Below are positions 1 through 42,458 of a stretch of DNA of 42,458 nt, piece by piece. Each line of letters opens with the position of its first letter. Positions within the stretch are counted from its first letter, which is position 1. Source of the DNA: a bacterium. Its GTDB lineage: Bacteria; Desulfobacterota; Desulfuromonadia; Desulfuromonadales; JAAYDE01. Made by a program: the position numbers and the translations under genes. The stretch is taken from NCBI GenBank assembly GCA_024696325.1, contig JAILGY010000029.1, forward strand, positions 1-42,458, read 5' to 3'. The notes below the pieces were generated by a model. It was not told the origin of the DNA. It ran no database searches and saw nothing but the letters and a program-made list of their open reading frames with translations.

Positions 1-2
1 TG

Positions 3-65
3 GCTTCTGATGGCGACGGCAGCGACCTGTGGCGCATTGAGACCAGACTCCGCTTCAAATTCTAA
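3..65 (+). CDS. 3' end of an upstream gene (partial). The C-terminus ...LWRIETRLRFKF* resembles the terminal strand of an outer-membrane beta-barrel.
   Basis: Open frame running in from the window edge to TAA at 63-65. It ends in an alternating hydrophobic pattern with a terminal Phe and is followed by an intrinsic terminator. Confidence 0.3.
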   Translation, partial: ASDGDGSDLWRIETRLRFKF

Positions 66-101
66 GATTTATTCTTTCGAATTATCGATGCTGTACAATA
101 T

Positions 102-133
102 GCCGGGCCGCAAGGCCCGGCTTTTTTGTTTTT
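102..133 (+). terminator. Rho-independent terminator
   Basis: GCCGGGCC-gcaa-GGCCCGGC hairpin followed by TTTTTTGTTTTT. Confidence 0.75.
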
Positions 134-155
134 GGACTCCCCCCGGCGCTTGCGC

Positions 156-340
156 GCCCCCCTCTCAGGGGGGCTTTAGGTTCTGGCGCCCCCTTTGGGG
201 GAGCTGGCCGCGCAGCGGCCTGAAGGGGTTGCCCTCTCCTTGGGAGGCTTTAAAGAGCCCTGTTTTGTAGGGGCGCACCTGTGTGTGCGCCCGTGTTTTG
301 TGCGCCGTGTTGCAATCACTGGCGACCACGCAGGGTCGCC
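156..340. other. Cluster of unrelated GC-rich hairpins in a non-coding spacer
   Basis: Five hairpins: GCCCCCC-tctca-GGGGGGC (156-174), CCCCC-ttt-GGGGG (189-201), GGCCGC-gca-GCGGCC (206-220), GGGCGCAC-ctgtgt-GTGCGCCC (271-292) and GGCGACC-acgcag-GGTCGCC (321-340). The fourth is flanked by direct TGTTTTGT copies at 261-268 and 294-301. Confidence 0.5.
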
Positions 341-438
341 CCTACTTCTGGCTCCTCGGAGAGGGACTGCGCGTGAACAATTCCTGGGGAATATCCTCTT
401 GAAATATCAAGCTTTTCGCTGTGCTTTCTTCAAAGCTT

Positions 439-470
439 AGGAAAATCTAAAGTCTACTTTAGATTTTCCT
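439..470. repeat. AT-rich 15-bp perfect inverted repeat with a 2-nt spacer
   Basis: AGGAAAATCTAAAGT-ct-ACTTTAGATTTTCCT. It extends imperfectly to CTTAGG.../...CCTAGG. Confidence 0.6.
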
Positions 471-516
471 AGGTTTATCCTATACAACCTGTATTTGAAG
501 GTTCTGGTCGGATAAA

Positions 517-554
517 GGCAAACAAAAGCCCCGGCCTTTTCAGTCCGGGGCTTT
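517..554 (-). terminator. Rho-independent terminator of the DUF2828-like gene
   Basis: AAAGCCCCGG / CCGGGGCTTT stem (525-534 / 545-554). On the minus strand it is followed by TTTTGTTTG, 30 nt past the stop at 584. Confidence 0.7.
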
Positions 555-583
555 ATACTTTTCTTCTTGTGAAGCCAAATTTT

Positions 584-2053
584 TTACGCAGCCACGCTGA
601 TGGCCGCGTACCGTTCGTCATTGAGGATTTTCAGCATGGCCTCCAGCGGAGTCAGTCCCACACAGTCCATGACATGTTTGAAAGTGGCAGCGGACTGGCC
701 GCTCACCAGCTGGACTCCGCGCCGCTTGGCATCGGAGTGGAACACGTCATGGCGGCTGTTTACATTCCAGAAGATGACGTTGGGCAGATTATAACCCGCT
801 TCGCGGAAGCGCTGCTCCATCTGCTCATGGAAGGTCCAGCTCTTGTCGCCGCACCGGTCGATCTCCATGTCGGAGATGACGATCAACGATTTGGGCATTT
901 CCTCTTCCGGCACATGATGTTTGATGGCAATGCCCAGCACCCGCTCGAAGGCGCCCCTGAGGTTGGTATTTTGCGCCCAGGCATTCATATCGAGGCTGGC
1001 GATCTTCTGTGCCAGCGTCTCGCCCCTGAGCAGGTGGATGCGCGAATTGTTGGAAAAGGACATCCACATGTTGTGGTAGGCGCCGGTATTGCGTTCGGCG
1101 AAGTAAATGGCCAGCCCCACGGAAGTGGCCATGGGACGGCCCCTCATGGATCCGGAAGTGTCGGCGATGACCAGGGCGTTTGTGCCCGGTGCCACATAGT
1201 TTGGCAACTGTCGCCACTGGGCTTCCACCACCTTGTCCTCCCGGGGAGTTTCCCACCAATCCGCCCAGACTTTTTCTACCAGATCGTAGGGGAAGAGCGT
1301 GCCGGAATGGATTGTTTCCTCACCGTTTATGGCCCGGTCGATATAGGCGTTGTAGCGTTCCTCGTCATGCCGCAGGAAGGCCTTGCGATAGAGCAGCATG
1401 GCCCGGCTGGGCACGGCGGGATAGCGGATTTCATCCCAGCGTCCGGTGGACATCAGCGCCTCAATGATCCCCAGTTTTTTGCGCAGTGCCCGCACGATGC
1501 GCTTGAAATCGTAGACCCGGTAGCCCAGTTTCAGTGCCGTGAGAATGCCCAGGCGGCGGGTTTCCGCCGAGCTGGAATCGGCGGTCTTGATCCACTTGGC
1601 CAGAAGGGAAATCGCGCCGTTGGGGATCTCCAGAGCGGTACGGTCCTCCTCGAACTGTTTCTTCATGGCCGCCCACATATCCGCTTCCAGCGGTGTGCCG
1701 ACAAGCGTGTAAAGATCATCGTAGCGGCCATAGATACCGACCAGATCCAGATTGGGGCGCAGGGCCTCGGGATGATATTCGGCCATATGACGCATGAGCG
1801 TGCGGAAGGTGCGACGCTCGCCCAGGCCGCCGCGCACGTCGCGGCCGTAAAACGCGATCTTGACCGCCAGCAGCGGGTTTTCCCGGTACGCATCGGCAAA
1901 GAGACGGTTTATCCGTGTCTCTGCCGCTTCCCGAAGCGCGCCCATCGTACCGAACAGATCGAGCAGGCTGCTCCCCGTGCCGTTCAAGGCAAGCGCATCG
2001 TTTTCGGTGCGTGTCCACCTGGCATTTTCTCTGGCCGCATCCGCAAAATCCAT
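584..2053 (-). CDS. DUF2828-like protein: alpha-helical N-terminal domain plus C-terminal von Willebrand A domain with a MIDAS motif (Ro60/TROVE-like architecture)
   Basis: 489 aa counted from the internal ATG at 2053, which is preceded by AAGGAGAACCAC. DxSxS MIDAS motif in ALVIADTSGSMRG and a later SLIVISDME strand. I recognise the family from memory of DUF2828 proteins. The 27 codons upstream in the ORF track have no SD. Confidence 0.75.
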   Translation of the reverse strand: MDFADAARENARWTRTENDALALNGTGSSLLDLFGTMGALREAAETRINRLFADAYRENPLLAVKIAFYGRDVRGGLGERRTFRTLMRHMAEYHPEALRPNLDLVGIYGRYDDLYTLVGTPLEADMWAAMKKQFEEDRTALEIPNGAISLLAKWIKTADSSSAETRRLGILTALKLGYRVYDFKRIVRALRKKLGIIEALMSTGRWDEIRYPAVPSRAMLLYRKAFLRHDEERYNAYIDRAINGEETIHSGTLFPYDLVEKVWADWWETPREDKVVEAQWRQLPNYVAPGTNALVIADTSGSMRGRPMATSVGLAIYFAERNTGAYHNMWMSFSNNSRIHLLRGETLAQKIASLDMNAWAQNTNLRGAFERVLGIAIKHHVPEEEMPKSLIVISDMEIDRCGDKSWTFHEQMEQRFREAGYNLPNVIFWNVNSRHDVFHSDAKRRGVQLVSGQSAATFKHVMDCVGLTPLEAMLKILNDERYAAISVAA

Positions 2054-2086
2054 GTGGTTCTCCTTGCATGACCCGTTGTGTCGTTT

Positions 2087-2107
2087 TATCCATGGCGTGC
2101 ATGGATA
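2087..2107 (-). promoter_or_regulatory. 8-bp inverted repeat in the leader of the DUF2828-like gene
   Basis: TATCCATG-gcgtg-CATGGATA, 34 nt upstream of the start codon and between the tRNA-like RNA and the CDS. Confidence 0.25.
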
Positions 2108-2148
2108 TGACCAAAAAATTGCTGTGAGGGTCACTGTTCAAATTTGAA

Positions 2149-2258
2149 GGCAGGGACCGGATTCGAACCGGTGGCCTAGTCGAAATGGGATTTGCTGCTG
2201 GGTTCACGGAACATGAGCCGTTTTTGAACAACTCGCTCTGCCGCTGAGCTACCCTGCC
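2149..2258 (-). ncRNA. tRNA-like RNA (110 nt) with canonical acceptor, D and T arms but a 46-nt insertion in place of the anticodon loop
   Basis: The reverse complement folds as GGCAGGG-UA-GCUC-AGCGGCA-GAGC-G-AGUUG-[46 nt]-CGACU-AGGCC-ACCGG-UUCGAAU-CCGGU-CCCUGCC. U8, A14, the D-loop GG and the UUCGAAU T-loop are all present. No CCA is encoded. Confidence 0.7.
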
Positions 2259-2349
2259 ACTGCTGCTTTTGCTGAAGCGGCGGTGTTTCTCCAAAACAGC
2301 GCGACGACCTGTGCGGAAAACATCCTCCGATTCGCTTGCAAGAAGGAGC

Positions 2350-2682
2350 TTACTTGAAGAGATTGTTTCCGCAGTGGGGGCAGCTGAACGCGCTGGTGGT
2401 GGTGATGCGGTGTCCGCAGACCGGGCAGTTGAACCAGTGCCGGCAGTAGCGGCATTGCATTTCCGCAAGCCCCTGCTTTTTTTTGCACTTGGAACAGCGT
2501 TTGTACATCTTGCGCTTCTCCATGTAGTCTGCAAACAGCAGTCCGCAACGCGGGCATTCCTCTGTCCCCGGTTTTTTGATGGAAAAGCCGCAGTTGGGCG
2601 CCGGACAGACAAAAACGGTTTTGCAGTTGCCGCACCAGTATTTTCCTTTTGTCTGCTCACCACAGACCGGGCATTTCTCCAT
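2350..2682 (-). CDS. Cysteine-rich multi-zinc-ribbon protein (110 aa)
   Basis: Eight CxxC-type pairs (CPVC, CGNC, CPAPNC, CPRC, CSKC, CRYC, CPVC, CPHC), enough for four zinc ribbons. The ATG at 2682 is preceded by AAAGGGGGG. Confidence 0.6.
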   Translation of the reverse strand: MEKCPVCGEQTKGKYWCGNCKTVFVCPAPNCGFSIKKPGTEECPRCGLLFADYMEKRKMYKRCSKCKKKQGLAEMQCRYCRHWFNCPVCGHRITTTSAFSCPHCGNNLFK

Positions 2683-2981
2683 AGCGCCCCCCTTTGAGAA
2701 AGAGAGAACTTTTTTCACACCGTTACATTTTTTTGCTAACTCTCCTTTAAAAATAAACCATTTTTATCGTGGGCTGTCAATGTTCCGCCACATTGCGGCC
2801 ATTTCCCCGCCATCTTTGGGCGCCTTTTTACGAATATGGGGCATGGACGTGACGTCAGAAATATTTTAGGATAGACAAAGATTAATGAGCCGCCCCTGTT
2901 CCCGTTCGTCGGGAAAGCCGGCGTCACCATGAACCGCCATCAAGGCGCTTGTCTCTCTTTGGAAGGGAAGGATCGAGGCCC

Positions 2982-5900
2982 ATGCCTACAGAACATTCAG
3001 GATTTGTTACCGAGCGCGTAACCGAATTGAAGGATCTCCGCCTGACACTGCACCAGCTGCGGCACAAAGCGACCGGCGCGCGTTTCGTGCATCTGGCCAA
3101 CGACGACCAGGAAAACGTGTTCGGCGTCGGATTCCGCACCACGCCCCTCAACTCCAGCGGTGTGGCGCATATTCTTGAACATACGACGCTGTGCGGTTCC
3201 CGGCGCTATCCGGTACGGGACATTTTCTTTTCCATGCTGAACCGCAGTCTCAACACGTTTATGAATGCCCTGACCGCCAGCGACTGGACTTTCTACCCCT
3301 TTGCCACCCAGAACCGCAAGGATTTCCATAATCTGATGGAGGTTTATCTCGATGCGGCCTTCTTTCCGCTTCTGCGGCGCACCGATTTTCACCAGGAGGG
3401 GATCCGCTTTGAGCTGGACGGCGGGAAAACGCTGCTTCCAAAGGGTGTGGTCTATAATGAAATGAAGGGCGCGCTTTCCAATCCGGCCACGCTGGCCTAT
3501 TACCGTCTGACCGAAGCACTGTATCCAACGACCACCTATGGCTGGAATTCCGGCGGGGAGCCCGACGCCATCCTCGACCTTACCTGGGAGGAACTGCGAC
3601 AGTTTCATGACACCTACTATCATCCCAGCAACGCCTTGTTCTACTCCTATGGCAGTTTCCCGCTGGAGGAGACGCTGGGGCTGGTTCATGAGCGGGTGCT
3701 GCGCCATTTCGGCACCCAGACGGTTCAAAGCGCCGTCCCGCTGGAACAGCGTTTTTCCAGTCCCAAGCATGTGGAAAAAAGCTTTGCACTGGAAGCTGGC
3801 CAGCCCCTGGAGCGGCGCGCGCTTTTGCTTATGGGCTGGTTGACCAATCCGATTGAGGAGCAGCTTGAAGGGTTGGGCCTGACCCTGCTTTCCGAGCTGC
3901 TTTTGGGGGATGCCGCCGCACCTTTGCGCAAGGCGCTGATCGATTCCCGGCTGGGAGAGGGGATCTGCCCCGGTTCCGGCTATCACGACGAAAATCGCGA
4001 AACTTTTTTCGCCGCCGGTCTTGAGGGAACCGATCCCGGGCAGGCAGGCAATCTGGAAAAGCTGATACTGGAGACGCTGGAAAAGACGGCCGCCGCCGGT
4101 TTCGAGCGGGAACGCGTCGAATCCGCCATCCATCAGCTGGAACTCGCCCACCGCGAAATTGGCGGCGGCGAGCCCTACGGGCTGCAGTTGCTGATGCGCC
4201 TGGTTGGCACGTGGATGCACTGCGACGATCCCCTGGCTGCCTTACGTTTTGACGAACACATCGAAACGATTCGCCGCGAGGCGGAAAATGGCTTTTTCGA
4301 AGGTCTGATCCGTAAGCATTTGCTGGACAATTCCCACAGGGTTTCGCTGCTGCTCAAACCGGATCCGAAAGAGGAGGAACGCCAGAACGCCGCGACCGCT
4401 ACAGCCATGCGGGAAAAACTGGCGGCGCTTTCACCGGAGGAACGCCAGCAACTGGTCGACGAGGCGCAGGAACTCCGAGACTTTCAGGAAGGCGCCGACG
4501 ATGTTTCCTGTCTGCCGAGCTTGAGCCTGGAAGACATTCCCGCCGAGGAGAACGCCACCCCCTGGAAGAACATGACGCACAACGGCGCACCGCTCTTTGG
4601 TTTTGAGCTTTCGACCAACGGCATTGGCTATTTTGGATCCTGGCTGGATTTGGCGGATGTCCCGGAGCATGTGCGCGCCTATGTGCCGGTCTTTTCGTTT
4701 CTGCTGACCCGTGTCGGCGCGGGCGGGGACGATTATCTGACCATGGCCCGGCGGATTGCCGCCGCAACCGGCGGGGTCTCGGCCACGCCTCTGGTGCTGG
4801 GCGCTCCTTCCGGTCTTCGTGATCATCGCTTGCTGCTGTCCGTCAGCGGCAAGGCGCTGATGCGCAATCAGAAGGAGATGTTTCAAATATTGAGGGATCT
4901 GCTGTATGCGCCGGATTTCAGGGATCGCAAACGGCTTGCGACCCTGCTGGATCAACTGAAGGTGTCGCTGGTCAACTCGGTTGCCGACTCTGGCCACCGC
5001 TATGCGATGCAGCTCGCGGCCGCTTCTTTGAGTGCAGCCGGCCAAAGGCGGGAGGAATGGTCCGGCATTGGCTTCATTCGTCAGGTTTGCACGCTGGCCG
5101 GGCTGGATGATTCGGGCTGGGCGGATTTTGAAGCGCGTCTTGAGGAACTGAAAATTTTTCTGGCGGAGAATGGAAGTATCCAGTATTCTGCTTTAACATC
5201 TCCGGGTGATTTGCCCATGCTGCTTGACAGTTTGCCCATTCTGACAAAGGGACATGCGGGATACGGCAATGGCGCCCGGTGTCTTTCGGGGGCGGCGTCT
5301 CCGGCAGCGCGGGCTGTGGGAGTGGCCATACCGGCGGCGGTTTCCTATGTGGCGCGGGTGTGGCCCGCTGTTACGCTGGAGCATGAGGATTGCGCCGGGT
5401 TGCTGGTGCTGGCCAAGCTGTTGCGCAGTTGCTTTCTGCATCGCGAAATTAGGGAAAAAGGCGGCGCATATGGCGGACTTGCCTCGTTCGATCCGGGAGC
5501 CGGCGTGTTCGCAATGGCTTCCTATCGCGATCCGAGACTGGCCGGAACCTTGCGTGACTACCGGCGGGCTGCGGAATGGGCCGCATCTGGTGCTTTTGAG
5601 GATCGGGATGTTGAGGAATCCATTTTGGGCGCCTTCAGCGATCTGGATCGGCCGCTTCCTCCGGAAGGGCGAAGCAATCGGGAAGTTCTGCGGCATTTGG
5701 CGGGCATTTCGCCCAAAATGCGCAAAGATTTGCGAGCCGGAATGCTGGCGGTGACGCGGAACGCCTTGTGTGATCTTGCCACGCGTTATCTGGTCAAACA
5801 GTGGGAACAAAGCGCCGTCGGCGTGTTGTCCAGCCGGGAAATGCTGCTCCGTGCCAACGAGGAACTGGAGGGCGAGATACTGACTGTTAACGAGCTGTAA
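2982..5900 (+). CDS. M16C (PreP/insulinase-like) zinc metallopeptidase
   Basis: 972 aa. HxxEH motif in GVAHILEHTTLCGSRRYP. The length and layout are typical of the M16C family. The ATG at 2982 follows GGAAGGGAAGGA. Confidence 0.85.
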   Translation: MPTEHSGFVTERVTELKDLRLTLHQLRHKATGARFVHLANDDQENVFGVGFRTTPLNSSGVAHILEHTTLCGSRRYPVRDIFFSMLNRSLNTFMNALTASDWTFYPFATQNRKDFHNLMEVYLDAAFFPLLRRTDFHQEGIRFELDGGKTLLPKGVVYNEMKGALSNPATLAYYRLTEALYPTTTYGWNSGGEPDAILDLTWEELRQFHDTYYHPSNALFYSYGSFPLEETLGLVHERVLRHFGTQTVQSAVPLEQRFSSPKHVEKSFALEAGQPLERRALLLMGWLTNPIEEQLEGLGLTLLSELLLGDAAAPLRKALIDSRLGEGICPGSGYHDENRETFFAAGLEGTDPGQAGNLEKLILETLEKTAAAGFERERVESAIHQLELAHREIGGGEPYGLQLLMRLVGTWMHCDDPLAALRFDEHIETIRREAENGFFEGLIRKHLLDNSHRVSLLLKPDPKEEERQNAATATAMREKLAALSPEERQQLVDEAQELRDFQEGADDVSCLPSLSLEDIPAEENATPWKNMTHNGAPLFGFELSTNGIGYFGSWLDLADVPEHVRAYVPVFSFLLTRVGAGGDDYLTMARRIAAATGGVSATPLVLGAPSGLRDHRLLLSVSGKALMRNQKEMFQILRDLLYAPDFRDRKRLATLLDQLKVSLVNSVADSGHRYAMQLAAASLSAAGQRREEWSGIGFIRQVCTLAGLDDSGWADFEARLEELKIFLAENGSIQYSALTSPGDLPMLLDSLPILTKGHAGYGNGARCLSGAASPAARAVGVAIPAAVSYVARVWPAVTLEHEDCAGLLVLAKLLRSCFLHREIREKGGAYGGLASFDPGAGVFAMASYRDPRLAGTLRDYRRAAEWAASGAFEDRDVEESILGAFSDLDRPLPPEGRSNREVLRHLAGISPKMRKDLRAGMLAVTRNALCDLATRYLVKQWEQSAVGVLSSREMLLRANEELEGEILTVNEL

Positions 5901-5920
5901 CCAACCAACGGAGTGAATGT

Positions 5921-7360
5921 ATGTTTATTGACTATAGGTCACCCCGGGAACGGGCCGGACAGTTCCAGCCCAAGACGAAAAAGATGCGCGGGAGAACGAT
6001 CCTGGAATGCCTGGGGATGGTGGCAGGGATCGCGGCGATTCTTCTGTGGACCACCCTGGAAATTACGCCGGTTGATACCGCTTATGAGGCGGGAGAGGAA
6101 AAACGGCCTGATTCTTCCTCTTTGGTCATACCGGAGGAGAATCCGTTTTTGAGTATGGATGAGGGCTTGCCGAAAGAGGCGGAAATGGAGCGGGATCCCC
6201 TGTTTTCGGCAGAGGAAGAGGCCACGTCCACCGCTGATGAGGTGGTGACCGGCGTTATCAATCCTGAAGAAACCTTTACCACCCTGTTGACAAAGTATCT
6301 TTCAACGGCGGAGGTCATCAAAATTGCGGATAAATGCCGTCCTGTCTTCCCCCTGGGACGGATGCAGGTGGGACAGCCCTACAAGTTTCATATCGACAAA
6401 GGGCTTTTCAGCCGTTTCGTCTATGAGATCGACGACAAGGATCAACTTATCATCACACGTGGGAAAAAAGATTTTGTGGTAAAACGCGAAAAGATTCCCT
6501 GCGAGGTGCGGATCCAGACCGTACGCGTGAACATCCGCTCCAGCCTGTCCGGTGCGGTGGCCAGTGCCGGAGAATCCCGGGAACTGGCCAGCAGGGTAGC
6601 GGGAATTTTCGCCTGGGATGTCGATTTCCTTCGCGATATCCGTGCGGGAGATTCCTTCAGCGTTGTTGTGGAAAAGCGGTTTCGCAAGGACAAGTTCGTT
6701 GGCTATGGCAAGATACTGGCTGCGGAAATTGTCAATCAGGGCACCACGTACAAGGCCTACAGGTATGAAACCCGCAAGGGCGTTTTTGGCTATTTCGACG
6801 AAAATGGCAAAAGTCTGCAAAAAGGGTTTCTGCGGGCTCCGCTTGCCTATACCCGCATATCCTCCCGTTTCACCTACCGGCGTTTTCATCCGGTACTGAA
6901 ACGCTATCGTCCTCATACCGGCGTTGACTACGCGGCACCCAGAGGAACGCCGATTCATTCCGTGGCATCTGGTGTGGTGACGGAACGGGGATACAACCGG
7001 TTCAACGGCAAGTTCGTCCGGATTCGCCACAACAACGGCATGGAGACGCTGTACAACCACATGAGCAGTTTTGCGCCGGGGCTCAGTGTGGGAGGGCATG
7101 TACCCCAGGGCAGGATGATTGGCAGGGTGGGTTCGACCGGTCTTTCCACCGGGCCGCATCTTGATTTCCGTATGTACCGCAACGGCGTGCCCATCGATCC
7201 GCTTTCCGTCAAGACCATTTACGCCGATCCGGTTCCAGCGCGGAAAATTGCGGATTTCCGCGCATTGGTCAAATCCTATGCGCCCCAGTTGAAAGCCGGC
7301 GTTCCGATCAATATCGGTGTCGCGGAAAAGAAGGGCAAAAGCTTGATGAAAGGCGGGTGA
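5921..7360 (+). CDS. M23 family peptidoglycan metalloendopeptidase with an N-terminal membrane anchor
   Basis: HTGVDYAAPRGTPIHSVASGVV and GSTGLSTGPHLDFRMY motifs. TM segment ILECLGMVAGIAAILLW. GGAG lies upstream of the ATG. An alternative start at Met23 is possible. Confidence 0.85.
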   Translation: MFIDYRSPRERAGQFQPKTKKMRGRTILECLGMVAGIAAILLWTTLEITPVDTAYEAGEEKRPDSSSLVIPEENPFLSMDEGLPKEAEMERDPLFSAEEEATSTADEVVTGVINPEETFTTLLTKYLSTAEVIKIADKCRPVFPLGRMQVGQPYKFHIDKGLFSRFVYEIDDKDQLIITRGKKDFVVKREKIPCEVRIQTVRVNIRSSLSGAVASAGESRELASRVAGIFAWDVDFLRDIRAGDSFSVVVEKRFRKDKFVGYGKILAAEIVNQGTTYKAYRYETRKGVFGYFDENGKSLQKGFLRAPLAYTRISSRFTYRRFHPVLKRYRPHTGVDYAAPRGTPIHSVASGVVTERGYNRFNGKFVRIRHNNGMETLYNHMSSFAPGLSVGGHVPQGRMIGRVGSTGLSTGPHLDFRMYRNGVPIDPLSVKTIYADPVPARKIADFRALVKSYAPQLKAGVPINIGVAEKKGKSLMKGG

Positions 7361-7382
7361 CCTTCAGGATTGCGGGAATGAA

Positions 7383-7411
7383 TTGACACATTTCCGGCAA
7401 CCTGTTAACTT
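7383..7411 (+). promoter_or_regulatory. Sigma70-like promoter of the thi operon
   Basis: TTGACA (7383-7388), 17-nt spacer, TAACTT (7406-7411), just upstream of the TPP riboswitch. Confidence 0.45.
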
Positions 7412-7436
7412 TGCGGAAAAATTGAAGAGAGAAATG

Positions 7437-7520
7437 CCTTGGGGAGTTTTTACTGAGAATCCCTGAAGAAGGGATAACCCATCGAACCTGATCCGGGTAA
7501 TGCCGGCGAAGGGAAGTGGC
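7437..7520 (+). promoter_or_regulatory. TPP (THI-box) riboswitch aptamer
   Basis: Conserved elements GGGGAG...CUGAGA...ACCC...GAACCUGAUCCGGGUAAUGCCGGCGAAGGGAA lie upstream of the thiamine genes. Confidence 0.9.
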
Positions 7521-7568
7521 AACAAAGCGCGTATCCGCTGTGCGTTATGCGTGATAGTCGTTGTATCA

Positions 7569-7597
7569 GGGCCGCTTTCCGCGGCCTTTGTTTTTTT
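7569..7597 (+). terminator. Riboswitch-controlled attenuator terminator
   Basis: GGGCCGC-tttcc-GCGGCC followed by TTTGTTTTTTT, 50 nt before the thiF start. Confidence 0.75.
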
Positions 7598-7646
7598 GCC
7601 TCGTGCCAGAGGCCGCATGCCCATCTTGAGGGGAAGAAGGTGTGCA

Positions 7647-8456
7647 ATGGACGTTTCTGTCAATGAAAAACCGGTAAGTGTTTCGGAAGGTATGACCTTG
7701 TTTGCCCTCAGGGACAGCTGGAAGCCGGAGGCCGACATCATTATTGTCAACGGTTTCCCCTATGATCGTAAGGAGGACTGCCCGCTTGAGGAGGGGGATC
7801 GGGTGGTGCTGATCAGGCGTGGCGAAATTCCGGATGCCTCCGAGCTGGAAGCCCTGATGGCCTCCCGCCATACGCCCGGCGTGCACCAGAAGATGAAACG
7901 GGCGACGGTCGGCATTGCCGGTGCGGGGGGGCTGGGCTCGGCCATTGCGGTGGCCTTGGCGCGTATTGGCGTGGGGCATCTGATCCTCGCCGATTTTGAC
8001 ATTGTCGAACCTTCCAACCTCAATCGCCAGCAGTACTTTATCGATCAGATAGGTCTTCCCAAGGTAGAAGCGCTTGCGGCCAATCTGGGCCGCATCAATC
8101 CCTATGTGAAGGTGACCACGCACAATCTCCGGCTTACGTCACACAACGTTCCGGAGATCTTTGCCGCGGTGGATGTGATGGTGGAAGCTTTCGACCGCGC
8201 ATCGGAAAAGGCGATGCTTATTGAAACTTTCCGGAGCGGTTTTCCGTCGGTCCCCCTGGTGGCCGCATCGGGCGTTGCCGGCAATGATCCGGCCAACACG
8301 GTGCGTACCCGGCGGCTTTTGGACAATTTTTATCTGGTAGGTGACGGCGTTACCGGAGCGCAACCGGGCCGGGGGCTGATGGCGCCGCGCGTGGGCGTCG
8401 CCGCGCACCATCAGGCCAATGCGGTGGTGCGCCTGCTGTTGGGCGAGGAGCCCTGA
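7647..8456 (+). CDS. thiF: ThiF-type adenylyltransferase with an N-terminal ThiS-like beta-grasp domain
   Basis: 269 aa counted from the ATG at 7647, which follows GGGGAAGAAGG. Nucleotide-binding motif GIAGAGGLGS. The first ~60 aa are ThiS-like (MDVSVNEKPVSV...VVLIRRGE). The longer ORF-track start would overlap the riboswitch and terminator. Confidence 0.85.
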   Translation: MDVSVNEKPVSVSEGMTLFALRDSWKPEADIIIVNGFPYDRKEDCPLEEGDRVVLIRRGEIPDASELEALMASRHTPGVHQKMKRATVGIAGAGGLGSAIAVALARIGVGHLILADFDIVEPSNLNRQQYFIDQIGLPKVEALAANLGRINPYVKVTTHNLRLTSHNVPEIFAAVDVMVEAFDRASEKAMLIETFRSGFPSVPLVAASGVAGNDPANTVRTRRLLDNFYLVGDGVTGAQPGRGLMAPRVGVAAHHQANAVVRLLLGEEP

Positions 8457-8513
8457 GAAAAGCATGTGGACACGCTAAGGGACAACCGCTGAAAAGTTGA
8501 AAAGGAGGCCGCT

Positions 8514-8714
8514 ATGCAAATCTGGATAAATGGAGAACAAAAAGAAATTAAGGAAGGCGAGACCATACAGGATCTGCTCAGGGAGCTGGACTGTGATGCG
8601 GCTACGGTGGTGGTGGAAATGGACGGTACCATTGTGGCGCGCGACGCTTTTGCCGCAACCGTGCTCAATGTGGGCAACCGGCTGGAGATAGTGCGTTTCG
8701 TTGGAGGAGGGTGA
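8514..8714 (+). CDS. thiS: Sulfur carrier protein ThiS
   Basis: 66 aa ending in VGGG (C-terminal Gly-Gly). AGGAGG SD. Confidence 0.9.
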   Translation: MQIWINGEQKEIKEGETIQDLLRELDCDAATVVVEMDGTIVARDAFAATVLNVGNRLEIVRFVGGG

Positions 8715-8802
8715 AACCCTTTCCTAGGAAAAATGTTCCGATAACCGGAGCGTAAAAATAAAAATTTTTTATAAAGAGGAACAAGACGAAAGGAGCAAAA
8801 TC

Positions 8803-9591
8803 ATGGACAAATCCCCTGAATTGATTATCGCCGGCCGGCATTTCCGGTCGCGTCTGCTGGTGGGAACCGGCAAATTTTCCTCAAACGAGATCATGCGTGA
8901 CGCCATTGAGGCGTCCGGCAGCGAGATTGTAACCATCGCTCTGCGCCGTGTGGATATCAACAATCCGCAGGACAACATGCTGCGCTACATTGATCGCCAG
9001 AAATATCTGCTGCTGCCCAACACCAGCGGCGCCCGCGACGCGGAAGAGGCGGTACGTCTGGCTCGTCTGGCCCGGGCGGCTGGCTGCGAGCCGTGGATCA
9101 AGCTGGAAGTCACTCCCGATCCCTACTATCTGTTGCCCGACCCGATAGAGACCTGGAAAGCCGCGCAGATTCTGGTCAAGGACGGTTTCACCGTGCTGCC
9201 CTATATCAATGCCGATCCGGTTTTGGCCAAACATCTGCAGGAGGTGGGCTGCGCGACCGTCATGCCGCTGGGGGCGCCTATTGGTACCAACAAGGGCATA
9301 AAGACGCGCGACAATATCGCGATTATCATTGAGCAGGCGCAGGTGCCGGTGGTGGTGGACGCGGGCCTGGGCGCTCCATCTCATGCCGCCGAAGCCATGG
9401 AAATGGGTGCCGATGCCGTGCTGGTTAACACTGCGCTGGCGGTGGCCCAATCTCCGGTCAATATGGCCATTGCCTTCAAGAAGGGGGTGGAAGCCGGCCG
9501 GGAAGCCTTTGTAGCGGGATTGGGCAAACAGCGCGTGCGGGCGGAAGCTTCCAGTCCCCTCACCGGATTTTTGGGAGGTATCAAGAAATGA
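8803..9591 (+). CDS. thiG: Thiazole synthase ThiG
   Basis: 262 aa. Typical ThiG sequence (LLVGTGKF..., [19 protein letters not shown]). Confidence 0.92.
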
Positions 9592-10715
9592 CAACCTTTG
9601 CGGAAGTGCTTGAGCAATACGACAAGGAAGAACTGCTGGCGCAGATCATGGGTAAAACCGCTGCAGATGTGGAAAACGCGCTCTGCGCCGAACAGCGTGA
9701 TATGGAGGATTTCAAGGCGCTGATTTCGCCAGCCGCCGTCCCCTATCTGGAGAATATGGCGCAGCTTTCCCATGAGTCCACCCTGCGCCGCTTCGGCAAC
9801 ACCATCCAGATGTACGCGCCGATCTACATGTCCAACGAATGTTCCAACGGGTGTGTGTACTGCGGCTTCAACAGCAGCAATACGAATGTGGTGCGCAAGA
9901 CGCTTACGCTGGACGAAATCGAGGAAGAGGCGAAGGTACTGAACCAGTACGGCTACCGTCATGTGCTGCTTTTGACCGGCGAGGACATGGACGCGTTTGA
10001 CAACGACGATATGGTCTGGTCCATTCGTCGGGTGCGGCCGCTCTTCAGCTCCATCTGTATCGAAGTCTATCCCATGGATGTTGACGGCTACAAACGCATG
10101 GTCGATGCCGGAGTGGACGGTCTGACCATCTATCAGGAAACCTACGACAAGGTTCTGTACAAGGAGCTGCACAAGTACGGCCGCAAGCGGGATTTCCTTT
10201 GGCGGCTTGGCACGCCGGAGCGCGGTGCGGAAGCCGGCATGCGCAAGGTCGGCATCGGTGCGTTGCTGGGATTGGGCAATTTCTACACGGAAGCTTTCTT
10301 TACTGCCCTGCATGCGCACTTCCTGTTCAAAAACTACTGGCGCACCCAGGTCGCGGTGTCGTTTCCCCGGATCCGGCCGGCGGCTGGCGGTTTCCAGCCG
10401 CTCTTTCCTGTCAGCGATGCGCAGCTGGTGCAGGCTATTTGCGCCATGCGTCTTCTGCTTCCCGATGCCGGTTTGACCATCTCTACTCGAGAGAGCGCGG
10501 AACTGCGTGATCATCTGCTGCTGCTGGGAATCACCCAGATGAGCGCCGGTTCCAGCACTGCGCCGGGTGGTTACGCGCATCATGACGCCAGCACCGGACA
10601 GTTCAACATCAACGACGATCGGACTCCGGCGGAAATCGCCCAGATGCTGCACAGCCACGGCTATGAAAGCGTCTGGAAGGACTGGGATCCTGCCTTCATG
10701 GAAAAGGGTGCCTGA
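9588..10715 (+). CDS. thiH: 2-iminoacetate synthase ThiH (radical SAM tyrosine lyase)
   Basis: [10 protein letters not shown] CxxxCxxC motif. ATGA start/stop overlap with thiG. Confidence 0.9.
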
Positions 10716-10727
10716 GAAAATGGCGGC

Positions 10728-11366
10728 ATGACCATGCCCAAGGTTGATTTTTCTCTGTGTCTGATTACCGCCCGGAATGTGCTTCCCGCAGACAGGGGCC
10801 TGCTGGATGCGCTCCGGGCGGCGCTAAAAGGCGGTGTGCGCTGTATTCAACTGCGTGAAAAGGAGATGCCAACCGCCGATCTGTTGGGACTTGCCCGCGA
10901 TGTGCGCGCCCTGACCAAAGAGTTTGGGGCTCGGCTGCTTATCAACGGCGATGTTGAGCTCGCGCTTGAATGCCAGGCCGACGGCGTGCATCTGGGAATT
11001 TCTTCCCCATCGGTAGCTGCGGCCCGTCGGCGGCTGGGGAAGGATGCCATTATCGGTTTTTCCGCGCATTCTCTTGACGATCTGTACAGCGCCGAACGCG
11101 AGGGCGCCGATTTCGTCACTTTCAGTCCGATTTATTTTACTCCGTCCAAGGCGGCCTATGGCGCCCCACAGGGGGTGGACAAACTGCGCGAATTTTGCCG
11201 GAACGCCTCAATTCCGGTTTTTGCACTGGGCGGCATCAAATTGGAACGGGTAGCGGAAGTGCTTGACGCGGGTGCCGCGGGTGTGGCCTTGATATCGGCC
11301 ATTCTTGCGCAGCCCAATCCGGAATCTGCCACACGTGACTTTCTGCAAAGACTTGGAGCAGTTTAA
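10728..11366 (+). CDS. thiE: Thiamine-phosphate synthase ThiE
   Basis: 212 aa with TMP-TENI-like sequence (CIQLREKE..., DGVHLG, ALGGI). Last gene of the thi operon. The start could instead be 10734. Confidence 0.88.
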   Translation: MTMPKVDFSLCLITARNVLPADRGLLDALRAALKGGVRCIQLREKEMPTADLLGLARDVRALTKEFGARLLINGDVELALECQADGVHLGISSPSVAAARRRLGKDAIIGFSAHSLDDLYSAEREGADFVTFSPIYFTPSKAAYGAPQGVDKLREFCRNASIPVFALGGIKLERVAEVLDAGAAGVALISAILAQPNPESATRDFLQRLGAV

Positions 11367-11458
11367 TTTTGAGTTTTTCCTGTCATTCTGATGCACAACG
11401 CGCCGAAGAATCTCCGGAGATGCTTCGCTCAGCATGACAAGAGCATGGTTCACGAGTA

Positions 11459-11512
11459 TAAAAAACGGCCGGGAAACAGGGAAGATTCCCTGTTCTCCGG
11501 CCGTCCTTTTTT
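11459..11512. terminator. Bidirectional terminator between the convergent thiE and FG-GAP-like genes
   Basis: Long imperfect hairpin CGGCCGGGAAACAGGGAA / TTCCCTGTTCTCCGGCCG, with an A-run 5' and a T-run 3'. Confidence 0.7.
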
Positions 11513-11550
11513 CAACCGGTCAGATTCTCAAAAACCGGGCAAATCAACTA

Positions 11551-13413
11551 TTATTGCCTCAAGGGGAAGGCAAGCAGATAGCTGCGGCCTTTCTTGCCGG
11601 TAAGTTTCGGAGCCTCGGTCGCCACAAACAGTACCTCGTCTTCCGTAACGGTCACGCCCGCCAGCGGTATTTCCATTTTTTCCCCGATAGTTCCCTTGAC
11701 AAACATGCCGCTTCGAAACTTGACAACGCTGATCCAGCTGTGCTTCACGCCGGGCATTATGCCTTCAACAATACCCATGCCCGTTTTCTCTGCCGCCGGC
11801 AAGACCACTTCCCGTATCTGATCGCCATCCAGATCGATTGCTATCGGTTTGACTTCCACCGCCGTTACATCGTCCAGTTCCGCAACTTTGGACGTGCTTC
11901 CATGGATATTGTGCATTGCCGTCGAGAGACTTGCTCCCATCTCTTTGGGCGATTCATAGATCTGTTCGCTGCCATCCGGAGAATAGATGTAGAGCTTGTT
12001 GTTGCGCACGTAGACGAATTCGCGCCGGCCATTGCCGGTGACATCCATGCAGTTGCCGCTGACCGCGACGAAGTCAATTGGCAGATCAAACCCCGGCTTC
12101 ATCGTGGAGATCTTGCCTCCGTTCAGAACATATTGCTCCATCTTGCGCCCAAAGAAAGTCAGACGATCGAAATCCTGCCCCAGAAGGACCTCCGGAATAC
12201 CGTCACCGTCGCGATCGATGGCGCCCAGAATACGGCCTATGTTGTTTTTCTTTACGGTGAGCGAATTTCCATTCAGAGCCAGAATGGCACTGGATATCCG
12301 CTGATAGCCTTTCACATTGTCATTGGCTCTGGAAAGCCAGCCGGTAAGCGCCAGATGAAGCGCCTCTCCGGGAGCAGGCCGCCACCAGTTGACCGCCAGC
12401 ATTTCTGCCGCACCGGTCAGGCTGGTCTGGGCAATGCGCGTCATGCCGCCGCCAGAGACGTCATAGACAAATACATTGTTGCCGTTGACCGCCGCCATCA
12501 GACGACGGCCGTCCACCACTATGAAATCGGTATAGGTCACGCCCATCGGCAATTCACCCCTTTGCTGAAAACCGGGGAACTGCGTGCCGTAGCGGACAAC
12601 GGAATTTCCGGCATAGGCGCCGGCCGGCGTTGCCTGCTGTTCAAGCCGGTACGGGACGGAACCGGTTGCGGTACCTGCCTGCCCCGCCGGAACCATGGTC
12701 ATGCCGCCCCCCGCGGTTGCGGCGGTCCCCAGCGGCAGCAGACGCATGCCGGATGCACTTGAGTTTGCAGGAGCAGCAGCTACCGAGCGCCCGGCGGCTT
12801 TGGCCTTGCCGTAGCTGTGAATGACATGGAAATAGGGATCGCGAGCCTCCAGTCGACCGCCGTCGTAGACGAATACCATGCCCACCTGCTGATCGGTTGG
12901 CGCGGAGGGGGCTGCGGGACGCGAAGCCTGGGATGCTGCATAGCTGCTCCATTCAAGCTGCGGAATGGCGGCTTTCAGGCTGTTGAAAACCGCTTCACCG
13001 TTGCCGGAATAGTCCCAGAAACGGGCGGGCAGACCCTGATAGCGGCGAACCGGATCACCCGGCTGGATGCTTGCACCGCTGATCTGGCCAATCAGCCGCG
13101 TATAGGAGTATCCGCTCTGGATCTTGGTCACCTGAATGTAAGCCTTCGGCTGTTCCACCGTGCCGACCACTTTTTTGGTTACGGGGTGCATTATTTTTTC
13201 ACCCGGTTGGATAACGGCAAAAATATCTCCCACCGCCAGCCGGCTGGTCGCGTCAAGATCGATGAGATACTCTCCGCCCATAAGAGACACTACATAACCG
13301 TCCACCGCCTTGAAATCCCGCTTCAGGCTTTCGTCCACCACAGCAGCCCGCAGCGGAATTCCAAGGACAAGCAACGCCAACAGCATGAGTCCGATTCTGA
13401 ATTTTTGTTTCAC
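11551..13413 (-). CDS. Secreted FG-GAP/VCBS-like repeat protein
   Basis: Signal peptide MKQKFRIGLMLLALLVLGIPLRA. Ca-binding-type repeats DRDGDGIPE, DVTGNGRRE and DLDGDQIRE. GTG start with a GGAGG SD. Confidence 0.7.
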   Translation of the reverse strand: MKQKFRIGLMLLALLVLGIPLRAAVVDESLKRDFKAVDGYVVSLMGGEYLIDLDATSRLAVGDIFAVIQPGEKIMHPVTKKVVGTVEQPKAYIQVTKIQSGYSYTRLIGQISGASIQPGDPVRRYQGLPARFWDYSGNGEAVFNSLKAAIPQLEWSSYAASQASRPAAPSAPTDQQVGMVFVYDGGRLEARDPYFHVIHSYGKAKAAGRSVAAAPANSSASGMRLLPLGTAATAGGGMTMVPAGQAGTATGSVPYRLEQQATPAGAYAGNSVVRYGTQFPGFQQRGELPMGVTYTDFIVVDGRRLMAAVNGNNVFVYDVSGGGMTRIAQTSLTGAAEMLAVNWWRPAPGEALHLALTGWLSRANDNVKGYQRISSAILALNGNSLTVKKNNIGRILGAIDRDGDGIPEVLLGQDFDRLTFFGRKMEQYVLNGGKISTMKPGFDLPIDFVAVSGNCMDVTGNGRREFVYVRNNKLYIYSPDGSEQIYESPKEMGASLSTAMHNIHGSTSKVAELDDVTAVEVKPIAIDLDGDQIREVVLPAAEKTGMGIVEGIMPGVKHSWISVVKFRSGMFVKGTIGEKMEIPLAGVTVTEDEVLFVATEAPKLTGKKGRSYLLAFPLRQ

Positions 13414-13736
13414 TGTTCATGACCTCCCCTGATACGCGTTTCAAACGCGCGAGGTTAATGTTTTTTCCACCTTTTTTCTACAAGCATCCACTCTGGAACT
13501 ATACAGCATCACTTGCAAGACGCCAATACACAAATGCTTTTTGCGTTCTGTCCCGAAAGCGGCGGATGATGCTCCGGAGTTTTCCGGAAAGGATGGCAAA
13601 TGTTATTCGTGAAGTTGGGGATACATTTGAGGAAAATGGTCTTTGAAGGCCTTTGCGGTTTCATGGCGGAATTTTTGTTTCAGGTTGCTCCATTTGTATG
13701 GCAGCATATCGGGGAAAGGAATGATGAGGAGGGGAC

Positions 13737-14783
13737 ATGGACTTTCTTCCGCGCTGGATCGCCCTGGAAGTGACCCGGCGCTGCAATCTTGATTGCGTAC
13801 ATTGCCGCAGTTTCGCAGAAACTGTCGCGCCGGACGAGGAGCTGGATACTGGTGAAGTCCTGGCATTGATGGATGCAATGGCCGGGTTGTCGTCACCCGC
13901 GCTGGTTTTGACCGGAGGCGAGCCGCTGCTGCGCGGCGATCTGTTTGAACTTTTACGTTATGGTACGCAACGTGGCCTGCGGATGTGTGTCGCGACCAAT
14001 GGCGCATTGCTGACGGAACGGCACTGCCGTGAATTTCTGGCGGCGAAGGTGCGCATGGTGTCGCTGTCGCTGGATGGGGCAACTGCCGCGGTACATGACG
14101 GTTTCCGGCGGGTTTCCGGTGCGTTTGCGGCCACGCTGCATGGCGCCGCGTTGCTGCGCCGCCATGGCATTCCTTTTCTTGTCAACTCGTCTTTTACCCG
14201 TGTCAATCGTGGCGCTATGGCGGCGGTTTGCGATCTGGCCAAGGAACTGGGGGCGCTTGCCTGGTACATGTTTCTTGTCACGCCTTCCGGGCGGGGGCGC
14301 GAAATTCTGGATGAACTGATCCCCGCCGGGGAGTATCTGGAGATTTTGCGCTGGCATCGTGACCGTGAACGGGCGGAAGAGTCGTTGATCATGCGCCCGA
14401 CCTGCGCTCCCTACTATTTTCGTCTGCTCGCGCAAAATCCAGGCGAGGAGCGCCGGCATCTTGACGCCGCGTTGGCAACCGGCTCGCGACGTGGTTGCCT
14501 TGCTGGACGCAGCATCTGTTTTATTGACGCCTGCGGCAATCTCAAGCCCTGTTCCTATTTTCCGGATGCGGCGGGCAATGTGCGCGAGACGCCGCTGCAC
14601 AAGCTCTGGTTTGAGGCAGAGCTCCTGCGGGAACTGCGCGATCCGCAAAGTCTGCGCGGTGCGTGCGGCTGCTGCGCTTTCCGCGAGATCTGCGGCGGTT
14701 GCCGGGTACGTGCCGCTGTGCTGCGCGGCGATTTCCGGGAAGCGGATCCCTTCTGCCCATGGCACGGCTCTGCAGCTTTATAG
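13737..14783 (+). CDS. Radical SAM/SPASM protein, AhbD/NirJ-like (candidate anaerobic coproheme decarboxylase / heme b synthase)
   Basis: CNLDCVHC radical SAM cluster motif. C-terminal Cys-rich SPASM region (CGCCAFREICGGCRVRA). Sits next to hemE-hemH. Confidence 0.75.
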   Translation: MDFLPRWIALEVTRRCNLDCVHCRSFAETVAPDEELDTGEVLALMDAMAGLSSPALVLTGGEPLLRGDLFELLRYGTQRGLRMCVATNGALLTERHCREFLAAKVRMVSLSLDGATAAVHDGFRRVSGAFAATLHGAALLRRHGIPFLVNSSFTRVNRGAMAAVCDLAKELGALAWYMFLVTPSGRGREILDELIPAGEYLEILRWHRDRERAEESLIMRPTCAPYYFRLLAQNPGEERRHLDAALATGSRRGCLAGRSICFIDACGNLKPCSYFPDAAGNVRETPLHKLWFEAELLRELRDPQSLRGACGCCAFREICGGCRVRAAVLRGDFREADPFCPWHGSAAL

Positions 14784-14908
14784 TATGAAAAAACGGAGAG
14801 CCTTTTTGGGGGGAACAGATGTGAGGAATCATCCTTTGGAGCGAGCATGGTAGTAACCTTGAAACATCTTTTTCATCGGAGGCGGGGCCGCATTCCGCAG
14901 CGTCGCCA

Positions 14909-15955
14909 ATGAGTTCGCCTTCCGGATTTCTGGCGGCCTGCCGCAGCCAGCCTGTGGCCTGTACGCCGGTCTGGCTGATGCGTCAGGCGGGACGGGCGCT
15001 TCCCGAATACCGCGCATTGCGTGACCGCTTTTCCTTTTTGCAGTTGTGTAAAACTCCCGAACTGGCAGCGGAAGCAACGTTGCTGCCGGTGCGTGGTTTG
15101 AAGGTGGATGCCGCCATTCTGTTTTTTGATATCCTGCTTCCGCTGGAATCTCTGGGATTGCGCCTTGATTTTACCCCGGCCCCGGTGCTGGAAGCTCCGG
15201 TGCGAACCGTGCAGGCAATTGCCGCTCTGCGTACGCCACGGGTTGCCGGGGATTTGCCCTTTCTGGCGCAGAGTGTCCGGATGGCGAAAGAGGTTTTGGG
15301 ACAAACGCCGCTTATCGGTTTCTGTGGCGCGCCCCTGACGCTTGCCTGCTATCTGGTGGAGGGTGGAAGCAGCGCAAATTTTCCCCATGCGCTTCGCATG
15401 ATGCGGGAAGAACCCGCCCTGTGGGATGCGCTCTTGAACAAACTGACGGATCTTGCCATCGACACCTTGGCCGTCCAGGCCGCGGCAGGCGCTCAGGCAC
15501 TGCAAATCTTCGACACCTGGGCGCAGCTGCTTGATCCGGAGGAGTACCGCATCCGTGTGCTGCCGCATACCCGGCGGCTGGTGGAAGCGGTACGGGGCTC
15601 CGTGCCGGTTCTCTTCTTTTTGCGCGGCGGCGCACCACTCTGGCTGCGTGAATGCGGCGCGGATGTGGTGTCGGTGGATGAAAGCGTTACGCTTGCACAG
15701 GCGCGCAGGGCGAGCGGCGGCAAGGCTGTGCAGGGCAATCTTGCTCCAGAGCTGCTCAAACGGCCGATTAAAGAACTTGAAGGGCATGTACGCCGGGTGC
15801 TTGCGGAAAATGAAGGCGCCCCGGGGCATATTTTCAACTTGGGGCACGGGGTGCCGCCGGATACGCCGGTGGAGAATCTGCGCTTTGTGGTGGACTGTGT
15901 GCACCGGCTGGGCGCCGGAAAGATCCATCCGCAGGGACAGGAGATGAATCCATGA
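14909..15955 (+). CDS. hemE: Uroporphyrinogen decarboxylase
   Basis: N-terminal signature PVWLMRQAGRALPEYRALR. 348 aa. Confidence 0.92.
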   Translation: MSSPSGFLAACRSQPVACTPVWLMRQAGRALPEYRALRDRFSFLQLCKTPELAAEATLLPVRGLKVDAAILFFDILLPLESLGLRLDFTPAPVLEAPVRTVQAIAALRTPRVAGDLPFLAQSVRMAKEVLGQTPLIGFCGAPLTLACYLVEGGSSANFPHALRMMREEPALWDALLNKLTDLAIDTLAVQAAAGAQALQIFDTWAQLLDPEEYRIRVLPHTRRLVEAVRGSVPVLFFLRGGAPLWLRECGADVVSVDESVTLAQARRASGGKAVQGNLAPELLKRPIKELEGHVRRVLAENEGAPGHIFNLGHGVPPDTPVENLRFVVDCVHRLGAGKIHPQGQEMNP

Positions 15956-16971
15956 GCGAACCTGACAAGGCGAGAGCCCTGGTTTTGCTGAATCTGGGCG
16001 GGCCGGAAAATTTGGAGGAGGTGCGGCCCTTCCTGCGGCGGCTCTTTTCCGATTGCGCCATGCTGTCCTTGTTGCCGGGTGGAGTGGGGCAGGCGGCCTT
16101 TGCCCGGTTTCTGGCCTGGCTGCGGACGCCACAGGCCTTGTCCAGGTACCGCGCCATTGGTGGCGGATCGCCCTTGCGCGCATGGACGCAACGGCAGGCA
16201 CGCGCGATCTGTGAGCATTCGTCATGCTCTCTTCGGCCTTTTGTCGCGCTGCGTCATTCCGCGCCTTTTGCCGCGGAGACGCTGGCCGTGATTCGCGATG
16301 CCCACATCGATGAGGCGGTGGTGCTGCCCATGTATCCCCAGTATGCCGCGGCCACCACCGGCAGTGCGCTCAAGGATTTTGAAAAGGCGGCCGTGCTTGT
16401 ACATCCGAACTTGCGGTACACGGTGATTGGGCCGTGGTATCTTGACGCCGGGTATCTGGATGCTCTGGCCGCCACCGTGCGCGAAGGGTTGAGCGCCTTT
16501 TCCGAGGAACAGCGTTCTCGGGTACCCATCCTCTTTTCGGCGCATGCGCTGCCGCAGCGGATGATTGATCGGGGCGATCCCTACCTGAAGCAGACGTTCG
16601 GGACGGTGCGTGGCGTGGTGGATCGTCTGGGGGAATGTACCTGGCATCTGGGTTTTCAGAGCCGCAGTGGTCCGGTGCGCTGGGTTGGGCCCTCCATACG
16701 CGAAATCATGGAGCGGCTTTCCCGGCAGAGGCATCGGACGCTTTTGATGGTGCCGGTTTCGTTTGTCTGCGATCATCTGGAAACGCTCTGGGATATGGAT
16801 GTCGAGTATCGCAAGCTGGCAAAAAGTCTGGGGATCCTCCACTTCGTCCGTTCGCCCGCGCTGAATGTGCGCCCCGATTTCGTCGATGCGCTGGTCCATT
16901 TGGTGGAAGAGCAGGTTCGGCGGGAGGCTGCCCAGGAACAGCAGAAAGCCTTGCCGCCCTGCAGGTTCTGA
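15952..16971 (+). CDS. hemH: Ferrochelatase (HemH/CpfC family)
   Basis: ALVLLNLGGPENLEEVRPFLRRLFSD N-terminus. ATGA overlap with hemE. Confidence 0.9.
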   Translation: MSEPDKARALVLLNLGGPENLEEVRPFLRRLFSDCAMLSLLPGGVGQAAFARFLAWLRTPQALSRYRAIGGGSPLRAWTQRQARAICEHSSCSLRPFVALRHSAPFAAETLAVIRDAHIDEAVVLPMYPQYAAATTGSALKDFEKAAVLVHPNLRYTVIGPWYLDAGYLDALAATVREGLSAFSEEQRSRVPILFSAHALPQRMIDRGDPYLKQTFGTVRGVVDRLGECTWHLGFQSRSGPVRWVGPSIREIMERLSRQRHRTLLMVPVSFVCDHLETLWDMDVEYRKLAKSLGILHFVRSPALNVRPDFVDALVHLVEEQVRREAAQEQQKALPPCRF

Positions 16972-16985
16972 AAAGCAGCGGTTGA

Positions 16986-17582
16986 ACAGTTGAAAGGTAT
17001 GACCGCAAAACCGTGGCTGCCAGTATGCGGCGGCAAAACTTGCAGGCCAGGGCAGCAAGGAAATACAAAGCCACAACCAACTCAAAGCACGATCTCCCCG
17101 TTGCGCCCAATCTGCTTGCTCAAAATTTCAGCGCCAGCGCTCCAAACCAGAAATGGGTTAGCGATATCACCTATCTCCGGACCAATGCGGGCTTGCTGTA
17201 TCTTGTTGTAATTATTAGCCTGTTTTCATGGCTGGTTGTTGGTTGGACAATGGCGGAGCGTATGACGGCCGAGCTTGTGTGTGAGGCCTTGCAGATGACG
17301 CTTTGGCGGCGCCAAAAAACACGATGCTATTGCAGCATGAGCGGCAAGGGCAACTGCTACGACAATACCTGCGCTGAAAGTTTTTTCACAACTTGAAGGT
17401 CGAGGCCATCCAGGGCGAGAGCTTTGTCACTCGTGAAAAGATGCGTCAGGCTGTATTCGAATATATTGAAGTTGACTACAATCGTACCCGCCGCCATAGT
17501 GCCATTGGATGTATCAGCCCCATGGCGTTTGAAGCACGTCAACACGCTTAACTCAGTGTCCACTCATGACGGGCAAGATTAG
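16986..17582 (+). mobile_element. Decayed IS3-family transposase (OrfB) remnant: 5'-truncated, internally deleted and frameshifted
   Basis: Matches IS3 OrfB motifs ([52 protein letters not shown]). The HSDRGSQY core region is missing. There is a 1-nt frameshift in the T-run at 17381-17386. The first catalytic Asp position reads Ser. A possible right end lies near 17580. Confidence 0.8.
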
Positions 17583-17599
17583 TACGATGGAGCGAGATA

Positions 17600-18733
17600 A
17601 TGGCTCAACAAGGAACAATCAAAAAACTCTACGTCAGTGGTTTCAAGTCCATCCGGGAATTAAATGATTTTGAACTGCGCCCTCTGAACATCTTCATCGG
17701 CGCGAACGGCGCGGGCAAGAGCAATCTGGTGCAGCTTTTCCGAATGCTCATGGCTATGGCCGGGAAGCATTTTCAAAAATTCGTCCTGGAAAATGGCGGG
17801 GCAGACAATTTTCTTCATAATGGGCCAAAGCATACGGAGACAATCAATCTTGCATTGGAGTTTATATCACATAGTTCATATTCAGAAGGATCAAATTTTT
17901 ACAGGTGTATACTAACACCTACAGTTGATGATATATTTCTGATTGAAGAAGATAGGAAATATAAAGATTCAAACTGGAATAGTTATGGAAGTGCATCAAA
18001 AGAGAGCAGATTATGCGAAAAAAGTGATGAGAAGTCAATGATAGGAACTAGTTTTGGTATTGGTTATTATGTTTATAATGCTATATCAAATTGGATGGTC
18101 TATCATTTTCATGATACAAGTCCTGCATCGCCTATGCGACGATCCGAGATTATTGAAGATAACTTCAGGTTGAGACATAATGGCAGCAATTTGGCTCCAT
18201 TTTTGCTTTCATTAAAAAATACTTTTTTCAGTAGTTATGATGAAATTGTAAACGCCATACGTTTAGTACTCCCATTTTTTGATGATTTCATCCTTGATAT
18301 TTTCAAGTACGGTGAAGCGGAAAAGGTCAGATTGAGTTGGCGGCAAAAGGGTTCTGACTTCCCGATGCAGCCCTATCATCTGTCTGATGGGTCCATCCGT
18401 TTTATCTGCCTGGCCACGGCGCTTTTGCAGCCGAATCCACCCTCCACCATCATTATCGACGAGCCGGAACTGGGTCTGCATCCGGAGGCCATCCGCATGC
18501 TGGGCGAGCTGATGCAGGACGCGGCCAAACGCGCGCAATTGATTGTGGCCACACAGTCGCCGCTTCTGCTCGATCAGTTTGCCGTCGAAGACATTGTGGT
18601 GGTCAGACGCGAAGGCGGGCAATCCGTTTTTTCCCGGTTGCAACGGGACGATTTCGCCGAATGGTTGGAGGAGTATTCTGTGGGCGATCTCTGGACCCGA
18701 AATATCATTCAGGGGGGCAGCAACCATGAGTGA
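17600..18733 (+). CDS. ABC/SMC-type AAA ATPase (AAA_15/21-like), partner of DUF4276
   Basis: Walker A GANGAGKSN, signature-like LSDGSIRF and Walker B IIIDEPELGLHP. ATQSP is where the H-loop is usually found. GGAG SD. Confidence 0.85.
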   Translation: MAQQGTIKKLYVSGFKSIRELNDFELRPLNIFIGANGAGKSNLVQLFRMLMAMAGKHFQKFVLENGGADNFLHNGPKHTETINLALEFISHSSYSEGSNFYRCILTPTVDDIFLIEEDRKYKDSNWNSYGSASKESRLCEKSDEKSMIGTSFGIGYYVYNAISNWMVYHFHDTSPASPMRRSEIIEDNFRLRHNGSNLAPFLLSLKNTFFSSYDEIVNAIRLVLPFFDDFILDIFKYGEAEKVRLSWRQKGSDFPMQPYHLSDGSIRFICLATALLQPNPPSTIIIDEPELGLHPEAIRMLGELMQDAAKRAQLIVATQSPLLLDQFAVEDIVVVRREGGQSVFSRLQRDDFAEWLEEYSVGDLWTRNIIQGGSNHE

Positions 18734-19457
18734 ATGCCCTGCATCCTTTGCCGAGGTGATCGTGCTGACGGAAGGCACCACAGAACAGCTTTTCGTCAAA
18801 TGCCTGCTTGCTCCGTATCTGGCTTCGCACGGTGTCTACCTGACCCCAATACAGTTGAGCAAGCCCGGCGAGAAGGGCGGGGACGTGAAATTCGCCCGGG
18901 CTAAAAATGATATCGGCAAACACCTCAAGCAGCGGCCTGACACACGGATCACTCTCATGGTGGATTACTACGGCATCAAGTCCGACTGGCCGGGCCATGC
19001 GGAGGCGAAACAGCGCCGTGACCACGTCGAAAGCGCGGCCATCATGCGACAGGCGACCGCACGGGCAGTAGCGGAACTCTTTCCTGGGCTTGATGCGGAG
19101 CGGCGCTTCCTGCCCTATGTTTCCATGCACGAGATCGAGGCGCTGTATTTTAGCGATCCCGCCTGTCTTGCGGAGAAACTGGACGTTGAGCAAAAACGGA
19201 TCGACGCAATTCTCGCGGAGTGTGGGGAGCCGGAGCGTATTGATGATGGTCGGGAAACCGCACCTTCCAAACGGTTGGAAGCGCTCATGCCCCGCTTCAA
19301 GAAAACCGTGACCGGCATTGCCGTTGCAGAGGCCATAGGCATTACAACCATGCGGGCAAAATGCCCGCTCTTCGACGCTTGGCTGCGCGACCTGGAATCG
19401 TTTGCCGAAAACAACGAATTTGTGGAGGAGCTGGACGGGACGGTACCTGGCGCATGA
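18726..19457 (+). CDS. DUF4276 family protein (putative Toprim-like effector partner of the ATPase)
   Basis: 243 aa counted from the ATG at 18726, overlapping the ATPase stop by 8 nt (ATGAGTGA). Family-typical VLTEGTTE, MVDYYG, HEIEALYF and APSKRLE segments, recognised from memory. Confidence 0.7.
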   Translation: MSECPASFAEVIVLTEGTTEQLFVKCLLAPYLASHGVYLTPIQLSKPGEKGGDVKFARAKNDIGKHLKQRPDTRITLMVDYYGIKSDWPGHAEAKQRRDHVESAAIMRQATARAVAELFPGLDAERRFLPYVSMHEIEALYFSDPACLAEKLDVEQKRIDAILAECGEPERIDDGRETAPSKRLEALMPRFKKTVTGIAVAEAIGITTMRAKCPLFDAWLRDLESFAENNEFVEELDGTVPGA

Positions 19458-19505
19458 GGGACGGAGTGCGCAGCGGCTTGGCTTGCATGAAGGGAGAGGA
19501 CAGAA

Positions 19506-20000
19506 GTGCACAGTGAAATTGAACGCCGTTTTCTGGTCACCGGCGATGCCTGGCGAAAGGACGTGGCAAGCCGTGAGGAATTGTTTCAGGGTTATCTGCA
19601 CGTGGGTGATGAAAAGGCGATCCGGGTGCGTCTTGCTTCCGCAGGCGCGACGCTGACCATCAAGGCAGCGATCAGCGACATTGTGCGCCATGAATTCGAA
19701 TATGCGATTCCGCCGGATGATGCGCGGCGTTTGTTGGATCTGTGCGGCTCCCGTCGCGTTGAAAAGATCCGCCACCGTCTGGAGTACGCGGGAAAAATCT
19801 GGGAAGTGGACGAGTTTCTGGGAGAAAATGCCGATCTGGTGCTGGCGGAAATTGAGCTGGAGTGTGAAGGGGAAGAATTTGCAAAACCACCCTGGCTGGA
19901 TCTGGAAGTGACAGGCGATCCGCGCTACAGCAATGCTGCGCTGGCCCTGCTGCCCTTTGGACGTTGGCGGGAGCGCAAAGGCCTGTCTGCTTTGTCCTGA
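19506..20000 (+). CDS. CYTH-domain (triphosphate tunnel metalloenzyme) protein
   Basis: N-terminal EIERRFLV (an ExExK-type motif with R in place of K). 164 aa. GTG start after AAGGGAGAGGA. Confidence 0.8.
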   Translation: MHSEIERRFLVTGDAWRKDVASREELFQGYLHVGDEKAIRVRLASAGATLTIKAAISDIVRHEFEYAIPPDDARRLLDLCGSRRVEKIRHRLEYAGKIWEVDEFLGENADLVLAEIELECEGEEFAKPPWLDLEVTGDPRYSNAALALLPFGRWRERKGLSALS

Positions 20001-20144
20001 AACTCTGCGGAAATTTTTACGTAAAATTATACAAATTTCTAAGTCATTATCTTTACAATAAAAAATTGGCATCATGCATCTCGATCCATTATCATAAAGA
20101 ACAGGTTTTCAAGAACGCCACCCTTCGGAGAAAGGAGAGGCGCC

Positions 20145-20846
20145 ATGAAGGGAATGCTGACGCTTTGTTTGGTGTTGTGCTTGTGCACTCCTGTCTGGGC
20201 ACAGAAGTTGACCACCTTTCTTGATGAGACGGAACGGCGCGCGGCGGCGGAAACACTTCAGCATGCATTGGAAAACAACAAGGATGGTGCGGAAAGTTCC
20301 TGGGCCAATCCGGAACGTCGCCATTCGGGAGCCATCACGCCCACACGCAGCTACATCAACGAGGACAATCTTTCCTGCCGTGAGTATATCTCGACTATTA
20401 TGATTGAGGGCGCATCGATGCGTACACTTGGCTCCGCCTGCCGTAACGGCGAGGGGGGCTGGGTCGTCATGGGAGAGCGGACGGAAGTCTCGAGCTCAAA
20501 TCCGCAACATGTCTACGTCTACCGTGATCCCTACGTCTACGGTTCTTCGGTGTATACCTGTTATGCGCCTGCCTTCTACCCGCACAGGCTTTTCTTCAGC
20601 TTCGCCTTTGGAACAGGCGCTTTTTTCTATCCCTATTTTTACGATGGCTGGTGGTATGGCGGGCCGTATTACCACCATCACCACCATCATCATCCGCCCC
20701 CTCCGCCTGGTCCGGCACCGCATGGTTTTCATGGCGGTCCTCCTGGCCATGCGCCCGGGCATGGGCCGCATGGCGGATTTCACCGGAGTGGTCCGCCGGG
20801 CGGGCATTTTCATGGCGGGCATCACGGCCATGGCCCCCGCCGCTGA
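20145..20846 (+). CDS. Secreted protein with a surface-antigen-like domain, an aromatic-rich segment and a His/Pro/Gly-rich tail
   Basis: Signal peptide MKGMLTLCLVLCLCTPVWA. The central domain has two Cys (CREY...ACRNGEGGW). The C-terminus is HHHHHHHPPPPPGPAPHGFHGGPPGHAPGHGPHGGFH.... AAGGAGAGG SD. Confidence 0.7.
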   Translation: MKGMLTLCLVLCLCTPVWAQKLTTFLDETERRAAAETLQHALENNKDGAESSWANPERRHSGAITPTRSYINEDNLSCREYISTIMIEGASMRTLGSACRNGEGGWVVMGERTEVSSSNPQHVYVYRDPYVYGSSVYTCYAPAFYPHRLFFSFAFGTGAFFYPYFYDGWWYGGPYYHHHHHHHPPPPPGPAPHGFHGGPPGHAPGHGPHGGFHRSGPPGGHFHGGHHGHGPRR

Positions 20847-20929
20847 AACCTTTCAAAGTTTCAAACACCCGGGGCGGGCATGACGCTTGTCCCGGTTTTA
20901 TCTGACAGAATGGAAAGGAGACACGAAAA

Positions 20930-21688
20930 ATGGGTATTCTGGATATTCTCAACAACGGCGACTTGCGCGAGAAATTGAAAGACCTGACCGAGCAGGTCAA
21001 GTCTTCGGCGCAGGAGATGAACTCCACATCGGGGAGTTGGGGCGAGAAGCTGAAGAATCTGACGGAGCAGGTCAAAGCCTCTGCGCAGGAGTTGGGCGAA
21101 AGCCTGCCGGGGGATAAGAAAACTAAAACGCTGGTGGGTGCGGGCGCTCTGGGGGCTCTGCTGGGAGTGATATTTCCCAAAACGGTCAAGGTTGCGGGAC
21201 TGGCCGGAGCCGGAGCCGCTGCCTGGTATTTTTACAAAAAATGGGCGGCCCAGAAGAAAGCGCAGACATCGGCGGCAAACGGGGAACCCATGGCCAAGCA
21301 GGATTCCCTGGATCTGCAGGATCCTGCTGCCGTGCTGCTCTTGCAGGTTATGATCGCTGCTGCTCGTGCCGACGGCCATGTCGATGCCGAGGAGCAGTCC
21401 CGCATTACCACTCTGGTACAGCAAATGTTCCCCGAACAGGACACCGCGTCGCTGCTGCGGCAGCTTGAGACGGCAACCGTGAATCCGGCGGATATTGCCC
21501 GGCAGGTGGGTTCCGCGGAGCAGGGCGAGGATGTCTACCGTCTTTCCTGCCTCATCATTGACATTGACGAAGAGGCGGAACGCCGCTATATGAACGAGTT
21601 GGCGCAGGCGCTCAATATTTCGGAGGAGACAAGGGCGGCGCTGGAAGATGAAGCCCGGGAAGCCCGCCTCAAACTGGAAGCAATCTGA
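20930..21688 (+). CDS. DUF533 / TerB-like inner-membrane protein (YebE-like)
   Basis: Gly/Ala-rich TM segment, and a C-terminal TerB-like region (LLLQVMIAAARADGHVDAEE...). AAAGGAG SD. Confidence 0.7.
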   Translation: MGILDILNNGDLREKLKDLTEQVKSSAQEMNSTSGSWGEKLKNLTEQVKASAQELGESLPGDKKTKTLVGAGALGALLGVIFPKTVKVAGLAGAGAAAWYFYKKWAAQKKAQTSAANGEPMAKQDSLDLQDPAAVLLLQVMIAAARADGHVDAEEQSRITTLVQQMFPEQDTASLLRQLETATVNPADIARQVGSAEQGEDVYRLSCLIIDIDEEAERRYMNELAQALNISEETRAALEDEAREARLKLEAI

Positions 21689-21782
21689 GAAGAGCCCGGA
21701 TTGGAGAACCGTCGCAGTGCTCTGTCTTTGAAAAATGCTGTTGTCTCCGCAGGTTGGAAGACGGTGATGTCGGGAGGAAACT

Positions 21783-22070
21783 ATGGATGGAAGATTTTGG
21801 CTGGTTGTGGGATGCAAGGCAGTCTTTGCAGTGATGCTGATCTACTTTTGCTATGCTCTCTGCATACCGATCCTGTCCATTCTGAAAAGAAACGGGCATG
21901 AAAAACCTTGGAAATCTATCCTGAACATTTTTCGTTTCCTCAAGGAAATCAAGGGAATACAAAAGGAGCTCAAGAGCGACGAGCTGCAAAGCTCCATACG
22001 TTTTCTTCAGAATTCCATTATAATTTCCATTATTTTGATAATTTGGTTCTGCTTTTTTGTGAAGATCTGA
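21783..22070 (+). CDS. Hypothetical small membrane protein in a low-GC patch
   Basis: 95 aa with two hydrophobic segments. A competing 154-aa ORF lies on the opposite strand. No recognisable family. Confidence 0.35.
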   Translation: MDGRFWLVVGCKAVFAVMLIYFCYALCIPILSILKRNGHEKPWKSILNIFRFLKEIKGIQKELKSDELQSSIRFLQNSIIISIILIIWFCFFVKI

Positions 22071-22098
22071 TTTTGAAGTGCAACCGCTTCCTTTGATG

Positions 22099-22130
22099 AA
22101 AAAAGCGGCTCCCGAGGGAACCGCTTTTTT
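22099..22130. terminator. Bidirectional terminator
   Basis: AAAAAAGCGGCTCCC-ga-GGGAACCGCTTTTTT between convergent genes. Confidence 0.7.
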
Positions 22131-22149
22131 CATCTCTCACCATTTCCGT

Positions 22150-23490
22150 TTATTCCAACATCTTTAGGATTTGCTCGGTTTTTTCCTTGAGCAGCTGCGT
22201 GTTGCCGCGGGTTTCCACATTAAGCCGGATCACGGGTTCGGTATTGGAAAGTCTCAGGTTGAAACGCCAGTCGTCAAAGGCGAGGCTCAGACCGTCGGTT
22301 TCATCCCGTATGCCGCCGGGGAAGGCTGCTTCCACAGCCTTCAGGGCTGCCTGAGGATTGGCGTTGCGGCGGTTGATCTCTCCGGAAACCGGGAATTTCG
22401 CAACGCGTTCGTTGACCAGCGCGCTCAGGGGCTGATGGCGGTGGCAGAGTGCCGATACCACGATCAGCCATGGAATCATGCCGCTGTCGCAGTAGAAGAA
22501 ATCCCGGAAGTAGTGATGCGCGCTCATTTCGCCGCCATAGACGGCATCCTCGTTGCGCATGCGTTCCTTGATGAAGGCATGGCCGCTTTTTGATTCCACC
22601 GTTTTGCCGCCCGCCGCCGCGACCAGTGCCTGGGTGTTCCAGATCAGCCGGGGATCATGGATAATGGTTGCACCCGGATGACGGGTCAGGAACATCTCCG
22701 CCAGCAGACCTACCAGATAGTAGCCTTCTATGAAGGCACCCGTTTCGTCGAAGAAGAAGCAGCGGTCAAAATCGCCATCCCAGGCAAGACCCAAATCCGC
22801 GTGATGGTAGCGCACCGCCTTCGCGGTCAGGTCACGTTTGTCCGGGAGCAGCGGATTGGGCACGCCGTTGGGGAAATGCCCGTCCGGCTGGTGCTGAAGC
22901 CGGATGAATTCGAAGGGCAGATGCTCCGCCAGCAGGTCCAGAACCGGGCCGGCGCAGCCGTTGCCGGCGTTGACGACGATTTTGAGCGGCTTGAGCGCCG
23001 CCTTGTCGACGAAGGTCAGAAGGTGACGGATATACTCCGCACGGTGGGCGAGTTGCCGCTCTTCTCCGCACAGGGGCCGGGGAGTAAAATCTTCCATTTC
23101 CACCAGCTTGCGGATGTCGCCCAGTCCGGTGTCGCCACTGATGGGACGCGATTGCGCGCGCACCAGCTTCATCCCGTTGTATTCGGCGGGATTGTGGCTG
23201 GCGGTGACCATGATGCCGCCGTCCAGCTGGAAATGGGCGGTGGCGAAGTAGATCTCCTCCGTGCCGCAGACGCCGATGTTGTGTACCGTTACGCCTTCCT
23301 CACGCAGGCCGCGGGTTACAGCGGCCTGGATCGCCGAACCGGAGAGACGGACATCCCGCCCTATCGCCACCGTCCGGGGCTTGAGCCATTGCGCGTAGGC
23401 CCGTCCGATGCGCCATGCCAGCTTTTCGTTCAGTTCTTCCGGAACTTTGCCCCGGATATCATAGGCCTTGAAGCATGTCGTCTTCTGCAT
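22150..23490 (-). CDS. Phosphomannomutase/phosphoglucomutase
   Basis: [16 protein letters not shown]-terminus. Active-site [21 protein letters not shown]. Confidence 0.92.
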
Positions 23491-23522
23491 GACCGGATCC
23501 TCCTTTTCCTTGCGTTTTGGAC

Positions 23523-25364
23523 CTACAATATCTCGTGAACGTCAGGAACCATGTCAACTTTGACCGGAATTTGGTAGTTGCGTTCCACCTGGACCGGTTT
23601 GTTCATTTCCTCCAGCAGAGCGTTGTCCCGTCCGTAGATATCGCTTTTGAAAACAACCGAACCGTTCGCATTGGCCTGGGCCGTCCAGTAGAACAGCATA
23701 ATGGGCATGGGCTCGTTCAGGTTGATGTTTTTGGTTTTGTTGGTGGCCAGCACCGCACGCAGACTCTTGGAAGCGGCCGGAGATTTCAACAGGAGATCCG
23801 CCAGCTCGAAGGGACGATCGATTCTGACGCAGCCGGAACTGGTACCGCGATTGCCACGTGAAAAACCGCCGCGGTTGGGGGTATCATGCAGATAGACGGA
23901 GTGCGAATTGGGGAAGATGAACTTGATGCGCCCCAGGGCATTACGCGGGCCGGGTTCCTGCCGCAGCAGGTAGGGGAATTTTCCCTTGGCGTGGCGGTAA
24001 CTCGCCCAGTTTATCGAACCAGGGCTAACCGGACGGCCCTGGCGGTCCAGAATCTGGATGTTGCGGCGCGCCAGATAACCGGGATCGGCCATCATCGCCG
24101 GCACGGTGTCTTCCGCGATAATTGTGGGCGGCACTGTCCAGGTAGGGTTCACAACCAGGAAATCAATCTGGGAACGCAGAGCCGGTGTCTGTCGCTGCGG
24201 CCGGCCCACCTGCACCCGTGAAGACCAGAGGACATGGCCATCCTTCATCAGATAGGCCATATATCCGGCTATATCCACCAGTACGTACTGCTTGGGCACA
24301 TTGCGCAGAAACCAGCGCATCCGCTCAAGGTTAACCCGCATTTTGTTGATGCTTTGGGAAGAACCAACTGTCGATACCGCTGCTGCCGGCGTTTCTGGAG
24401 GCATGTTCAGGGCCTCAAGCGTGCGCGGGCCAGCTACGCCGTCAGGGGTCAGGTTGTGGCGCTGCTGGAAGTTTTTCAGGGCCTGGATCATGCGCGCATC
24501 CATGGTTTCCGGAACTGGCGCGGTCAGATCGCCGCTTGCAATCAGCCGTTCACCCAACTGGGCAACCCTTGGGCCACGCGCACCTGCCCGCAAGGGGGTG
24601 CCGCCGCCCGTCCCCCGCACGCTGAGCGCCCCGGGATTTCTGCGGTAGCGGCTCATCGCGTCCCTCAGGCGGACATAGTCTGGATGCTGCGGCAACAGCT
24701 GGCGCAGCATTCCGGCGACGCCGTTTCGCGCCAGCCTGTCCTGCACGTAGGGGAGAAAATCGTCGCGGCTGACGGGCTGGGCAAAGTTCCAGGCGGTATG
24801 CATCAGGCCTTGCGGCACCCGGCCGAAGGCCAAATGATGGGCCATCAGCAGCAGAGCATCGCTGCACAGCAGATCAAAACGCGCGGTCTGGGTGGCGTTG
24901 AGCCGTCCCTGTTGCAGTTCACCGTACATTTTCTTGAGCGTGGTGATGTGGTAGTCCGAAGGCCTCAAACCGTCGTTTGCGATATCGTCGATGCTGTTGA
25001 GCAGCTCTTCTACCGTCTGCGTATTCTGCCAGGCCGGCTCGAAATTGCGAGACTCGTAGAAACGCGGCAACATGTTGGTCATTGCCAACCAGGAACCTTC
25101 CACAACCAGACGCTCTCCGCTGCGGATGCGCTCCATCTCCGTATGAATGGCGTTGCTCAGATCCGAGGCTGCAACCGGCACCAGCATCCCCGCCCATATG
25201 ATACCCATCAACAACAGAAACCGGAATTGCCGGCGCAATCCGGACCGGTGATTTTGCTCAAACACGTCTCTCCTCCACTTGAAATCAAAAAATTTTTCAT
25301 TTTTCTGCAAAACAGCCTTGCCTTTTTTTTGGGCATATTCGGCCAACAAGCTCAAGTATCGCAA
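23523..25364 (-). CDS. L,D-transpeptidase (YcbB/LdtD-like) with a peptidoglycan-binding domain
   Basis: YkuD catalytic motif [25 protein letters not shown]_binding-like [20 protein letters not shown]. The true start is uncertain and may lie downstream, near the signal-like [24 protein letters not shown]. Confidence 0.8.
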
Positions 25365-25552
25365 GATTTCTCATGGAAAATCAATATATTTATTGCAGGA
25401 TGCGTGGTTGGGTACTGTCTCGTAATGTCCTGAAAAATATGGATTTTAACGGAGCCGGGACAAGGTGTTTTTCTGCCGGGCGCAAAAGCCGCGGCAACGC
25501 GCCGAAAGAGCTGGGGAAACATCCACTCCTACGCTTTCCACTCTGTGGAAAC

Positions 25553-25582
25553 TTGTGCAGGGAGCGGTCCTTACGCTATAAG
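25553..25582 (+). promoter_or_regulatory. Possible sigma70-like promoter for the B12-regulated operon
   Basis: TTGTGC, 18-nt spacer, TATAAG, immediately upstream of the riboswitch. Confidence 0.3.
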
Positions 25583-25599
25583 GAAGAACCTTTCCATGG

Positions 25600-25776
25600 G
25601 TGGAAGGGACGTTTCGGTGTCCACTTTTCGTGGGTGAAAAGGGAAGAGGGGCGTACATCCCCCGCGGACCCGCCGCTGTGATCAGCCGTTTTTCGTCTTT
25701 TGTGCCACTGGGCCTCCTGAAGGGGCCTGGGAAGGCAGACGGAAAACCATGACTGTAAGCCAGAAGACCTGCCGGA
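25600..25776 (+). promoter_or_regulatory. Cobalamin (B12) riboswitch
   Basis: GGUGAAAAGGGAA...CAUCCCCCGCGGACCCGCCGCUGU, then GCCACUGGGCC...CCUGGGAAGGC, and the B12 box AGCCAGAAGACCUGCC (25758-25773). It sits upstream of a TonB-dependent receptor. Confidence 0.88.
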
Positions 25777-25882
25777 ACGTATATATTCACACTCTCTTCG
25801 GGTGATTGGGAGGGCGTCCTGATGTGCGGTGCGCAAAGGTTTGCGTGGGCCTGGCGGAGGCGTTTGCGAACCTGTACGGGAG

Positions 25883-25922
25883 AGCCCGCTCTTCTTTTGA
25901 TGGGAAGAGATCGGGCTTTTTT
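25883..25922 (+). terminator. Riboswitch expression-platform terminator
   Basis: AGCCCGCTCTTC / GAAGAGatCGGGCT hairpin followed by TTTTTT, about 70 nt before the btuB start. Confidence 0.7.
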
Positions 25923-25992
25923 GTCGGCCGCCGCGGTCCAGGCTTGCCTTGCGCCTTTCATCGCGGAGGGAACAACTGCGAGGAGGTTGTTT

Positions 25993-27990
25993 ATGGCAAG
26001 AACGATGGCAAGGATTATGGTGTTGCTGCTGACGCCGCTGTGGCTTGGGGCGTTGGCGGCCCAGGGGCTTCTGGCTCAGGAAACGAAAGGCAGGGAACCG
26101 GCGCCGAAGGATTCGGTGGCACTGGAACCGGTGGTGGTCACTGCCACCCGTATGGAAACGCCGCTTCAGGAAGTGATCGGTTCCTGTACGGTCATTACCG
26201 CCGAGGAAATCGCCGCCAAACAGTACCGCACCGTGCAGGAGGCGCTCAAGAGCGTGCCGGGGCTGGATGTGGTGCGTGCGGGAGCCTTGGGGCAGCAAAC
26301 ATCGGTTTTTCTGCGGGGAGGCAATTCGGAACATGTATTGGTGCTGATCGACGGCGTGGTGGCCAACGATCCCTCCATGCCGGGGCGCAACTTTGATTTC
26401 GCGCATTTGACCACCGACAATGTTGAACGCATTGAGGTGATGCGTGGTCCGCAAAGCGTGCTGTATGGTTCGGATGCCATGACCGGCGTCATCCAGATCA
26501 TCACCCGGAAGGGGCAGGGTGGTCCCCATGCCCATGTCGCGCTGGAGGGCGGCAGCTTCCGTACCTTGCGCGAGTCGGCCGCCGTTTCCGGAAGCAAAAA
26601 ACGCGTCAACTATGCCCTTGCGGTTTCACGCACCGACAGTGACGGCATCAGTGCCGCCGCCAAAAAAGACGGCAACCATGAGCATGACGGCTACCAGAAT
26701 ACCGCTGTCTCGTTGCGGCTGGGCGTTCAACCCACGGAGAAATCCTATATCGATTTTATAGGCCGCTATCAGGATACCCGGACCGAGATGGACAACTTCG
26801 GCGGCCCTCTGGGCGATGATCCCAACTCGCTTGCCAATGCCCATTTTCTGCACTTGCGCCTGCAGGGGGGCTTGCGCCTTTGGGACGACCGGCTTGATAC
26901 CCGGTTGGCTGCCTCCTTGGCCGATTATCGCCGCAAGTATGACAATGATACCGATGCTTCGCATCCCGGCGACAGTTCTTACTCGACGTACGACAGCAGT
27001 CTGTACAAGTTCGAATGGCAGAATGATCTGCGGCTGGCCGAATGGAATACGCTTTCCCTGGGCGCGGAGTATCAGGAAGAGGAGATGAAGAGCCGCTATA
27101 GCTCGGAATCCGTCTATTATGGCATGAGCTACGTCTCTTCAGAGCGGTTTCCGGAAAAGTCCCGTTCACTTTCCAGTGTTTATCTGCAAGAGCAACTCCA
27201 GTGGCAGAAACGCTACTTTATCACTCTGGGGGCGCGTTTGGACGAACATGAGGATTTTGGCTCCAAGGCTACCTGGAAGGCGGCCGCCGCCTATATTGTG
27301 CCGGTGACGGAAAGCAAGCTGAGCGTTTCCTACGGAACAGCCTTCAAGGCGCCTTCGCTCTATCAGCTCTACGCCCATACCGACTATGTGCAGGGTAACC
27401 GGCATCTGGATCCGGAAGAAAACCGTGGCTGGGATATCCGTCTGGAACAGCCGCTGTGGGAGCGGAGGATCGTCTTGAGCGCAGCCTGGTTCCAGAACGA
27501 CTTCAAAAATCTGATTACCACCGATCTGGATGAAAACTGGGTCTACCGCTATGTCAACGTCAACCGGGCGCGGGCGCGTGGAGTCGAGCTGGAAGCCAGA
27601 ATCGCGCCGGTGGAACAGCTGGAATTTTCCGCAAGCTATACCTATACCGATACGGAGGATCGCGAAACCGGTCTGGATCTGCTGCGGCGGCCGCGGCACA
27701 AGTTCGCGTTCAACACGCATTGGCAGGTGCTGGAAAGCCTGGGCGCCGATCTGCAGCTGCTCTGCGTGGGGCGCCGCCGCGACACCTTCTACAACGAGGC
27801 GACCTACGAGTCGGGACGGGTGACGCTTGCCGGTTACGCGCTGCTCAACGCGGCGATCTCCTGGGACGTGACGAAGAACGTGCAGCTGCAGGCACGTGTG
27901 GAAAACCTGCTGGATCGCGACTATGAGGAGGTCTGGGGCTACGGCACTCCCGGCATAGGCGCCTACGCGGGAATTCGGGTTGGCATCTGA
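25993..27990 (+). CDS. btuB: TonB-dependent receptor, BtuB-like
   Basis: 665 aa counted from the ATG at 25993, which follows GAGGAGG. Signal peptide, then TonB box/plug DSVALEPVVVTATRMETP. B12 riboswitch upstream. Confidence 0.88.
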   Translation: MARTMARIMVLLLTPLWLGALAAQGLLAQETKGREPAPKDSVALEPVVVTATRMETPLQEVIGSCTVITAEEIAAKQYRTVQEALKSVPGLDVVRAGALGQQTSVFLRGGNSEHVLVLIDGVVANDPSMPGRNFDFAHLTTDNVERIEVMRGPQSVLYGSDAMTGVIQIITRKGQGGPHAHVALEGGSFRTLRESAAVSGSKKRVNYALAVSRTDSDGISAAAKKDGNHEHDGYQNTAVSLRLGVQPTEKSYIDFIGRYQDTRTEMDNFGGPLGDDPNSLANAHFLHLRLQGGLRLWDDRLDTRLAASLADYRRKYDNDTDASHPGDSSYSTYDSSLYKFEWQNDLRLAEWNTLSLGAEYQEEEMKSRYSSESVYYGMSYVSSERFPEKSRSLSSVYLQEQLQWQKRYFITLGARLDEHEDFGSKATWKAAAAYIVPVTESKLSVSYGTAFKAPSLYQLYAHTDYVQGNRHLDPEENRGWDIRLEQPLWERRIVLSAAWFQNDFKNLITTDLDENWVYRYVNVNRARARGVELEARIAPVEQLEFSASYTYTDTEDRETGLDLLRRPRHKFAFNTHWQVLESLGADLQLLCVGRRRDTFYNEATYESGRVTLAGYALLNAAISWDVTKNVQLQARVENLLDRDYEEVWGYGTPGIGAYAGIRVGI

Positions 27991-28020
27991 AAAAGCATGA
28001 GGCCTGATGTATTTTAAGGG

Positions 28021-28962
28021 ATGGATGTGATGCGCGGCGGGCGTTCTGCTTTTTTTGCGTTTGTACTCCTGGCTGCGGTGAGCCTTGCCTTTTGGTCTTC
28101 CGCTGCCAGCGCCCGCAGTGTGCGGGATGCGGTGGGGCGCCTTGTCGAGGTGCCGCAGACGCCGCGCCGCATCGTGTCGCTGGTGCCCAGCGTCACGGAA
28201 ATTCTTTATGCGGTAGGGGCGGAAAAGACGCTGGCGGGCATCACCGAGTTCAGCGACTATCCGCCCCGGGCCGCCCGCTTGCCCAGTGTGGGCCGCTACG
28301 ATCGCCCGAGTCTGGAGGCAATCGTGGCGTTGAAGCCCGATTTGGTGTTTGCCACCGCCGACTGTCACTCGCGCGGGTTTGTGGGCGCGCTCGAGAAATT
28401 GGGATTGGCCGTCTACGTGGTGTATGCGCGCAGTATCTCCGCCACCCTGAACGATATCCGCATCCTGGCGGAACTTGCCGGCCGGGCCAGGGAGGGGCAG
28501 GCGCTCGCGGATTCTATGGAACGGGAACTTGCGGCGATGCGGATGCGGAGCGCCGGCCGTCAAAGGCCGAAGGTGGTGCTCTGCATCATGCTGCGTCCGC
28601 TGATGGTCTGCACGCCGCGCACCCTGGGCGGAGAACTGCTGGCAGCGGCCGGAGCGGACAATCTGGTGCCGGATGGCGGCGCTTCCTATCCGGTCTGGAG
28701 CCGCGAAGCTCTGCTTGCCGCCGATCCGGATATCATTATTGCGGTCTCCCACGCGCAGGATGAGGATCCGGCGGCCTTTTTCCGCGTCCATGCCCCGGCG
28801 CTTGCCGGGCGGGTGCGGGTTGTTCCCGCCGACTGGCTCTGCCGTCCAGGCCCGCGTCTGCTTCTTGGGCTGCGGGCACTGGAGCGGGCGCTGGACGGTT
28901 GGGCATCTCGCCGGAATGAAACAGGGGACATGGGCCATGATCAAAATCGGGGGAAAATTTAA
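28021..28962 (+). CDS. Periplasmic cobalamin/siderophore-type substrate-binding protein (BtuF-like)
   Basis: Signal peptide. IVSLVPSVTEILYAVGAEKTLAGITEFSDYP is typical of Peripla_BP_2 proteins. Confidence 0.8.
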   Translation: MDVMRGGRSAFFAFVLLAAVSLAFWSSAASARSVRDAVGRLVEVPQTPRRIVSLVPSVTEILYAVGAEKTLAGITEFSDYPPRAARLPSVGRYDRPSLEAIVALKPDLVFATADCHSRGFVGALEKLGLAVYVVYARSISATLNDIRILAELAGRAREGQALADSMERELAAMRMRSAGRQRPKVVLCIMLRPLMVCTPRTLGGELLAAAGADNLVPDGGASYPVWSREALLAADPDIIIAVSHAQDEDPAAFFRVHAPALAGRVRVVPADWLCRPGPRLLLGLRALERALDGWASRRNETGDMGHDQNRGKI

Positions 28963-30139
28963 TACGGCGTTCTGCTACACGAATGAACTGGAAGAACTTG
29001 CCGCCGGGCAGATACGTGCTGTCTGCGATCAGGAAGCCTTCAAGGACTGCAGGATCCGCATAATGCCCGACGTGCATGCCGGCAAGGGCTGCACCATTGG
29101 CACCACCATGACCATCAGGGACAAAATCGTCCCGGGCATGGTTGGCGTCGATATTGGCTGCGGCATGGAAACGGTCAGGCTCAAAGAGCGCAGCGTTGAC
29201 TTTTCCAGACTTGACGATCTGATTCGCCGTCAAATCCCGTCCGGGCAGGATATCCGCAAGACCCCCTACGCGCCGAAGATCATGGAGAGCCTGCGAGAAC
29301 TGCGCTGCGCGGATCAGGTTAAGCTGGACAGGGCGGTTCACAGTGTCGGCACGCTTGGAGGCGGCAATCACTTCATCGAGCTCGACTGTGATGATGAAGG
29401 CTGCCTGTACCTCGTTGTGCATTCCGGCTCTAGGCATATCGGACTTGAAGTGGCCGAATACTACCAGAATCAGGGACGATACGCCCTGTGGGGAGGTGCC
29501 CGGTATCAGCTCAATGCCATGATAGAGGAACTCAAGGCGGCTGGCCGGCACTGGGAAATCGAGCCGATGATACGAAAAATGCGCAAGGAGCATCCGATCG
29601 ATATTCCGAAGGACCTTGCCTATGTCGAGGGCAGGCTCTTTGATGAGTATATCCATGATATGAGGATCGTCCAGGGCTTTGCCATGGAAAATCGCCGGGC
29701 GATGGTGCAGACGATCGTGAAAGGTCTCCATTTGACACCAGAGGAACAGTTCACGACCATCCATAACTATATCGACACGGAAAGCATGATCCTGCGCAAG
29801 GGATCCGTTTCCGCCCGGAAGCATGAAAAACTCCTCATCCCGATCAACATGCGCGATGGCAGTCTAATATGTCTTGGCAAGGGCAACCCGGACTGGAACT
29901 GTTCCGCTCCGCACGGAGCGGGAAGGCTCATGTCCCGCAAGGCCGCGATGAACTCACTTTCGCTGGAAGAATACCGCTCCGAAATGTCGGGCATCTTTTC
30001 GACCTGTGTATCGAAAGCTACGCTTGATGAAGCGCCCATGGCCTACAAGAGCATGAATGATATCGTTGATCATATAGGCCCGACCGCCGACATTGTGAAG
30101 CGGATCCAACCGGTCTACAACTTCAAGGCCGCCGAATAA
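28937..30139 (+). CDS. rtcB: RtcB-family RNA 3'-phosphate ligase (short, about 400 aa)
   Basis: MIKIGGKFNTAFCYT N-terminus, typical of short RtcB proteins. MPDVHAGKGCTIG, GGGNHFIE and APHGAGR motifs. The start overlaps the btuF-like gene by 26 nt. Confidence 0.88.
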   Translation: MIKIGGKFNTAFCYTNELEELAAGQIRAVCDQEAFKDCRIRIMPDVHAGKGCTIGTTMTIRDKIVPGMVGVDIGCGMETVRLKERSVDFSRLDDLIRRQIPSGQDIRKTPYAPKIMESLRELRCADQVKLDRAVHSVGTLGGGNHFIELDCDDEGCLYLVVHSGSRHIGLEVAEYYQNQGRYALWGGARYQLNAMIEELKAAGRHWEIEPMIRKMRKEHPIDIPKDLAYVEGRLFDEYIHDMRIVQGFAMENRRAMVQTIVKGLHLTPEEQFTTIHNYIDTESMILRKGSVSARKHEKLLIPINMRDGSLICLGKGNPDWNCSAPHGAGRLMSRKAAMNSLSLEEYRSEMSGIFSTCVSKATLDEAPMAYKSMNDIVDHIGPTADIVKRIQPVYNFKAAE

Positions 30140-30279
30140 AATCGGGCTTGTAAAATATCCATGGAATTGACTACGGAATTGTTCTCCCCCAATTGGACAG
30201 GTATGCTATACTGGTTTCAGTGGTGAAAAAGGAAAAGAGGCTGTAATCTTTGGTAAAATCATTAACAATGGAGGTCCCC

Positions 30280-30669
30280 ATGCGCTTTTTCGTTGCACTG
30301 TCTTTGGTCCTTTTCTTCGCTTTTCCCGGTTGGGCCGTTGGCGGTTTCCAGGGCGGCGCTTCATCTGCCGGCCAGGGAGGCTTCCAGGGTCCCGGTGGGC
30401 AAGCCGGTGTAACCACCGTAGCTCAGGCCAAATCTGCCAGGGATGATACCCCGGTTGTACTTACAGGACATATTGTAAGCCGTGCGGGGGGGGATCACGA
30501 GCATTACCTGTTCCGCGACTCTACGGGAGAAATAGTAGTGGACATTGACGACGAGCTGTTCCTGGGGCGCACTGTCACGCCACAAACGACCGTCCGCCTG
30601 TACGGTGAAGTTGACAAGGAACTGATGGAACGGACAAAGATTGACGTAAAGAGTTTGGAAATCCAATAA
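30280..30669 (+). CDS. YgiW/YdeI-family periplasmic OB-fold stress protein
   Basis: Signal peptide MRFFVALSLVLFFAFPGWA, Gly-rich linker and OB-fold region (VVLTGHIV...YLFRDSTGEIVVDIDD). GGAGG SD before the ATG at 30280. Confidence 0.8.
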   Translation: MRFFVALSLVLFFAFPGWAVGGFQGGASSAGQGGFQGPGGQAGVTTVAQAKSARDDTPVVLTGHIVSRAGGDHEHYLFRDSTGEIVVDIDDELFLGRTVTPQTTVRLYGEVDKELMERTKIDVKSLEIQ

Positions 30670-30697
30670 CGGTGTCTTTAATCGTCCAGAGATTGAG

Positions 30698-30731
30698 AAG
30701 CCCCCGGCAGAGTCCGGGGGCTTACTTTTTT
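30698..30731 (+). terminator. Rho-independent terminator
   Basis: AAGCCCCCGG-cagagt-CCGGGGGCTT followed by acTTTTTT. Confidence 0.8.
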
Positions 30732-30855
30732 CCAGACAAGCCTGCAGCAATTGTTGCATGAAGCGGTTGAAGCGCGGAGCATACCGTTGAATGGCATTCC
30801 CAAAGATTTGTTATAACACCGCGCGGGGGCGTATTCGATATTGTAAAACATTGTA

Positions 30856-30884
30856 TTTACATCGTTTGCGATACGGCGTATGAT
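30856..30884 (+). promoter_or_regulatory. Sigma70-like promoter of the dinJ-yafQ operon, with an overlapping short inverted repeat
   Basis: TTTACA (30856-30861), 17-nt spacer, TATGAT (30879-30884). The inverted repeat TGTAAA-N8-TTTACA (30842-30861) overlaps the -35 element. Confidence 0.5.
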
Positions 30885-30910
30885 ATATCGAAAACAAGGA
30901 AAGGAGATGA

Positions 30911-31198
30911 ATGAAAATGGCTACAGCCAATATTAACGTCCGTGTCGATAGCGAGTTGAAAGCCCAGGCGGAATCCCTGTTTTCTGATCTCGGTATGAAT
31001 ATGTCCACGGCTATTATCATGTTTCTTAAAAGTGCGGTGAGCCATGACGGATTACCGTTTGAAGTGAGGAGAGCAACGCCAAATGCCGAGACACGCGCCG
31101 CTCTTTCCGAATATGCAGAAATGAAAGAGAATCCGGCAGCCTATAAGCGATATGATTCCTTTGACGACGCCTTGAACGAGGTTCTCGCCGATGCTTAG
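30911..31198 (+). CDS. dinJ: RelB/DinJ-family antitoxin
   Basis: ANINVRVDSELKAQAESLFSDLGMNMSTAIIMFL resembles E. coli DinJ. The start may be 30917. Confidence 0.85.
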   Translation: MKMATANINVRVDSELKAQAESLFSDLGMNMSTAIIMFLKSAVSHDGLPFEVRRATPNAETRAALSEYAEMKENPAAYKRYDSFDDALNEVLADA

Positions 31199-31463
31199 AG
31201 TCGTCCTGTCAAACCACTTCAAAAAAGATTTAAAATATGCACAGAAACGCGGACTAAACCTTGATCTGTTACGGATGGTTGTCAACACGTTGGCTGATGG
31301 AAAGAAACTGGACAAAAAGTATCGTGACCATGAATTGACCGGAGATTATGTCGGATTTCGGGAGTGCCATGTGCAACCGGACTGGCTCCTGGTGTACCGG
31401 ATCGAGCAGGAGGAACTGGAACTTTTTCTTTTCCGCACAGGCTCACATTCGGATTTGTTCTGA
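31191..31463 (+). CDS. yafQ: YafQ-family mRNA interferase toxin
   Basis: KKDLKYAQKRG...YRDHELTGDYVGFRECHVQPDWLLVY...RTGSHSDLF closely parallels E. coli YafQ. 8-nt overlap with the antitoxin gene. Confidence 0.88.
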   Translation: MLRVVLSNHFKKDLKYAQKRGLNLDLLRMVVNTLADGKKLDKKYRDHELTGDYVGFRECHVQPDWLLVYRIEQEELELFLFRTGSHSDLF

Positions 31464-31503
31464 CGGAAAATGCTCTAAAGAAACAAATTTTTCAGGTTGT
31501 CAT

Positions 31504-31537
31504 GCGCCTCATCCCGCGAGGGATGAGGCGCTTTTTT
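31504..31537 (+). terminator. Rho-independent terminator
   Basis: GCGCCTCATCCC-gcga-GGGATGAGGCGC followed by TTTTTT. Confidence 0.8.
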
Positions 31538-31567
31538 CATGGACACCGTGAAGCCGCTTGCCAGAGA

Positions 31568-32905
31568 TCAGGCTATTTCATACGCGGAAAGATCGACCGG
31601 TTTGTACGCGATCTTTTCATAGCGGGCGGGCTTGGGCACGGGGTATGTGCAGTCAAAGCCGATTTTCGCACCGATGTTGTCTTTGACGGTGGGATTGAGT
31701 TCGTGGCAGAAGGCGTTCTGGATGATGATCACGTCTTTTGCGGGATCGCAGCGCGTGACCATGGCCCGTTCCACGTCTTCCGGGTCGTAAACGTTGACGT
31801 CGCTGTTGACGACGCGAACCATCTGCAGCGGCGGAAAAGCAGCAAAGGCCGCGAGGATGGCGTTCTTCGCCATGCCGTTCCTGGGCGGATCCAGCTGCAG
31901 CACGGCTCCATAATGGCTGCCGCCGTGCGTCAGGTAAACCTTCTTCAGACCGGGGACCTGGCGGGATATCGTCTGGAACATGTTCGCCTCTACGCCGAGT
32001 CCGACGGAATTCCATACTTCACGGCCGGGGTGCAACATGTGGATCACCGGCGATTCGTTCAGCGTGATGGCTTTGATGTGCACCACCCAGCGGTCTTCCC
32101 GTGTGGCATAGTAGCCGCTGACTTCACCAAAAGGGCCTTCCGGCTCGCGCACATGCGGCAGGATCTCCGCTTCCATGATCATCTGGGAATCGGCGATGCC
32201 CTCAACCTCAACGGTGCGGCTGCGGCACAGGCGGGCCGGCTCTCCAAGGAGATAGGAGGCGACGGCAAGTTCGTCCACGTCGATCGGGGCGGCGGCGCTG
32301 GGTGTGATGGCCGCGACATAGAAGGCGGGATGGGGGCCGTTGTTGATGGTGATTTCCAGGGGTTTGCCCATGGCCTCGGCGCGTTCGTAGTAATTGCGCA
32401 GGTGGCGGCCCACATCCATGAGCAGCCCGAGGCGGTCCTTGCCCGTGACCATCAGCCTGTGCACGGAGGTATTGCGTACGCCGGTTTCCGGATCCCGTGC
32501 AATGACGACGCAGTTGGAGAAGTAGGGTCCGCCGTCGCGCAGGGCGTGGGTCGGGACAGGTATGCTCGTGAGGTCCGGCGTATCCATGACAATGGACTGG
32601 GCCGGCGCGTTCTCAACGACAACGGGCGCGACAGGGTTGGAATGCAGCGCGGCCACGGCATCCGAAAAGAGGAAGGAAAGCCTTTCGGTTTCGCATCCGA
32701 ACACGCAGGCAAGGTTGTCCCTGTTCCACCACAGGCCCGTGACCACGGGGTATTCCGAACCCTTGACGCGGTCGAACTGTACAACCTTGCCGCCCTCAAG
32801 TCGCGCGGCGATTCCGGAAAGTTCATGCACGGGATCGACTTCGGTCTTCACATGGCACAGGCGTCCTTCCGATTCCAGTTTTCTGAGGCAGTCCTTAAGA
32901 TTCAT
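31568..32905 (-). CDS. UbiD-family (prenyl-FMN-dependent) decarboxylase
   Basis: 445 aa. UbiD-like N-terminus LKDCLRKLESEGRL..VKTEVDP. AAAGGAG SD. ATGA overlap with the upstream small gene. Confidence 0.85.
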   Translation of the reverse strand: MNLKDCLRKLESEGRLCHVKTEVDPVHELSGIAARLEGGKVVQFDRVKGSEYPVVTGLWWNRDNLACVFGCETERLSFLFSDAVAALHSNPVAPVVVENAPAQSIVMDTPDLTSIPVPTHALRDGGPYFSNCVVIARDPETGVRNTSVHRLMVTGKDRLGLLMDVGRHLRNYYERAEAMGKPLEITINNGPHPAFYVAAITPSAAAPIDVDELAVASYLLGEPARLCRSRTVEVEGIADSQMIMEAEILPHVREPEGPFGEVSGYYATREDRWVVHIKAITLNESPVIHMLHPGREVWNSVGLGVEANMFQTISRQVPGLKKVYLTHGGSHYGAVLQLDPPRNGMAKNAILAAFAAFPPLQMVRVVNSDVNVYDPEDVERAMVTRCDPAKDVIIIQNAFCHELNPTVKDNIGAKIGFDCTYPVPKPARYEKIAYKPVDLSAYEIA

Positions 32906-33285
32906 GGTAGAGCTCCTTTAAGCAGTGCAGCCAGTTTTAAGGTGGCATCTTCGGCGTTCCGCAAAAGATGCGTTATTTCTTCTCCGGAAGCATGGTCTAT
33001 ATGAATGCCTGCCGTCATGCAGACGGGGCGTCCGGTCGCCTTGCACAGGCCCATGGCCAGCCTGTGCGCGACCGTGTCGTCCCTGTGTCCCGGCGCGCCG
33101 AGCACGCTGGCCCATGCCGTAACGCCGCTGCCATCGTCCTGGCAGGGAAAAGCCAGGGCGGCGGCTCCTATGTGCGGCCGGCTGCCCCCATACAGGCAGA
33201 CCAGGATATCGTCGCCGATACAGGATGCCTCGGCCGTGACGGCAAGCAGGCCTTCGCCGGAAGATACCGAAACGTTTTTTTTCAT
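32902..33285 (-). CDS. Small UbiD-associated protein, LpdD-like (candidate prenylated-flavin chaperone/subunit)
   Basis: 127 aa, located between ubiX and the ubiD-family gene as in LpdB-LpdD-LpdC-type clusters. GGSRPHIGAAAL segment. The assignment rests on context plus my recollection of the family. Confidence 0.5.
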   Translation of the reverse strand: MKKNVSVSSGEGLLAVTAEASCIGDDILVCLYGGSRPHIGAAALAFPCQDDGSGVTAWASVLGAPGHRDDTVAHRLAMGLCKATGRPVCMTAGIHIDHASGEEITHLLRNAEDATLKLAALLKGALP

Positions 33286-33286
33286 G

Positions 33287-33850
33287 TCAGCCTCCCTGCC
33301 AGGCGCGGAAAGCCGGAGGCGTAATGCCGATACTCATCAGCGCCTTGCCAAGAATGTGATCGATATGGTCTGTCACGGACCGGGGCTTGTTGTAAAAAGT
33401 GAGCACGGGAGGGATGATGACGCAGCCGGCCTCGCTTGCCGTGAGCATATTGCGCAGGTGAATTCGGCTGAGCGGCATTTCTCTGGGGATGGCAACGACC
33501 TTTCTTCCTTCCTTGAGGCAGACGTCCGCCGCCCTCTGCAGGAGGTTATCCGTGTATCCGCTCGCCAGAGCCGCCATGGTCTTCATGCTGCATGGGGCAA
33601 TGATCATGCCGTCGGTGAAGAACGAACCGCTTGCAATGACTGCCGCCATGTCGTCGGCGTTATGAAAGAAGCTGACGAGTTCTCTGAGCTGGACGAGGGG
33701 AGGGCAGCCTTCGAGGGCGAGGTTGCGCTCGGCGGAAGGAGTGACCACCAAGTGTGTTTCCACATCGGGCAGGGTACTCAGGATCTGCAGGAGCCGCACG
33801 CCGATGCTGCACCCGTCTGCCCCGGTAATACCTACTATCAGTCGTTTCAC
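33287..33850 (-). CDS. ubiX: UbiX-family flavin prenyltransferase
   Basis: KRLIVGITGADG N-terminus. 187 aa. GTG start after GGAGG. Confidence 0.88.
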   Translation of the reverse strand: MKRLIVGITGADGCSIGVRLLQILSTLPDVETHLVVTPSAERNLALEGCPPLVQLRELVSFFHNADDMAAVIASGSFFTDGMIIAPCSMKTMAALASGYTDNLLQRAADVCLKEGRKVVAIPREMPLSRIHLRNMLTASEAGCVIIPPVLTFYNKPRSVTDHIDHILGKALMSIGITPPAFRAWQGG

Positions 33851-34055
33851 GCTGCCTCCGCGTTGTTTCGGAGCGACGCTGGCTTCGCCGCCCTGAACAT
33901 GGCGTCACTGCGGTGCCTGCCTGAACGAGATGGGGAGGCCCCTGTCGTTCAGGCTTTGCCATAATTTACACCACCCCATTATAACAAATTATGTTATGAT
34001 AATACAAAAGATAATGCAAGAGGATACGGCACAGAAAGGCCATCCGGCATCGCCA

Positions 34056-34256
34056 ATTCTGGACGCCCGTGCGCATTTTCCGGAGGCGGGCTTCGCGGAT
34101 CTGTACAATCCGCTCACCATGCCGCCGGAACTCCTGAAGGCCCATCAGGCAAACGACCGCGCCGTCATGGCGGCTTACGGCTTCAAAAAGAACATGACAG
34201 AAAAGGAGACTGTCGCGGAGCTTATGTGCCGCGACCGGAAGATGGCAGAGGCGTGA
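34056..34256 (+). pseudogene. C-terminal remnant of an MmeI/PglX-type (type IIL / BREX-like) DNA methyltransferase
   Basis: ILDARAHFPEAGFADLYNPLTMPPELLKAHQANDRAVMAAYGF matches the conserved C-terminal tail of MmeI-family enzymes. There is no upstream body, and the sequence before it is a low-GC junction. Confidence 0.6.
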
Positions 34257-34293
34257 TGAAGAGCAATTTGGGCCCGGGGAGAAGGACGCTCCG

Positions 34294-34710
34294 CTATTCT
34301 ACCGTCACCTTGCCGAGGGGATCGACCCTCGTGACAAGGTGCACGGGGAACACCGCGTCCCCCTCATAGCATAATTCCGCGTTAAGCGAGAACACCATTT
34401 GCAGGGGGGCTTCGCCGTCCGGGGTAAAGCGCACCTCCACATGCCGCAGCCGCGGCTCGCAGCGCTCGATGAAGGCGGCGATTTCCTGTTCCACCTGCGG
34501 CATGTCCTCATTGGAAAAGGCCAGGCCGGCGCTGGTGAAGTCGGGGATGCCAAAATCCTCGTCAAGCACGGTGCTGCCCTTGCGCGTGTTCAGGATTTTG
34601 CCCACATAGTCGGTAACAGAGTGCAGCACTTCATCCGGCGACGCCGCCACGCGGCGCTCCGGATCCCTCTGCATCTTCCGCAGGCGCTCTAAAAAACGCA
34701 GGCCGGCCAT
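34294..34710 (-). CDS. tssE: T6SS baseplate subunit TssE (gp25-like)
   Basis: 139 aa counted from the ATG at 34710, which follows AAGAGGA. LERLR...SVTDYVGKILNTRKGS...PDFT is typical of TssE/GPW_gp25. Confidence 0.85.
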   Translation of the reverse strand: MAGLRFLERLRKMQRDPERRVAASPDEVLHSVTDYVGKILNTRKGSTVLDEDFGIPDFTSAGLAFSNEDMPQVEQEIAAFIERCEPRLRHVEVRFTPDGEAPLQMVFSLNAELCYEGDAVFPVHLVTRVDPLGKVTVE

Positions 34711-34721
34711 CGCTTGTCCTC

Positions 34722-35336
34722 TTATTGTTTGGAAAAGACTATCCGCAAGGCTTTGAGCGTTGGGGCGTATTCCACCCTGGCCTTGAGCTTGCCTGACGAT
34801 TCGCGGGCGACGCCCGACACGCGCAGCCATTGCCTGTGGTCCGCGATCTGCACACGCTGGAGCACACCCTTGCCCATGAACTTGTCAGCGCGGATTCCCT
34901 TGCCCCATGCCCCCATCAGGTCAATGGACAAGGAGCGGACGTTGGACGGATAAAAGGCATGGTAATTGCCGGGGGCGTTATGGCAGGCGAAGCGCACTTC
35001 CACATCGCCGTTGCCCAGTACCGTGATTTCAGGGTTGCCCAGTGTGCCTTTGCCGGCCTTTTTCCCCATTGACAGGGCGAGCCATTCTTCTGCCTGCGGC
35101 CTGGGAAGTTCTGCGGCAGGCGGCGGGATGACCGGGGGCAAGCCGGCTTTGGGGGCTTCCTGCACAATTGTGGGAGGCGGCAGGGAGGGAGGTTCCTGCG
35201 GGCTGGGGAACAAAAAGGCAAAGATGCTGCCGGAATGTCCCGTGCCGGTATTGCTTGCCACGATGAACCCCATGCACAGCACCAGTGCCAGCCAGACCAC
35301 AAGCATGACGCGACAGAGCGAACGTAAGGAATACAT
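34722..35336 (-). CDS. Membrane-anchored protein with a Pro-rich linker and an AMIN-like C-terminal domain (T6SS accessory candidate)
   Basis: N-terminal TM segment MLVVWLALVLCMGFIV and Pro-rich segment PPSLPPPTIVQEAPKAGLPPVIPPP. The C-terminal beta-rich region has the pattern SLSIDLMGAW...VLQRVQIADHRQWLRVSGV...ALRIVF. It is wedged between tssM and tssE. Confidence 0.55.
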   Translation of the reverse strand: MYSLRSLCRVMLVVWLALVLCMGFIVASNTGTGHSGSIFAFLFPSPQEPPSLPPPTIVQEAPKAGLPPVIPPPAAELPRPQAEEWLALSMGKKAGKGTLGNPEITVLGNGDVEVRFACHNAPGNYHAFYPSNVRSLSIDLMGAWGKGIRADKFMGKGVLQRVQIADHRQWLRVSGVARESSGKLKARVEYAPTLKALRIVFSKQ

Positions 35337-35339
35337 AGA

Positions 35340-38300
35340 TCACCACACATACGTTATACGGTCAGGCAGCGTTGGCGGAGTGCCGCCTTCCTTCTGCAGC
35401 ACGGAGGACACACCGTCGGGCAGGATGCGCACATTGACGTTCTTCACGCCCGCAGCCTCCATGACGCCCTCCGCGTCTTCAAAGTCCTTCTGTGAAAAAT
35501 TGCGCGTCCCGTACTGGAATTCTTTCAGGAAGTCCGCGAACGTTTCGTAGACCCTTGTAAGGGTAAAGGACGGAAAATCTATTTCAAGCGTCGCGGCGCC
35601 GCACTTCTTTACGGTGTACTGGAACTTTTCGTCACGCGGGTAGTTGCGGTTGACCAGGGAATACTCCTTGTCCTCGCACTGAAGCGTGAGCGTTGTGGAA
35701 TCAACGCGCTCCTTGGCATCCACATTGACCAGCGTGGGCTGCGAACGCAGCTGCACATAATAGGTATCCTCCGGCGGCTGGGCGGCAATTATCTCCGCCT
35801 GGGACAGGACATTCAGCCCGTCCCTGGTGAAGGGAAAGATGATACTGCCCCAGCTTGCGGCGGAAAGGGCTTTCCCCCTGCGCGTGAGGAAGGGCCTGAG
35901 ATGCGCATCCACAAAGGTCTGCACCACGCCCTTGTCGCCGTAAAGGGCCGTCACGTCGTCCTGCCGGTACAGGGCCGCAGCGCTGCCCAGCACCTCATTT
36001 TCCCACGCCTCCTGCACCACCTTTGCCGCCTGGACGGTGACGCCCTGGGCGATGAAATCCAGAATGCCCGGCAAAAGTTTCAGCATGGGATTCCGGCCGT
36101 TGGTCCTGAACGAAGCGGTTATGTTTTCAAGTTCTTTTTTGGCTTTGGCGTACGGGTCTTCCGTACCCGGTTCCAGCGCCTTGCCGCTGTTTTCGAGAGT
36201 GGCTCGCTGCGAGGCCAGCCTGTGCCCGCCAAACCATGAGGCTGCCAGCGCGTAGGATTGTTCGGGGCTGGCCACCACCGGCAGCAGGGTTAGCGTGTTG
36301 TCAAAGTACGCCTTCAGGTCTTCCGCGATTTCAAGCATCTGCCGTGCCTGCCTGGAATCCTTGGTTTCGGCACGCAGGCGTTGCATCAGCTCCGGCGTGG
36401 AGGTGACCATGGAAAGCAGGGCTCTGGCGCGGCTCGTGGCTTCCTGCCTGTGCTCAAACTCGGCAATGTCCACCACCACGTCCATAAGCATGCAGCCAGA
36501 GAACCAGGGGGGGGTGTCCTCGCCGGCATTTCTCAGAGGGGTCAGCTCATCCGCCACCTGCTGGAGAGCGCGGTAATGCGGCATATCCTCAATTCTGCTG
36601 ATGTTCGCGTAGGAAATGAACACATCACCTTCCTGCATGGAAGCGCGGATGTTGGAAAAAGCACTGGTAAAATCGGACCACAGCTCGGCGTAGCGGCGGA
36701 AATACTCCGAGCGGAAGGCGCTGGCGCTTTGCCGTATGGCCCCGCCCGGCTCATCCAGGGACTCCAGGTCTTCCAGAACGTCGCCAAAGGCCTTGTAGCC
36801 CGTGCGTGTATAGGCAGGCGGGACGCAGACGTTGTTGGGATCCGAAGAATTCACATGCGGCCAGAACTGCGTGAGGCAGACCGCGGCGGCGGGATAGCGG
36901 CTGTTGATATCGTCCAGCATGTCCTCAAGCGCGCCATTCCCTTTACGCCTCAGGCTTGCGGCCAGCAGGGCGCGCATTTCCCGCGTGAAGCTGTCCACCT
37001 GGTCTCCGTCGGCCATCCAGTGGACGGCGTTGACAATGAGGCGCCCGGTCACAGGGTTCCAGAGACGGGTATCCTGCGAGGTGATGGGGAAGGACCAGTT
37101 TTTTTCCACGGCCATGTGTTCATTGTTGATCCTGTCCGAAGCCACGGCAGTCAGCCACATGAGCTCGCGCCGCATCTCCTGTTCCTGGCCATGGGTTATG
37201 GGTTTAAGGCCGCCAAGGCGGGAACGGTACTGCGTAAGCAGGGGGCTGAGGATTTTCTGGTAGATTTTTCCCGTAAAGTTGGAACGTGAGGCGTTCAACT
37301 CCCTGGAAAGGGCGTCCTGGCCGAACTTGGGCAGGTACCAGACCTTCCGCGCTTTTTCCAGCTTCTTGATATAGAGCATCTGCTGGTAGAGCCTGTCGGT
37401 TTCCGCATCATGCGCGATGCCTGGCGTGGAGGGAGCCGCCTCGGTCAGGGCCTGGTGCTGGTAGATCACATTGACGCCCATAAGCCCGCACAGTCCCAGC
37501 AGAAGCAGCAGCCAGGCCCCCATGACGCATGCCCGCGTATTGGCCACAAAAGGGAGCCCGCGCGTGAGCGGGGCGGGAGAAACGGATGAGGGCAGGACAT
37601 GGGAAAGCAGGCCTGTGAGGAAAGCGGGGGGACGTCCTTCCGTACTCTCTCCCTGGCAGAAGCAGACGCCGTCAAGCCGGATCTGGACCTGGTGCGCCAC
37701 CTCGCGGGAAAGTTGTCCCGTCACCAGCTGCAGTTTGCTGCCAAGGGCGCGCAGGGAGCGCAGCGCCTCAAGCATGTCCCCTTCAGGCTGATGCTCCCCT
37801 GCCGCGGCATCCCGGATCATGTCTTCCAGGCGCAGGGCGGCCGCTTCGGCGGCAGTGTTCATACTGGCCGGTGCATGATGCATCTCTCCCAGCACCGTGT
37901 TGAATTCGCCGGCCGGCACGATATCCAGGATCCTGTCCATGCCGGGTAGGCTTTCTATCCCCTGGATCAGAACATAAACCGGATACCGGCGGTTCATGGT
38001 CAGCATGAGCTGCTGCACTTTGCTGCGCAGGTTCCGGCCCAGAACCGCGAGTTCTTCACCGCTGCGGCGGGCGATATCCGTAATGGAAAGCAGCAGCACG
38101 ATGCCGCGCAGGGGGATGTGATGGCTCTTCCCGGACAAATGTGTCAGCAGTTCCTGCCAATCCTCCTGGGACAGTTGTGCCTCCGGGCAGCGCAGCAGTA
38201 CCGACGCTGAAAGGAAATGCCAGAAAAGCGGGGAATCCGCTGCTTCCGGCAGCGTTTCACCCATGGAGGCGAACAGGTTGGAAGAGCGGCCCGAAGTGTC

Positions 38301-38663
38301 CAGGGTCACAAACCAGGGCTGGCTGAATTCCATGCGTTCGTGAAAACGCTGCGGCGAGGTCCGCAGCACTTTCATTCCCTGCTGCCAAGAGTAGGCCATG
38401 CGCCCGAGCACCGCAGGCGAAGCCGCTTCCATGGCGGATTGTTCATTCAGGACCTTGTGGACGAAACGCGTTTTGTCGTGCAGGCGGTAAAGCGCGCGCG
38501 CGCCAATGAAGGCAAGCACAAGGCCAAACAGCGCCAGCAGGATGACCACGCCCGTAGTCAGCGGCCACTGCATCCACCAGGAGAGCAGGGTCAGCAGGGC
38601 AAGCAGCAGCAGGAGAAGCAGGAGCCACAGGATGCCCTTGAGCAGTTTGAGCAGAATCTTCAT
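35340..38663 (-). CDS. tssM: T6SS membrane complex subunit TssM (IcmF family)
   Basis: 1107 aa. Two N-terminal TM segments, a cytoplasmic domain, a third TM segment and a large periplasmic IcmF-like region. The P-loop position reads PWFVTLDTSGRSSN. Confidence 0.88.
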   Translation of the reverse strand: MKILLKLLKGILWLLLLLLLLALLTLLSWWMQWPLTTGVVILLALFGLVLAFIGARALYRLHDKTRFVHKVLNEQSAMEAASPAVLGRMAYSWQQGMKVLRTSPQRFHERMEFSQPWFVTLDTSGRSSNLFASMGETLPEAADSPLFWHFLSASVLLRCPEAQLSQEDWQELLTHLSGKSHHIPLRGIVLLLSITDIARRSGEELAVLGRNLRSKVQQLMLTMNRRYPVYVLIQGIESLPGMDRILDIVPAGEFNTVLGEMHHAPASMNTAAEAAALRLEDMIRDAAAGEHQPEGDMLEALRSLRALGSKLQLVTGQLSREVAHQVQIRLDGVCFCQGESTEGRPPAFLTGLLSHVLPSSVSPAPLTRGLPFVANTRACVMGAWLLLLLGLCGLMGVNVIYQHQALTEAAPSTPGIAHDAETDRLYQQMLYIKKLEKARKVWYLPKFGQDALSRELNASRSNFTGKIYQKILSPLLTQYRSRLGGLKPITHGQEQEMRRELMWLTAVASDRINNEHMAVEKNWSFPITSQDTRLWNPVTGRLIVNAVHWMADGDQVDSFTREMRALLAASLRRKGNGALEDMLDDINSRYPAAAVCLTQFWPHVNSSDPNNVCVPPAYTRTGYKAFGDVLEDLESLDEPGGAIRQSASAFRSEYFRRYAELWSDFTSAFSNIRASMQEGDVFISYANISRIEDMPHYRALQQVADELTPLRNAGEDTPPWFSGCMLMDVVVDIAEFEHRQEATSRARALLSMVTSTPELMQRLRAETKDSRQARQMLEIAEDLKAYFDNTLTLLPVVASPEQSYALAASWFGGHRLASQRATLENSGKALEPGTEDPYAKAKKELENITASFRTNGRNPMLKLLPGILDFIAQGVTVQAAKVVQEAWENEVLGSAAALYRQDDVTALYGDKGVVQTFVDAHLRPFLTRRGKALSAASWGSIIFPFTRDGLNVLSQAEIIAAQPPEDTYYVQLRSQPTLVNVDAKERVDSTTLTLQCEDKEYSLVNRNYPRDEKFQYTVKKCGAATLEIDFPSFTLTRVYETFADFLKEFQYGTRNFSQKDFEDAEGVMEAAGVKNVNVRILPDGVSSVLQKEGGTPPTLPDRITYVW

Positions 38664-38676
38664 ATGAAAATCCAGA

Positions 38677-39417
38677 TTAAAATCCCTTCGCGGGGATATT
38701 CGCCAGAATATTGGCGCAGTACAGCCAGAACAGGATGCAGACGATCACGGGAATCAGAACATAGCCCGCGGTCTCAAGCCGCTGGAGCAGCATTTGCCTG
38801 GCATGCTGCGCGGAAGCTGTCTCTGCCGCCGGCAAAATTTCCGGCCGCAGCAGCAGTGTCCGGCACGCCCTGCGCACACGCGCCAGAAGTTCATCCTGGC
38901 CGTAAAGACGCCCCTGGAAACCGTAAAGCAGGCAGAGGGCGAACATAAGCAGCGCGTCGACGCCGACTTTGTTCTGAAGCCTGCGGCTGGCCCGTTCCAG
39001 ACGCTGCGCCAGATCAAGCGGTTCACCATTTTCTTCGCCGGCAATGCCGAACGCTTTCAGCAGGCCGCTGAGCCTGGAAAAAAAGAGCTGTCCGGCTTCT
39101 GTGGTGGAAAAATAGCGGCACTGCAGGGAAAGCGGCATCCAGGAGCCGGCATCGGGCCTCCGGGCGTTGAGGAGTTTCTCATCCACCCAGGCGTAAACGG
39201 CAAAGCGGGCCTCTTCCAGTTCGCGGCGGCGCGCCTCCGGCATATCCGGCCGGCCGCCGTCAGCTGACAGCACTGGCGGCAGGGTGCGTTCCTCATCGGC
39301 CAGTTCCAGTATGCGGGCCTGTATGTCTTCCAGCGTCAAGGCCAGTCCTTCGGAACTGTCTGCGTAGTGCAGGGCGGCGGCCATGAGCGGCGCAAAGCGT
39401 TCTTGCATGTCCATCAT
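38677..39417 (-). CDS. tssL: T6SS membrane subunit TssL (DotU family)
   Basis: 246 aa. FAVYAWVDEKLL DotU-like core. C-terminal TM segment YVLIPVIVCILFWLYCANIL. Confidence 0.85.
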   Translation of the reverse strand: MMDMQERFAPLMAAALHYADSSEGLALTLEDIQARILELADEERTLPPVLSADGGRPDMPEARRRELEEARFAVYAWVDEKLLNARRPDAGSWMPLSLQCRYFSTTEAGQLFFSRLSGLLKAFGIAGEENGEPLDLAQRLERASRRLQNKVGVDALLMFALCLLYGFQGRLYGQDELLARVRRACRTLLLRPEILPAAETASAQHARQMLLQRLETAGYVLIPVIVCILFWLYCANILANIPAKGF

Positions 39418-39418
39418 G

Positions 39419-40804
39419 TCACCTCTGGATGACGGTCAGCTGGGCCAGCAGGTCGTCCGGCCTGCTCGGCAGCATAAAGGCCACCTCTCCCTCCTGCAGC
39501 ACCTTCTGCCAGAGGGGGTCATTCTGGTCGATCATGAAATAGAGCGTGTCGCTGCGGCGCGGGAGGCCCGCAGGCGGCTGCTCTGTCCAGAACAGGCGGA
39601 TACCGGGAAGCGCCTTCCCGACAATGCTGCGCATATCGGCAGAAGGCGCGAGTTTTCCCATGGTCTGGACGCGGGCTGCCAGGCCTTCCCGATGCGACGT
39701 GCGCAACAGCAGCCAGTAGGCATACATGTTGCCTCTGGCACTTTGCGGCATGACTGTGCCCAGCACGGTGCCGTCTTCCACCGGGTTCAGCAGGAAGGTG
39801 AATTCGGGGCCCACGACGAGCGTGTCCACAAGGCGTGCGATGATGGTGAACGCCGCGTGAAAGCACTCGTACAGGTGCTCATGGTCATAGGGCGGCAAGG
39901 CACGTTCGCCCTGCGGTGTTTCCCCCAGGGGGGACAATGTGGCGGAAAAAACGGAAAGCTCGCCCACGAGCCTGCACAGGGCGCCGTAGACCGGCCACGG
40001 ATGGATGGAGGGCGCCTGAAGGTAGTGCTCCAGTTCCGGCGCATTGCGGCTCAGTACGCCAAGGATGCTGAACAGCGTGATGCCATGCAGGGAGGAAATT
40101 TCCGACATTCCCCCGTCGCCTGCCACGATCTTGTAGTCTTCAAGCTGCCTGCTGCGTGAAAGCAGGCTGTCGCGCACATCGCGCACCAGCCTCTGCAGGG
40201 CCGGGGCGGCGTTGATATCCACGCATGGCGGAGAAAAATTCGCGTCAAGCCGCACACGCTCGCCGTCCCGCACAAGGCGGGCCAGCGGCAGTTTCCACAG
40301 GTTTGGGCCATCATCCGGCCCAAAGCACAGGCGCAGGTTGTAGCGCATGGTGGAAACTTCCGCATCCGGCCCGTCGCCGTACAAATCGGGCACGATATCC
40401 GGCGCAAGAGGGGCGGTGAAGCGGTACTGCTCCGCCGCCTGCGCAGGATCGTCCGTGCGGAGCACGTTTCCACCCTGATCCCTGAAAGGCGCGAGCCCCA
40501 GGCTGACCGTCAGCGGATTTTCCGGATTGGTCCACGCGTCGCGGAATGCGCGCGGCGCGAGCGCGGCGTTTTCGGGCACAATGGCCCAGTTTCCGGAAGG
40601 CAGCAGCAATTCCAGGGAAACAACCTCGAAAATGTCGTTGGCGAGGGCGTCCTCATTGACAGCAAGAGCGCGCACACCCCACAGCCATGGGTTCATAAGG
40701 GCCATGCCCTGCGCGAGCCTGCGCACGTTCTGCAGATGGGAAAGCTGGAAATGCTGCGGCTGCAAAAACACACCGTGTTCCCAGAACGGAGAGCTATTGT
40801 GCAC
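39419..40804 (-). CDS. tssK: T6SS baseplate subunit TssK
   Basis: FWEHGVFLQPQHFQ N-terminal signature. I prefer the GTG start at 40804 (AGGAG SD 7 nt upstream, normal N-terminal length) over the TTG at 40840. Confidence 0.85.
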   Translation of the reverse strand: MHNSSPFWEHGVFLQPQHFQLSHLQNVRRLAQGMALMNPWLWGVRALAVNEDALANDIFEVVSLELLLPSGNWAIVPENAALAPRAFRDAWTNPENPLTVSLGLAPFRDQGGNVLRTDDPAQAAEQYRFTAPLAPDIVPDLYGDGPDAEVSTMRYNLRLCFGPDDGPNLWKLPLARLVRDGERVRLDANFSPPCVDINAAPALQRLVRDVRDSLLSRSRQLEDYKIVAGDGGMSEISSLHGITLFSILGVLSRNAPELEHYLQAPSIHPWPVYGALCRLVGELSVFSATLSPLGETPQGERALPPYDHEHLYECFHAAFTIIARLVDTLVVGPEFTFLLNPVEDGTVLGTVMPQSARGNMYAYWLLLRTSHREGLAARVQTMGKLAPSADMRSIVGKALPGIRLFWTEQPPAGLPRRSDTLYFMIDQNDPLWQKVLQEGEVAFMLPSRPDDLLAQLTVIQR

Positions 40805-41381
40805 GTTCCACTCCTGACAGGGTAACGGAATCCGCGCCAAGATGGATCAATGCCTGCACGGGCGCGGCCGTGTAGAGATCGTTTCTGAAAATAAGCCCTT
40901 CCTTCTCATGATGGATGGGAAAGGGGATCACGGCGGTGCAGAGTTCGGGCTTAAGGTGCTTATACCCCGCCGCTACGGCAAAATAACGTGCTTTTTCCGC
41001 CCTGTCAACAGTCAGGTCCAGCGCTTTCCCCGGCTGCATTTTGAAGGGACGGCTGGCGCAGGCCTTGACCGCGTCGAGCTGGCAGTTCAACAGCGTGTCG
41101 AGGCCTGCCGGGGATGAGGCAAGCGCCTGAAAGGCCGAAGGGTCTTCCAGTTGATAGACGCAAAGCGTCACGCCCAGCGGCCTGTCCCCATCGTGGTTCA
41201 GGTCGTCCGCCGCTTCAATGCGGTAGCTGAGCCCGCCGGTTTCCTGGTTCCAGGTAACGGCCGCGGGGTCTTTGGACGGCGCCGGCGGTGGAGGCAGCGG
41301 ATTTTTGGCCGTGGAACCGCCGCAGCCACCCAGGGCCAGCGCCAGCAACACGGCGGCAATGATGTGTTTTCTCTTACGCAA
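40794..41381 (-). CDS. tssJ: T6SS outer-membrane lipoprotein TssJ
   Basis: Lipobox LALGGC. VTLCVYQLEDPSAFQ is typical of the SciN/TssJ family. TTG start after GAAGGTG. Confidence 0.82.
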   Translation of the reverse strand: MRKRKHIIAAVLLALALGGCGGSTAKNPLPPPPAPSKDPAAVTWNQETGGLSYRIEAADDLNHDGDRPLGVTLCVYQLEDPSAFQALASSPAGLDTLLNCQLDAVKACASRPFKMQPGKALDLTVDRAEKARYFAVAAGYKHLKPELCTAVIPFPIHHEKEGLIFRNDLYTAAPVQALIHLGADSVTLSGVERAQ

Positions 41382-41772
41382 TTTGCACCTTCGCCTGAGC
41401 GGCCATGTTGTTCATGCCCATGGTGTTGCCGTCGTTGTGCTTGGTCTGGGCCCCCTGGGACACGGCGGCCTTGCCTTCCAGCGTGACCTTCAGGGAGCCT
41501 CTGACAAATTCGCCCTTGCCGATGAACTTGGAGGAAACCGCGCCGCCCGCGTTCCCCGCCTCGTCACCGTTGGAGATGGCGGTCTGGGACTTGACGTGGA
41601 GGGCGGGGGAGCCCGCGATGAAGACCTTGGAGCAGGCGGTGTTCGGCAGCACCATATTGCACTGGAAAACATTCACATAGGGCACGGGGATTGTGCCCGA
41701 GGGCGACGGCGTCTTGCAGACATCGGGAGGGGTGCTCGTGCACATGCCCCCCTGGAGGGTTAAGGCAAACAT
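41374..41772 (-). CDS. PAAR-like spike-tip protein (DUF4150 type), with no toxin extension
   Basis: 132 aa. The N-terminus (DVCKTPSP.GTIPVPYVNV...) and the SNGDEAG segment are typical of DUF4150 PAAR-like domains. Confidence 0.75.
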   Translation of the reverse strand: MFALTLQGGMCTSTPPDVCKTPSPSGTIPVPYVNVFQCNMVLPNTACSKVFIAGSPALHVKSQTAISNGDEAGNAGGAVSSKFIGKGEFVRGSLKVTLEGKAAVSQGAQTKHNDGNTMGMNNMAAQAKVQIA

Positions 41773-41776
41773 GGCA

Positions 41777-42415
41777 TTATCCTACCTTGATGTGGCTTGC
41801 GTCGATATCGACCTGTTCGCTGGCGCGGATATCCGCGTTTTCTGCCCGCACGCGCAGGCTTGTTTCCACGTGGATCTGGCTTCGGCCTGCCGCGCGTTTT
41901 GAAAGGTCTGTCACTTCTTCCGAAAGGGAGCCGTAATGGCTGACGCGGCGCTGCGCGCGCTCCGCAAGGCTGCGCGCGAAGGTGCGCACAACGGCGAAAC
42001 CCTGGATGCAGATCTGCCCGCCAAGGCTGAGGAGGCGGGATGCAATGCCCACGGACTCGCCCTCAAGATCGATGTTTTTCCCCTTCAGACTGAGGTTTTG
42101 CGCGGAAAGAGTGGCCTCTCCGGACGAAATGGCAAGTGTCTCCGCCTGTATTTCCGTGTTCCTGGGCAGCCTGAGTTCCGCAGCATCCTCCTCCGTGCGT
42201 GAACCGAGCACGGCGAGTACCCAGGCGGAGCCGTCGTCCAGCAGGGCGGCCAGGACCGTGTCATGCGGTCTGGGGGCCAGAAGGCAGCTTGCGGCGCGTT
42301 CCGCCCTGATGAGCCCTCCGCTTCCGGCAAGAAGGACCTGATTGCCGTCCGTGACCTGGACGGTTCCCCTGACGAGCATTGTTTCCAGGCTGTGTGAAGG
42401 CAGGGCCTGTCCCAT
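41777..42415 (-). CDS. DUF3540-like T6SS-associated protein
   Basis: 212 aa. Family recognised from memory of VgrG-DUF2169-pentapeptide-DUF3540-DUF4150 clusters. It is directly upstream of the PAAR-like gene. Confidence 0.6.
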   Translation of the reverse strand: MGQALPSHSLETMLVRGTVQVTDGNQVLLAGSGGLIRAERAASCLLAPRPHDTVLAALLDDGSAWVLAVLGSRTEEDAAELRLPRNTEIQAETLAISSGEATLSAQNLSLKGKNIDLEGESVGIASRLLSLGGQICIQGFAVVRTFARSLAERAQRRVSHYGSLSEEVTDLSKRAAGRSQIHVETSLRVRAENADIRASEQVDIDASHIKVG

Positions 42416-42420
42416 ACCAA

Positions 42421-42458
42421 TTATCCTTTCCGCGATCGGCGGTTGTGCGGATACGCTT
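42421..42458 (-). CDS. 3' end of an upstream T6SS-cluster gene (partial)
   Basis: Open frame from the window edge ending ...AYPHNRRSRKG* at TAA (42423-42421). Too short to identify. Confidence 0.25.
   Translation of the reverse strand, partial: AYPHNRRSRKG

What the first reader, a model, noticed from the sequence alone, without database searches (positions are those of the whole stretch)
584..2053. DUF2828-like protein with Ro60-like architecture next to the tRNA mimic
The 489-aa protein combines a roughly 300-aa alpha-helical N-terminal region with a C-terminal vWA domain. The vWA domain carries an intact MIDAS motif (DTSGS in ALVIADTSGSMRG, with a later ISDME strand). This is the same two-domain layout as Ro60/Rsr (TROVE + vWA), which binds Y RNAs and misfolded RNAs.

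The gene is co-oriented with the tRNA-like RNA and 95 nt downstream of it. An 8-bp inverted repeat (2087-2107) lies in between, and the gene ends at its own terminator (517-554). In Salmonella the rsr-yrlBA genes sit in an operon with rtcBA. Here an RtcB ligase gene is present in the same window but about 27 kb away, so that link is only suggestive. The function of DUF2828 proteins is, to my knowledge, uncharacterised.
Basis: partly seen in the sequence, partly recalled or inferred. Interest (0 to 1): 0.7.

Follow-up and report, generated by a model that had tools for sequence, protein, structure and literature searches.

The report
Ro60-like protein with its own RNAs
This gene encodes a distant relative of the RNA-binding Ro60 ring protein. 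It is flanked by two small RNAs, one of them shaped like a tRNA, that share a conserved motif found next to this protein family in many phages and bacteria, so this is probably an undescribed protein-RNA particle of the Ro60/Y-RNA type.

Summary
Window 584..2053 (-) encodes a 489-aa DUF2828+DUF7788 protein with an intact MIDAS motif, 94 nt downstream of a 111-nt tRNA-like RNA.

The Ro60 comparison is mostly supported:
- The full-length AlphaFold model (pLDDT 96.6) retrieves only Ro60/TROVE structures at the top of the PDB search (E 1e-7, TM 0.5-0.6).
- A profile-profile alignment to Ro60 reaches about 90 residues beyond the vWA domain (E 2.8e-5).
- The helical domain alone gives no significant match, and no Pfam TROVE hit exists.

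About 63 of 96 homologous loci carry one to four co-oriented 100-130-nt tRNA-like RNAs. In these, the anticodon loop is replaced by a covarying hairpin (CAUG...GUG) followed by RCAGCAA(U).

The same module, opened into a Y-RNA-like topology, lies in the 5' leader of the gene (window 2067..2134). It also occurs in LeBron, Listeria P100-like and Felix O1-like phages. RCAGCAA lies within 250 nt upstream of the gene in 77 of 95 loci, against a 3-6% background.

The zinc-ribbon gene and the window's RtcB gene are not conserved partners.

The family is already annotated 'Ro-like', and a probable orthologue (Bas63 gp130, identity inferred, not checked) counters the Ppl defence. The RNA partners appear undescribed. 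I file this as a new variant of a known kind.

The parts
584..2053 (-). CDS of the 489-aa DUF2828/DUF7788 protein (stop codon 584..586)
   Evidence: ORF. Pfam DUF2828 + DUF7788. PHROG 850 'RNA-binding protein' over the full length, E 2e-119. AF2 pLDDT 96.6.
1199..2053 (-). N-terminal all-helical domain (aa 1-285), ARM/HEAT-like solenoid with conserved basic residues (R41, R71, R74, R80, R110, K153, R191)
   Evidence: DSSP of the models. Conserved columns. Co-linear with the Ro60 helical domain in full-length Foldseek alignments. Alone it gives no significant match.
587..1186 (-). C-terminal vWA domain (aa 290-489). MIDAS DTSGS is encoded at 1148..1162, with T363 and D395.
   Evidence: Pfam DUF7788 and VWA_2. 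Invariant D298, S300, S302, T363, D395. vWA structural matches. hhalign to the Ro60 vWA.
2148..2258 (-). Type A RNA: a full tRNA scaffold (acceptor, D and T arms) whose anticodon loop is replaced by the conserved module
   Evidence: Rfam tRNA 51.6 bits with a 41-nt insertion. Own covariance model 80.2 bits. Conserved with compensatory changes in the 87%-identity relative L097.
2192..2219 (-). Module inside the Type A RNA: hairpin GGCUCAUGUUCCGUGAACC (2201..2219), then CA, then GCAGCAA (2192..2198)
   Evidence: Hairpin covariation across 124 distinct sequences, all 7 pairs with double changes. Motif position.
2067..2134 (-). Type B RNA element in the 5' leader: GUGACCC-UC-ACAGCAAU (ACAGCAA at 2119..2125), inner hairpin, A-rich strand, GGGUCAUG. 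The closing helix is formed by the two ends and stops 1 nt before the Shine-Dalgarno sequence.
   Evidence: Found by search for complementary arms. The RNAfold MFE gives the same closing helix. Pairing is kept through G-U changes in L097. The same architecture is found in LeBron, Listeria P200 and Felix O1-like loci.
2087..2107 (-).
   Evidence: 8-bp stem with a 5-nt loop in the MFE and centroid folds. The stem is conserved and the loop changed in L097.
2060..2065 (-). Shine-Dalgarno AAGGAG, 1 nt after the 3' arm of the Type B helix
   Evidence: Sequence.
520..554 (-). Intrinsic-terminator-like hairpin and T-run ending the unit
   Evidence: Sequence reading. The + strand mirror is listed by the scan.
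2350..2718 (-). Upstream 122-aa multi-CxxC zinc-ribbon ORF. It is a lineage-specific neighbour, not part of the conserved system.
   Evidence: Weak zinc-ribbon Pfam and NCBIfam hits. Present only in L097 and L098 among 98 loci.

Best explanation
The gene encodes a highly diverged Ro60-type protein: a helical solenoid plus a vWA/MIDAS domain. It works as a ribonucleoprotein with RNAs encoded right beside it.

The RNAs share one recognition module. The module is a helix whose distal three pairs are C-G, A-U and U-G (written CAUG...GUG). A covarying 4-7-bp lower stem follows, then 1-3 nt, then single-stranded RCAGCAA(U). An A-rich strand lies opposite at the junction.

The window holds two copies of the module:
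- Type A (2148..2258). The module is closed by a loop and sits where the anticodon loop of an otherwise complete tRNA would be.
- Type B (2067..2134). The helix is formed by the two ends of the element, as in Y RNAs, and a variable hairpin closes the junction. This copy is the mRNA leader, and its 3' arm abuts the ribosome-binding site.

Inferred mechanism:
- The protein binds the module.
- The tRNA-like or tRNA-fragment part presents a tRNA surface to other factors such as tRNA-processing, repair or cleaving enzymes.
- The MIDAS face holds a protein partner.
- Binding to the leader copy feeds back on the protein's own translation.

In phages the particle probably acts in RNA-damage or counter-defence conflicts. 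In this bacterial chromosome it is a resident three-part cassette.

Shown here: the fold similarity, the conservation and covariation of the RNAs, and the co-location. Inferred: direct binding, autoregulation and the biological role.
For: Protein:
- The full-length AF2 model has pLDDT 96.6.
- The top 11 PDB matches are all Ro60/TROVE: E 1e-7 to 2e-5, TM 0.51-0.61, 515-571 aligned columns. vWA-only matches begin at E 6e-3.
- BFVD also returns TROVE and Ro-like phage proteins.
- hhalign of the family profile against a Ro60 profile gives probability 74% and E 2.8e-5, aligning DUF2828 204-463 with Ro60 264-542.
- The MIDAS residues are invariant.

Type A RNA:
- 9 of about 10 genome loci carry long tRNA-like hits.
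- With an own covariance model, 63 loci carry 131 long copies. All are on the gene strand, at a median of 635 nt upstream or 360 nt downstream, often 2-4 in tandem.
- Covariation: 98% of cells are paired, 22 of 23 pairs show double changes, and the score is 0.75, against 0.19 for shuffled and at most 0.13 for slid controls.

Type B RNA and the motif:
- A downstream CAUG with at least 5 complementary bases is found at 28% of sites, against 0.7% in controls.
- A closing helix of at least 7 is found at 49% of 270 distinct RCAGCAA sites, against 12.5% at random positions.
- RCAGCAA lies within 250 nt upstream of the start codon in 77 of 95 loci, against 2.6-6% of background windows.
- ACAGCAA occurs 443 times on the gene strand and 55 times on the other.
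- After de-replication, 25 of 32 protein clusters at 70% identity have the element by the narrow criteria. Most of the rest carry it downstream.

Other evidence:
- The elements are present in hosts from different phyla: LeBron, Listeria P200, Felix O1-like phages and a Desulfovibrio-like chromosome.
- They are absent from 7 canonical phage Ro60 loci.
- No protein neighbour is conserved.
- The cassette and both RNAs are kept at the same chromosomal site in an 87%-identity relative.
- Literature: Bas63 gp130 is Ro60-like, lies upstream of the tRNA array and counters Ppl (10.1101/2024.10.10.617714). Ro60 partners are encoded next to the gene and mimic tRNA (PMC4201824, PMC12135203).
Against: - No binding data exist.
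- The N-domain alone has no significant structural match, and Ro60 is not among its top 50 hits.
- There is no Pfam TROVE hit. An HMM profile search of PDB sequences finds only vWA proteins.
- The hhalign probability is only 74%.
- RMSD to Ro60 is 8-10 A.
- The RNAs lack the CGAA bulge motif of known Y RNAs.
- Type A RNAs are found in only 11 of 32 protein clusters at 70% identity.
- Two tRNA-context hallmark RNAs were found without a DUF2828 gene in the fetched stretch.
- The fold of the window leader alone is not better than shuffles (z -1.2).
- The loci are redundant: 97 loci make 55 clusters at 90% identity.
- The covariation alignment was fitted to the model.
Confidence: 0.6

Rival explanations
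1. The protein is Ro-like, but the neighbouring RNAs are not its ligands. They are phage tRNA decoys or processing signals recognised by a host or other phage factor, such as RNase P/Z/E, a tRNA-targeting nuclease or RtcB. They sit next to the gene only because all act in one pathway.
For: The RNAs lie inside or beside phage tRNA arrays. RtcB is a same-strand neighbour in 9 of 98 loci. Two hallmark RNAs were seen without a DUF2828 gene in the fetched stretch.
Against: The module follows the protein across phages of Actinobacteria, Firmicutes and Proteobacteria and into a bacterial chromosome that has no tRNA array. No other protein neighbour is conserved. The apical hairpin sequence changes together with the protein clade. 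A copy sits in the gene's own leader in most loci.
Confidence: 0.15
2. The RCAGCAA elements are purely cis-acting expression signals for the cassette, such as an attenuator, a translational operator or an RNase site. No stable trans-acting RNA is made, and the tRNA-like copies are degenerate tRNA genes that picked up the same signal.
For: A Type B element ends within about 35 nt of the start codon in most loci and abuts the SD in the window. In distant loci a TATAAT box lies about 20 nt before the element, so it starts the mRNA.
Against: Several tandem copies occur, including downstream of the gene and between tRNA genes (LeBron, Felix O1-like, Listeria). Type A copies keep full tRNA tertiary-interaction nucleotides and covarying acceptor, D and T stems. 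This argues for a folded, processed RNA.
Confidence: 0.1
3. The Type A RNAs are real tRNA genes interrupted by an intron-like insertion. The insertion is cut out and the halves are rejoined (for example by RtcB), and the DUF2828 protein acts as a processing scaffold.
For: The insertion lies in the anticodon region. In the window the flanks could give a 5-bp anticodon stem and a UUCAAAA loop. RtcB is nearby in some loci.
Against: Most copies have no reconstitutable 5-bp anticodon stem or 7-nt loop. The conserved part is the insertion, not an anticodon. The same module exists without any tRNA body. ARAGORN, which models introns, calls none of them.
Confidence: 0.07
4. The protein does not bind RNA. 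It is a vWA/MIDAS adaptor or assembly chaperone whose helical domain is a generic ARM/HEAT scaffold, and the similarity to Ro60 is convergent architecture.
For: The N-domain alone matches only ARM/HEAT repeats, weakly. One phage record calls it a structural protein. There is no TROVE sequence signal.
Against: The full-length model retrieves Ro60 structures and nothing else at significance. hhalign extends into the helical domain. Many invariant Arg/Lys residues lie in the helical domain. A conserved structured RNA is the only conserved neighbour.
Confidence: 0.06

Closest known systems
Ro60/Rsr with Y RNAs, in particular bacterial and phage YrlA (Chen et al. 2014, PMC4201824; Thermus phage phiLo phiRo60-Yrl1/2, PMC12135203)
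   Same: - Two-domain protein: helical repeats plus vWA with MIDAS.
- The best and only significant structural matches.
- Partner RNAs are encoded next to the gene, often in several copies.
- The RNAs are modular: a protein-binding stem formed by the 5' and 3' ends (Type B) plus a tRNA-like part.
- Occasional linkage to RtcB.
   Different: - There is no Pfam TROVE signal, and the helical domain alone is not recognisably Ro60.
- The RNA motif is CAUG/GUG + RCAGCAA(U), not the CGAA bulge.
- In Type A the tRNA is not permuted: it has ordinary ends, and the binding module is a closed hairpin in the anticodon position. This is the reverse of YrlA.
- Seven canonical phage Ro60 loci lack the motif.
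[not shown]
   Same: - Felix O1-like phages carry a DUF2828+DUF7788 gene directly upstream of the tRNA array.
- The authors speculated that some neighbouring 'tRNA genes' are Y RNAs.
   Different: - I did not verify the identity of gp130 with this family on the Bas63 record. It is inferred from the gene's position and from its presence in all 251 related records.
- The candidate RNAs found here in a Felix O1-like phage are not the annotated tRNAs. They are unannotated Type B elements in the gaps of the array (L015 5725, 6280, 6366).
- The window's copy is in a bacterial chromosome.
RNA-binding proteins that repress their own mRNA through a mimic of their RNA ligand (E. coli ThrRS operator, ribosomal proteins L1 and S8, T4 RegA/gp32). 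This is textbook knowledge.
   Same: The same recognition module is present in the trans RNA and in the gene's leader next to the ribosome-binding site.
   Different: Autoregulation is only inferred from position. The leader element could equally be processed into a free RNA.
tmRNA-SmpB and viral tRNA-like structures
   Same: A tRNA-shaped acceptor/T-arm domain is joined to a non-tRNA module and works with a dedicated protein.
   Different: There is no coding tag and no SmpB. ARAGORN finds no tmRNA. The D arm is complete, and the added module is a 40-55-nt insertion.

Membership tests
DUF2828/DUF7788 family (Pfam PF11443 + PF25043; PHROG 850) | Both Pfam models above their gathering scores, and a full-length match to the PHROG profile | tested here: met
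   DUF2828 134.9 bits (cut-off 29) and DUF7788 127.4 bits (cut-off 27.1). PHROG 850: E 2e-119, residues 1-483 of 489. 6415 representative clusters with E<=1e-3.
Ro60/TROVE family | TROVE domain detectable by sequence (Pfam PF05731) | tested here: not met
   No TROVE hit at E<=1 for the window protein or at E<=10 for 10 further members. The family profile against PDB sequences finds only vWA proteins.
Ro60/TROVE family | Profile-profile similarity extending into the helical domain | tested here: inconclusive
   hhalign A1 vs A6: probability 74%, E 2.8e-5. DUF2828 204-463 aligns with Ro60 264-542, which covers the vWA domain plus about 90 residues before it. Against human Ro60 alone, only the vWA domain aligns, at probability 3%.
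Ro60/TROVE family | Fold: helical-repeat ring closed by a vWA domain | tested here: inconclusive
   Full-length model: the top 11 PDB hits are all Ro60 (E 1e-7 to 2e-5, TM 0.51-0.61). N-domain alone: no significant hit, and Ro60 is not in the top 50. Ring closure could not be inspected because no coordinates are available.
Ro60/TROVE family | vWA domain with a MIDAS motif | tested here: met
   DxSxS (298-302), T363 and D395 are invariant in 138 sequences.
Ro60/TROVE family | Physical association with an adjacent-encoded non-coding RNA | not testable with these tools
   Only co-location and co-variation of the RNA type with the protein clade are shown.
Y RNA / YrlA | Stem formed by the 5' and 3' ends with a conserved bulge (CGAA / GNCGAAN0-1G), and a permuted tRNA-like domain | tested here: not met
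   No Y RNA-type Rfam hit at E<=10 in 1..3200. The motif here is RCAGCAA. Type B has the end-to-end stem, but Type A is an unpermuted tRNA scaffold. The features of YrlA are taken from PMC4201824.
tRNA (Rfam RF00005) | Cloverleaf with a 7-nt anticodon loop on a 5-bp stem | tested here: not met
   The score is above gathering (51.6 vs 29), but with a 41-nt insertion in the anticodon loop. ARAGORN calls none. The acceptor, D and T arms are intact and covary.
Known anti-phage defence systems (PADLOC) | Match to a defence-system protein model | tested here: not met
   No PADLOC family at E<=0.01 for the protein or for the zinc-ribbon ORF.

The most novel reading that the evidence does not exclude
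The DUF2828 particle is a modular 'tRNA-part display' platform. One conserved docking module (CAUG/GUG helix + RCAGCAA) tethers interchangeable baits to a Ro-like ring: a whole tRNA body, a T-arm, or an anticodon stem-loop with loops such as CUGCUAA, CUGUUAA or CUUUUAA. The baits would decoy, sense or repair attacks by tRNA-targeting immune nucleases. This would explain the gene's position in phage tRNA arrays, its occasional linkage to RtcB and the anti-Ppl phenotype of Bas63 gp130. The leader copy would set the protein level by autoregulation. The family also occurs in giant viruses, so related RNA partners could be sought there too.
Probability: 0.25. Interest if true: 0.85.

Novelty: new variant of a known kind. 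Interest (0 to 1): 0.72.

Why it matters
DUF2828/DUF7788 is a very large family: 6415 clusters at 50% identity, and 703 phage records including all Felix O1-like, P100-like and cluster L phages. It also occurs in giant viruses, and plant papers mention DUF2828 proteins. No molecular function is established for it.

Three consequences follow if the explanation is right:
- A defined, conserved and mutable RNA ligand candidate turns the 'Ro-like' annotation into direct experiments: EMSA, CLIP and a complex structure.
- It gives a mechanistic handle on the reported anti-defence role of Bas63 gp130.
- It would be a second, independent way of joining a Ro-type protein to a tRNA mimic. Here an unpermuted tRNA carries the docking hairpin in the anticodon position, whereas YrlA is a permuted tRNA. 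This bears on why Ro-type particles use tRNA mimicry at all.

It also flags more than a hundred unannotated small RNA genes in phage genomes, some inside 'tRNA arrays'.

Tried and rejected
- AcrIIIA1 (a protein-RNA anti-CRISPR that binds tRNA fragments, PMC11662646) was followed as a lead. The paper reports no Ro60, vWA or high-confidence structural homology for it, so I dropped it as unrelated, without comparing sequences.
- Zinc-ribbon partner: blastp of the 122-aa ORF against all ORFs of 98 loci finds it only in L097 and L098.
- RtcB linkage in the window: rejected. The gene is 26.6 kb away, on the opposite strand, beside B12-uptake genes.
- Conserved protein neighbours: all-against-all clustering of 4467 ORFs found none beyond the gene itself.
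- Sequence route to Ro60: phmmer and profile searches of PDB sequences give only vWA hits. hhalign against the single human Ro60 sequence aligns only the vWA domain.
- N-domain-only fold search: no significant match.
- Reverse test: scanning viral contigs with a 15-base RNA pattern was swamped by chance matches. Only 8 matches were informative.
- blastn of the window RNAs against phage records: no match.
- NCBIfam and PADLOC: no hits for the protein.
- A first, loose complementarity screen had too high a background to be useful. Stricter versions replaced it.
- A pairing of ACAGC with the GUUGU before the T arm, suggested by some single-sequence folds, is not general.
- Bas63 record: one accession guess (MZ501111) turned out to be Bas51, and I did not pursue it.
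- Supplement of the viral structured-RNA catalogue (PMC10690425): not held. Whether its highly expressed Lachnospiraceae-phage RNAs are these elements stays open.
Full report
**What is in the window.** The gene is on the minus strand. The mechanical ORF runs 584..2134 from a GTG. All close homologues are 489 aa and start MDFADAAR, which places the start at the ATG at 2053, with AAGGAG at 2060..2065. Pfam gives DUF2828 (E 4.4e-39) and DUF7788 (E 6.3e-37), plus a weak VWA_2 hit. NCBIfam and PADLOC give nothing. PHROG 850, 'RNA-binding protein', matches end to end (E 2e-119). In a 138-sequence family alignment the MIDAS residues D298, S300, S302, T363 and D395 are invariant, as are several basic residues of the helical half. 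Upstream, Rfam's tRNA model scores 51.6 bits at 2148..2258 (-), with 41 extra nucleotides in the anticodon loop. ARAGORN finds no tRNA in the whole window.

**Is the protein Ro60-like?** An AlphaFold2 model built on the family alignment is very confident (pLDDT 96.6, pTM 0.94). It has helices to about residue 285, followed by an alpha/beta domain. Against the PDB, the eleven best matches are all Ro60/TROVE structures: Xenopus and human Ro60 and the Thermus phage phiLo Ro60. They have E 1e-7 to 2e-5, TM 0.51-0.61 and 515-571 aligned columns. The next matches are vWA domains only, from E 6e-3 and TM about 0.2. Among viral predicted structures, the family's own members come first, followed by TROVE and 'Ro-like' phage proteins.

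It finds no significant match. The best hits are generic ARM/HEAT repeats (beta-catenin, importin-alpha, SARM1) at E 0.3-2, and Ro60 is not in the top 50.

Sequence methods are also weak. There is no Pfam TROVE hit in 11 members. The family profile finds only vWA proteins among PDB sequences. To go further I built a Ro60 profile. It contains human RO60, recalled from memory and verified as 537/538 identical to chain 9nen_A, plus seven phage TROVE proteins found by tblastn. hhalign against the DUF2828 profile gives probability 74% and E 2.8e-5 over 238 columns, aligning DUF2828 204-463 with Ro60 264-542. This covers the vWA domain plus about 90 residues of the preceding helical domain.

My reading is that the two-domain architecture is Ro60-like and common descent is likely. 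Homology of the whole helical domain to TROVE is not demonstrated, so the family should not simply be filed as TROVE.

**The RNA association.** In twelve genome loci encoding relatives (mostly Lachnospiraceae, one Deltaproteobacteria MAG), nine of about ten with upstream sequence carry one to three 113-130-nt Rfam-tRNA hits on the gene strand. Aligning fifteen of them shows intact acceptor, D and T arms. It also shows a conserved insertion: an A-rich linker, a hairpin with invariant CAUG...GUG, then ACAGCAAU.

A covariance model built from these sequences was run over 97 sources, about 1 Mb in total. They include 80 viral contigs with 38-69% identical proteins. The model finds 131 long copies in 63 loci. 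All are on the gene strand, at a median of 635 nt upstream or 360 nt downstream, and commonly 2-4 in tandem. The window's copy scores 80.2 bits. On the resulting alignment (124 distinct sequences), 98% of cells are paired and 22 of 23 pairs show changes on both sides. The covariation score is 0.75, against 0.19 in shuffles and at most 0.13 when partners are slid. The inserted hairpin has double changes at all seven pairs. The alignment is fitted to the model, which favours the structure, but the unfitted RNAalifold result agrees. A strict sequence hallmark occurs 110 times on the gene strand and never on the other strand.

**A second form of the same module.** The heptamer ACAGCAA is eight-fold strand-biased in these loci (443 vs 55). 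It recurs outside the tRNA-like RNAs, above all just upstream of the gene. RCAGCAA lies within 250 nt of the start codon in 77 of 95 loci, against 2.6-6% of control windows.

Reading these sites shows one architecture: GUG, a 4-7-nt arm, 1-3 nt, RCAGCAA(U), a variable 20-100-nt insert, an A-rich stretch, the complementary arm, then CAUG. This is the hairpin of the tRNA-like RNAs opened at its apex, so that the helix is formed by the two ends of the element, as in Y RNAs. I call the tRNA-embedded form Type A and this open form Type B. The arms covary, for example GAUGCUU/AAGCAUC, GACACAU/GUGUC, GACCCUU/AAGGGUC and GACUCAU/AUGAGUC.

Two controls that do not select on pairing support this. A downstream CAUG preceded by at least 5 complementary bases is found at 28% of GUG-N5-10-RCAGCAA sites, against 0.7% of controls. 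A closing helix of score at least 7 is found at 49% of 270 distinct sites, against 12.5% of random positions.

The inserts are often tRNA pieces. Some are stem-loops with 7-nt loops such as CUGCUAA, CUGUUAA or CUUUUAA. Others are T-arm-like GGUUCRANUCC hairpins.

In the window the Type B element is 2067..2134 (-). It reads GUGACCC-UC-ACAGCAAU, then the 2087..2107 hairpin, then AAAACGACACAAC, then GGGUCAUG, and it ends 1 nt before the Shine-Dalgarno sequence. RNAfold's minimum-energy fold of the 94-nt spacer gives exactly this closing helix, although the energy is not better than shuffles (z -1.2).

**Breadth and specificity.** Type B elements with 7-8.5-bp closing helices and an A-rich 3' junction occur in three well-known phage groups:
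- mycobacteriophage LeBron: at least two, in the gap after gp53;
- Listeria phage P200 (P100-like): three in tandem before the gene;
- a Felix O1-like coliphage: three, in unannotated gaps of the tRNA array.

All three proteins are DUF2828+DUF7788.

In more distant viral loci the apical hairpin sequence changes with the protein clade, for example AUCUUG..AAGAU or GAGGCGC stems, while RCAGCAA stays.

After de-replication, the 97 loci make 55 protein clusters at 90% identity and 32 at 70%. Of the 32, 25 have the element by the narrow criteria, and most of the remainder carry it downstream or with a one-base variant.

Seven canonical phage Ro60 loci have neither long tRNA-like hits nor RCAGCAA outside coding sequence.

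No protein neighbour is conserved across the loci. The zinc-ribbon ORF occurs only in two near-identical relatives. RtcB is a same-strand neighbour within 5 kb in 9 of 98 loci. In L004 it lies between the Type A RNA and the leader.

An 87%-identical homologue sits at the same chromosomal site, next to the M16 and M23 peptidase genes and the thi genes. It keeps both RNAs, with a compensatory A-U to G-C change in the T stem and G-U replacements in the leader helix. The window's cassette is therefore a stable chromosomal resident, not part of an intact prophage.

A reverse scan of viral contigs with the RNA pattern was dominated by chance matches. Of eight matches in a tRNA context, five had a DUF2828 gene in the stretch, one was cut by the end of the stretch, and two had none.

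**Mechanism.** The best-supported reading is a Ro60/Y-RNA-type particle. The protein docks on the conserved module: the sequence-invariant C-G/A-U/U-G pairs plus single-stranded RCAGCAA at the base of the helix. The attached tRNA body or tRNA fragment is the functional surface, and the MIDAS face binds a protein partner. The leader copy next to the ribosome-binding site suggests feedback on translation. All of this is inferred from position and conservation. The conservation, covariation, co-location and fold similarity are shown. Rival readings are scored in their own section: RNAs recognised by another factor, purely cis-acting signals, intron-containing tRNAs, and a protein that does not bind RNA.

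**Verdict.** The protein class was already suspected to be Ro-like. The new part is a defined RNA partner family with two topologies, present from actinophages to a Desulfovibrio-like chromosome. I rate it a new variant of a known kind, with interest 0.72.

Noticed in passing
L002-L074, e.g. L035 4846-4904, L033 2092-2151, L042 4625-4691, L049 4884-4984: The variable inserts of Type B elements are often anticodon-stem-loop look-alikes. They have 5-bp covarying stems and 7-nt loops CUGCUAA, CUGUUAA, CUUUUAA or UUGAUAA (anticodon-like GCU, GUU, UUU, GAU). Others are T-arm-like GGUUCRANUCC hairpins. These could be baits for anticodon nucleases.
   Followed up: partly
L004 2315-4001; L014 6773-8056; also L031, L032, L035, L038, L043, L056, L074: RtcB ligase genes lie on the same strand within 5 kb of the DUF2828 gene in 9 of 98 loci. 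In L004 the order is Type A RNA, RtcB, leader element, DUF2828, which recalls the Salmonella rsr-yrlBA-rtcBA operon.
   Followed up: partly
L015 5725, 6280, 6366 (Escherichia phage vB_EcoM_ASO1A, record about 26.4-27.1 kb): There are three unannotated Type B elements (CAGAAGACC..ACAGCAA..GGUCU) in the gaps of the Felix O1-type tRNA array, downstream of the DUF2828 gene. An extra weak tRNA-like hit lies at 7117-7195.
   Followed up: partly
L068 6768-6932, L070 6765-6930, L072 6770-6933 and 7783-7944: Some large gut-phage contigs carry 160-nt tRNA-like hits with even longer insertions that also contain (A/U)CAGCAA. They were not analysed.
   Followed up: no
window 25598-25790 (+) and 25822-27990 (+): A cobalamin riboswitch (106 bits) lies directly upstream of a TonB-dependent receptor gene, followed by a periplasmic binding protein gene (28021-28962). 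This is an ordinary B12-uptake arrangement.
   Followed up: no
window 7430-7533 (+): A TPP riboswitch (67.7 bits) lies ahead of an ORF at 7500-8456. In the relative L097, the genes flanking the corresponding region are ThiF, ThiS and ThiG genes and a radical SAM/BATS gene.
   Followed up: no
window 28673-30139 (+): In the RtcB ORF the Pfam match starts only at residue 127, and the ORF overlaps the preceding gene by about 290 nt. The true start is probably further downstream.
   Followed up: no
window 432-476: An AT-rich, near-perfect 20-bp hairpin (AAAGCUUAGGAAAAUCUAAAGU..ACUUUAGAUUUUCCUAGGUUU) lies just beyond the gene's terminator, in an otherwise 58% G+C region. Its function is unknown.
   Followed up: no
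window 35340-38663 (-): An 1107-aa ORF has an IcmF-related N-terminal domain (type VI secretion TssM-like).
   Followed up: no
phage collection as a whole: Two different protein families carry the same 'Ro-like RNA binding protein' label in phage records. True TROVE proteins occur in 356 records, mostly actinophages. DUF2828 proteins occur in 703 records across many host phyla. Annotation does not tell them apart.
   Followed up: partly
L162 (- strand, about 1540-1690 of the reverse complement) and L195: Two hallmark-containing tRNA-like RNAs have no DUF2828 gene within the fetched stretch. They may be orphans, or the gene may lie elsewhere in those phage genomes.
   Followed up: partly

What the first reader, a model, noticed from the sequence alone, without database searches (positions are those of the whole stretch)
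2149..2258. tRNA-shaped RNA with a 46-nt 'anticodon loop'
On the minus strand this 110-nt stretch has every hallmark of a class I tRNA body:
- a 7-bp acceptor stem GGCAGGG/CCCUGCC, followed by U8 and A9
- a D arm GCUC-AGCGGCA-GAGC with A14 and a GG in the loop
- a 5-bp anticodon stem AGUUG/CGACU
- a 5-nt variable loop AGGCC
- a T arm ACCGG-UUCGAAU-CCGGU

Where a 7-nt anticodon loop should be, there are 46 nt: UUCAAAAACGGCUCAUGUUCCGUGAACCCAGCAGCAAAUCCCAUUU. This insert includes a local hairpin, GUUC-CGU-GAAC. No CCA is encoded and the discriminator is U.

Known bacterial tRNA introns are group I introns of more than 200 nt. Short protein-spliced introns are an archaeal/eukaryal feature. Reading it as a 39-nt intron after position 37 would give anticodon CAA (Leu), but bacterial tRNA-Leu is class II with a long variable arm, and this body is class I.

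It is therefore either a tRNA mimic (a Y-RNA/YrlA-style effector RNA) or a new kind of interrupted bacterial tRNA. It lies in the same orientation between a zinc-ribbon gene and a Ro60-like vWA gene, which is reminiscent of the bacterial rsr / Y RNA loci whose YrlA RNAs contain a tRNA-like domain.
Basis: partly seen in the sequence, partly recalled or inferred. Interest (0 to 1): 0.85.

Follow-up and report, generated by a model that had tools for sequence, protein, structure and literature searches.

The report
tRNA-built partner RNA of Ro60-like protein
The odd "tRNA with a 46-base anticodon loop" is a real, conserved non-coding RNA that carries the signature shared by all small RNAs found beside a phage-borne Ro60-like protein (DUF2828), so it is most likely that protein's RNA partner, an undescribed relative of bacterial Y RNAs.

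Summary
Window 2148-2258 (-) matches Rfam tRNA at 51.6 bits with a 41-nt insertion; ARAGORN calls nothing. It is neither a decayed nor an interrupted tRNA. More than 100 distinct relatives, mostly in gut-phage contigs, keep a covarying acceptor, D and T arm and the 15:48 tertiary pair. All carry the same insert core: a hairpin whose top pairs are C-G, A-U and U•G, then ACAGCAA three bases downstream.

These RNAs lie just upstream of, and on the same strand as, a DUF2828+vWA gene. That was so in 75-78 of 78 loci chosen by the protein alone with enough upstream DNA. The protein's predicted fold matches Ro60/Rsr best.

The same signature recurs in an "open" form: a 7-bp helix made by distant strands, then NNA-CAGCAA. 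In the window this unit is 2067-2134 (-), ending 13 nt before the start codon, beside the ribosome-binding site. Open units flank DUF2828 genes in eight of nine cultured-phage loci examined, and the long ones are permuted tRNAs with sub-threshold YrlA matches.

Best reading: a Y-RNA-like partner on an unpermuted tRNA scaffold, plus a probable autoregulatory copy. Binding, expression and function are untested.

The parts
2148..2258 (-). 111-nt tRNA-scaffold RNA. Acceptor stem 2252-2258 with 2149-2155, D arm 2235-2249, anticodon-stem halves 2229-2233 and 2178-2182, T arm 2156-2172, discriminator U at 2148. A 46-nt module replaces the anticodon loop.
   Evidence: Rfam tRNA 51.6 bits. Scores 78 bits with family model R1, but it was in R1's training set. 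Arms and the 15:48 pair covary in relatives. The homologue L138 shows a compensatory change in the T stem.
2201..2219 (-). Signature hairpin GGCU-CAU-GUUCC-GUG-AACC. The top pairs C-G, A-U and U•G are invariant; the lower stem covaries.
   Evidence: These bases were invariant in 15 RNAs found through the protein alone. In 65 distinct RNAs from protein-selected loci the counts were C-G 65/65, A-U 64 plus one C-G, and U•G 65/65, with lower-stem pairs changing on both sides. L141 has CCUG..GGG, an A-U to C-G swap.
2192..2197 (-). Single-stranded CAGCAA, three bases 3' of the hairpin. This is the second half of the signature.
   Evidence: C62, G64, C65 and A67 are invariant in alignments A1 and A3. 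The homologue L138 reads ACAGCAA here.
2067..2134 (-). Open copy of the signature in the DUF2828 mRNA leader. 5' strand GUGACCC (2128-2134), UCA spacer, CAGCAA (2119-2124), inner 8-bp hairpin (2087-2107), 3' strand GGGUCAU+G (2067-2074).
   Evidence: Found by script. Scores 32.6 bits, E=3.6e-5, with model R2, which was built without it; it is the only R2 match in the 42-kb window. Coordinates.
2051..2065 (-). Shine-Dalgarno AAGGAG (2060-2065) and ATG (2051-2053) of the DUF2828 gene. The open unit ends 1 nt before the Shine-Dalgarno sequence and 13 nt before the ATG.
   Evidence: Sequence. In 77 of the 80 viral-contig loci chosen by the protein, the last open unit ends 13-17 nt before the ATG.
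584..2053 (-). DUF2828 + DUF7788 (vWA) protein, 489 aa. Helical solenoid plus a vWA domain with an intact DxSxS metal-binding (MIDAS) motif (D298-T-S-G-S302). Predicted fold is Ro60-like.
   Evidence: Pfam; invariant columns; AlphaFold2 model with pLDDT 78.9; Foldseek top 7 matches are all Ro60/Rsr.
2350..2718 (-). Cys-rich zinc-ribbon-like protein upstream, same strand. The likely start gives 110 aa, i.e. 2350-2682. It is a neighbour specific to this lineage and its membership in the system is doubtful.
   Evidence: Only sub-threshold zinc-ribbon matches. Present in L137 and L138. Absent from all 132 loci held at that point, by tblastn.

Best explanation
The 111-nt RNA is a stable non-coding RNA that serves as the RNA subunit of a Ro60/Y-RNA-type particle formed with the DUF2828-vWA protein encoded just downstream.

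It is built on a genuine tRNA body: a 7-bp acceptor stem, D and T arms, and the tertiary pairs that make the L shape. By inference, that body lets RNase P, RNase Z and perhaps the CCA-adding enzyme cut it out of a transcript and stabilise it, as happens for M. smegmatis YrlA.

In place of the anticodon loop it carries the family signature: a helix whose last three pairs are C-G, A-U and U•G, followed three bases later by single-stranded ACAGCAA. This signature is the only feature common to all RNAs found beside DUF2828 genes, so it is the probable docking site for the protein. By analogy with Ro60, the helix would sit on the surface and the single strand in or near the ring.

A second copy of the signature forms in the mRNA leader from two distant strands. 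It ends at the ribosome-binding site. Protein not occupied by the tRNA-like RNA would bind there and shut off its own translation.

What the particle does is not shown. Two clues point to surveillance, repair or protection of tRNA or other structured RNA during phage infection: the homology of fold with Ro60, and the way DUF2828 genes sit inside phage tRNA gene arrays. The vWA metal-binding site would recruit a partner protein.

Shown here: the anatomy, conservation, covariation, genetic linkage and the fold similarity. Inferred: binding, processing, autoregulation and function.
For: 1. It is a real structured RNA.
- Rfam tRNA 51.6 bits.
- In 48 representative relatives, 92.5% of cells pair against 66.4% in shuffles; covariation score 0.70 against 0.195; 0 of 500 shuffles reach it.
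- The same holds for 65 distinct RNAs from loci chosen by protein only: 93.0% against 71.9%.
- The 15:48 tertiary pair is G:C in 27, A:U in 19 and other in 2.

2. Linkage to the protein.
- 108 of 129 RNA-motif loci have a DUF2828 homologue (56-72% identity) in the stretch held, nearly always just downstream on the same strand; most of the rest are cut by the locus end.
- Of 80 viral-contig loci chosen by protein homology, 75 have a family-model match of at least 69 bits, mostly upstream and all on the gene strand. Four (L206, L208, L212, L218) carry a 92-nt variant; L206 also matched the looser text pattern. Two lack upstream DNA.

3. The protein is Ro60-like. Foldseek's best seven PDB matches are Rsr/Ro60 over the full length (2nvo E=1.5e-4, probability 1.0). 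The DxSxS motif is intact. Mycobacteriophage homologues are annotated 'Ro-like RNA binding protein'.

4. The signature is shared with non-tRNA units.
- 230 open units on the gene strand against 0 on the opposite strand in 633 kb; shuffles give 0.45.
- CAGCAA occurs in 64 of 66 distinct leaders against 9.7 expected.
- All 22 matches to model R2 (E up to 1, 137 kb) lie beside DUF2828 genes on the gene strand, including the window unit, which was not in the model.

5. Deep co-conservation. Open units flank DUF2828 genes of only 27-37% identity in Mycobacterium, Listeria, Escherichia, Bacillus, Enterococcus, Staphylococcus, Campylobacter and Klebsiella phages.

6. A bridge to Y RNAs. The long open units in LeBron and the Klebsiella phage contain a T arm, a closed acceptor hairpin and a D arm, and match Rfam YrlA at 39.8 and 34.3 bits. 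Two further sub-threshold YrlA matches lie nearby: 36.4 bits next to the Klebsiella unit and 37.5 bits in the Bacillus phage locus.

7. The last open unit ends 13-17 nt before the ATG in 77 of the 80 viral-contig loci, and 13 nt before it in the window.
Against: - No binding, expression or processing data exist. Promoter and terminator scans were uninformative.
- Similarity to Ro60 is at fold level only, with modest TM-scores (0.29-0.42). Sequence and profile searches do not connect DUF2828 to TROVE.
- Eight viral loci have a genuine tRNA-like RNA but no DUF2828 gene in the stretch held.
- One homologue at 71% identity (L001) has open units but no tRNA-like RNA.
- In Listeria, LeBron, Staphylococcus and Felix-like phages the units do not abut the ribosome-binding site, or lie downstream of the gene. 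Autoregulation, if real, is therefore specific to this clade.
- Much of the viral sample consists of closely related gut phages, so raw counts overstate the number of independent events.
- Some invariants in the pattern-derived set, and the perfect pairing in the open-unit sets, follow from how those sets were selected.
Confidence: 0.62

Rival explanations
1. The whole upstream region, tRNA-like RNA plus leader unit, is a cis-regulatory leader of the DUF2828 mRNA. It would sense something other than the DUF2828 protein, for example a host tRNA-binding factor, tRNA fragments or a small molecule, and so control translation.
For: In this clade the RNAs are always upstream on the gene strand, in one to four copies, and the last unit abuts the Shine-Dalgarno sequence. 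No promoter or terminator was detected between the RNA and the gene in the window.
Against: - In LeBron, Staphylococcus, Klebsiella and Felix-like phages the units lie downstream of the gene or scattered among tRNA genes.
- Eight loci have the RNA without the gene nearby.
- A complete 7-bp acceptor stem with a T arm is a processing signal for a free RNA, not a typical feature of a leader.
Confidence: 0.15
2. The RNA is a tRNA decoy that works on its own. It would soak up or misdirect host tRNA-targeting defences (anticodon nucleases) or tRNA-modifying enzymes during infection, with DUF2828 merely co-inherited.
For: - The family is overwhelmingly phage-borne and sits in or next to phage tRNA arrays.
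- About half of the relatives keep a hairpin with a 7-nt, anticodon-loop-like loop.
- Some loci lack DUF2828.
Against: - The window RNA and many relatives have no anticodon-like loop at all.
- The invariant part is the CAU/GUG helix and ACAGCAA, which resemble no tRNA element.
- The same signature tracks DUF2828 across phyla even in units with no tRNA body.
Confidence: 0.1
3. It is an interrupted tRNA gene. The 39-46-nt insert would be a new small intron, removed to give a decoding tRNA.
For: - All tRNA body features are intact.
- An RtcB ligase gene lies near DUF2828 in a Listeria phage.
- In about half of the relatives an anticodon-arm-like hairpin follows the insert.
Against: - The insert is more conserved than the body.
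- No consistent splice junction or anticodon can be reconstructed. The 5' flank is an A-rich linker, and the anticodon stem often has only 2-3 pairs.
- The signature also occurs outside tRNA bodies.
- There is no Rfam intron match.
- RtcB is not a recurrent neighbour in the clade.
Confidence: 0.05
4. It is a decaying tRNA pseudogene with a chance insertion.
For: ARAGORN does not call it. The window locus is an isolated island in a chromosome.
Against: More than 100 distinct relatives show compensatory changes in every helix and invariant insert bases. An 87%-identity homologue keeps the RNA with a compensatory T-stem change.
Confidence: 0.01

Closest known systems
YrlA-type bacterial Y RNAs bound by Rsr/Ro60 (Chen et al. 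2014, PMC4201824; Rfam RF02553)
   Same: - A ~110-nt RNA encoded next to, and on the strand of, a Ro60-shaped helical-repeat + vWA protein.
- It contains tRNA-like D and T arms with tRNA tertiary pairs.
- Often several copies per locus; also found in phages.
- A helical module with a short conserved motif sits on the anticodon side.
- Long open units beside distant DUF2828 genes give sub-threshold YrlA matches.
   Different: - The protein is DUF2828, not TROVE, by sequence.
- No Rfam YrlA match for the window RNA.
- The conserved motif is the CAU/GUG helix plus ACAGCAA, not GNCGAAN0-1G.
- The topology is the circular permutation of YrlA: here the ends are in a normal 7-bp acceptor stem and the conserved helix is capped by a loop. 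In YrlA the ends form the protein-binding stem and the 'acceptor' is capped.
Transfer RNA (Rfam RF00005)
   Same: Acceptor, D and T arms, U8, A14, G18G19, the T-loop, the 15:48 pair and a 5-nt variable loop. It scores above the Rfam threshold.
   Different: There is no 7-nt anticodon loop and no anticodon. A 46-nt conserved module takes their place, and ARAGORN rejects it.
Translational operators that mimic a protein's main RNA ligand (for example the ThrRS operator and ribosomal-protein leaders; from general knowledge)
   Same: A second copy of the presumed protein-binding element lies in the protein's own mRNA leader, directly beside the ribosome-binding site.
   Different: Repression has not been tested. 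In other DUF2828 phages the units do not touch the ribosome-binding site.

Membership tests
tRNA (RF00005) | Cloverleaf body: 7-bp acceptor stem, D arm, T arm with a T-loop of the TTCRANY type | tested here: met
   Full-length Rfam match, 51.6 bits. In relatives the helices pair in 98%, 95% and 99.6% of cells and covary.
tRNA (RF00005) | Tertiary-interaction nucleotides (U8, A14, G18G19, 15:48 Levitt pair) | tested here: met
   U8 and A14 are invariant; G18 47/48; G19 43/48. The 15:48 pair is G:C in 27, A:U in 19 and other in 2.
tRNA (RF00005) | 5-bp anticodon stem closing a 7-nt loop with an anticodon | tested here: not met
   The window has 46 nt between the stem halves. ARAGORN finds no tRNA. 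Across the family the stem often has 2-3 pairs and the 5' flank is an A-rich linker.
tRNA (RF00005) | Aminoacylation and use in decoding | not testable with these tools
   Needs acid-gel Northern blots or charging assays.
YrlA / bacterial Y RNA (RF02553) | Match to the Rfam YrlA covariance model | tested here: not met
   No YrlA match in window 1-6000 at E up to 10. Only the long open units in other phages reach 34-40 bits, against a gathering score of 69.
YrlA / bacterial Y RNA (RF02553) | Encoded within about 4 kb of a Ro60 (TROVE) orthologue on the same strand | tested here: inconclusive
   Position and strand are met: 94 nt upstream, same strand. The protein is Ro60-like by predicted fold only. 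It hits Pfam DUF2828, not TROVE.
YrlA / bacterial Y RNA (RF02553) | 5' and 3' ends pair to form the protein-binding stem, which carries GNCGAAN0-1G | tested here: not met
   The ends form a tRNA acceptor stem, and the sequence has no GNCGAA motif. The conserved motif is CAU/GUG plus ACAGCAA.
YrlA / bacterial Y RNA (RF02553) | Bound by the Ro60 orthologue in vivo | not testable with these tools
   Needs RIP or EMSA.
Ro60 / TROVE proteins (for the neighbouring gene) | Helical-repeat domain followed by a vWA domain with a metal-binding (MIDAS) motif | tested here: met
   The AlphaFold2 model has helices over about residues 29-281 and an alpha/beta vWA domain over 293-480. D298-T-S-G-S302 is invariant. 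Foldseek's top 7 matches are Ro60/Rsr.
Ro60 / TROVE proteins (for the neighbouring gene) | Sequence membership in Pfam TROVE (PF05731) | tested here: not met
   Only DUF2828 and DUF7788 are hit. A profile comparison with a true TROVE protein aligns the vWA part only, probability 8%.
Intron-containing tRNA genes (group I or protein-spliced) | A recognisable intron (group I core or bulge-helix-bulge) at a fixed anticodon-loop position, leaving a normal anticodon loop after removal | tested here: not met
   No Rfam intron match. No common junction or anticodon across 48 relatives. The insert signature also occurs outside tRNA bodies. The bulge-helix-bulge motif was not searched for formally.

The most novel reading that the evidence does not exclude
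The helix-plus-ACAGCAA signature marks a large, undescribed class of small RNAs that partner DUF2828 Ro60-like proteins throughout tailed phages. DUF2828 homologues occur in 703 cultured phage records, including Felix O1-like, Listeria P100-like, Staphylococcus, Campylobacter and cluster L mycobacteriophages, and in some bacterial chromosomes.

The class exists in two circularly permuted forms of one architecture: a tRNA body with an extra protein-binding helix at the junction of the D stem and the anticodon stem. In the window's clade a copy has also been recruited as a translational operator of the protein's own gene. The particle would act on tRNA or tRNA-like targets during infection.
Probability: 0.45. 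Interest if true: 0.88.

Novelty: new variant of a known kind. Interest (0 to 1): 0.8.

Why it matters
Ro60 and Y RNAs are a classic, still poorly understood RNA-protein partnership. In bacteria it has been studied only for TROVE-type Rsr proteins.

This work points to a second, much larger, phage-centred branch. DUF2828 has more than 5,450 homologues in the protein database and hits in 703 cultured phage genomes. That branch has its own RNA signature, which is absent from Rfam and unannotated in GenBank. For example, the Felix O1-type unit is conserved in 207 phage records, where it carries no annotation or is overlapped by a hypothetical-protein call.

The finding gives three things:
- A concrete, mutable RNA element for binding studies.
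- A natural pair of permuted topologies, which shows which parts of the tRNA mimic matter.
- A testable autoregulatory loop.

It also explains a recurrent unannotated gap in phage tRNA gene arrays, and warns that tRNA finders will either miss these genes or mis-score them.

Tried and rejected

2. The intron reading fails: no common junction or anticodon and no Rfam intron match.

3. I first read GUGACCCUCAC followed by a U-run, just after the RNA, as an intrinsic terminator. I rejected this. GUGACCC instead pairs with GGGUCAU 60 nt downstream, as in all homologous leaders.

4. I considered a universal anticodon-loop mimic (CUNNUAA). Only about half of the RNAs have a 7-nt-loop hairpin there and the loops are heterogeneous, so I kept it only as a side note.

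5. L062 looked like a link to a true TROVE gene. The pattern hit there is a chance match on an ordinary tRNA with no R1 match, so I dropped it. L013 was dropped for the same reason.

6. Sequence-level homology of DUF2828 to Ro60 was not detectable by phmmer, hmmsearch or hhalign.

7. I looked for conserved neighbour genes that might name a pathway. Apart from DUF2828 nothing is constant. Terminase, a small Myb-like protein, a nicotinamidase-like protein and others recur only in sub-lineages, and RtcB is not recurrent.

8. Promoter and terminator scans gave nothing usable.

9. Literature searches for DUF2828, Ro-like phage proteins and tRNA-like partners found no description of this RNA. The Burroughs & Aravind 2016 paper and the Sim et al. 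2020 review could not be read.

Full report
**1. The observation**

Rfam's tRNA model matches it end to end at 51.6 bits (gathering score 29, E=2.4e-8), treating 41 nt as an insertion in the anticodon loop. ARAGORN calls no tRNA in the whole window. No other Rfam family touches the region, even at E up to 10.

Downstream on the same strand lies a 489-aa DUF2828 + DUF7788 protein at 584-2053. Upstream is a Cys-rich protein with only sub-threshold zinc-ribbon matches.

**2. It belongs to a large, conserved RNA family**

A protein-based scan of species-representative genomes gave 12 DUF2828 loci. In nine of them Rfam found 114-130-nt 'long tRNA' matches near the gene, upstream in eight and just downstream in one (L002), often two to four in tandem. 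Aligning 15 of these showed invariant bases inside the insert: UCAUG, then 3-5 nt, then GUG, then 7 nt, then CAGCAA.

In 206 of 213 hits a perfect 7-bp acceptor stem could be placed. There were 108 distinct RNAs of 92-131 nt.

On 48 representatives below 85% identity, 92.5% of cells pair, against 66.4% in shuffles and 32-51% when partners are slid. The covariation score is 0.70 against 0.195. The acceptor pairing and the pattern bases in that set are partly a product of how the set was selected. An independent set of 65 distinct RNAs, taken from loci chosen by protein only and aligned by model R1, gives the same picture: 93.0% paired. The insert hairpin's top pairs are C-G 65/65, A-U 64 plus one compensatory C-G, and U•G 65/65, and its lower pairs change on both sides.

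The 15:48 tertiary pair switches between G:C (27) and A:U (19), with two exceptions, so the L-shaped fold is under selection. Model R1 separates members (66-111 bits) from ordinary tRNAs (60 bits or less).

**3. Linkage to the protein**

Of 129 motif-bearing loci, 108 contain a DUF2828 homologue of 56-72% identity, nearly always just downstream on the same strand. Most of the others end before the gene could appear.

In the reverse direction, 80 viral loci were chosen by protein homology.
- 75 have an R1 match of at least 69 bits, mostly upstream and all on the gene strand.
- Four (L206, L208, L212, L218) have a 92-nt variant that keeps the hairpin and ACAGCAA; one of them, L206, also matched the looser text pattern.
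- Two have too little upstream DNA.

There are exceptions. Eight loci have a genuine RNA but no DUF2828 in the stretch held. L001, at 71% identity, has no tRNA-like RNA. Two pattern hits, L013 and L062, were false.

The window locus itself is not a prophage. In a syntenic contig, the zinc-ribbon gene, the RNA and DUF2828 form a small island between a PreP peptidase/thi operon and housekeeping genes. That contig's RNA carries a compensatory T-stem change and a U•G to U-A change in the anticodon stem.

**4. The protein**

DUF2828 has more than 5,450 homologues in the protein database, none carrying an informative name. An AlphaFold2 model (pLDDT 78.9, pTM 0.72) shows an N-terminal helical solenoid and a C-terminal vWA domain. 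The DxSxS metal-binding motif is invariant.

Foldseek against the PDB ranks Deinococcus Rsr first (E=1.5e-4, probability 1.0, 527 aligned columns, TM 0.42). Six further Ro60 entries follow before generic vWA domains appear. Sequence and profile searches do not detect the relationship.

tblastn finds homologues in 703 cultured phage records. Mycobacteriophage copies are annotated 'Ro-like RNA binding protein', and others 'RNA-binding protein'. LeBron gp53 was moderately toxic when overexpressed (PMC13148394). In seven of the nine cultured-phage loci I inspected, tRNA genes lie within about 3 kb of the gene, and in five of them it sits inside or at the edge of a tRNA gene array.

**5. A second, 'open' form of the signature**

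The stretch between the last tRNA-like RNA and the DUF2828 start codon contains CAGCAA in 64 of 66 distinct leaders, against 9.7 expected. Reading these leaders showed units of the form 5'-G(U/G)G-R-stem-NNA-CAGCAA ... stem-U-C(A/C)UG-3'. This is the same helix as in the tRNA-like RNA, but made by two strands 50-120 nt apart, with ACAGCAA on the inside.

A script found 230 such units on the gene strand and none on the opposite strand in 633 kb. Shuffled loci gave 0.45. The second pair is U-A in 28 helix variants and G-C in 20. In 77 of the 80 viral-contig loci the last unit ends 13-17 nt before the ATG, directly before the Shine-Dalgarno sequence.

The window has one such unit at 2067-2134 (-): GUGACCC-UCA-CAGCAA...GGGUCAUG. 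It ends 13 nt before the ATG.

A covariance model of the open unit (R2) was built from 20 units without the window. It finds the window unit at 32.6 bits (E=3.6e-5 in 137 kb) and nothing else in the window. All 22 of its matches lie beside DUF2828 genes on the gene strand. They include two units in L001, the locus that lacks the tRNA-like form.

**6. The signature follows DUF2828 across phyla and connects to Y RNAs**

Units with a 7-bp helix, a 2-4-nt spacer ending in A, CAGCAA and a trailing G lie next to DUF2828 genes of only 27-37% identity in these phages:
- LeBron: three, downstream.
- A Listeria P100-like phage: three, upstream.
- A Felix O1-like phage: among the tRNA genes.
- A Bacillus phage: three.
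- An Enterococcus phage: one.
- A Staphylococcus phage: three.
- A Campylobacter phage: two.
- A Klebsiella phage: several.

In the ninth locus, a Vibrio phage, only a dubious script hit overlapping the start codon was found and model R2 found nothing.

The helix sequences all differ while pairing is kept. Those sets were selected for pairing, so the meaningful controls are the strand asymmetry and model R2.

The long units in LeBron (4019-4141) and the Klebsiella phage (4755-4872) contain a T arm, a closed acceptor-like hairpin and a D arm, and give sub-threshold Rfam YrlA matches of 39.8 and 34.3 bits. Two further sub-threshold matches lie at Klebsiella 4628-4743 (36.4 bits) and Bacillus 85-188 (37.5 bits); the gathering score is 69.

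In those RNAs the conserved helix sits between the D arm and the anticodon side and holds the RNA's ends. In the window RNA the same helix sits at the same junction but is capped by a loop, and the ends are in the acceptor stem. The two forms are therefore circular permutations of one architecture. YrlA, as described by Chen et al. 2014 (PMC4201824), has the open topology but a different motif (GNCGAAN0-1G) and a TROVE partner.

**7. Interpretation**

The simplest account is that the helix plus ACAGCAA is the binding site of the DUF2828 protein. The tRNA-like RNA would then be a Y-RNA-like subunit whose tRNA body supplies processing, stability and shape. The leader copy would let free protein repress its own translation.

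The function of the particle is unknown. The Ro60 precedent (RNA quality control, tethering of nucleases) and the constant association with phage tRNA genes suggest an activity on tRNA or tRNA-like RNAs during infection.

Rivals are weighed in their own section: a cis-regulatory leader that senses another ligand, an autonomous decoy, an intron-containing tRNA and a pseudogene.

**8. Novelty and limits**

No Rfam family covers either form. The Felix O1-type unit is conserved in 207 phage records, where it carries no annotation or is overlapped by a hypothetical-protein call. Full-text searches found no description, but the library is incomplete and two key papers could not be read.

There are no expression or binding data. 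The viral sample is dominated by related gut phages. E-values from the home-made models are rough. The link to Ro60 rests on a predicted fold with modest TM-scores.

Noticed in passing
window 7430-7533 (+) and 25598-25790 (+): A TPP riboswitch (67.7 bits) lies upstream of a ThiS/ThiF-like gene, and there is a cobalamin riboswitch (106.4 bits). Both are ordinary chromosomal features and show that the window is bacterial chromosome, not phage.
   Followed up: no
window 2087-2107 (-): A perfect 8-bp hairpin, UAUCCAUG-CACGC-CAUGGAUA, lies inside the leader unit. It is conserved in the 87%-identity homologue L138, with changes only in the loop. It takes the place of the small hairpin seen inside open units of other loci.
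   Followed up: partly
window 2350-2718 (-); L137 3712-4044; L138 7361-7693: A Cys-rich protein with multiple CxxC motifs (110 aa as called in related contigs) always precedes the RNA in this bacterial lineage. It is absent from all phage loci, and its role is unknown.
   Followed up: partly
L135 4216-4282 and 4771-4838 (Escherichia phage vB_EcoM_ASO1A); Felix O1 AF320576.1 23866-23945: 67-68-nt ACAGCAA units fill gaps between annotated tRNA genes of Felix O1-like phages. One is conserved at 78-100% identity in 207 phage records, where it carries no annotation or is overlapped by a hypothetical-protein call.
   Followed up: partly
L133 3952-4200 (Mycobacterium phage LeBron, downstream of gp53): Three tandem ACAGCAA units. 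The middle one (4019-4141) is a permuted tRNA-like RNA that matches Rfam YrlA at 39.8 bits, below the gathering score. None is annotated in the record.
   Followed up: partly
L134 5346-6500 (Listeria phage LMTA-148): RtcB and a 'tRNA-splicing ligase' gene lie about 1.3 kb downstream of the DUF2828 gene. This recalls the rsr-yrlBA-rtcBA operon of Salmonella, but RtcB is not a recurrent neighbour in the gut-phage clade.
   Followed up: partly
L206, L208 and L212 at about 2632-2725; L218 998-1089; L015 (92-nt RNA T21): Compact ~92-nt variants keep the acceptor stem, T arm, signature hairpin and ACAGCAA, but replace the D arm with a different hairpin.
   Followed up: partly
L018, L019, L023, L105, L114, L119, L122, L127: Genuine family members (R1 73-105 bits) with no DUF2828 gene in the stretch held. 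In three of them the RNA sits just upstream of a terminase large-subunit gene.
   Followed up: partly
about half of the 108 tRNA-like RNAs, e.g. L017, L131, L009; open units in L200-L217, L223: A hairpin with a 7-nt loop lies just before the 3' half of the anticodon stem. It often reads like an anticodon loop (U at 33 in 38/57, A at 37 in 42/57, A at 38 in 36/57; e.g. CUGGUAA, CUUUUAA, AUGCUAA). In these RNAs the conserved module looks inserted into the 5' strand of the anticodon stem rather than into the loop.
   Followed up: partly
L062 (IMGVR_UViG_3300045972_000088), minus strand: A true TROVE + Ro60-type vWA gene is preceded by several tRNA-like sequences. This looks like a canonical phage Ro60/Y-RNA locus and is unrelated to the ACAGCAA family; the pattern hit there was a chance match.
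   Followed up: partly

Follow-up and report, generated by a model that had tools for sequence, protein, structure and literature searches.

The two overlapping genes at positions 17600 to 19457 of the window (the whole stretch of 42,458 nt that was analysed) are, on sequence, a member of the already catalogued candidate anti-phage family HEC-01, and not a new type of system. HEC-01 is Hma-embedded candidate 01 in PADLOC-DB v2 and was named by Payne, Hughes, Fineran & Jackson (bioRxiv 10.1101/2024.01.29.577857), who describe it as an ABC ATPase together with a TOPRIM-like protein that has a conserved metal site. The PADLOC profile for HEC-01A (PDLC04175) matches the ATPase encoded by the first gene with E=7.6e-133 and 441 bits, residues 5-373 aligning with profile positions 4-361 of 363. 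The profile for HEC-01B (PDLC04188) matches the DUF4276 protein encoded by the second gene with E=9.1e-74, residues 7-227 aligning with positions 11-227 of 230. Both genes that define HEC-01 are therefore present, HEC-01A and an adjoining HEC-01B on the same strand, overlapping by 8 nt. The sequence-only reading of this DNA had been unable to place the pair in a named family, which did not hold: PADLOC, one of the searches it had proposed, detects the pair as the HEC-01 of Payne et al., with both proteins matched over their full length. Its wider suggestion of a candidate two-gene defence module, similar to OLD, PARIS, AbiL, or Septu and lying in an accessory islet, is supported by these full-length matches and by the OLD, PtuA, SMC, and Rad50 relatives of the ATPase. 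The best explanation of the pair builds on family membership, intact genes, purifying selection, and gene coupling, each of which the data establish; beyond these, the pair is probably a functional stand-alone HEC-01 module, in which an ATPase sensor is accompanied by a predicted Toprim-like nuclease.

The first gene of the pair contains the following features.

17600..18733, forward strand: HEC-01A, an ABC ATPase of the SMC/Rad50/OLD/PtuA type, 377 aa (PADLOC, Pfam)
17699-17725, forward strand: Walker A motif, GANGAGKSN (translation)
18380-18394, forward strand: signature motif, LSDGS (translation)
18449-18469, forward strand: Walker B motif, IIIDEPE (translation)
18470-18484, forward strand: D-loop, LGLHP (translation)
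18554-18556, forward strand: H-loop position, Gln319 (Gln in all family members examined)

The gene starts with an ATG codon, with GGAG 9-12 nt upstream. The claim that it encodes an ABC/SMC-type ATPase was borne out by a Pfam match to AAA_21 (E=3.1e-33) and by the Walker A, signature, and Walker B motifs, all found at the positions listed above. Based on alignment columns from 29 homologues, the invariant residues of these three motifs are all kept in the window ATPase. The histidine of the H-loop is replaced by glutamine family-wide, therefore ATP turnover may be unusual. Homologues have 65-81 % identity to the ATPase across 98-100 % of its length, and its first few codons differ from those of the relatives. 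The GC content of the first 700 nt of the gene is low (0.375) and is low in the related locus L004 too; a hypervariable insert as the source of this low-GC stretch was rejected, due to the identity along the whole length and the low GC shared with L004.

Foldseek searches using the AF2 model of the ATPase (pLDDT 75) returned retron PtuA, the SMC head, Rad50, and OLD 6p74, with E values of approximately 1e-13 to 1e-14, and the top structural neighbour was PtuA (9n69, 9e90, and 9l7p; E approximately 1e-14). Among PDB sequences, the class 2 OLD nuclease 6p74 is the best match (E=4e-9) and AriA (8ux9) is a weaker one (E=4e-4).

The second gene, its junction with the first, and its acidic motifs are listed here.

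18726..18733, forward strand: 8 nt overlap of the ATPase and DUF4276 genes, ATGAGTGA, with the DUF4276 start codon inside the end of the ATPase gene
18726..19457, forward strand: HEC-01B, a DUF4276 protein and putative Toprim-like nuclease effector, 243 aa (PADLOC, Pfam)
18762-18785, forward strand: motif VLTEGTTE (translation)
18957-18974, forward strand: motif MVDYYG (translation)
19128-19151, forward strand: motif HEIEALYF (translation)

Because the DUF4276 start codon lies within the ATPase gene, translational coupling is implied, and the overlap that had been noted in support of such coupling was confirmed. An 8 nt overlap is also the commonest spacing of the two genes in related loci with cleanly called starts, and in virtually all related loci of sufficient length the ATPase gene immediately precedes the DUF4276 gene. 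The Pfam match of the second protein to DUF4276 is full length (E=6.2e-54), and the three acidic motifs quoted in the sequence-only reading all translate in this gene. The family-invariant acidic residues, derived from 25 close and 36 distant members, are E16 (18771-18773), E20, D80 (18963-18965), E136 and E138 (19131-19139), and E170, all of which are present in the window copy. The 13 residues at the C-terminus have no homology to relatives and are predicted to be disordered.

Similarity of DUF4276 to Toprim has been reported by two papers using other methods; in the literature DUF4276 is placed in the Toprim superfamily and termed a Mad4 homologue, and Toprim catalytic residues are reported in the DUF4276 domains of Menshen (PMC12065111). 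The AF2 model of the window protein (pLDDT 80) has a beta-alpha-beta-alpha-beta...beta core, in which E16 is predicted to follow strand 1, D80 to follow strand 3, and E136 and E138 to follow strand 4. The invariant E16 comes directly after the predicted strand at residues 9-15, which is the placement of the strand-1 Glu in the beta2-beta1-beta3-beta4 alpha/beta core of Toprim, and the predicted order of strands and positions of the acidic residues agree with a Toprim-like protein. In 24 of 25 members there is a match to OLD-like_TOPRIM at residues 8-29, covering this first strand and its Glu, with a best E of 0.0012 that is below the Pfam threshold; this sub-threshold match lends support on the effector side to the OLD/PARIS-like reading. 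The canonical DxD of Toprim after strand 3 is absent, the family having D-[Y/F/L]-[Y/F], in which one Asp alone is invariant (D80-Y-Y in the window protein); the remaining metal ligands may come from E136 and E138, which are invariant and follow strand 4. When the DUF4276 model was compared with PDB and BFVD by Foldseek, no hit reached E<=1e-3 and the top 50 included no Toprim entry, and a profile search of PDB sequences found nothing below E=0.16; in the database copies searched, no solved structure matches DUF4276 by sequence or fold.

The pair lies between a housekeeping gene block and a CYTH-domain gene, with the remains of a mobile element on its upstream side.

15952..16971, forward strand: hemH, ferrochelatase, the housekeeping left border of the islet, outside the system (Pfam PF00762, identical protein)
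17004..17582, forward strand: decayed IS3-family element (NCBIfam, Pfam rve and rve_2, blastn)
17013-17396 and 17393-17551, forward strand: IS3 transposase fragments in two frames (NCBIfam transpos_IS3)
17472..17500, forward strand: sigma-70-like promoter, TTGACT-17 nt-CATAGT, inside the IS3 remnant and facing the ATPase gene (consensus match only)
19506..20000, forward strand: CYTH-domain gene, 164 aa, GTG start, a neighbour outside the module (Pfam CYTH E=1.2e-14)

The hemH gene is the last of a radical-SAM, hemE, and hemH block (hemE matches URO-D with E=5e-113), and this gene order is shared by two distant relatives, L013 and L014, both of which are without the pair. In one scan with HemH, the closest HemH in the genome collection had 45 % identity and came from a Nitrospirota MAG. 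A decayed IS3 transposase had been proposed between the end of hemH and the pair, and fragments in two frames were indeed found there, matching positions 173-273 (E=1.6e-38) and 324-369 (E=1.2e-10) of the 369 in transpos_IS3. The remnant has no OrfA and no N-terminal 172 residues of the transposase, and contains a frameshift and an internal deletion. In a blastn comparison with plasmid IS3 elements, query positions 33-611 aligned, equivalent to 17004-17582 of the window, and the alignment with an Azotobacter IS3 is conserved beyond the stop codon, through GGGCAAGATTAG. The gap between the right end of the IS3 and the ATPase start codon is approximately 17 nt. The description of the pair as IS-flanked is correct for this upstream side and not for the downstream side, where the search showed neither an IS nor flanking repeats. 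Around the islet, searches for direct or inverted repeats and att sites gave short, chance-level matches only.

Judged by its sequence, the sigma-70-like match within the IS3 remnant may serve as an outward promoter. A search of 16800-20300 gave no terminator-like sites, therefore read-through from hemE-hemH is also possible. The CYTH gene was considered as a third component and rejected, since it has no PADLOC hit and, among the related loci, adjoins the pair only in L093, another assembly's copy of the window sequence. No further defence genes were recognised among the ten large window ORFs that were scanned.

The DNA homology of the pair to its nearest relative, L004, covers the two genes.

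17611..19415, forward strand: block of DNA homology to L004 positions 6880-8690, 80.1 % nt identity over 1822 nt (blastn)

By blastn, this homology is confined to the two genes and the flanks have none, so that it delimits the transferred cassette. The altered first codons of the ATPase gene and the non-homologous last 13 codons of the DUF4276 gene indicate that both junctions are just inside the gene pair. In a pairwise comparison of the free-standing window copy with the embedded copy in L004, which does not distinguish the branch that is under constraint, dN/dS is 0.13 for the ATPase and 0.18 for the DUF4276 protein, at a dS of approximately 0.8. Given this low dN/dS and the retention of all family-invariant residues, both genes look functional. 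Departures from columns conserved in at least 90 % of members number 4 out of 157 for the ATPase and 6 out of 104 for the DUF4276 protein, within the range of the family. Exact-protein matches to the window are on contigs of 0.7-2.4 kb with the same arrangement, and the identical intact arrangement is seen in several independent assemblies and read sets. It is extremely improbable that the pair is a decaying remnant, made up of incipient pseudogenes beside a dead IS. The adjoining IS3 is clearly decayed, other sequence has replaced the original 5′ end of the ATPase gene and the original 3′ tail of the DUF4276 gene, and the usual partner genes are missing; however, neither ORF is truncated, the RBS is good, and the kept invariants, the family-like number of column departures, the low dN/dS, and the recurrence of the intact arrangement in independent data all argue against decay.

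The usual partners are evident in the closest relatives (81 % and 77 % aa identity), in which the pair is between the mod gene and the helicase/res gene of Type III R-M-like operons. The mod gene is directly upstream (gap of 0 to -4 nt) and the helicase gene overlaps the DUF4276 stop codon. PADLOC identified MTase_III (E=7.8e-196; E=0 for L004) and REase_III (E=4.8e-173) in the flanks of these relatives, and the downstream gene in L004 encodes a UvrD/GajB-like helicase. Among 37 related locus clusters with readable flanks, nine are fully embedded, with a methylase gene on one side and a helicase gene on the other, one keeps the helicase and a mod vestige, and approximately eight have a vestige of the mod C-terminus alone, of 14-78 aa and immediately upstream of the pair, L121 having an additional vestige of the res N-terminus. 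Approximately 19 are free-standing, including the window. Blast comparisons identified the sequence just 5′ of several free-standing pairs as a mod C-terminal vestige; in the window, neither gene showed any trace when both flanks were compared by blastx with mod and helicase references. With its IS3 remnant upstream and CYTH gene downstream, the window copy is not of the Type III-embedded form.

Among the embedding operons, the methylases are of at least three unrelated types and the helicases of two. Where the recovered relatives are embedded, the host operons are mostly those that PADLOC calls Type III mod/res, rather than the Hma operons in which the family was originally observed, and one operon, on the Aeromonas plasmid pE31A, looks Hma-like by gene order, with a SNF2-related protein, DUF4391, an ATP-binding protein, a methyltransferase, the pair, and a DEAD helicase. 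Small same-strand ORFs upstream of free-standing pairs were considered as regulators and rejected, as Pfam gave no credible domain for nine of the ten ORFs scanned; the sole HTH among them is in the ORF of a conjugative Desulfotalea plasmid, on which a free-standing copy has this HTH gene of its own. Protein identity is 62-81 % across Chlorobi, Acidobacteria, Desulfobacterota, Verrucomicrobia, Gammaproteobacteria, and others, and 13 plasmid records contain a homologue, demonstrating horizontal spread of the pair across phyla and onto plasmids. Carriage by phages or satellites was also considered and found no support, with no hits in INPHARED phages or IMG/VR.

The anti-phage evidence for HEC-01 in the literature is mixed, and the published phage assays conflict. 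A stand-alone HEC-01 homologue tested in E. coli gave no protection against any phage in the panel (Payne et al., 10.1101/2024.01.29.577857). In a second paper, a cold-seep HEC-01 representative cloned alone protects E. coli B against one or more of the phages T4, T5, and T7. The DefenseFinder predictions in one paper include HEC-01.

The MADS system of P. aeruginosa also has an ATPase (Mad3) and a DUF4276 protein (Mad4) within a methylase-containing operon, and the PADLOC mad3 profile matches the window ATPase with E=4.3e-27. However, the NCBIfam MAD3 score is 92.7 bits against a cut-off of 420, no mad4 model matches the DUF4276 protein, and nothing similar to mad6-8 was present among the window neighbours and the ten large ORFs covered by the partial scan of the window. 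Judged by these matches, the relationship of the window pair to Mad3/Mad4 is distant. According to the MADS paper, deletion of mad3 or mad4 weakens defence and both are needed for full defence, MAD6-8 being mandatory and MAD3/4 accessory.

Because the closest relatives lie inside mod/res operons, the autonomy of the window copy is not certain. The pair may be a sub-module of methylation-based restriction, whether Type III R-M-like, Hma, or MADS-like, in which case the window copy would be an orphan of IS3-mediated partner loss, inert for defence or conditionally active; this is considered rather unlikely. The tight coupling of the nearest relatives to MTase_III mod and helicase/REase_III is in keeping with such a role, as is the inactivity of the stand-alone homologue of Payne et al. 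The mod vestiges at approximately eight clusters and the res vestige at L121 indicate that free-standing copies repeatedly derive from embedded ones. In addition, mad5, which is R-M-like according to the MADS paper, could be deleted only alongside a deletion of mad2 or mad3, and this ties the ATPase to methylation-controlled toxicity. Nevertheless, in half of the related clusters mod and res are absent without trace and the pair is still intact and conserved, some free-standing copies have their own regulator on a conjugative plasmid, and one HEC-01 cluster protected E. coli B when cloned alone. The low dN/dS against the embedded L004 is likewise against a dependent role, with the reservation already given for a pairwise measure, and the variety of methylases and helicases is more in keeping with a portable guest than with a fixed subunit.

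In a stand-alone module, the cassette would be derived from a lineage that is normally between mod and res of Type III R-M-like operons, the window copy being without either partner. A more specific proposal, tentative and quite unlikely, is that HEC-01 is a specialised guest of Type III-like operons, serving as a back-up or guard that is fired when a phage disables restriction, and that the vestiges record its repeated escapes. Its analogues would be PrrC in Type I R-M and PARIS. The flanking mod C-termini, and in one case the res N-terminus, would be traces of repeated escape of the cassette, with breakpoints just inside the neighbouring genes, and the window copy, cut at the IS3 end, would be one escape that is still functional. 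If this is true, a putative nuclease family would be linked to anti-restriction sensing, and there would be a directional model for the passage of embedded defence genes to independent systems.

A role outside defence is distinctly improbable, either as a selfish addiction or stabilisation module or in DNA repair or processing, hitch-hiking on mobile DNA. Such a role would be consistent with the plasmid occurrence of the family, with an ATPase fold that also occurs in SMC, Rad50, and RecF, which act in repair and condensation, with the absence of a defence neighbourhood among the scanned window ORFs, and with the lack of protection by the stand-alone homologue in the test of Payne et al. However, the strongest and most consistent genomic association of the pair is with restriction-modification operons, the closest characterised relatives of the ATPase (OLD, PtuA, and AriA) are all defensive, protection by one HEC-01 representative has been reported, and MADS defence needs mad3 and mad4.

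Of the systems compared, HEC-01 itself shares with the window pair its gene order, ABC ATPase first and DUF4276/TOPRIM-like protein second, and has both embedded and free-standing members; there is no essential difference, the window copy being free-standing beside an IS3 remnant. PARIS also has a split ABC ATPase (AriA) with a small Toprim-class effector (AriB, DUF4435), and AriA models match the window ATPase (PADLOC E=1.8e-31), although this match is partial and far weaker than that to HEC-01A. The window effector is instead a DUF4276 protein with no hit to AriB or DUF4435 in PADLOC or Pfam, and the window ATPase has 377 aa, compared with 464 residues in the solved AriA chains. PARIS is often found in viral genomes (PARIS paper), whereas relatives of the window pair were not found in the phage and IMG/VR collections.

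OLD and the GajA protein of Gabija have an ATPase of the same class, 6p74 being both the best PDB sequence match and a Foldseek hit, and a further likeness is that the window DUF4276 protein weakly matches OLD-like_TOPRIM around strand 1 and the Glu of that strand. In OLD and GajA, however, the ATPase and Toprim domains are fused in one polypeptide, whereas those of the window are on two ORFs. The Old and GajA models match only the C-terminal ATPase motifs of the window ATPase, the window DUF4276 protein is without DxD and has no Toprim match by Foldseek, and the window islet has no helicase, whether of the GajB type or another. Septu, which according to Payne et al. (10.1101/2024.01.29.577857) is a system first noticed embedded in Hma, resembles the pair in that PtuA is the top structural neighbour of the ATPase model. 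The Septu effector is the HNH nuclease PtuB, whereas the second protein of the window has no HNH hit, and the NCBIfam PtuA score of the window ATPase is 32 bits against a cut-off of 500.

By analogy with PARIS and OLD, it is likely that the ATPase is a sensor that controls a Toprim-like nuclease; a plausible logic in common with PARIS is that an ATPase scaffold holds the nuclease until there is a phage cue. As in AriA, PtuA, and the ATPase domain of OLD, the window ATPase would probably oligomerise, bind the DUF4276 partner, and restrain it, and an infection cue would probably be sensed by the ATPase through ATP binding. With its Toprim-like core and conserved acidic cluster, the DUF4276 protein would probably be the metal-dependent nuclease effector.

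On its own, the window adds little, a further intact homologue in a family that is already within the reach of PADLOC. This family merits attention, since it is large, is present in many phyla, and has conflicting phage assays. Approximately one-quarter of the related clusters with readable flanks are embedded, one-quarter have a mod vestige, and one-half are free, offering a contrast between autonomous action and dependence on a methylation system. The DUF4276 profile matches 3,927 clusters at 50 % identity.

The ABC ATPase gene and the overlapping DUF4276 gene of the window are a further member of a known, catalogued candidate anti-phage family, HEC-01. The sequence-only reading could place the pair in no named, experimentally characterised defence family. 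The PADLOC scan supplies a named candidate family, with full-length matches of the ATPase to HEC-01A (PDLC04175, E=7.6e-133) and of the DUF4276 protein to HEC-01B (PDLC04188, E=9.1e-74), so that both of the two sequence features of HEC-01 are present. Matches to AriA, mad3, AbiLi, NsnB, Old, and GajA in PADLOC-DB are far weaker. In Pfam, the ATPase matches AAA_21 (E=3.1e-33), as well as AAA_15, SMC_N, and DUF2813, and the second protein covers the whole DUF4276 profile (E=6.2e-54). Both open reading frames and their 8-nt overlap were found as previously described, and all six peptide motifs quoted for them (6/6) translate at the expected positions.

Features of the pair and its immediate borders
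hemH, ending at 16971, upstream of the IS3 remnant
~17004 to ~17582, decayed IS3 element (DNA similarity), its transposase in two frames (NCBIfam model)
17600-18733, + strand, ATPase ORF, 377 aa
18726-18733, + strand, 8-nt overlap ATGAGTGA, with the DUF4276 start codon inside the end of the ATPase gene
18726-19457, + strand, DUF4276 ORF, 243 aa
19506-20000, CYTH-domain ORF (Pfam), downstream of the pair

HEC-01 was defined by Payne et al. (bioRxiv 10.1101/2024.01.29.577857) as an ABC ATPase paired with a TOPRIM-like protein, embedded in Hma operons. In their E. coli assay it gave no protection from any phage of the panel. A cold-seep metagenome study reports that E. coli B was protected by one HEC-01 cluster from one or more of T4, T5, and T7. 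Another paper placed DUF4276 in the Toprim superfamily and named it a homologue of Mad4, of the methylation-associated defence system (MADS). Defence by MADS is weaker after deletion of mad3 or mad4, and mad5 can be deleted only if mad2 or mad3 is deleted too. By its defining features the pair is not MADS: the window ATPase scores 92.7 bits, against a MAD3 cut-off of 420 bits, and no likeness to mad6-8 was found among the window neighbours and the ten large ORFs scanned, which are housekeeping-type genes. The pair likewise lacks AriB, the defining partner in PARIS, and the HNH partner that defines Septu. OLD and Gabija have a fused polypeptide, with GajB in Gabija, whereas the window genes are separate and without GajB.

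Homologues of the ATPase, from many phyla and nearly all of ~377 aa, share 65-81% identity with it across 98-100% of its length. Invariant columns include Walker A, the LSDGS signature, Walker B, and the D-loop. At the H-loop position the usual His is replaced by Gln (VATQSP; residue 319, window 18554-18556) in all 29 of the 29 aligned members, so ATP hydrolysis could be slow or altered. The closest solved structures by sequence are the class 2 OLD nuclease 6p74 (E=4e-9) and AriA (E=4e-4), and the structural matches of the AF2 model (pLDDT 75), at E ~1e-13 to 1e-14, are to retron/Septu PtuA, SMC heads, Rad50, and OLD. GC content is 0.375 in the first 700 nt of the gene (17600-18300) versus 0.577 for the window; the dip is also present in the homologue of the nearest related locus, L004, and therefore belongs to the cassette rather than being a host signal.

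Close homologues of the DUF4276 protein, at 62-78% identity, also cross phyla, and the profile finds 3,927 clusters (50% identity), almost all of them single-domain proteins of ~220-240 aa. Among members at 33-55% identity, E16, G17, E20, G52, D80, E136, E138, F142, E170, P180, F216, and W219 are invariant. The core of the AF2 model (pLDDT 80) runs beta-alpha-beta-alpha-beta...beta, with E16 after strand 1, D80 after strand 3, and E136/E138 after strand 4. Evidence for a Toprim assignment is mixed: residues 8-29 give a sub-threshold match to OLD-like_TOPRIM in 24 of 25 members, Foldseek searches of PDB and BFVD with the model returned neither a Toprim structure nor anything significant, and the canonical DxD motif is absent, with D-Y-Y in its place. 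The protein is therefore treated as a putative, though likely, Toprim-like metal-dependent nuclease.

Comparison of related loci shows how the pair is carried. It was located in 89 loci, which fall into 66 clusters at >=95% nucleotide identity, and both flanks were readable in 37. It is fully embedded between a methylase and a helicase in 9/37 clusters; one keeps the helicase and a mod vestige, ~8 have only a vestige of the mod C-terminus (14-78 aa) directly before the ATPase gene, the shortest being tentative, and ~19 have no trace of mod or res. The Desulfofustis-type loci L002 and L003, like L004, have a large N6_N4 methylase directly upstream of the pair and a helicase that overlaps the DUF4276 stop codon. 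PADLOC identifies these neighbours as MTase_III (E=7.8e-196, and E=0 for L004) and REase_III (E=4.8e-173); the downstream gene of L004 is a UvrD/GajB-like helicase, not REase_III. On Aeromonas plasmid pE31A the operon comprises an SNF2-related protein, DUF4391, an ATP-binding protein, a methyltransferase, the pair, and a DEAD helicase.

Vestiges of the mod C-terminus lie immediately upstream of the ATPase gene in L099, L104, L106, L110, L114, L121, L122, L124, L125, L138, L152, and L164. In L121, for which little upstream sequence is available, 25 aa of the mod C-terminus remain upstream and 34 aa of the res N-terminus downstream. Conservation in the main mod family is 79-100% over the C-terminal 40 residues, versus 56-74% over the 400 before them. 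Because of these vestiges and this conserved C-terminus, free-standing copies seem to have been derived repeatedly from embedded ones; the vestiges suggest either repeated escape of the cassette or recombination at the gene ends. In L003 (1180-5291 and 12309-13658), the mod of the embedding operon is cut to 463 aa and the operon is bracketed by DDE_Tnp_1 and rve transposase genes; here too, IS activity has eroded the host operon while the pair stayed intact. Downstream of the free-standing pair of L099, at 6443-9142, is an ABC-ATPase-like full-length match to the PADLOC candidate PDC-S06 (E=0); some free-standing pairs therefore adjoin other candidate defence genes. A free-standing pair with its own HTH gene is present on a conjugative Desulfotalea plasmid, and no relatives were found in phage or IMG/VR collections.

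The window belongs to the clusters without trace of mod or res, and blastn similarity to L004 (80% nucleotide identity) covers only 17611-19415, just the two genes. The main rival to an autonomous module, considered rather unlikely, is a pair that needs a methylase and a helicase or Res protein in order to act; the window copy would then be an orphan. The description of the pair as IS-flanked holds for the upstream side, where the transposase remnant lies after hemH as reported; of the 369 positions in the NCBIfam model, it matches just 173-273 and 324-369. The DNA similarity, to plasmid-borne IS3 elements, continues beyond the transposase stop codon in the alignment with an Azotobacter IS3 and reaches ~17582, placing the right end of the IS ~17 nt 5′ of the ATPase ATG. 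Downstream, where the CYTH ORF lies, the description fails: no repeats or second IS bounding the islet were found. Among the other related loci, CYTH adjoins the pair only in L093, the same sequence in another assembly. The left junction of the window copy coincides with the end of the IS3, and the right one falls within the predicted disordered tail at the C-terminus of the DUF4276 protein. The nearest hemH of the genome collection shares 45% identity with that of the window.

Decay of the pair is very unlikely: dN/dS against L004 is 0.13 for the ATPase gene and 0.18 for the DUF4276 gene (dS ~0.8), and departures from columns conserved at >=90% (4/157 and 6/104 positions) fall inside the range of other members. 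Judged by its sequence, the window copy is not a pseudogene pair. A non-defence role for the pair is improbable. On balance, the pair is probably an autonomous HEC-01 module, an ATPase-controlled DUF4276 nuclease. Beyond family membership, coupling, and conservation, we infer that the ATPase would assemble with the nuclease and restrain it, and that a phage-derived cue, sensed via ATP binding, would release or activate it, a logic parallel to that of PARIS, PtuAB, and OLD. The window locus itself is ordinary; the series of embedded, vestigial, and free copies is a useful handle on a mechanistically unsolved family.

Elsewhere in the window, 20145-20846 encodes a putative lipoprotein with a 17-kDa-antigen-like domain and a very His/Pro/Gly-rich C-terminal tail (YYHHHHHHHPPPPPGPAPHGFHGG...). 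An RtcB RNA ligase homologue (28673-30139; Pfam E=1.8e-60) lies just 5′ of a low-GC patch (GC 0.47-0.50) at 30911-31463, where two small overlapping ORFs resemble, by eye from their translations, an antitoxin of the DinJ/RelB type (95 aa, MKMATANINVRVDSELK...) and a toxin of the YafQ/RelE type (90 aa). The 1,106-aa protein at 35340-38663 (- strand) carries an IcmF-related domain at its N-terminus (Pfam E=1.2e-20) and may be a TssM-like component of type VI secretion.
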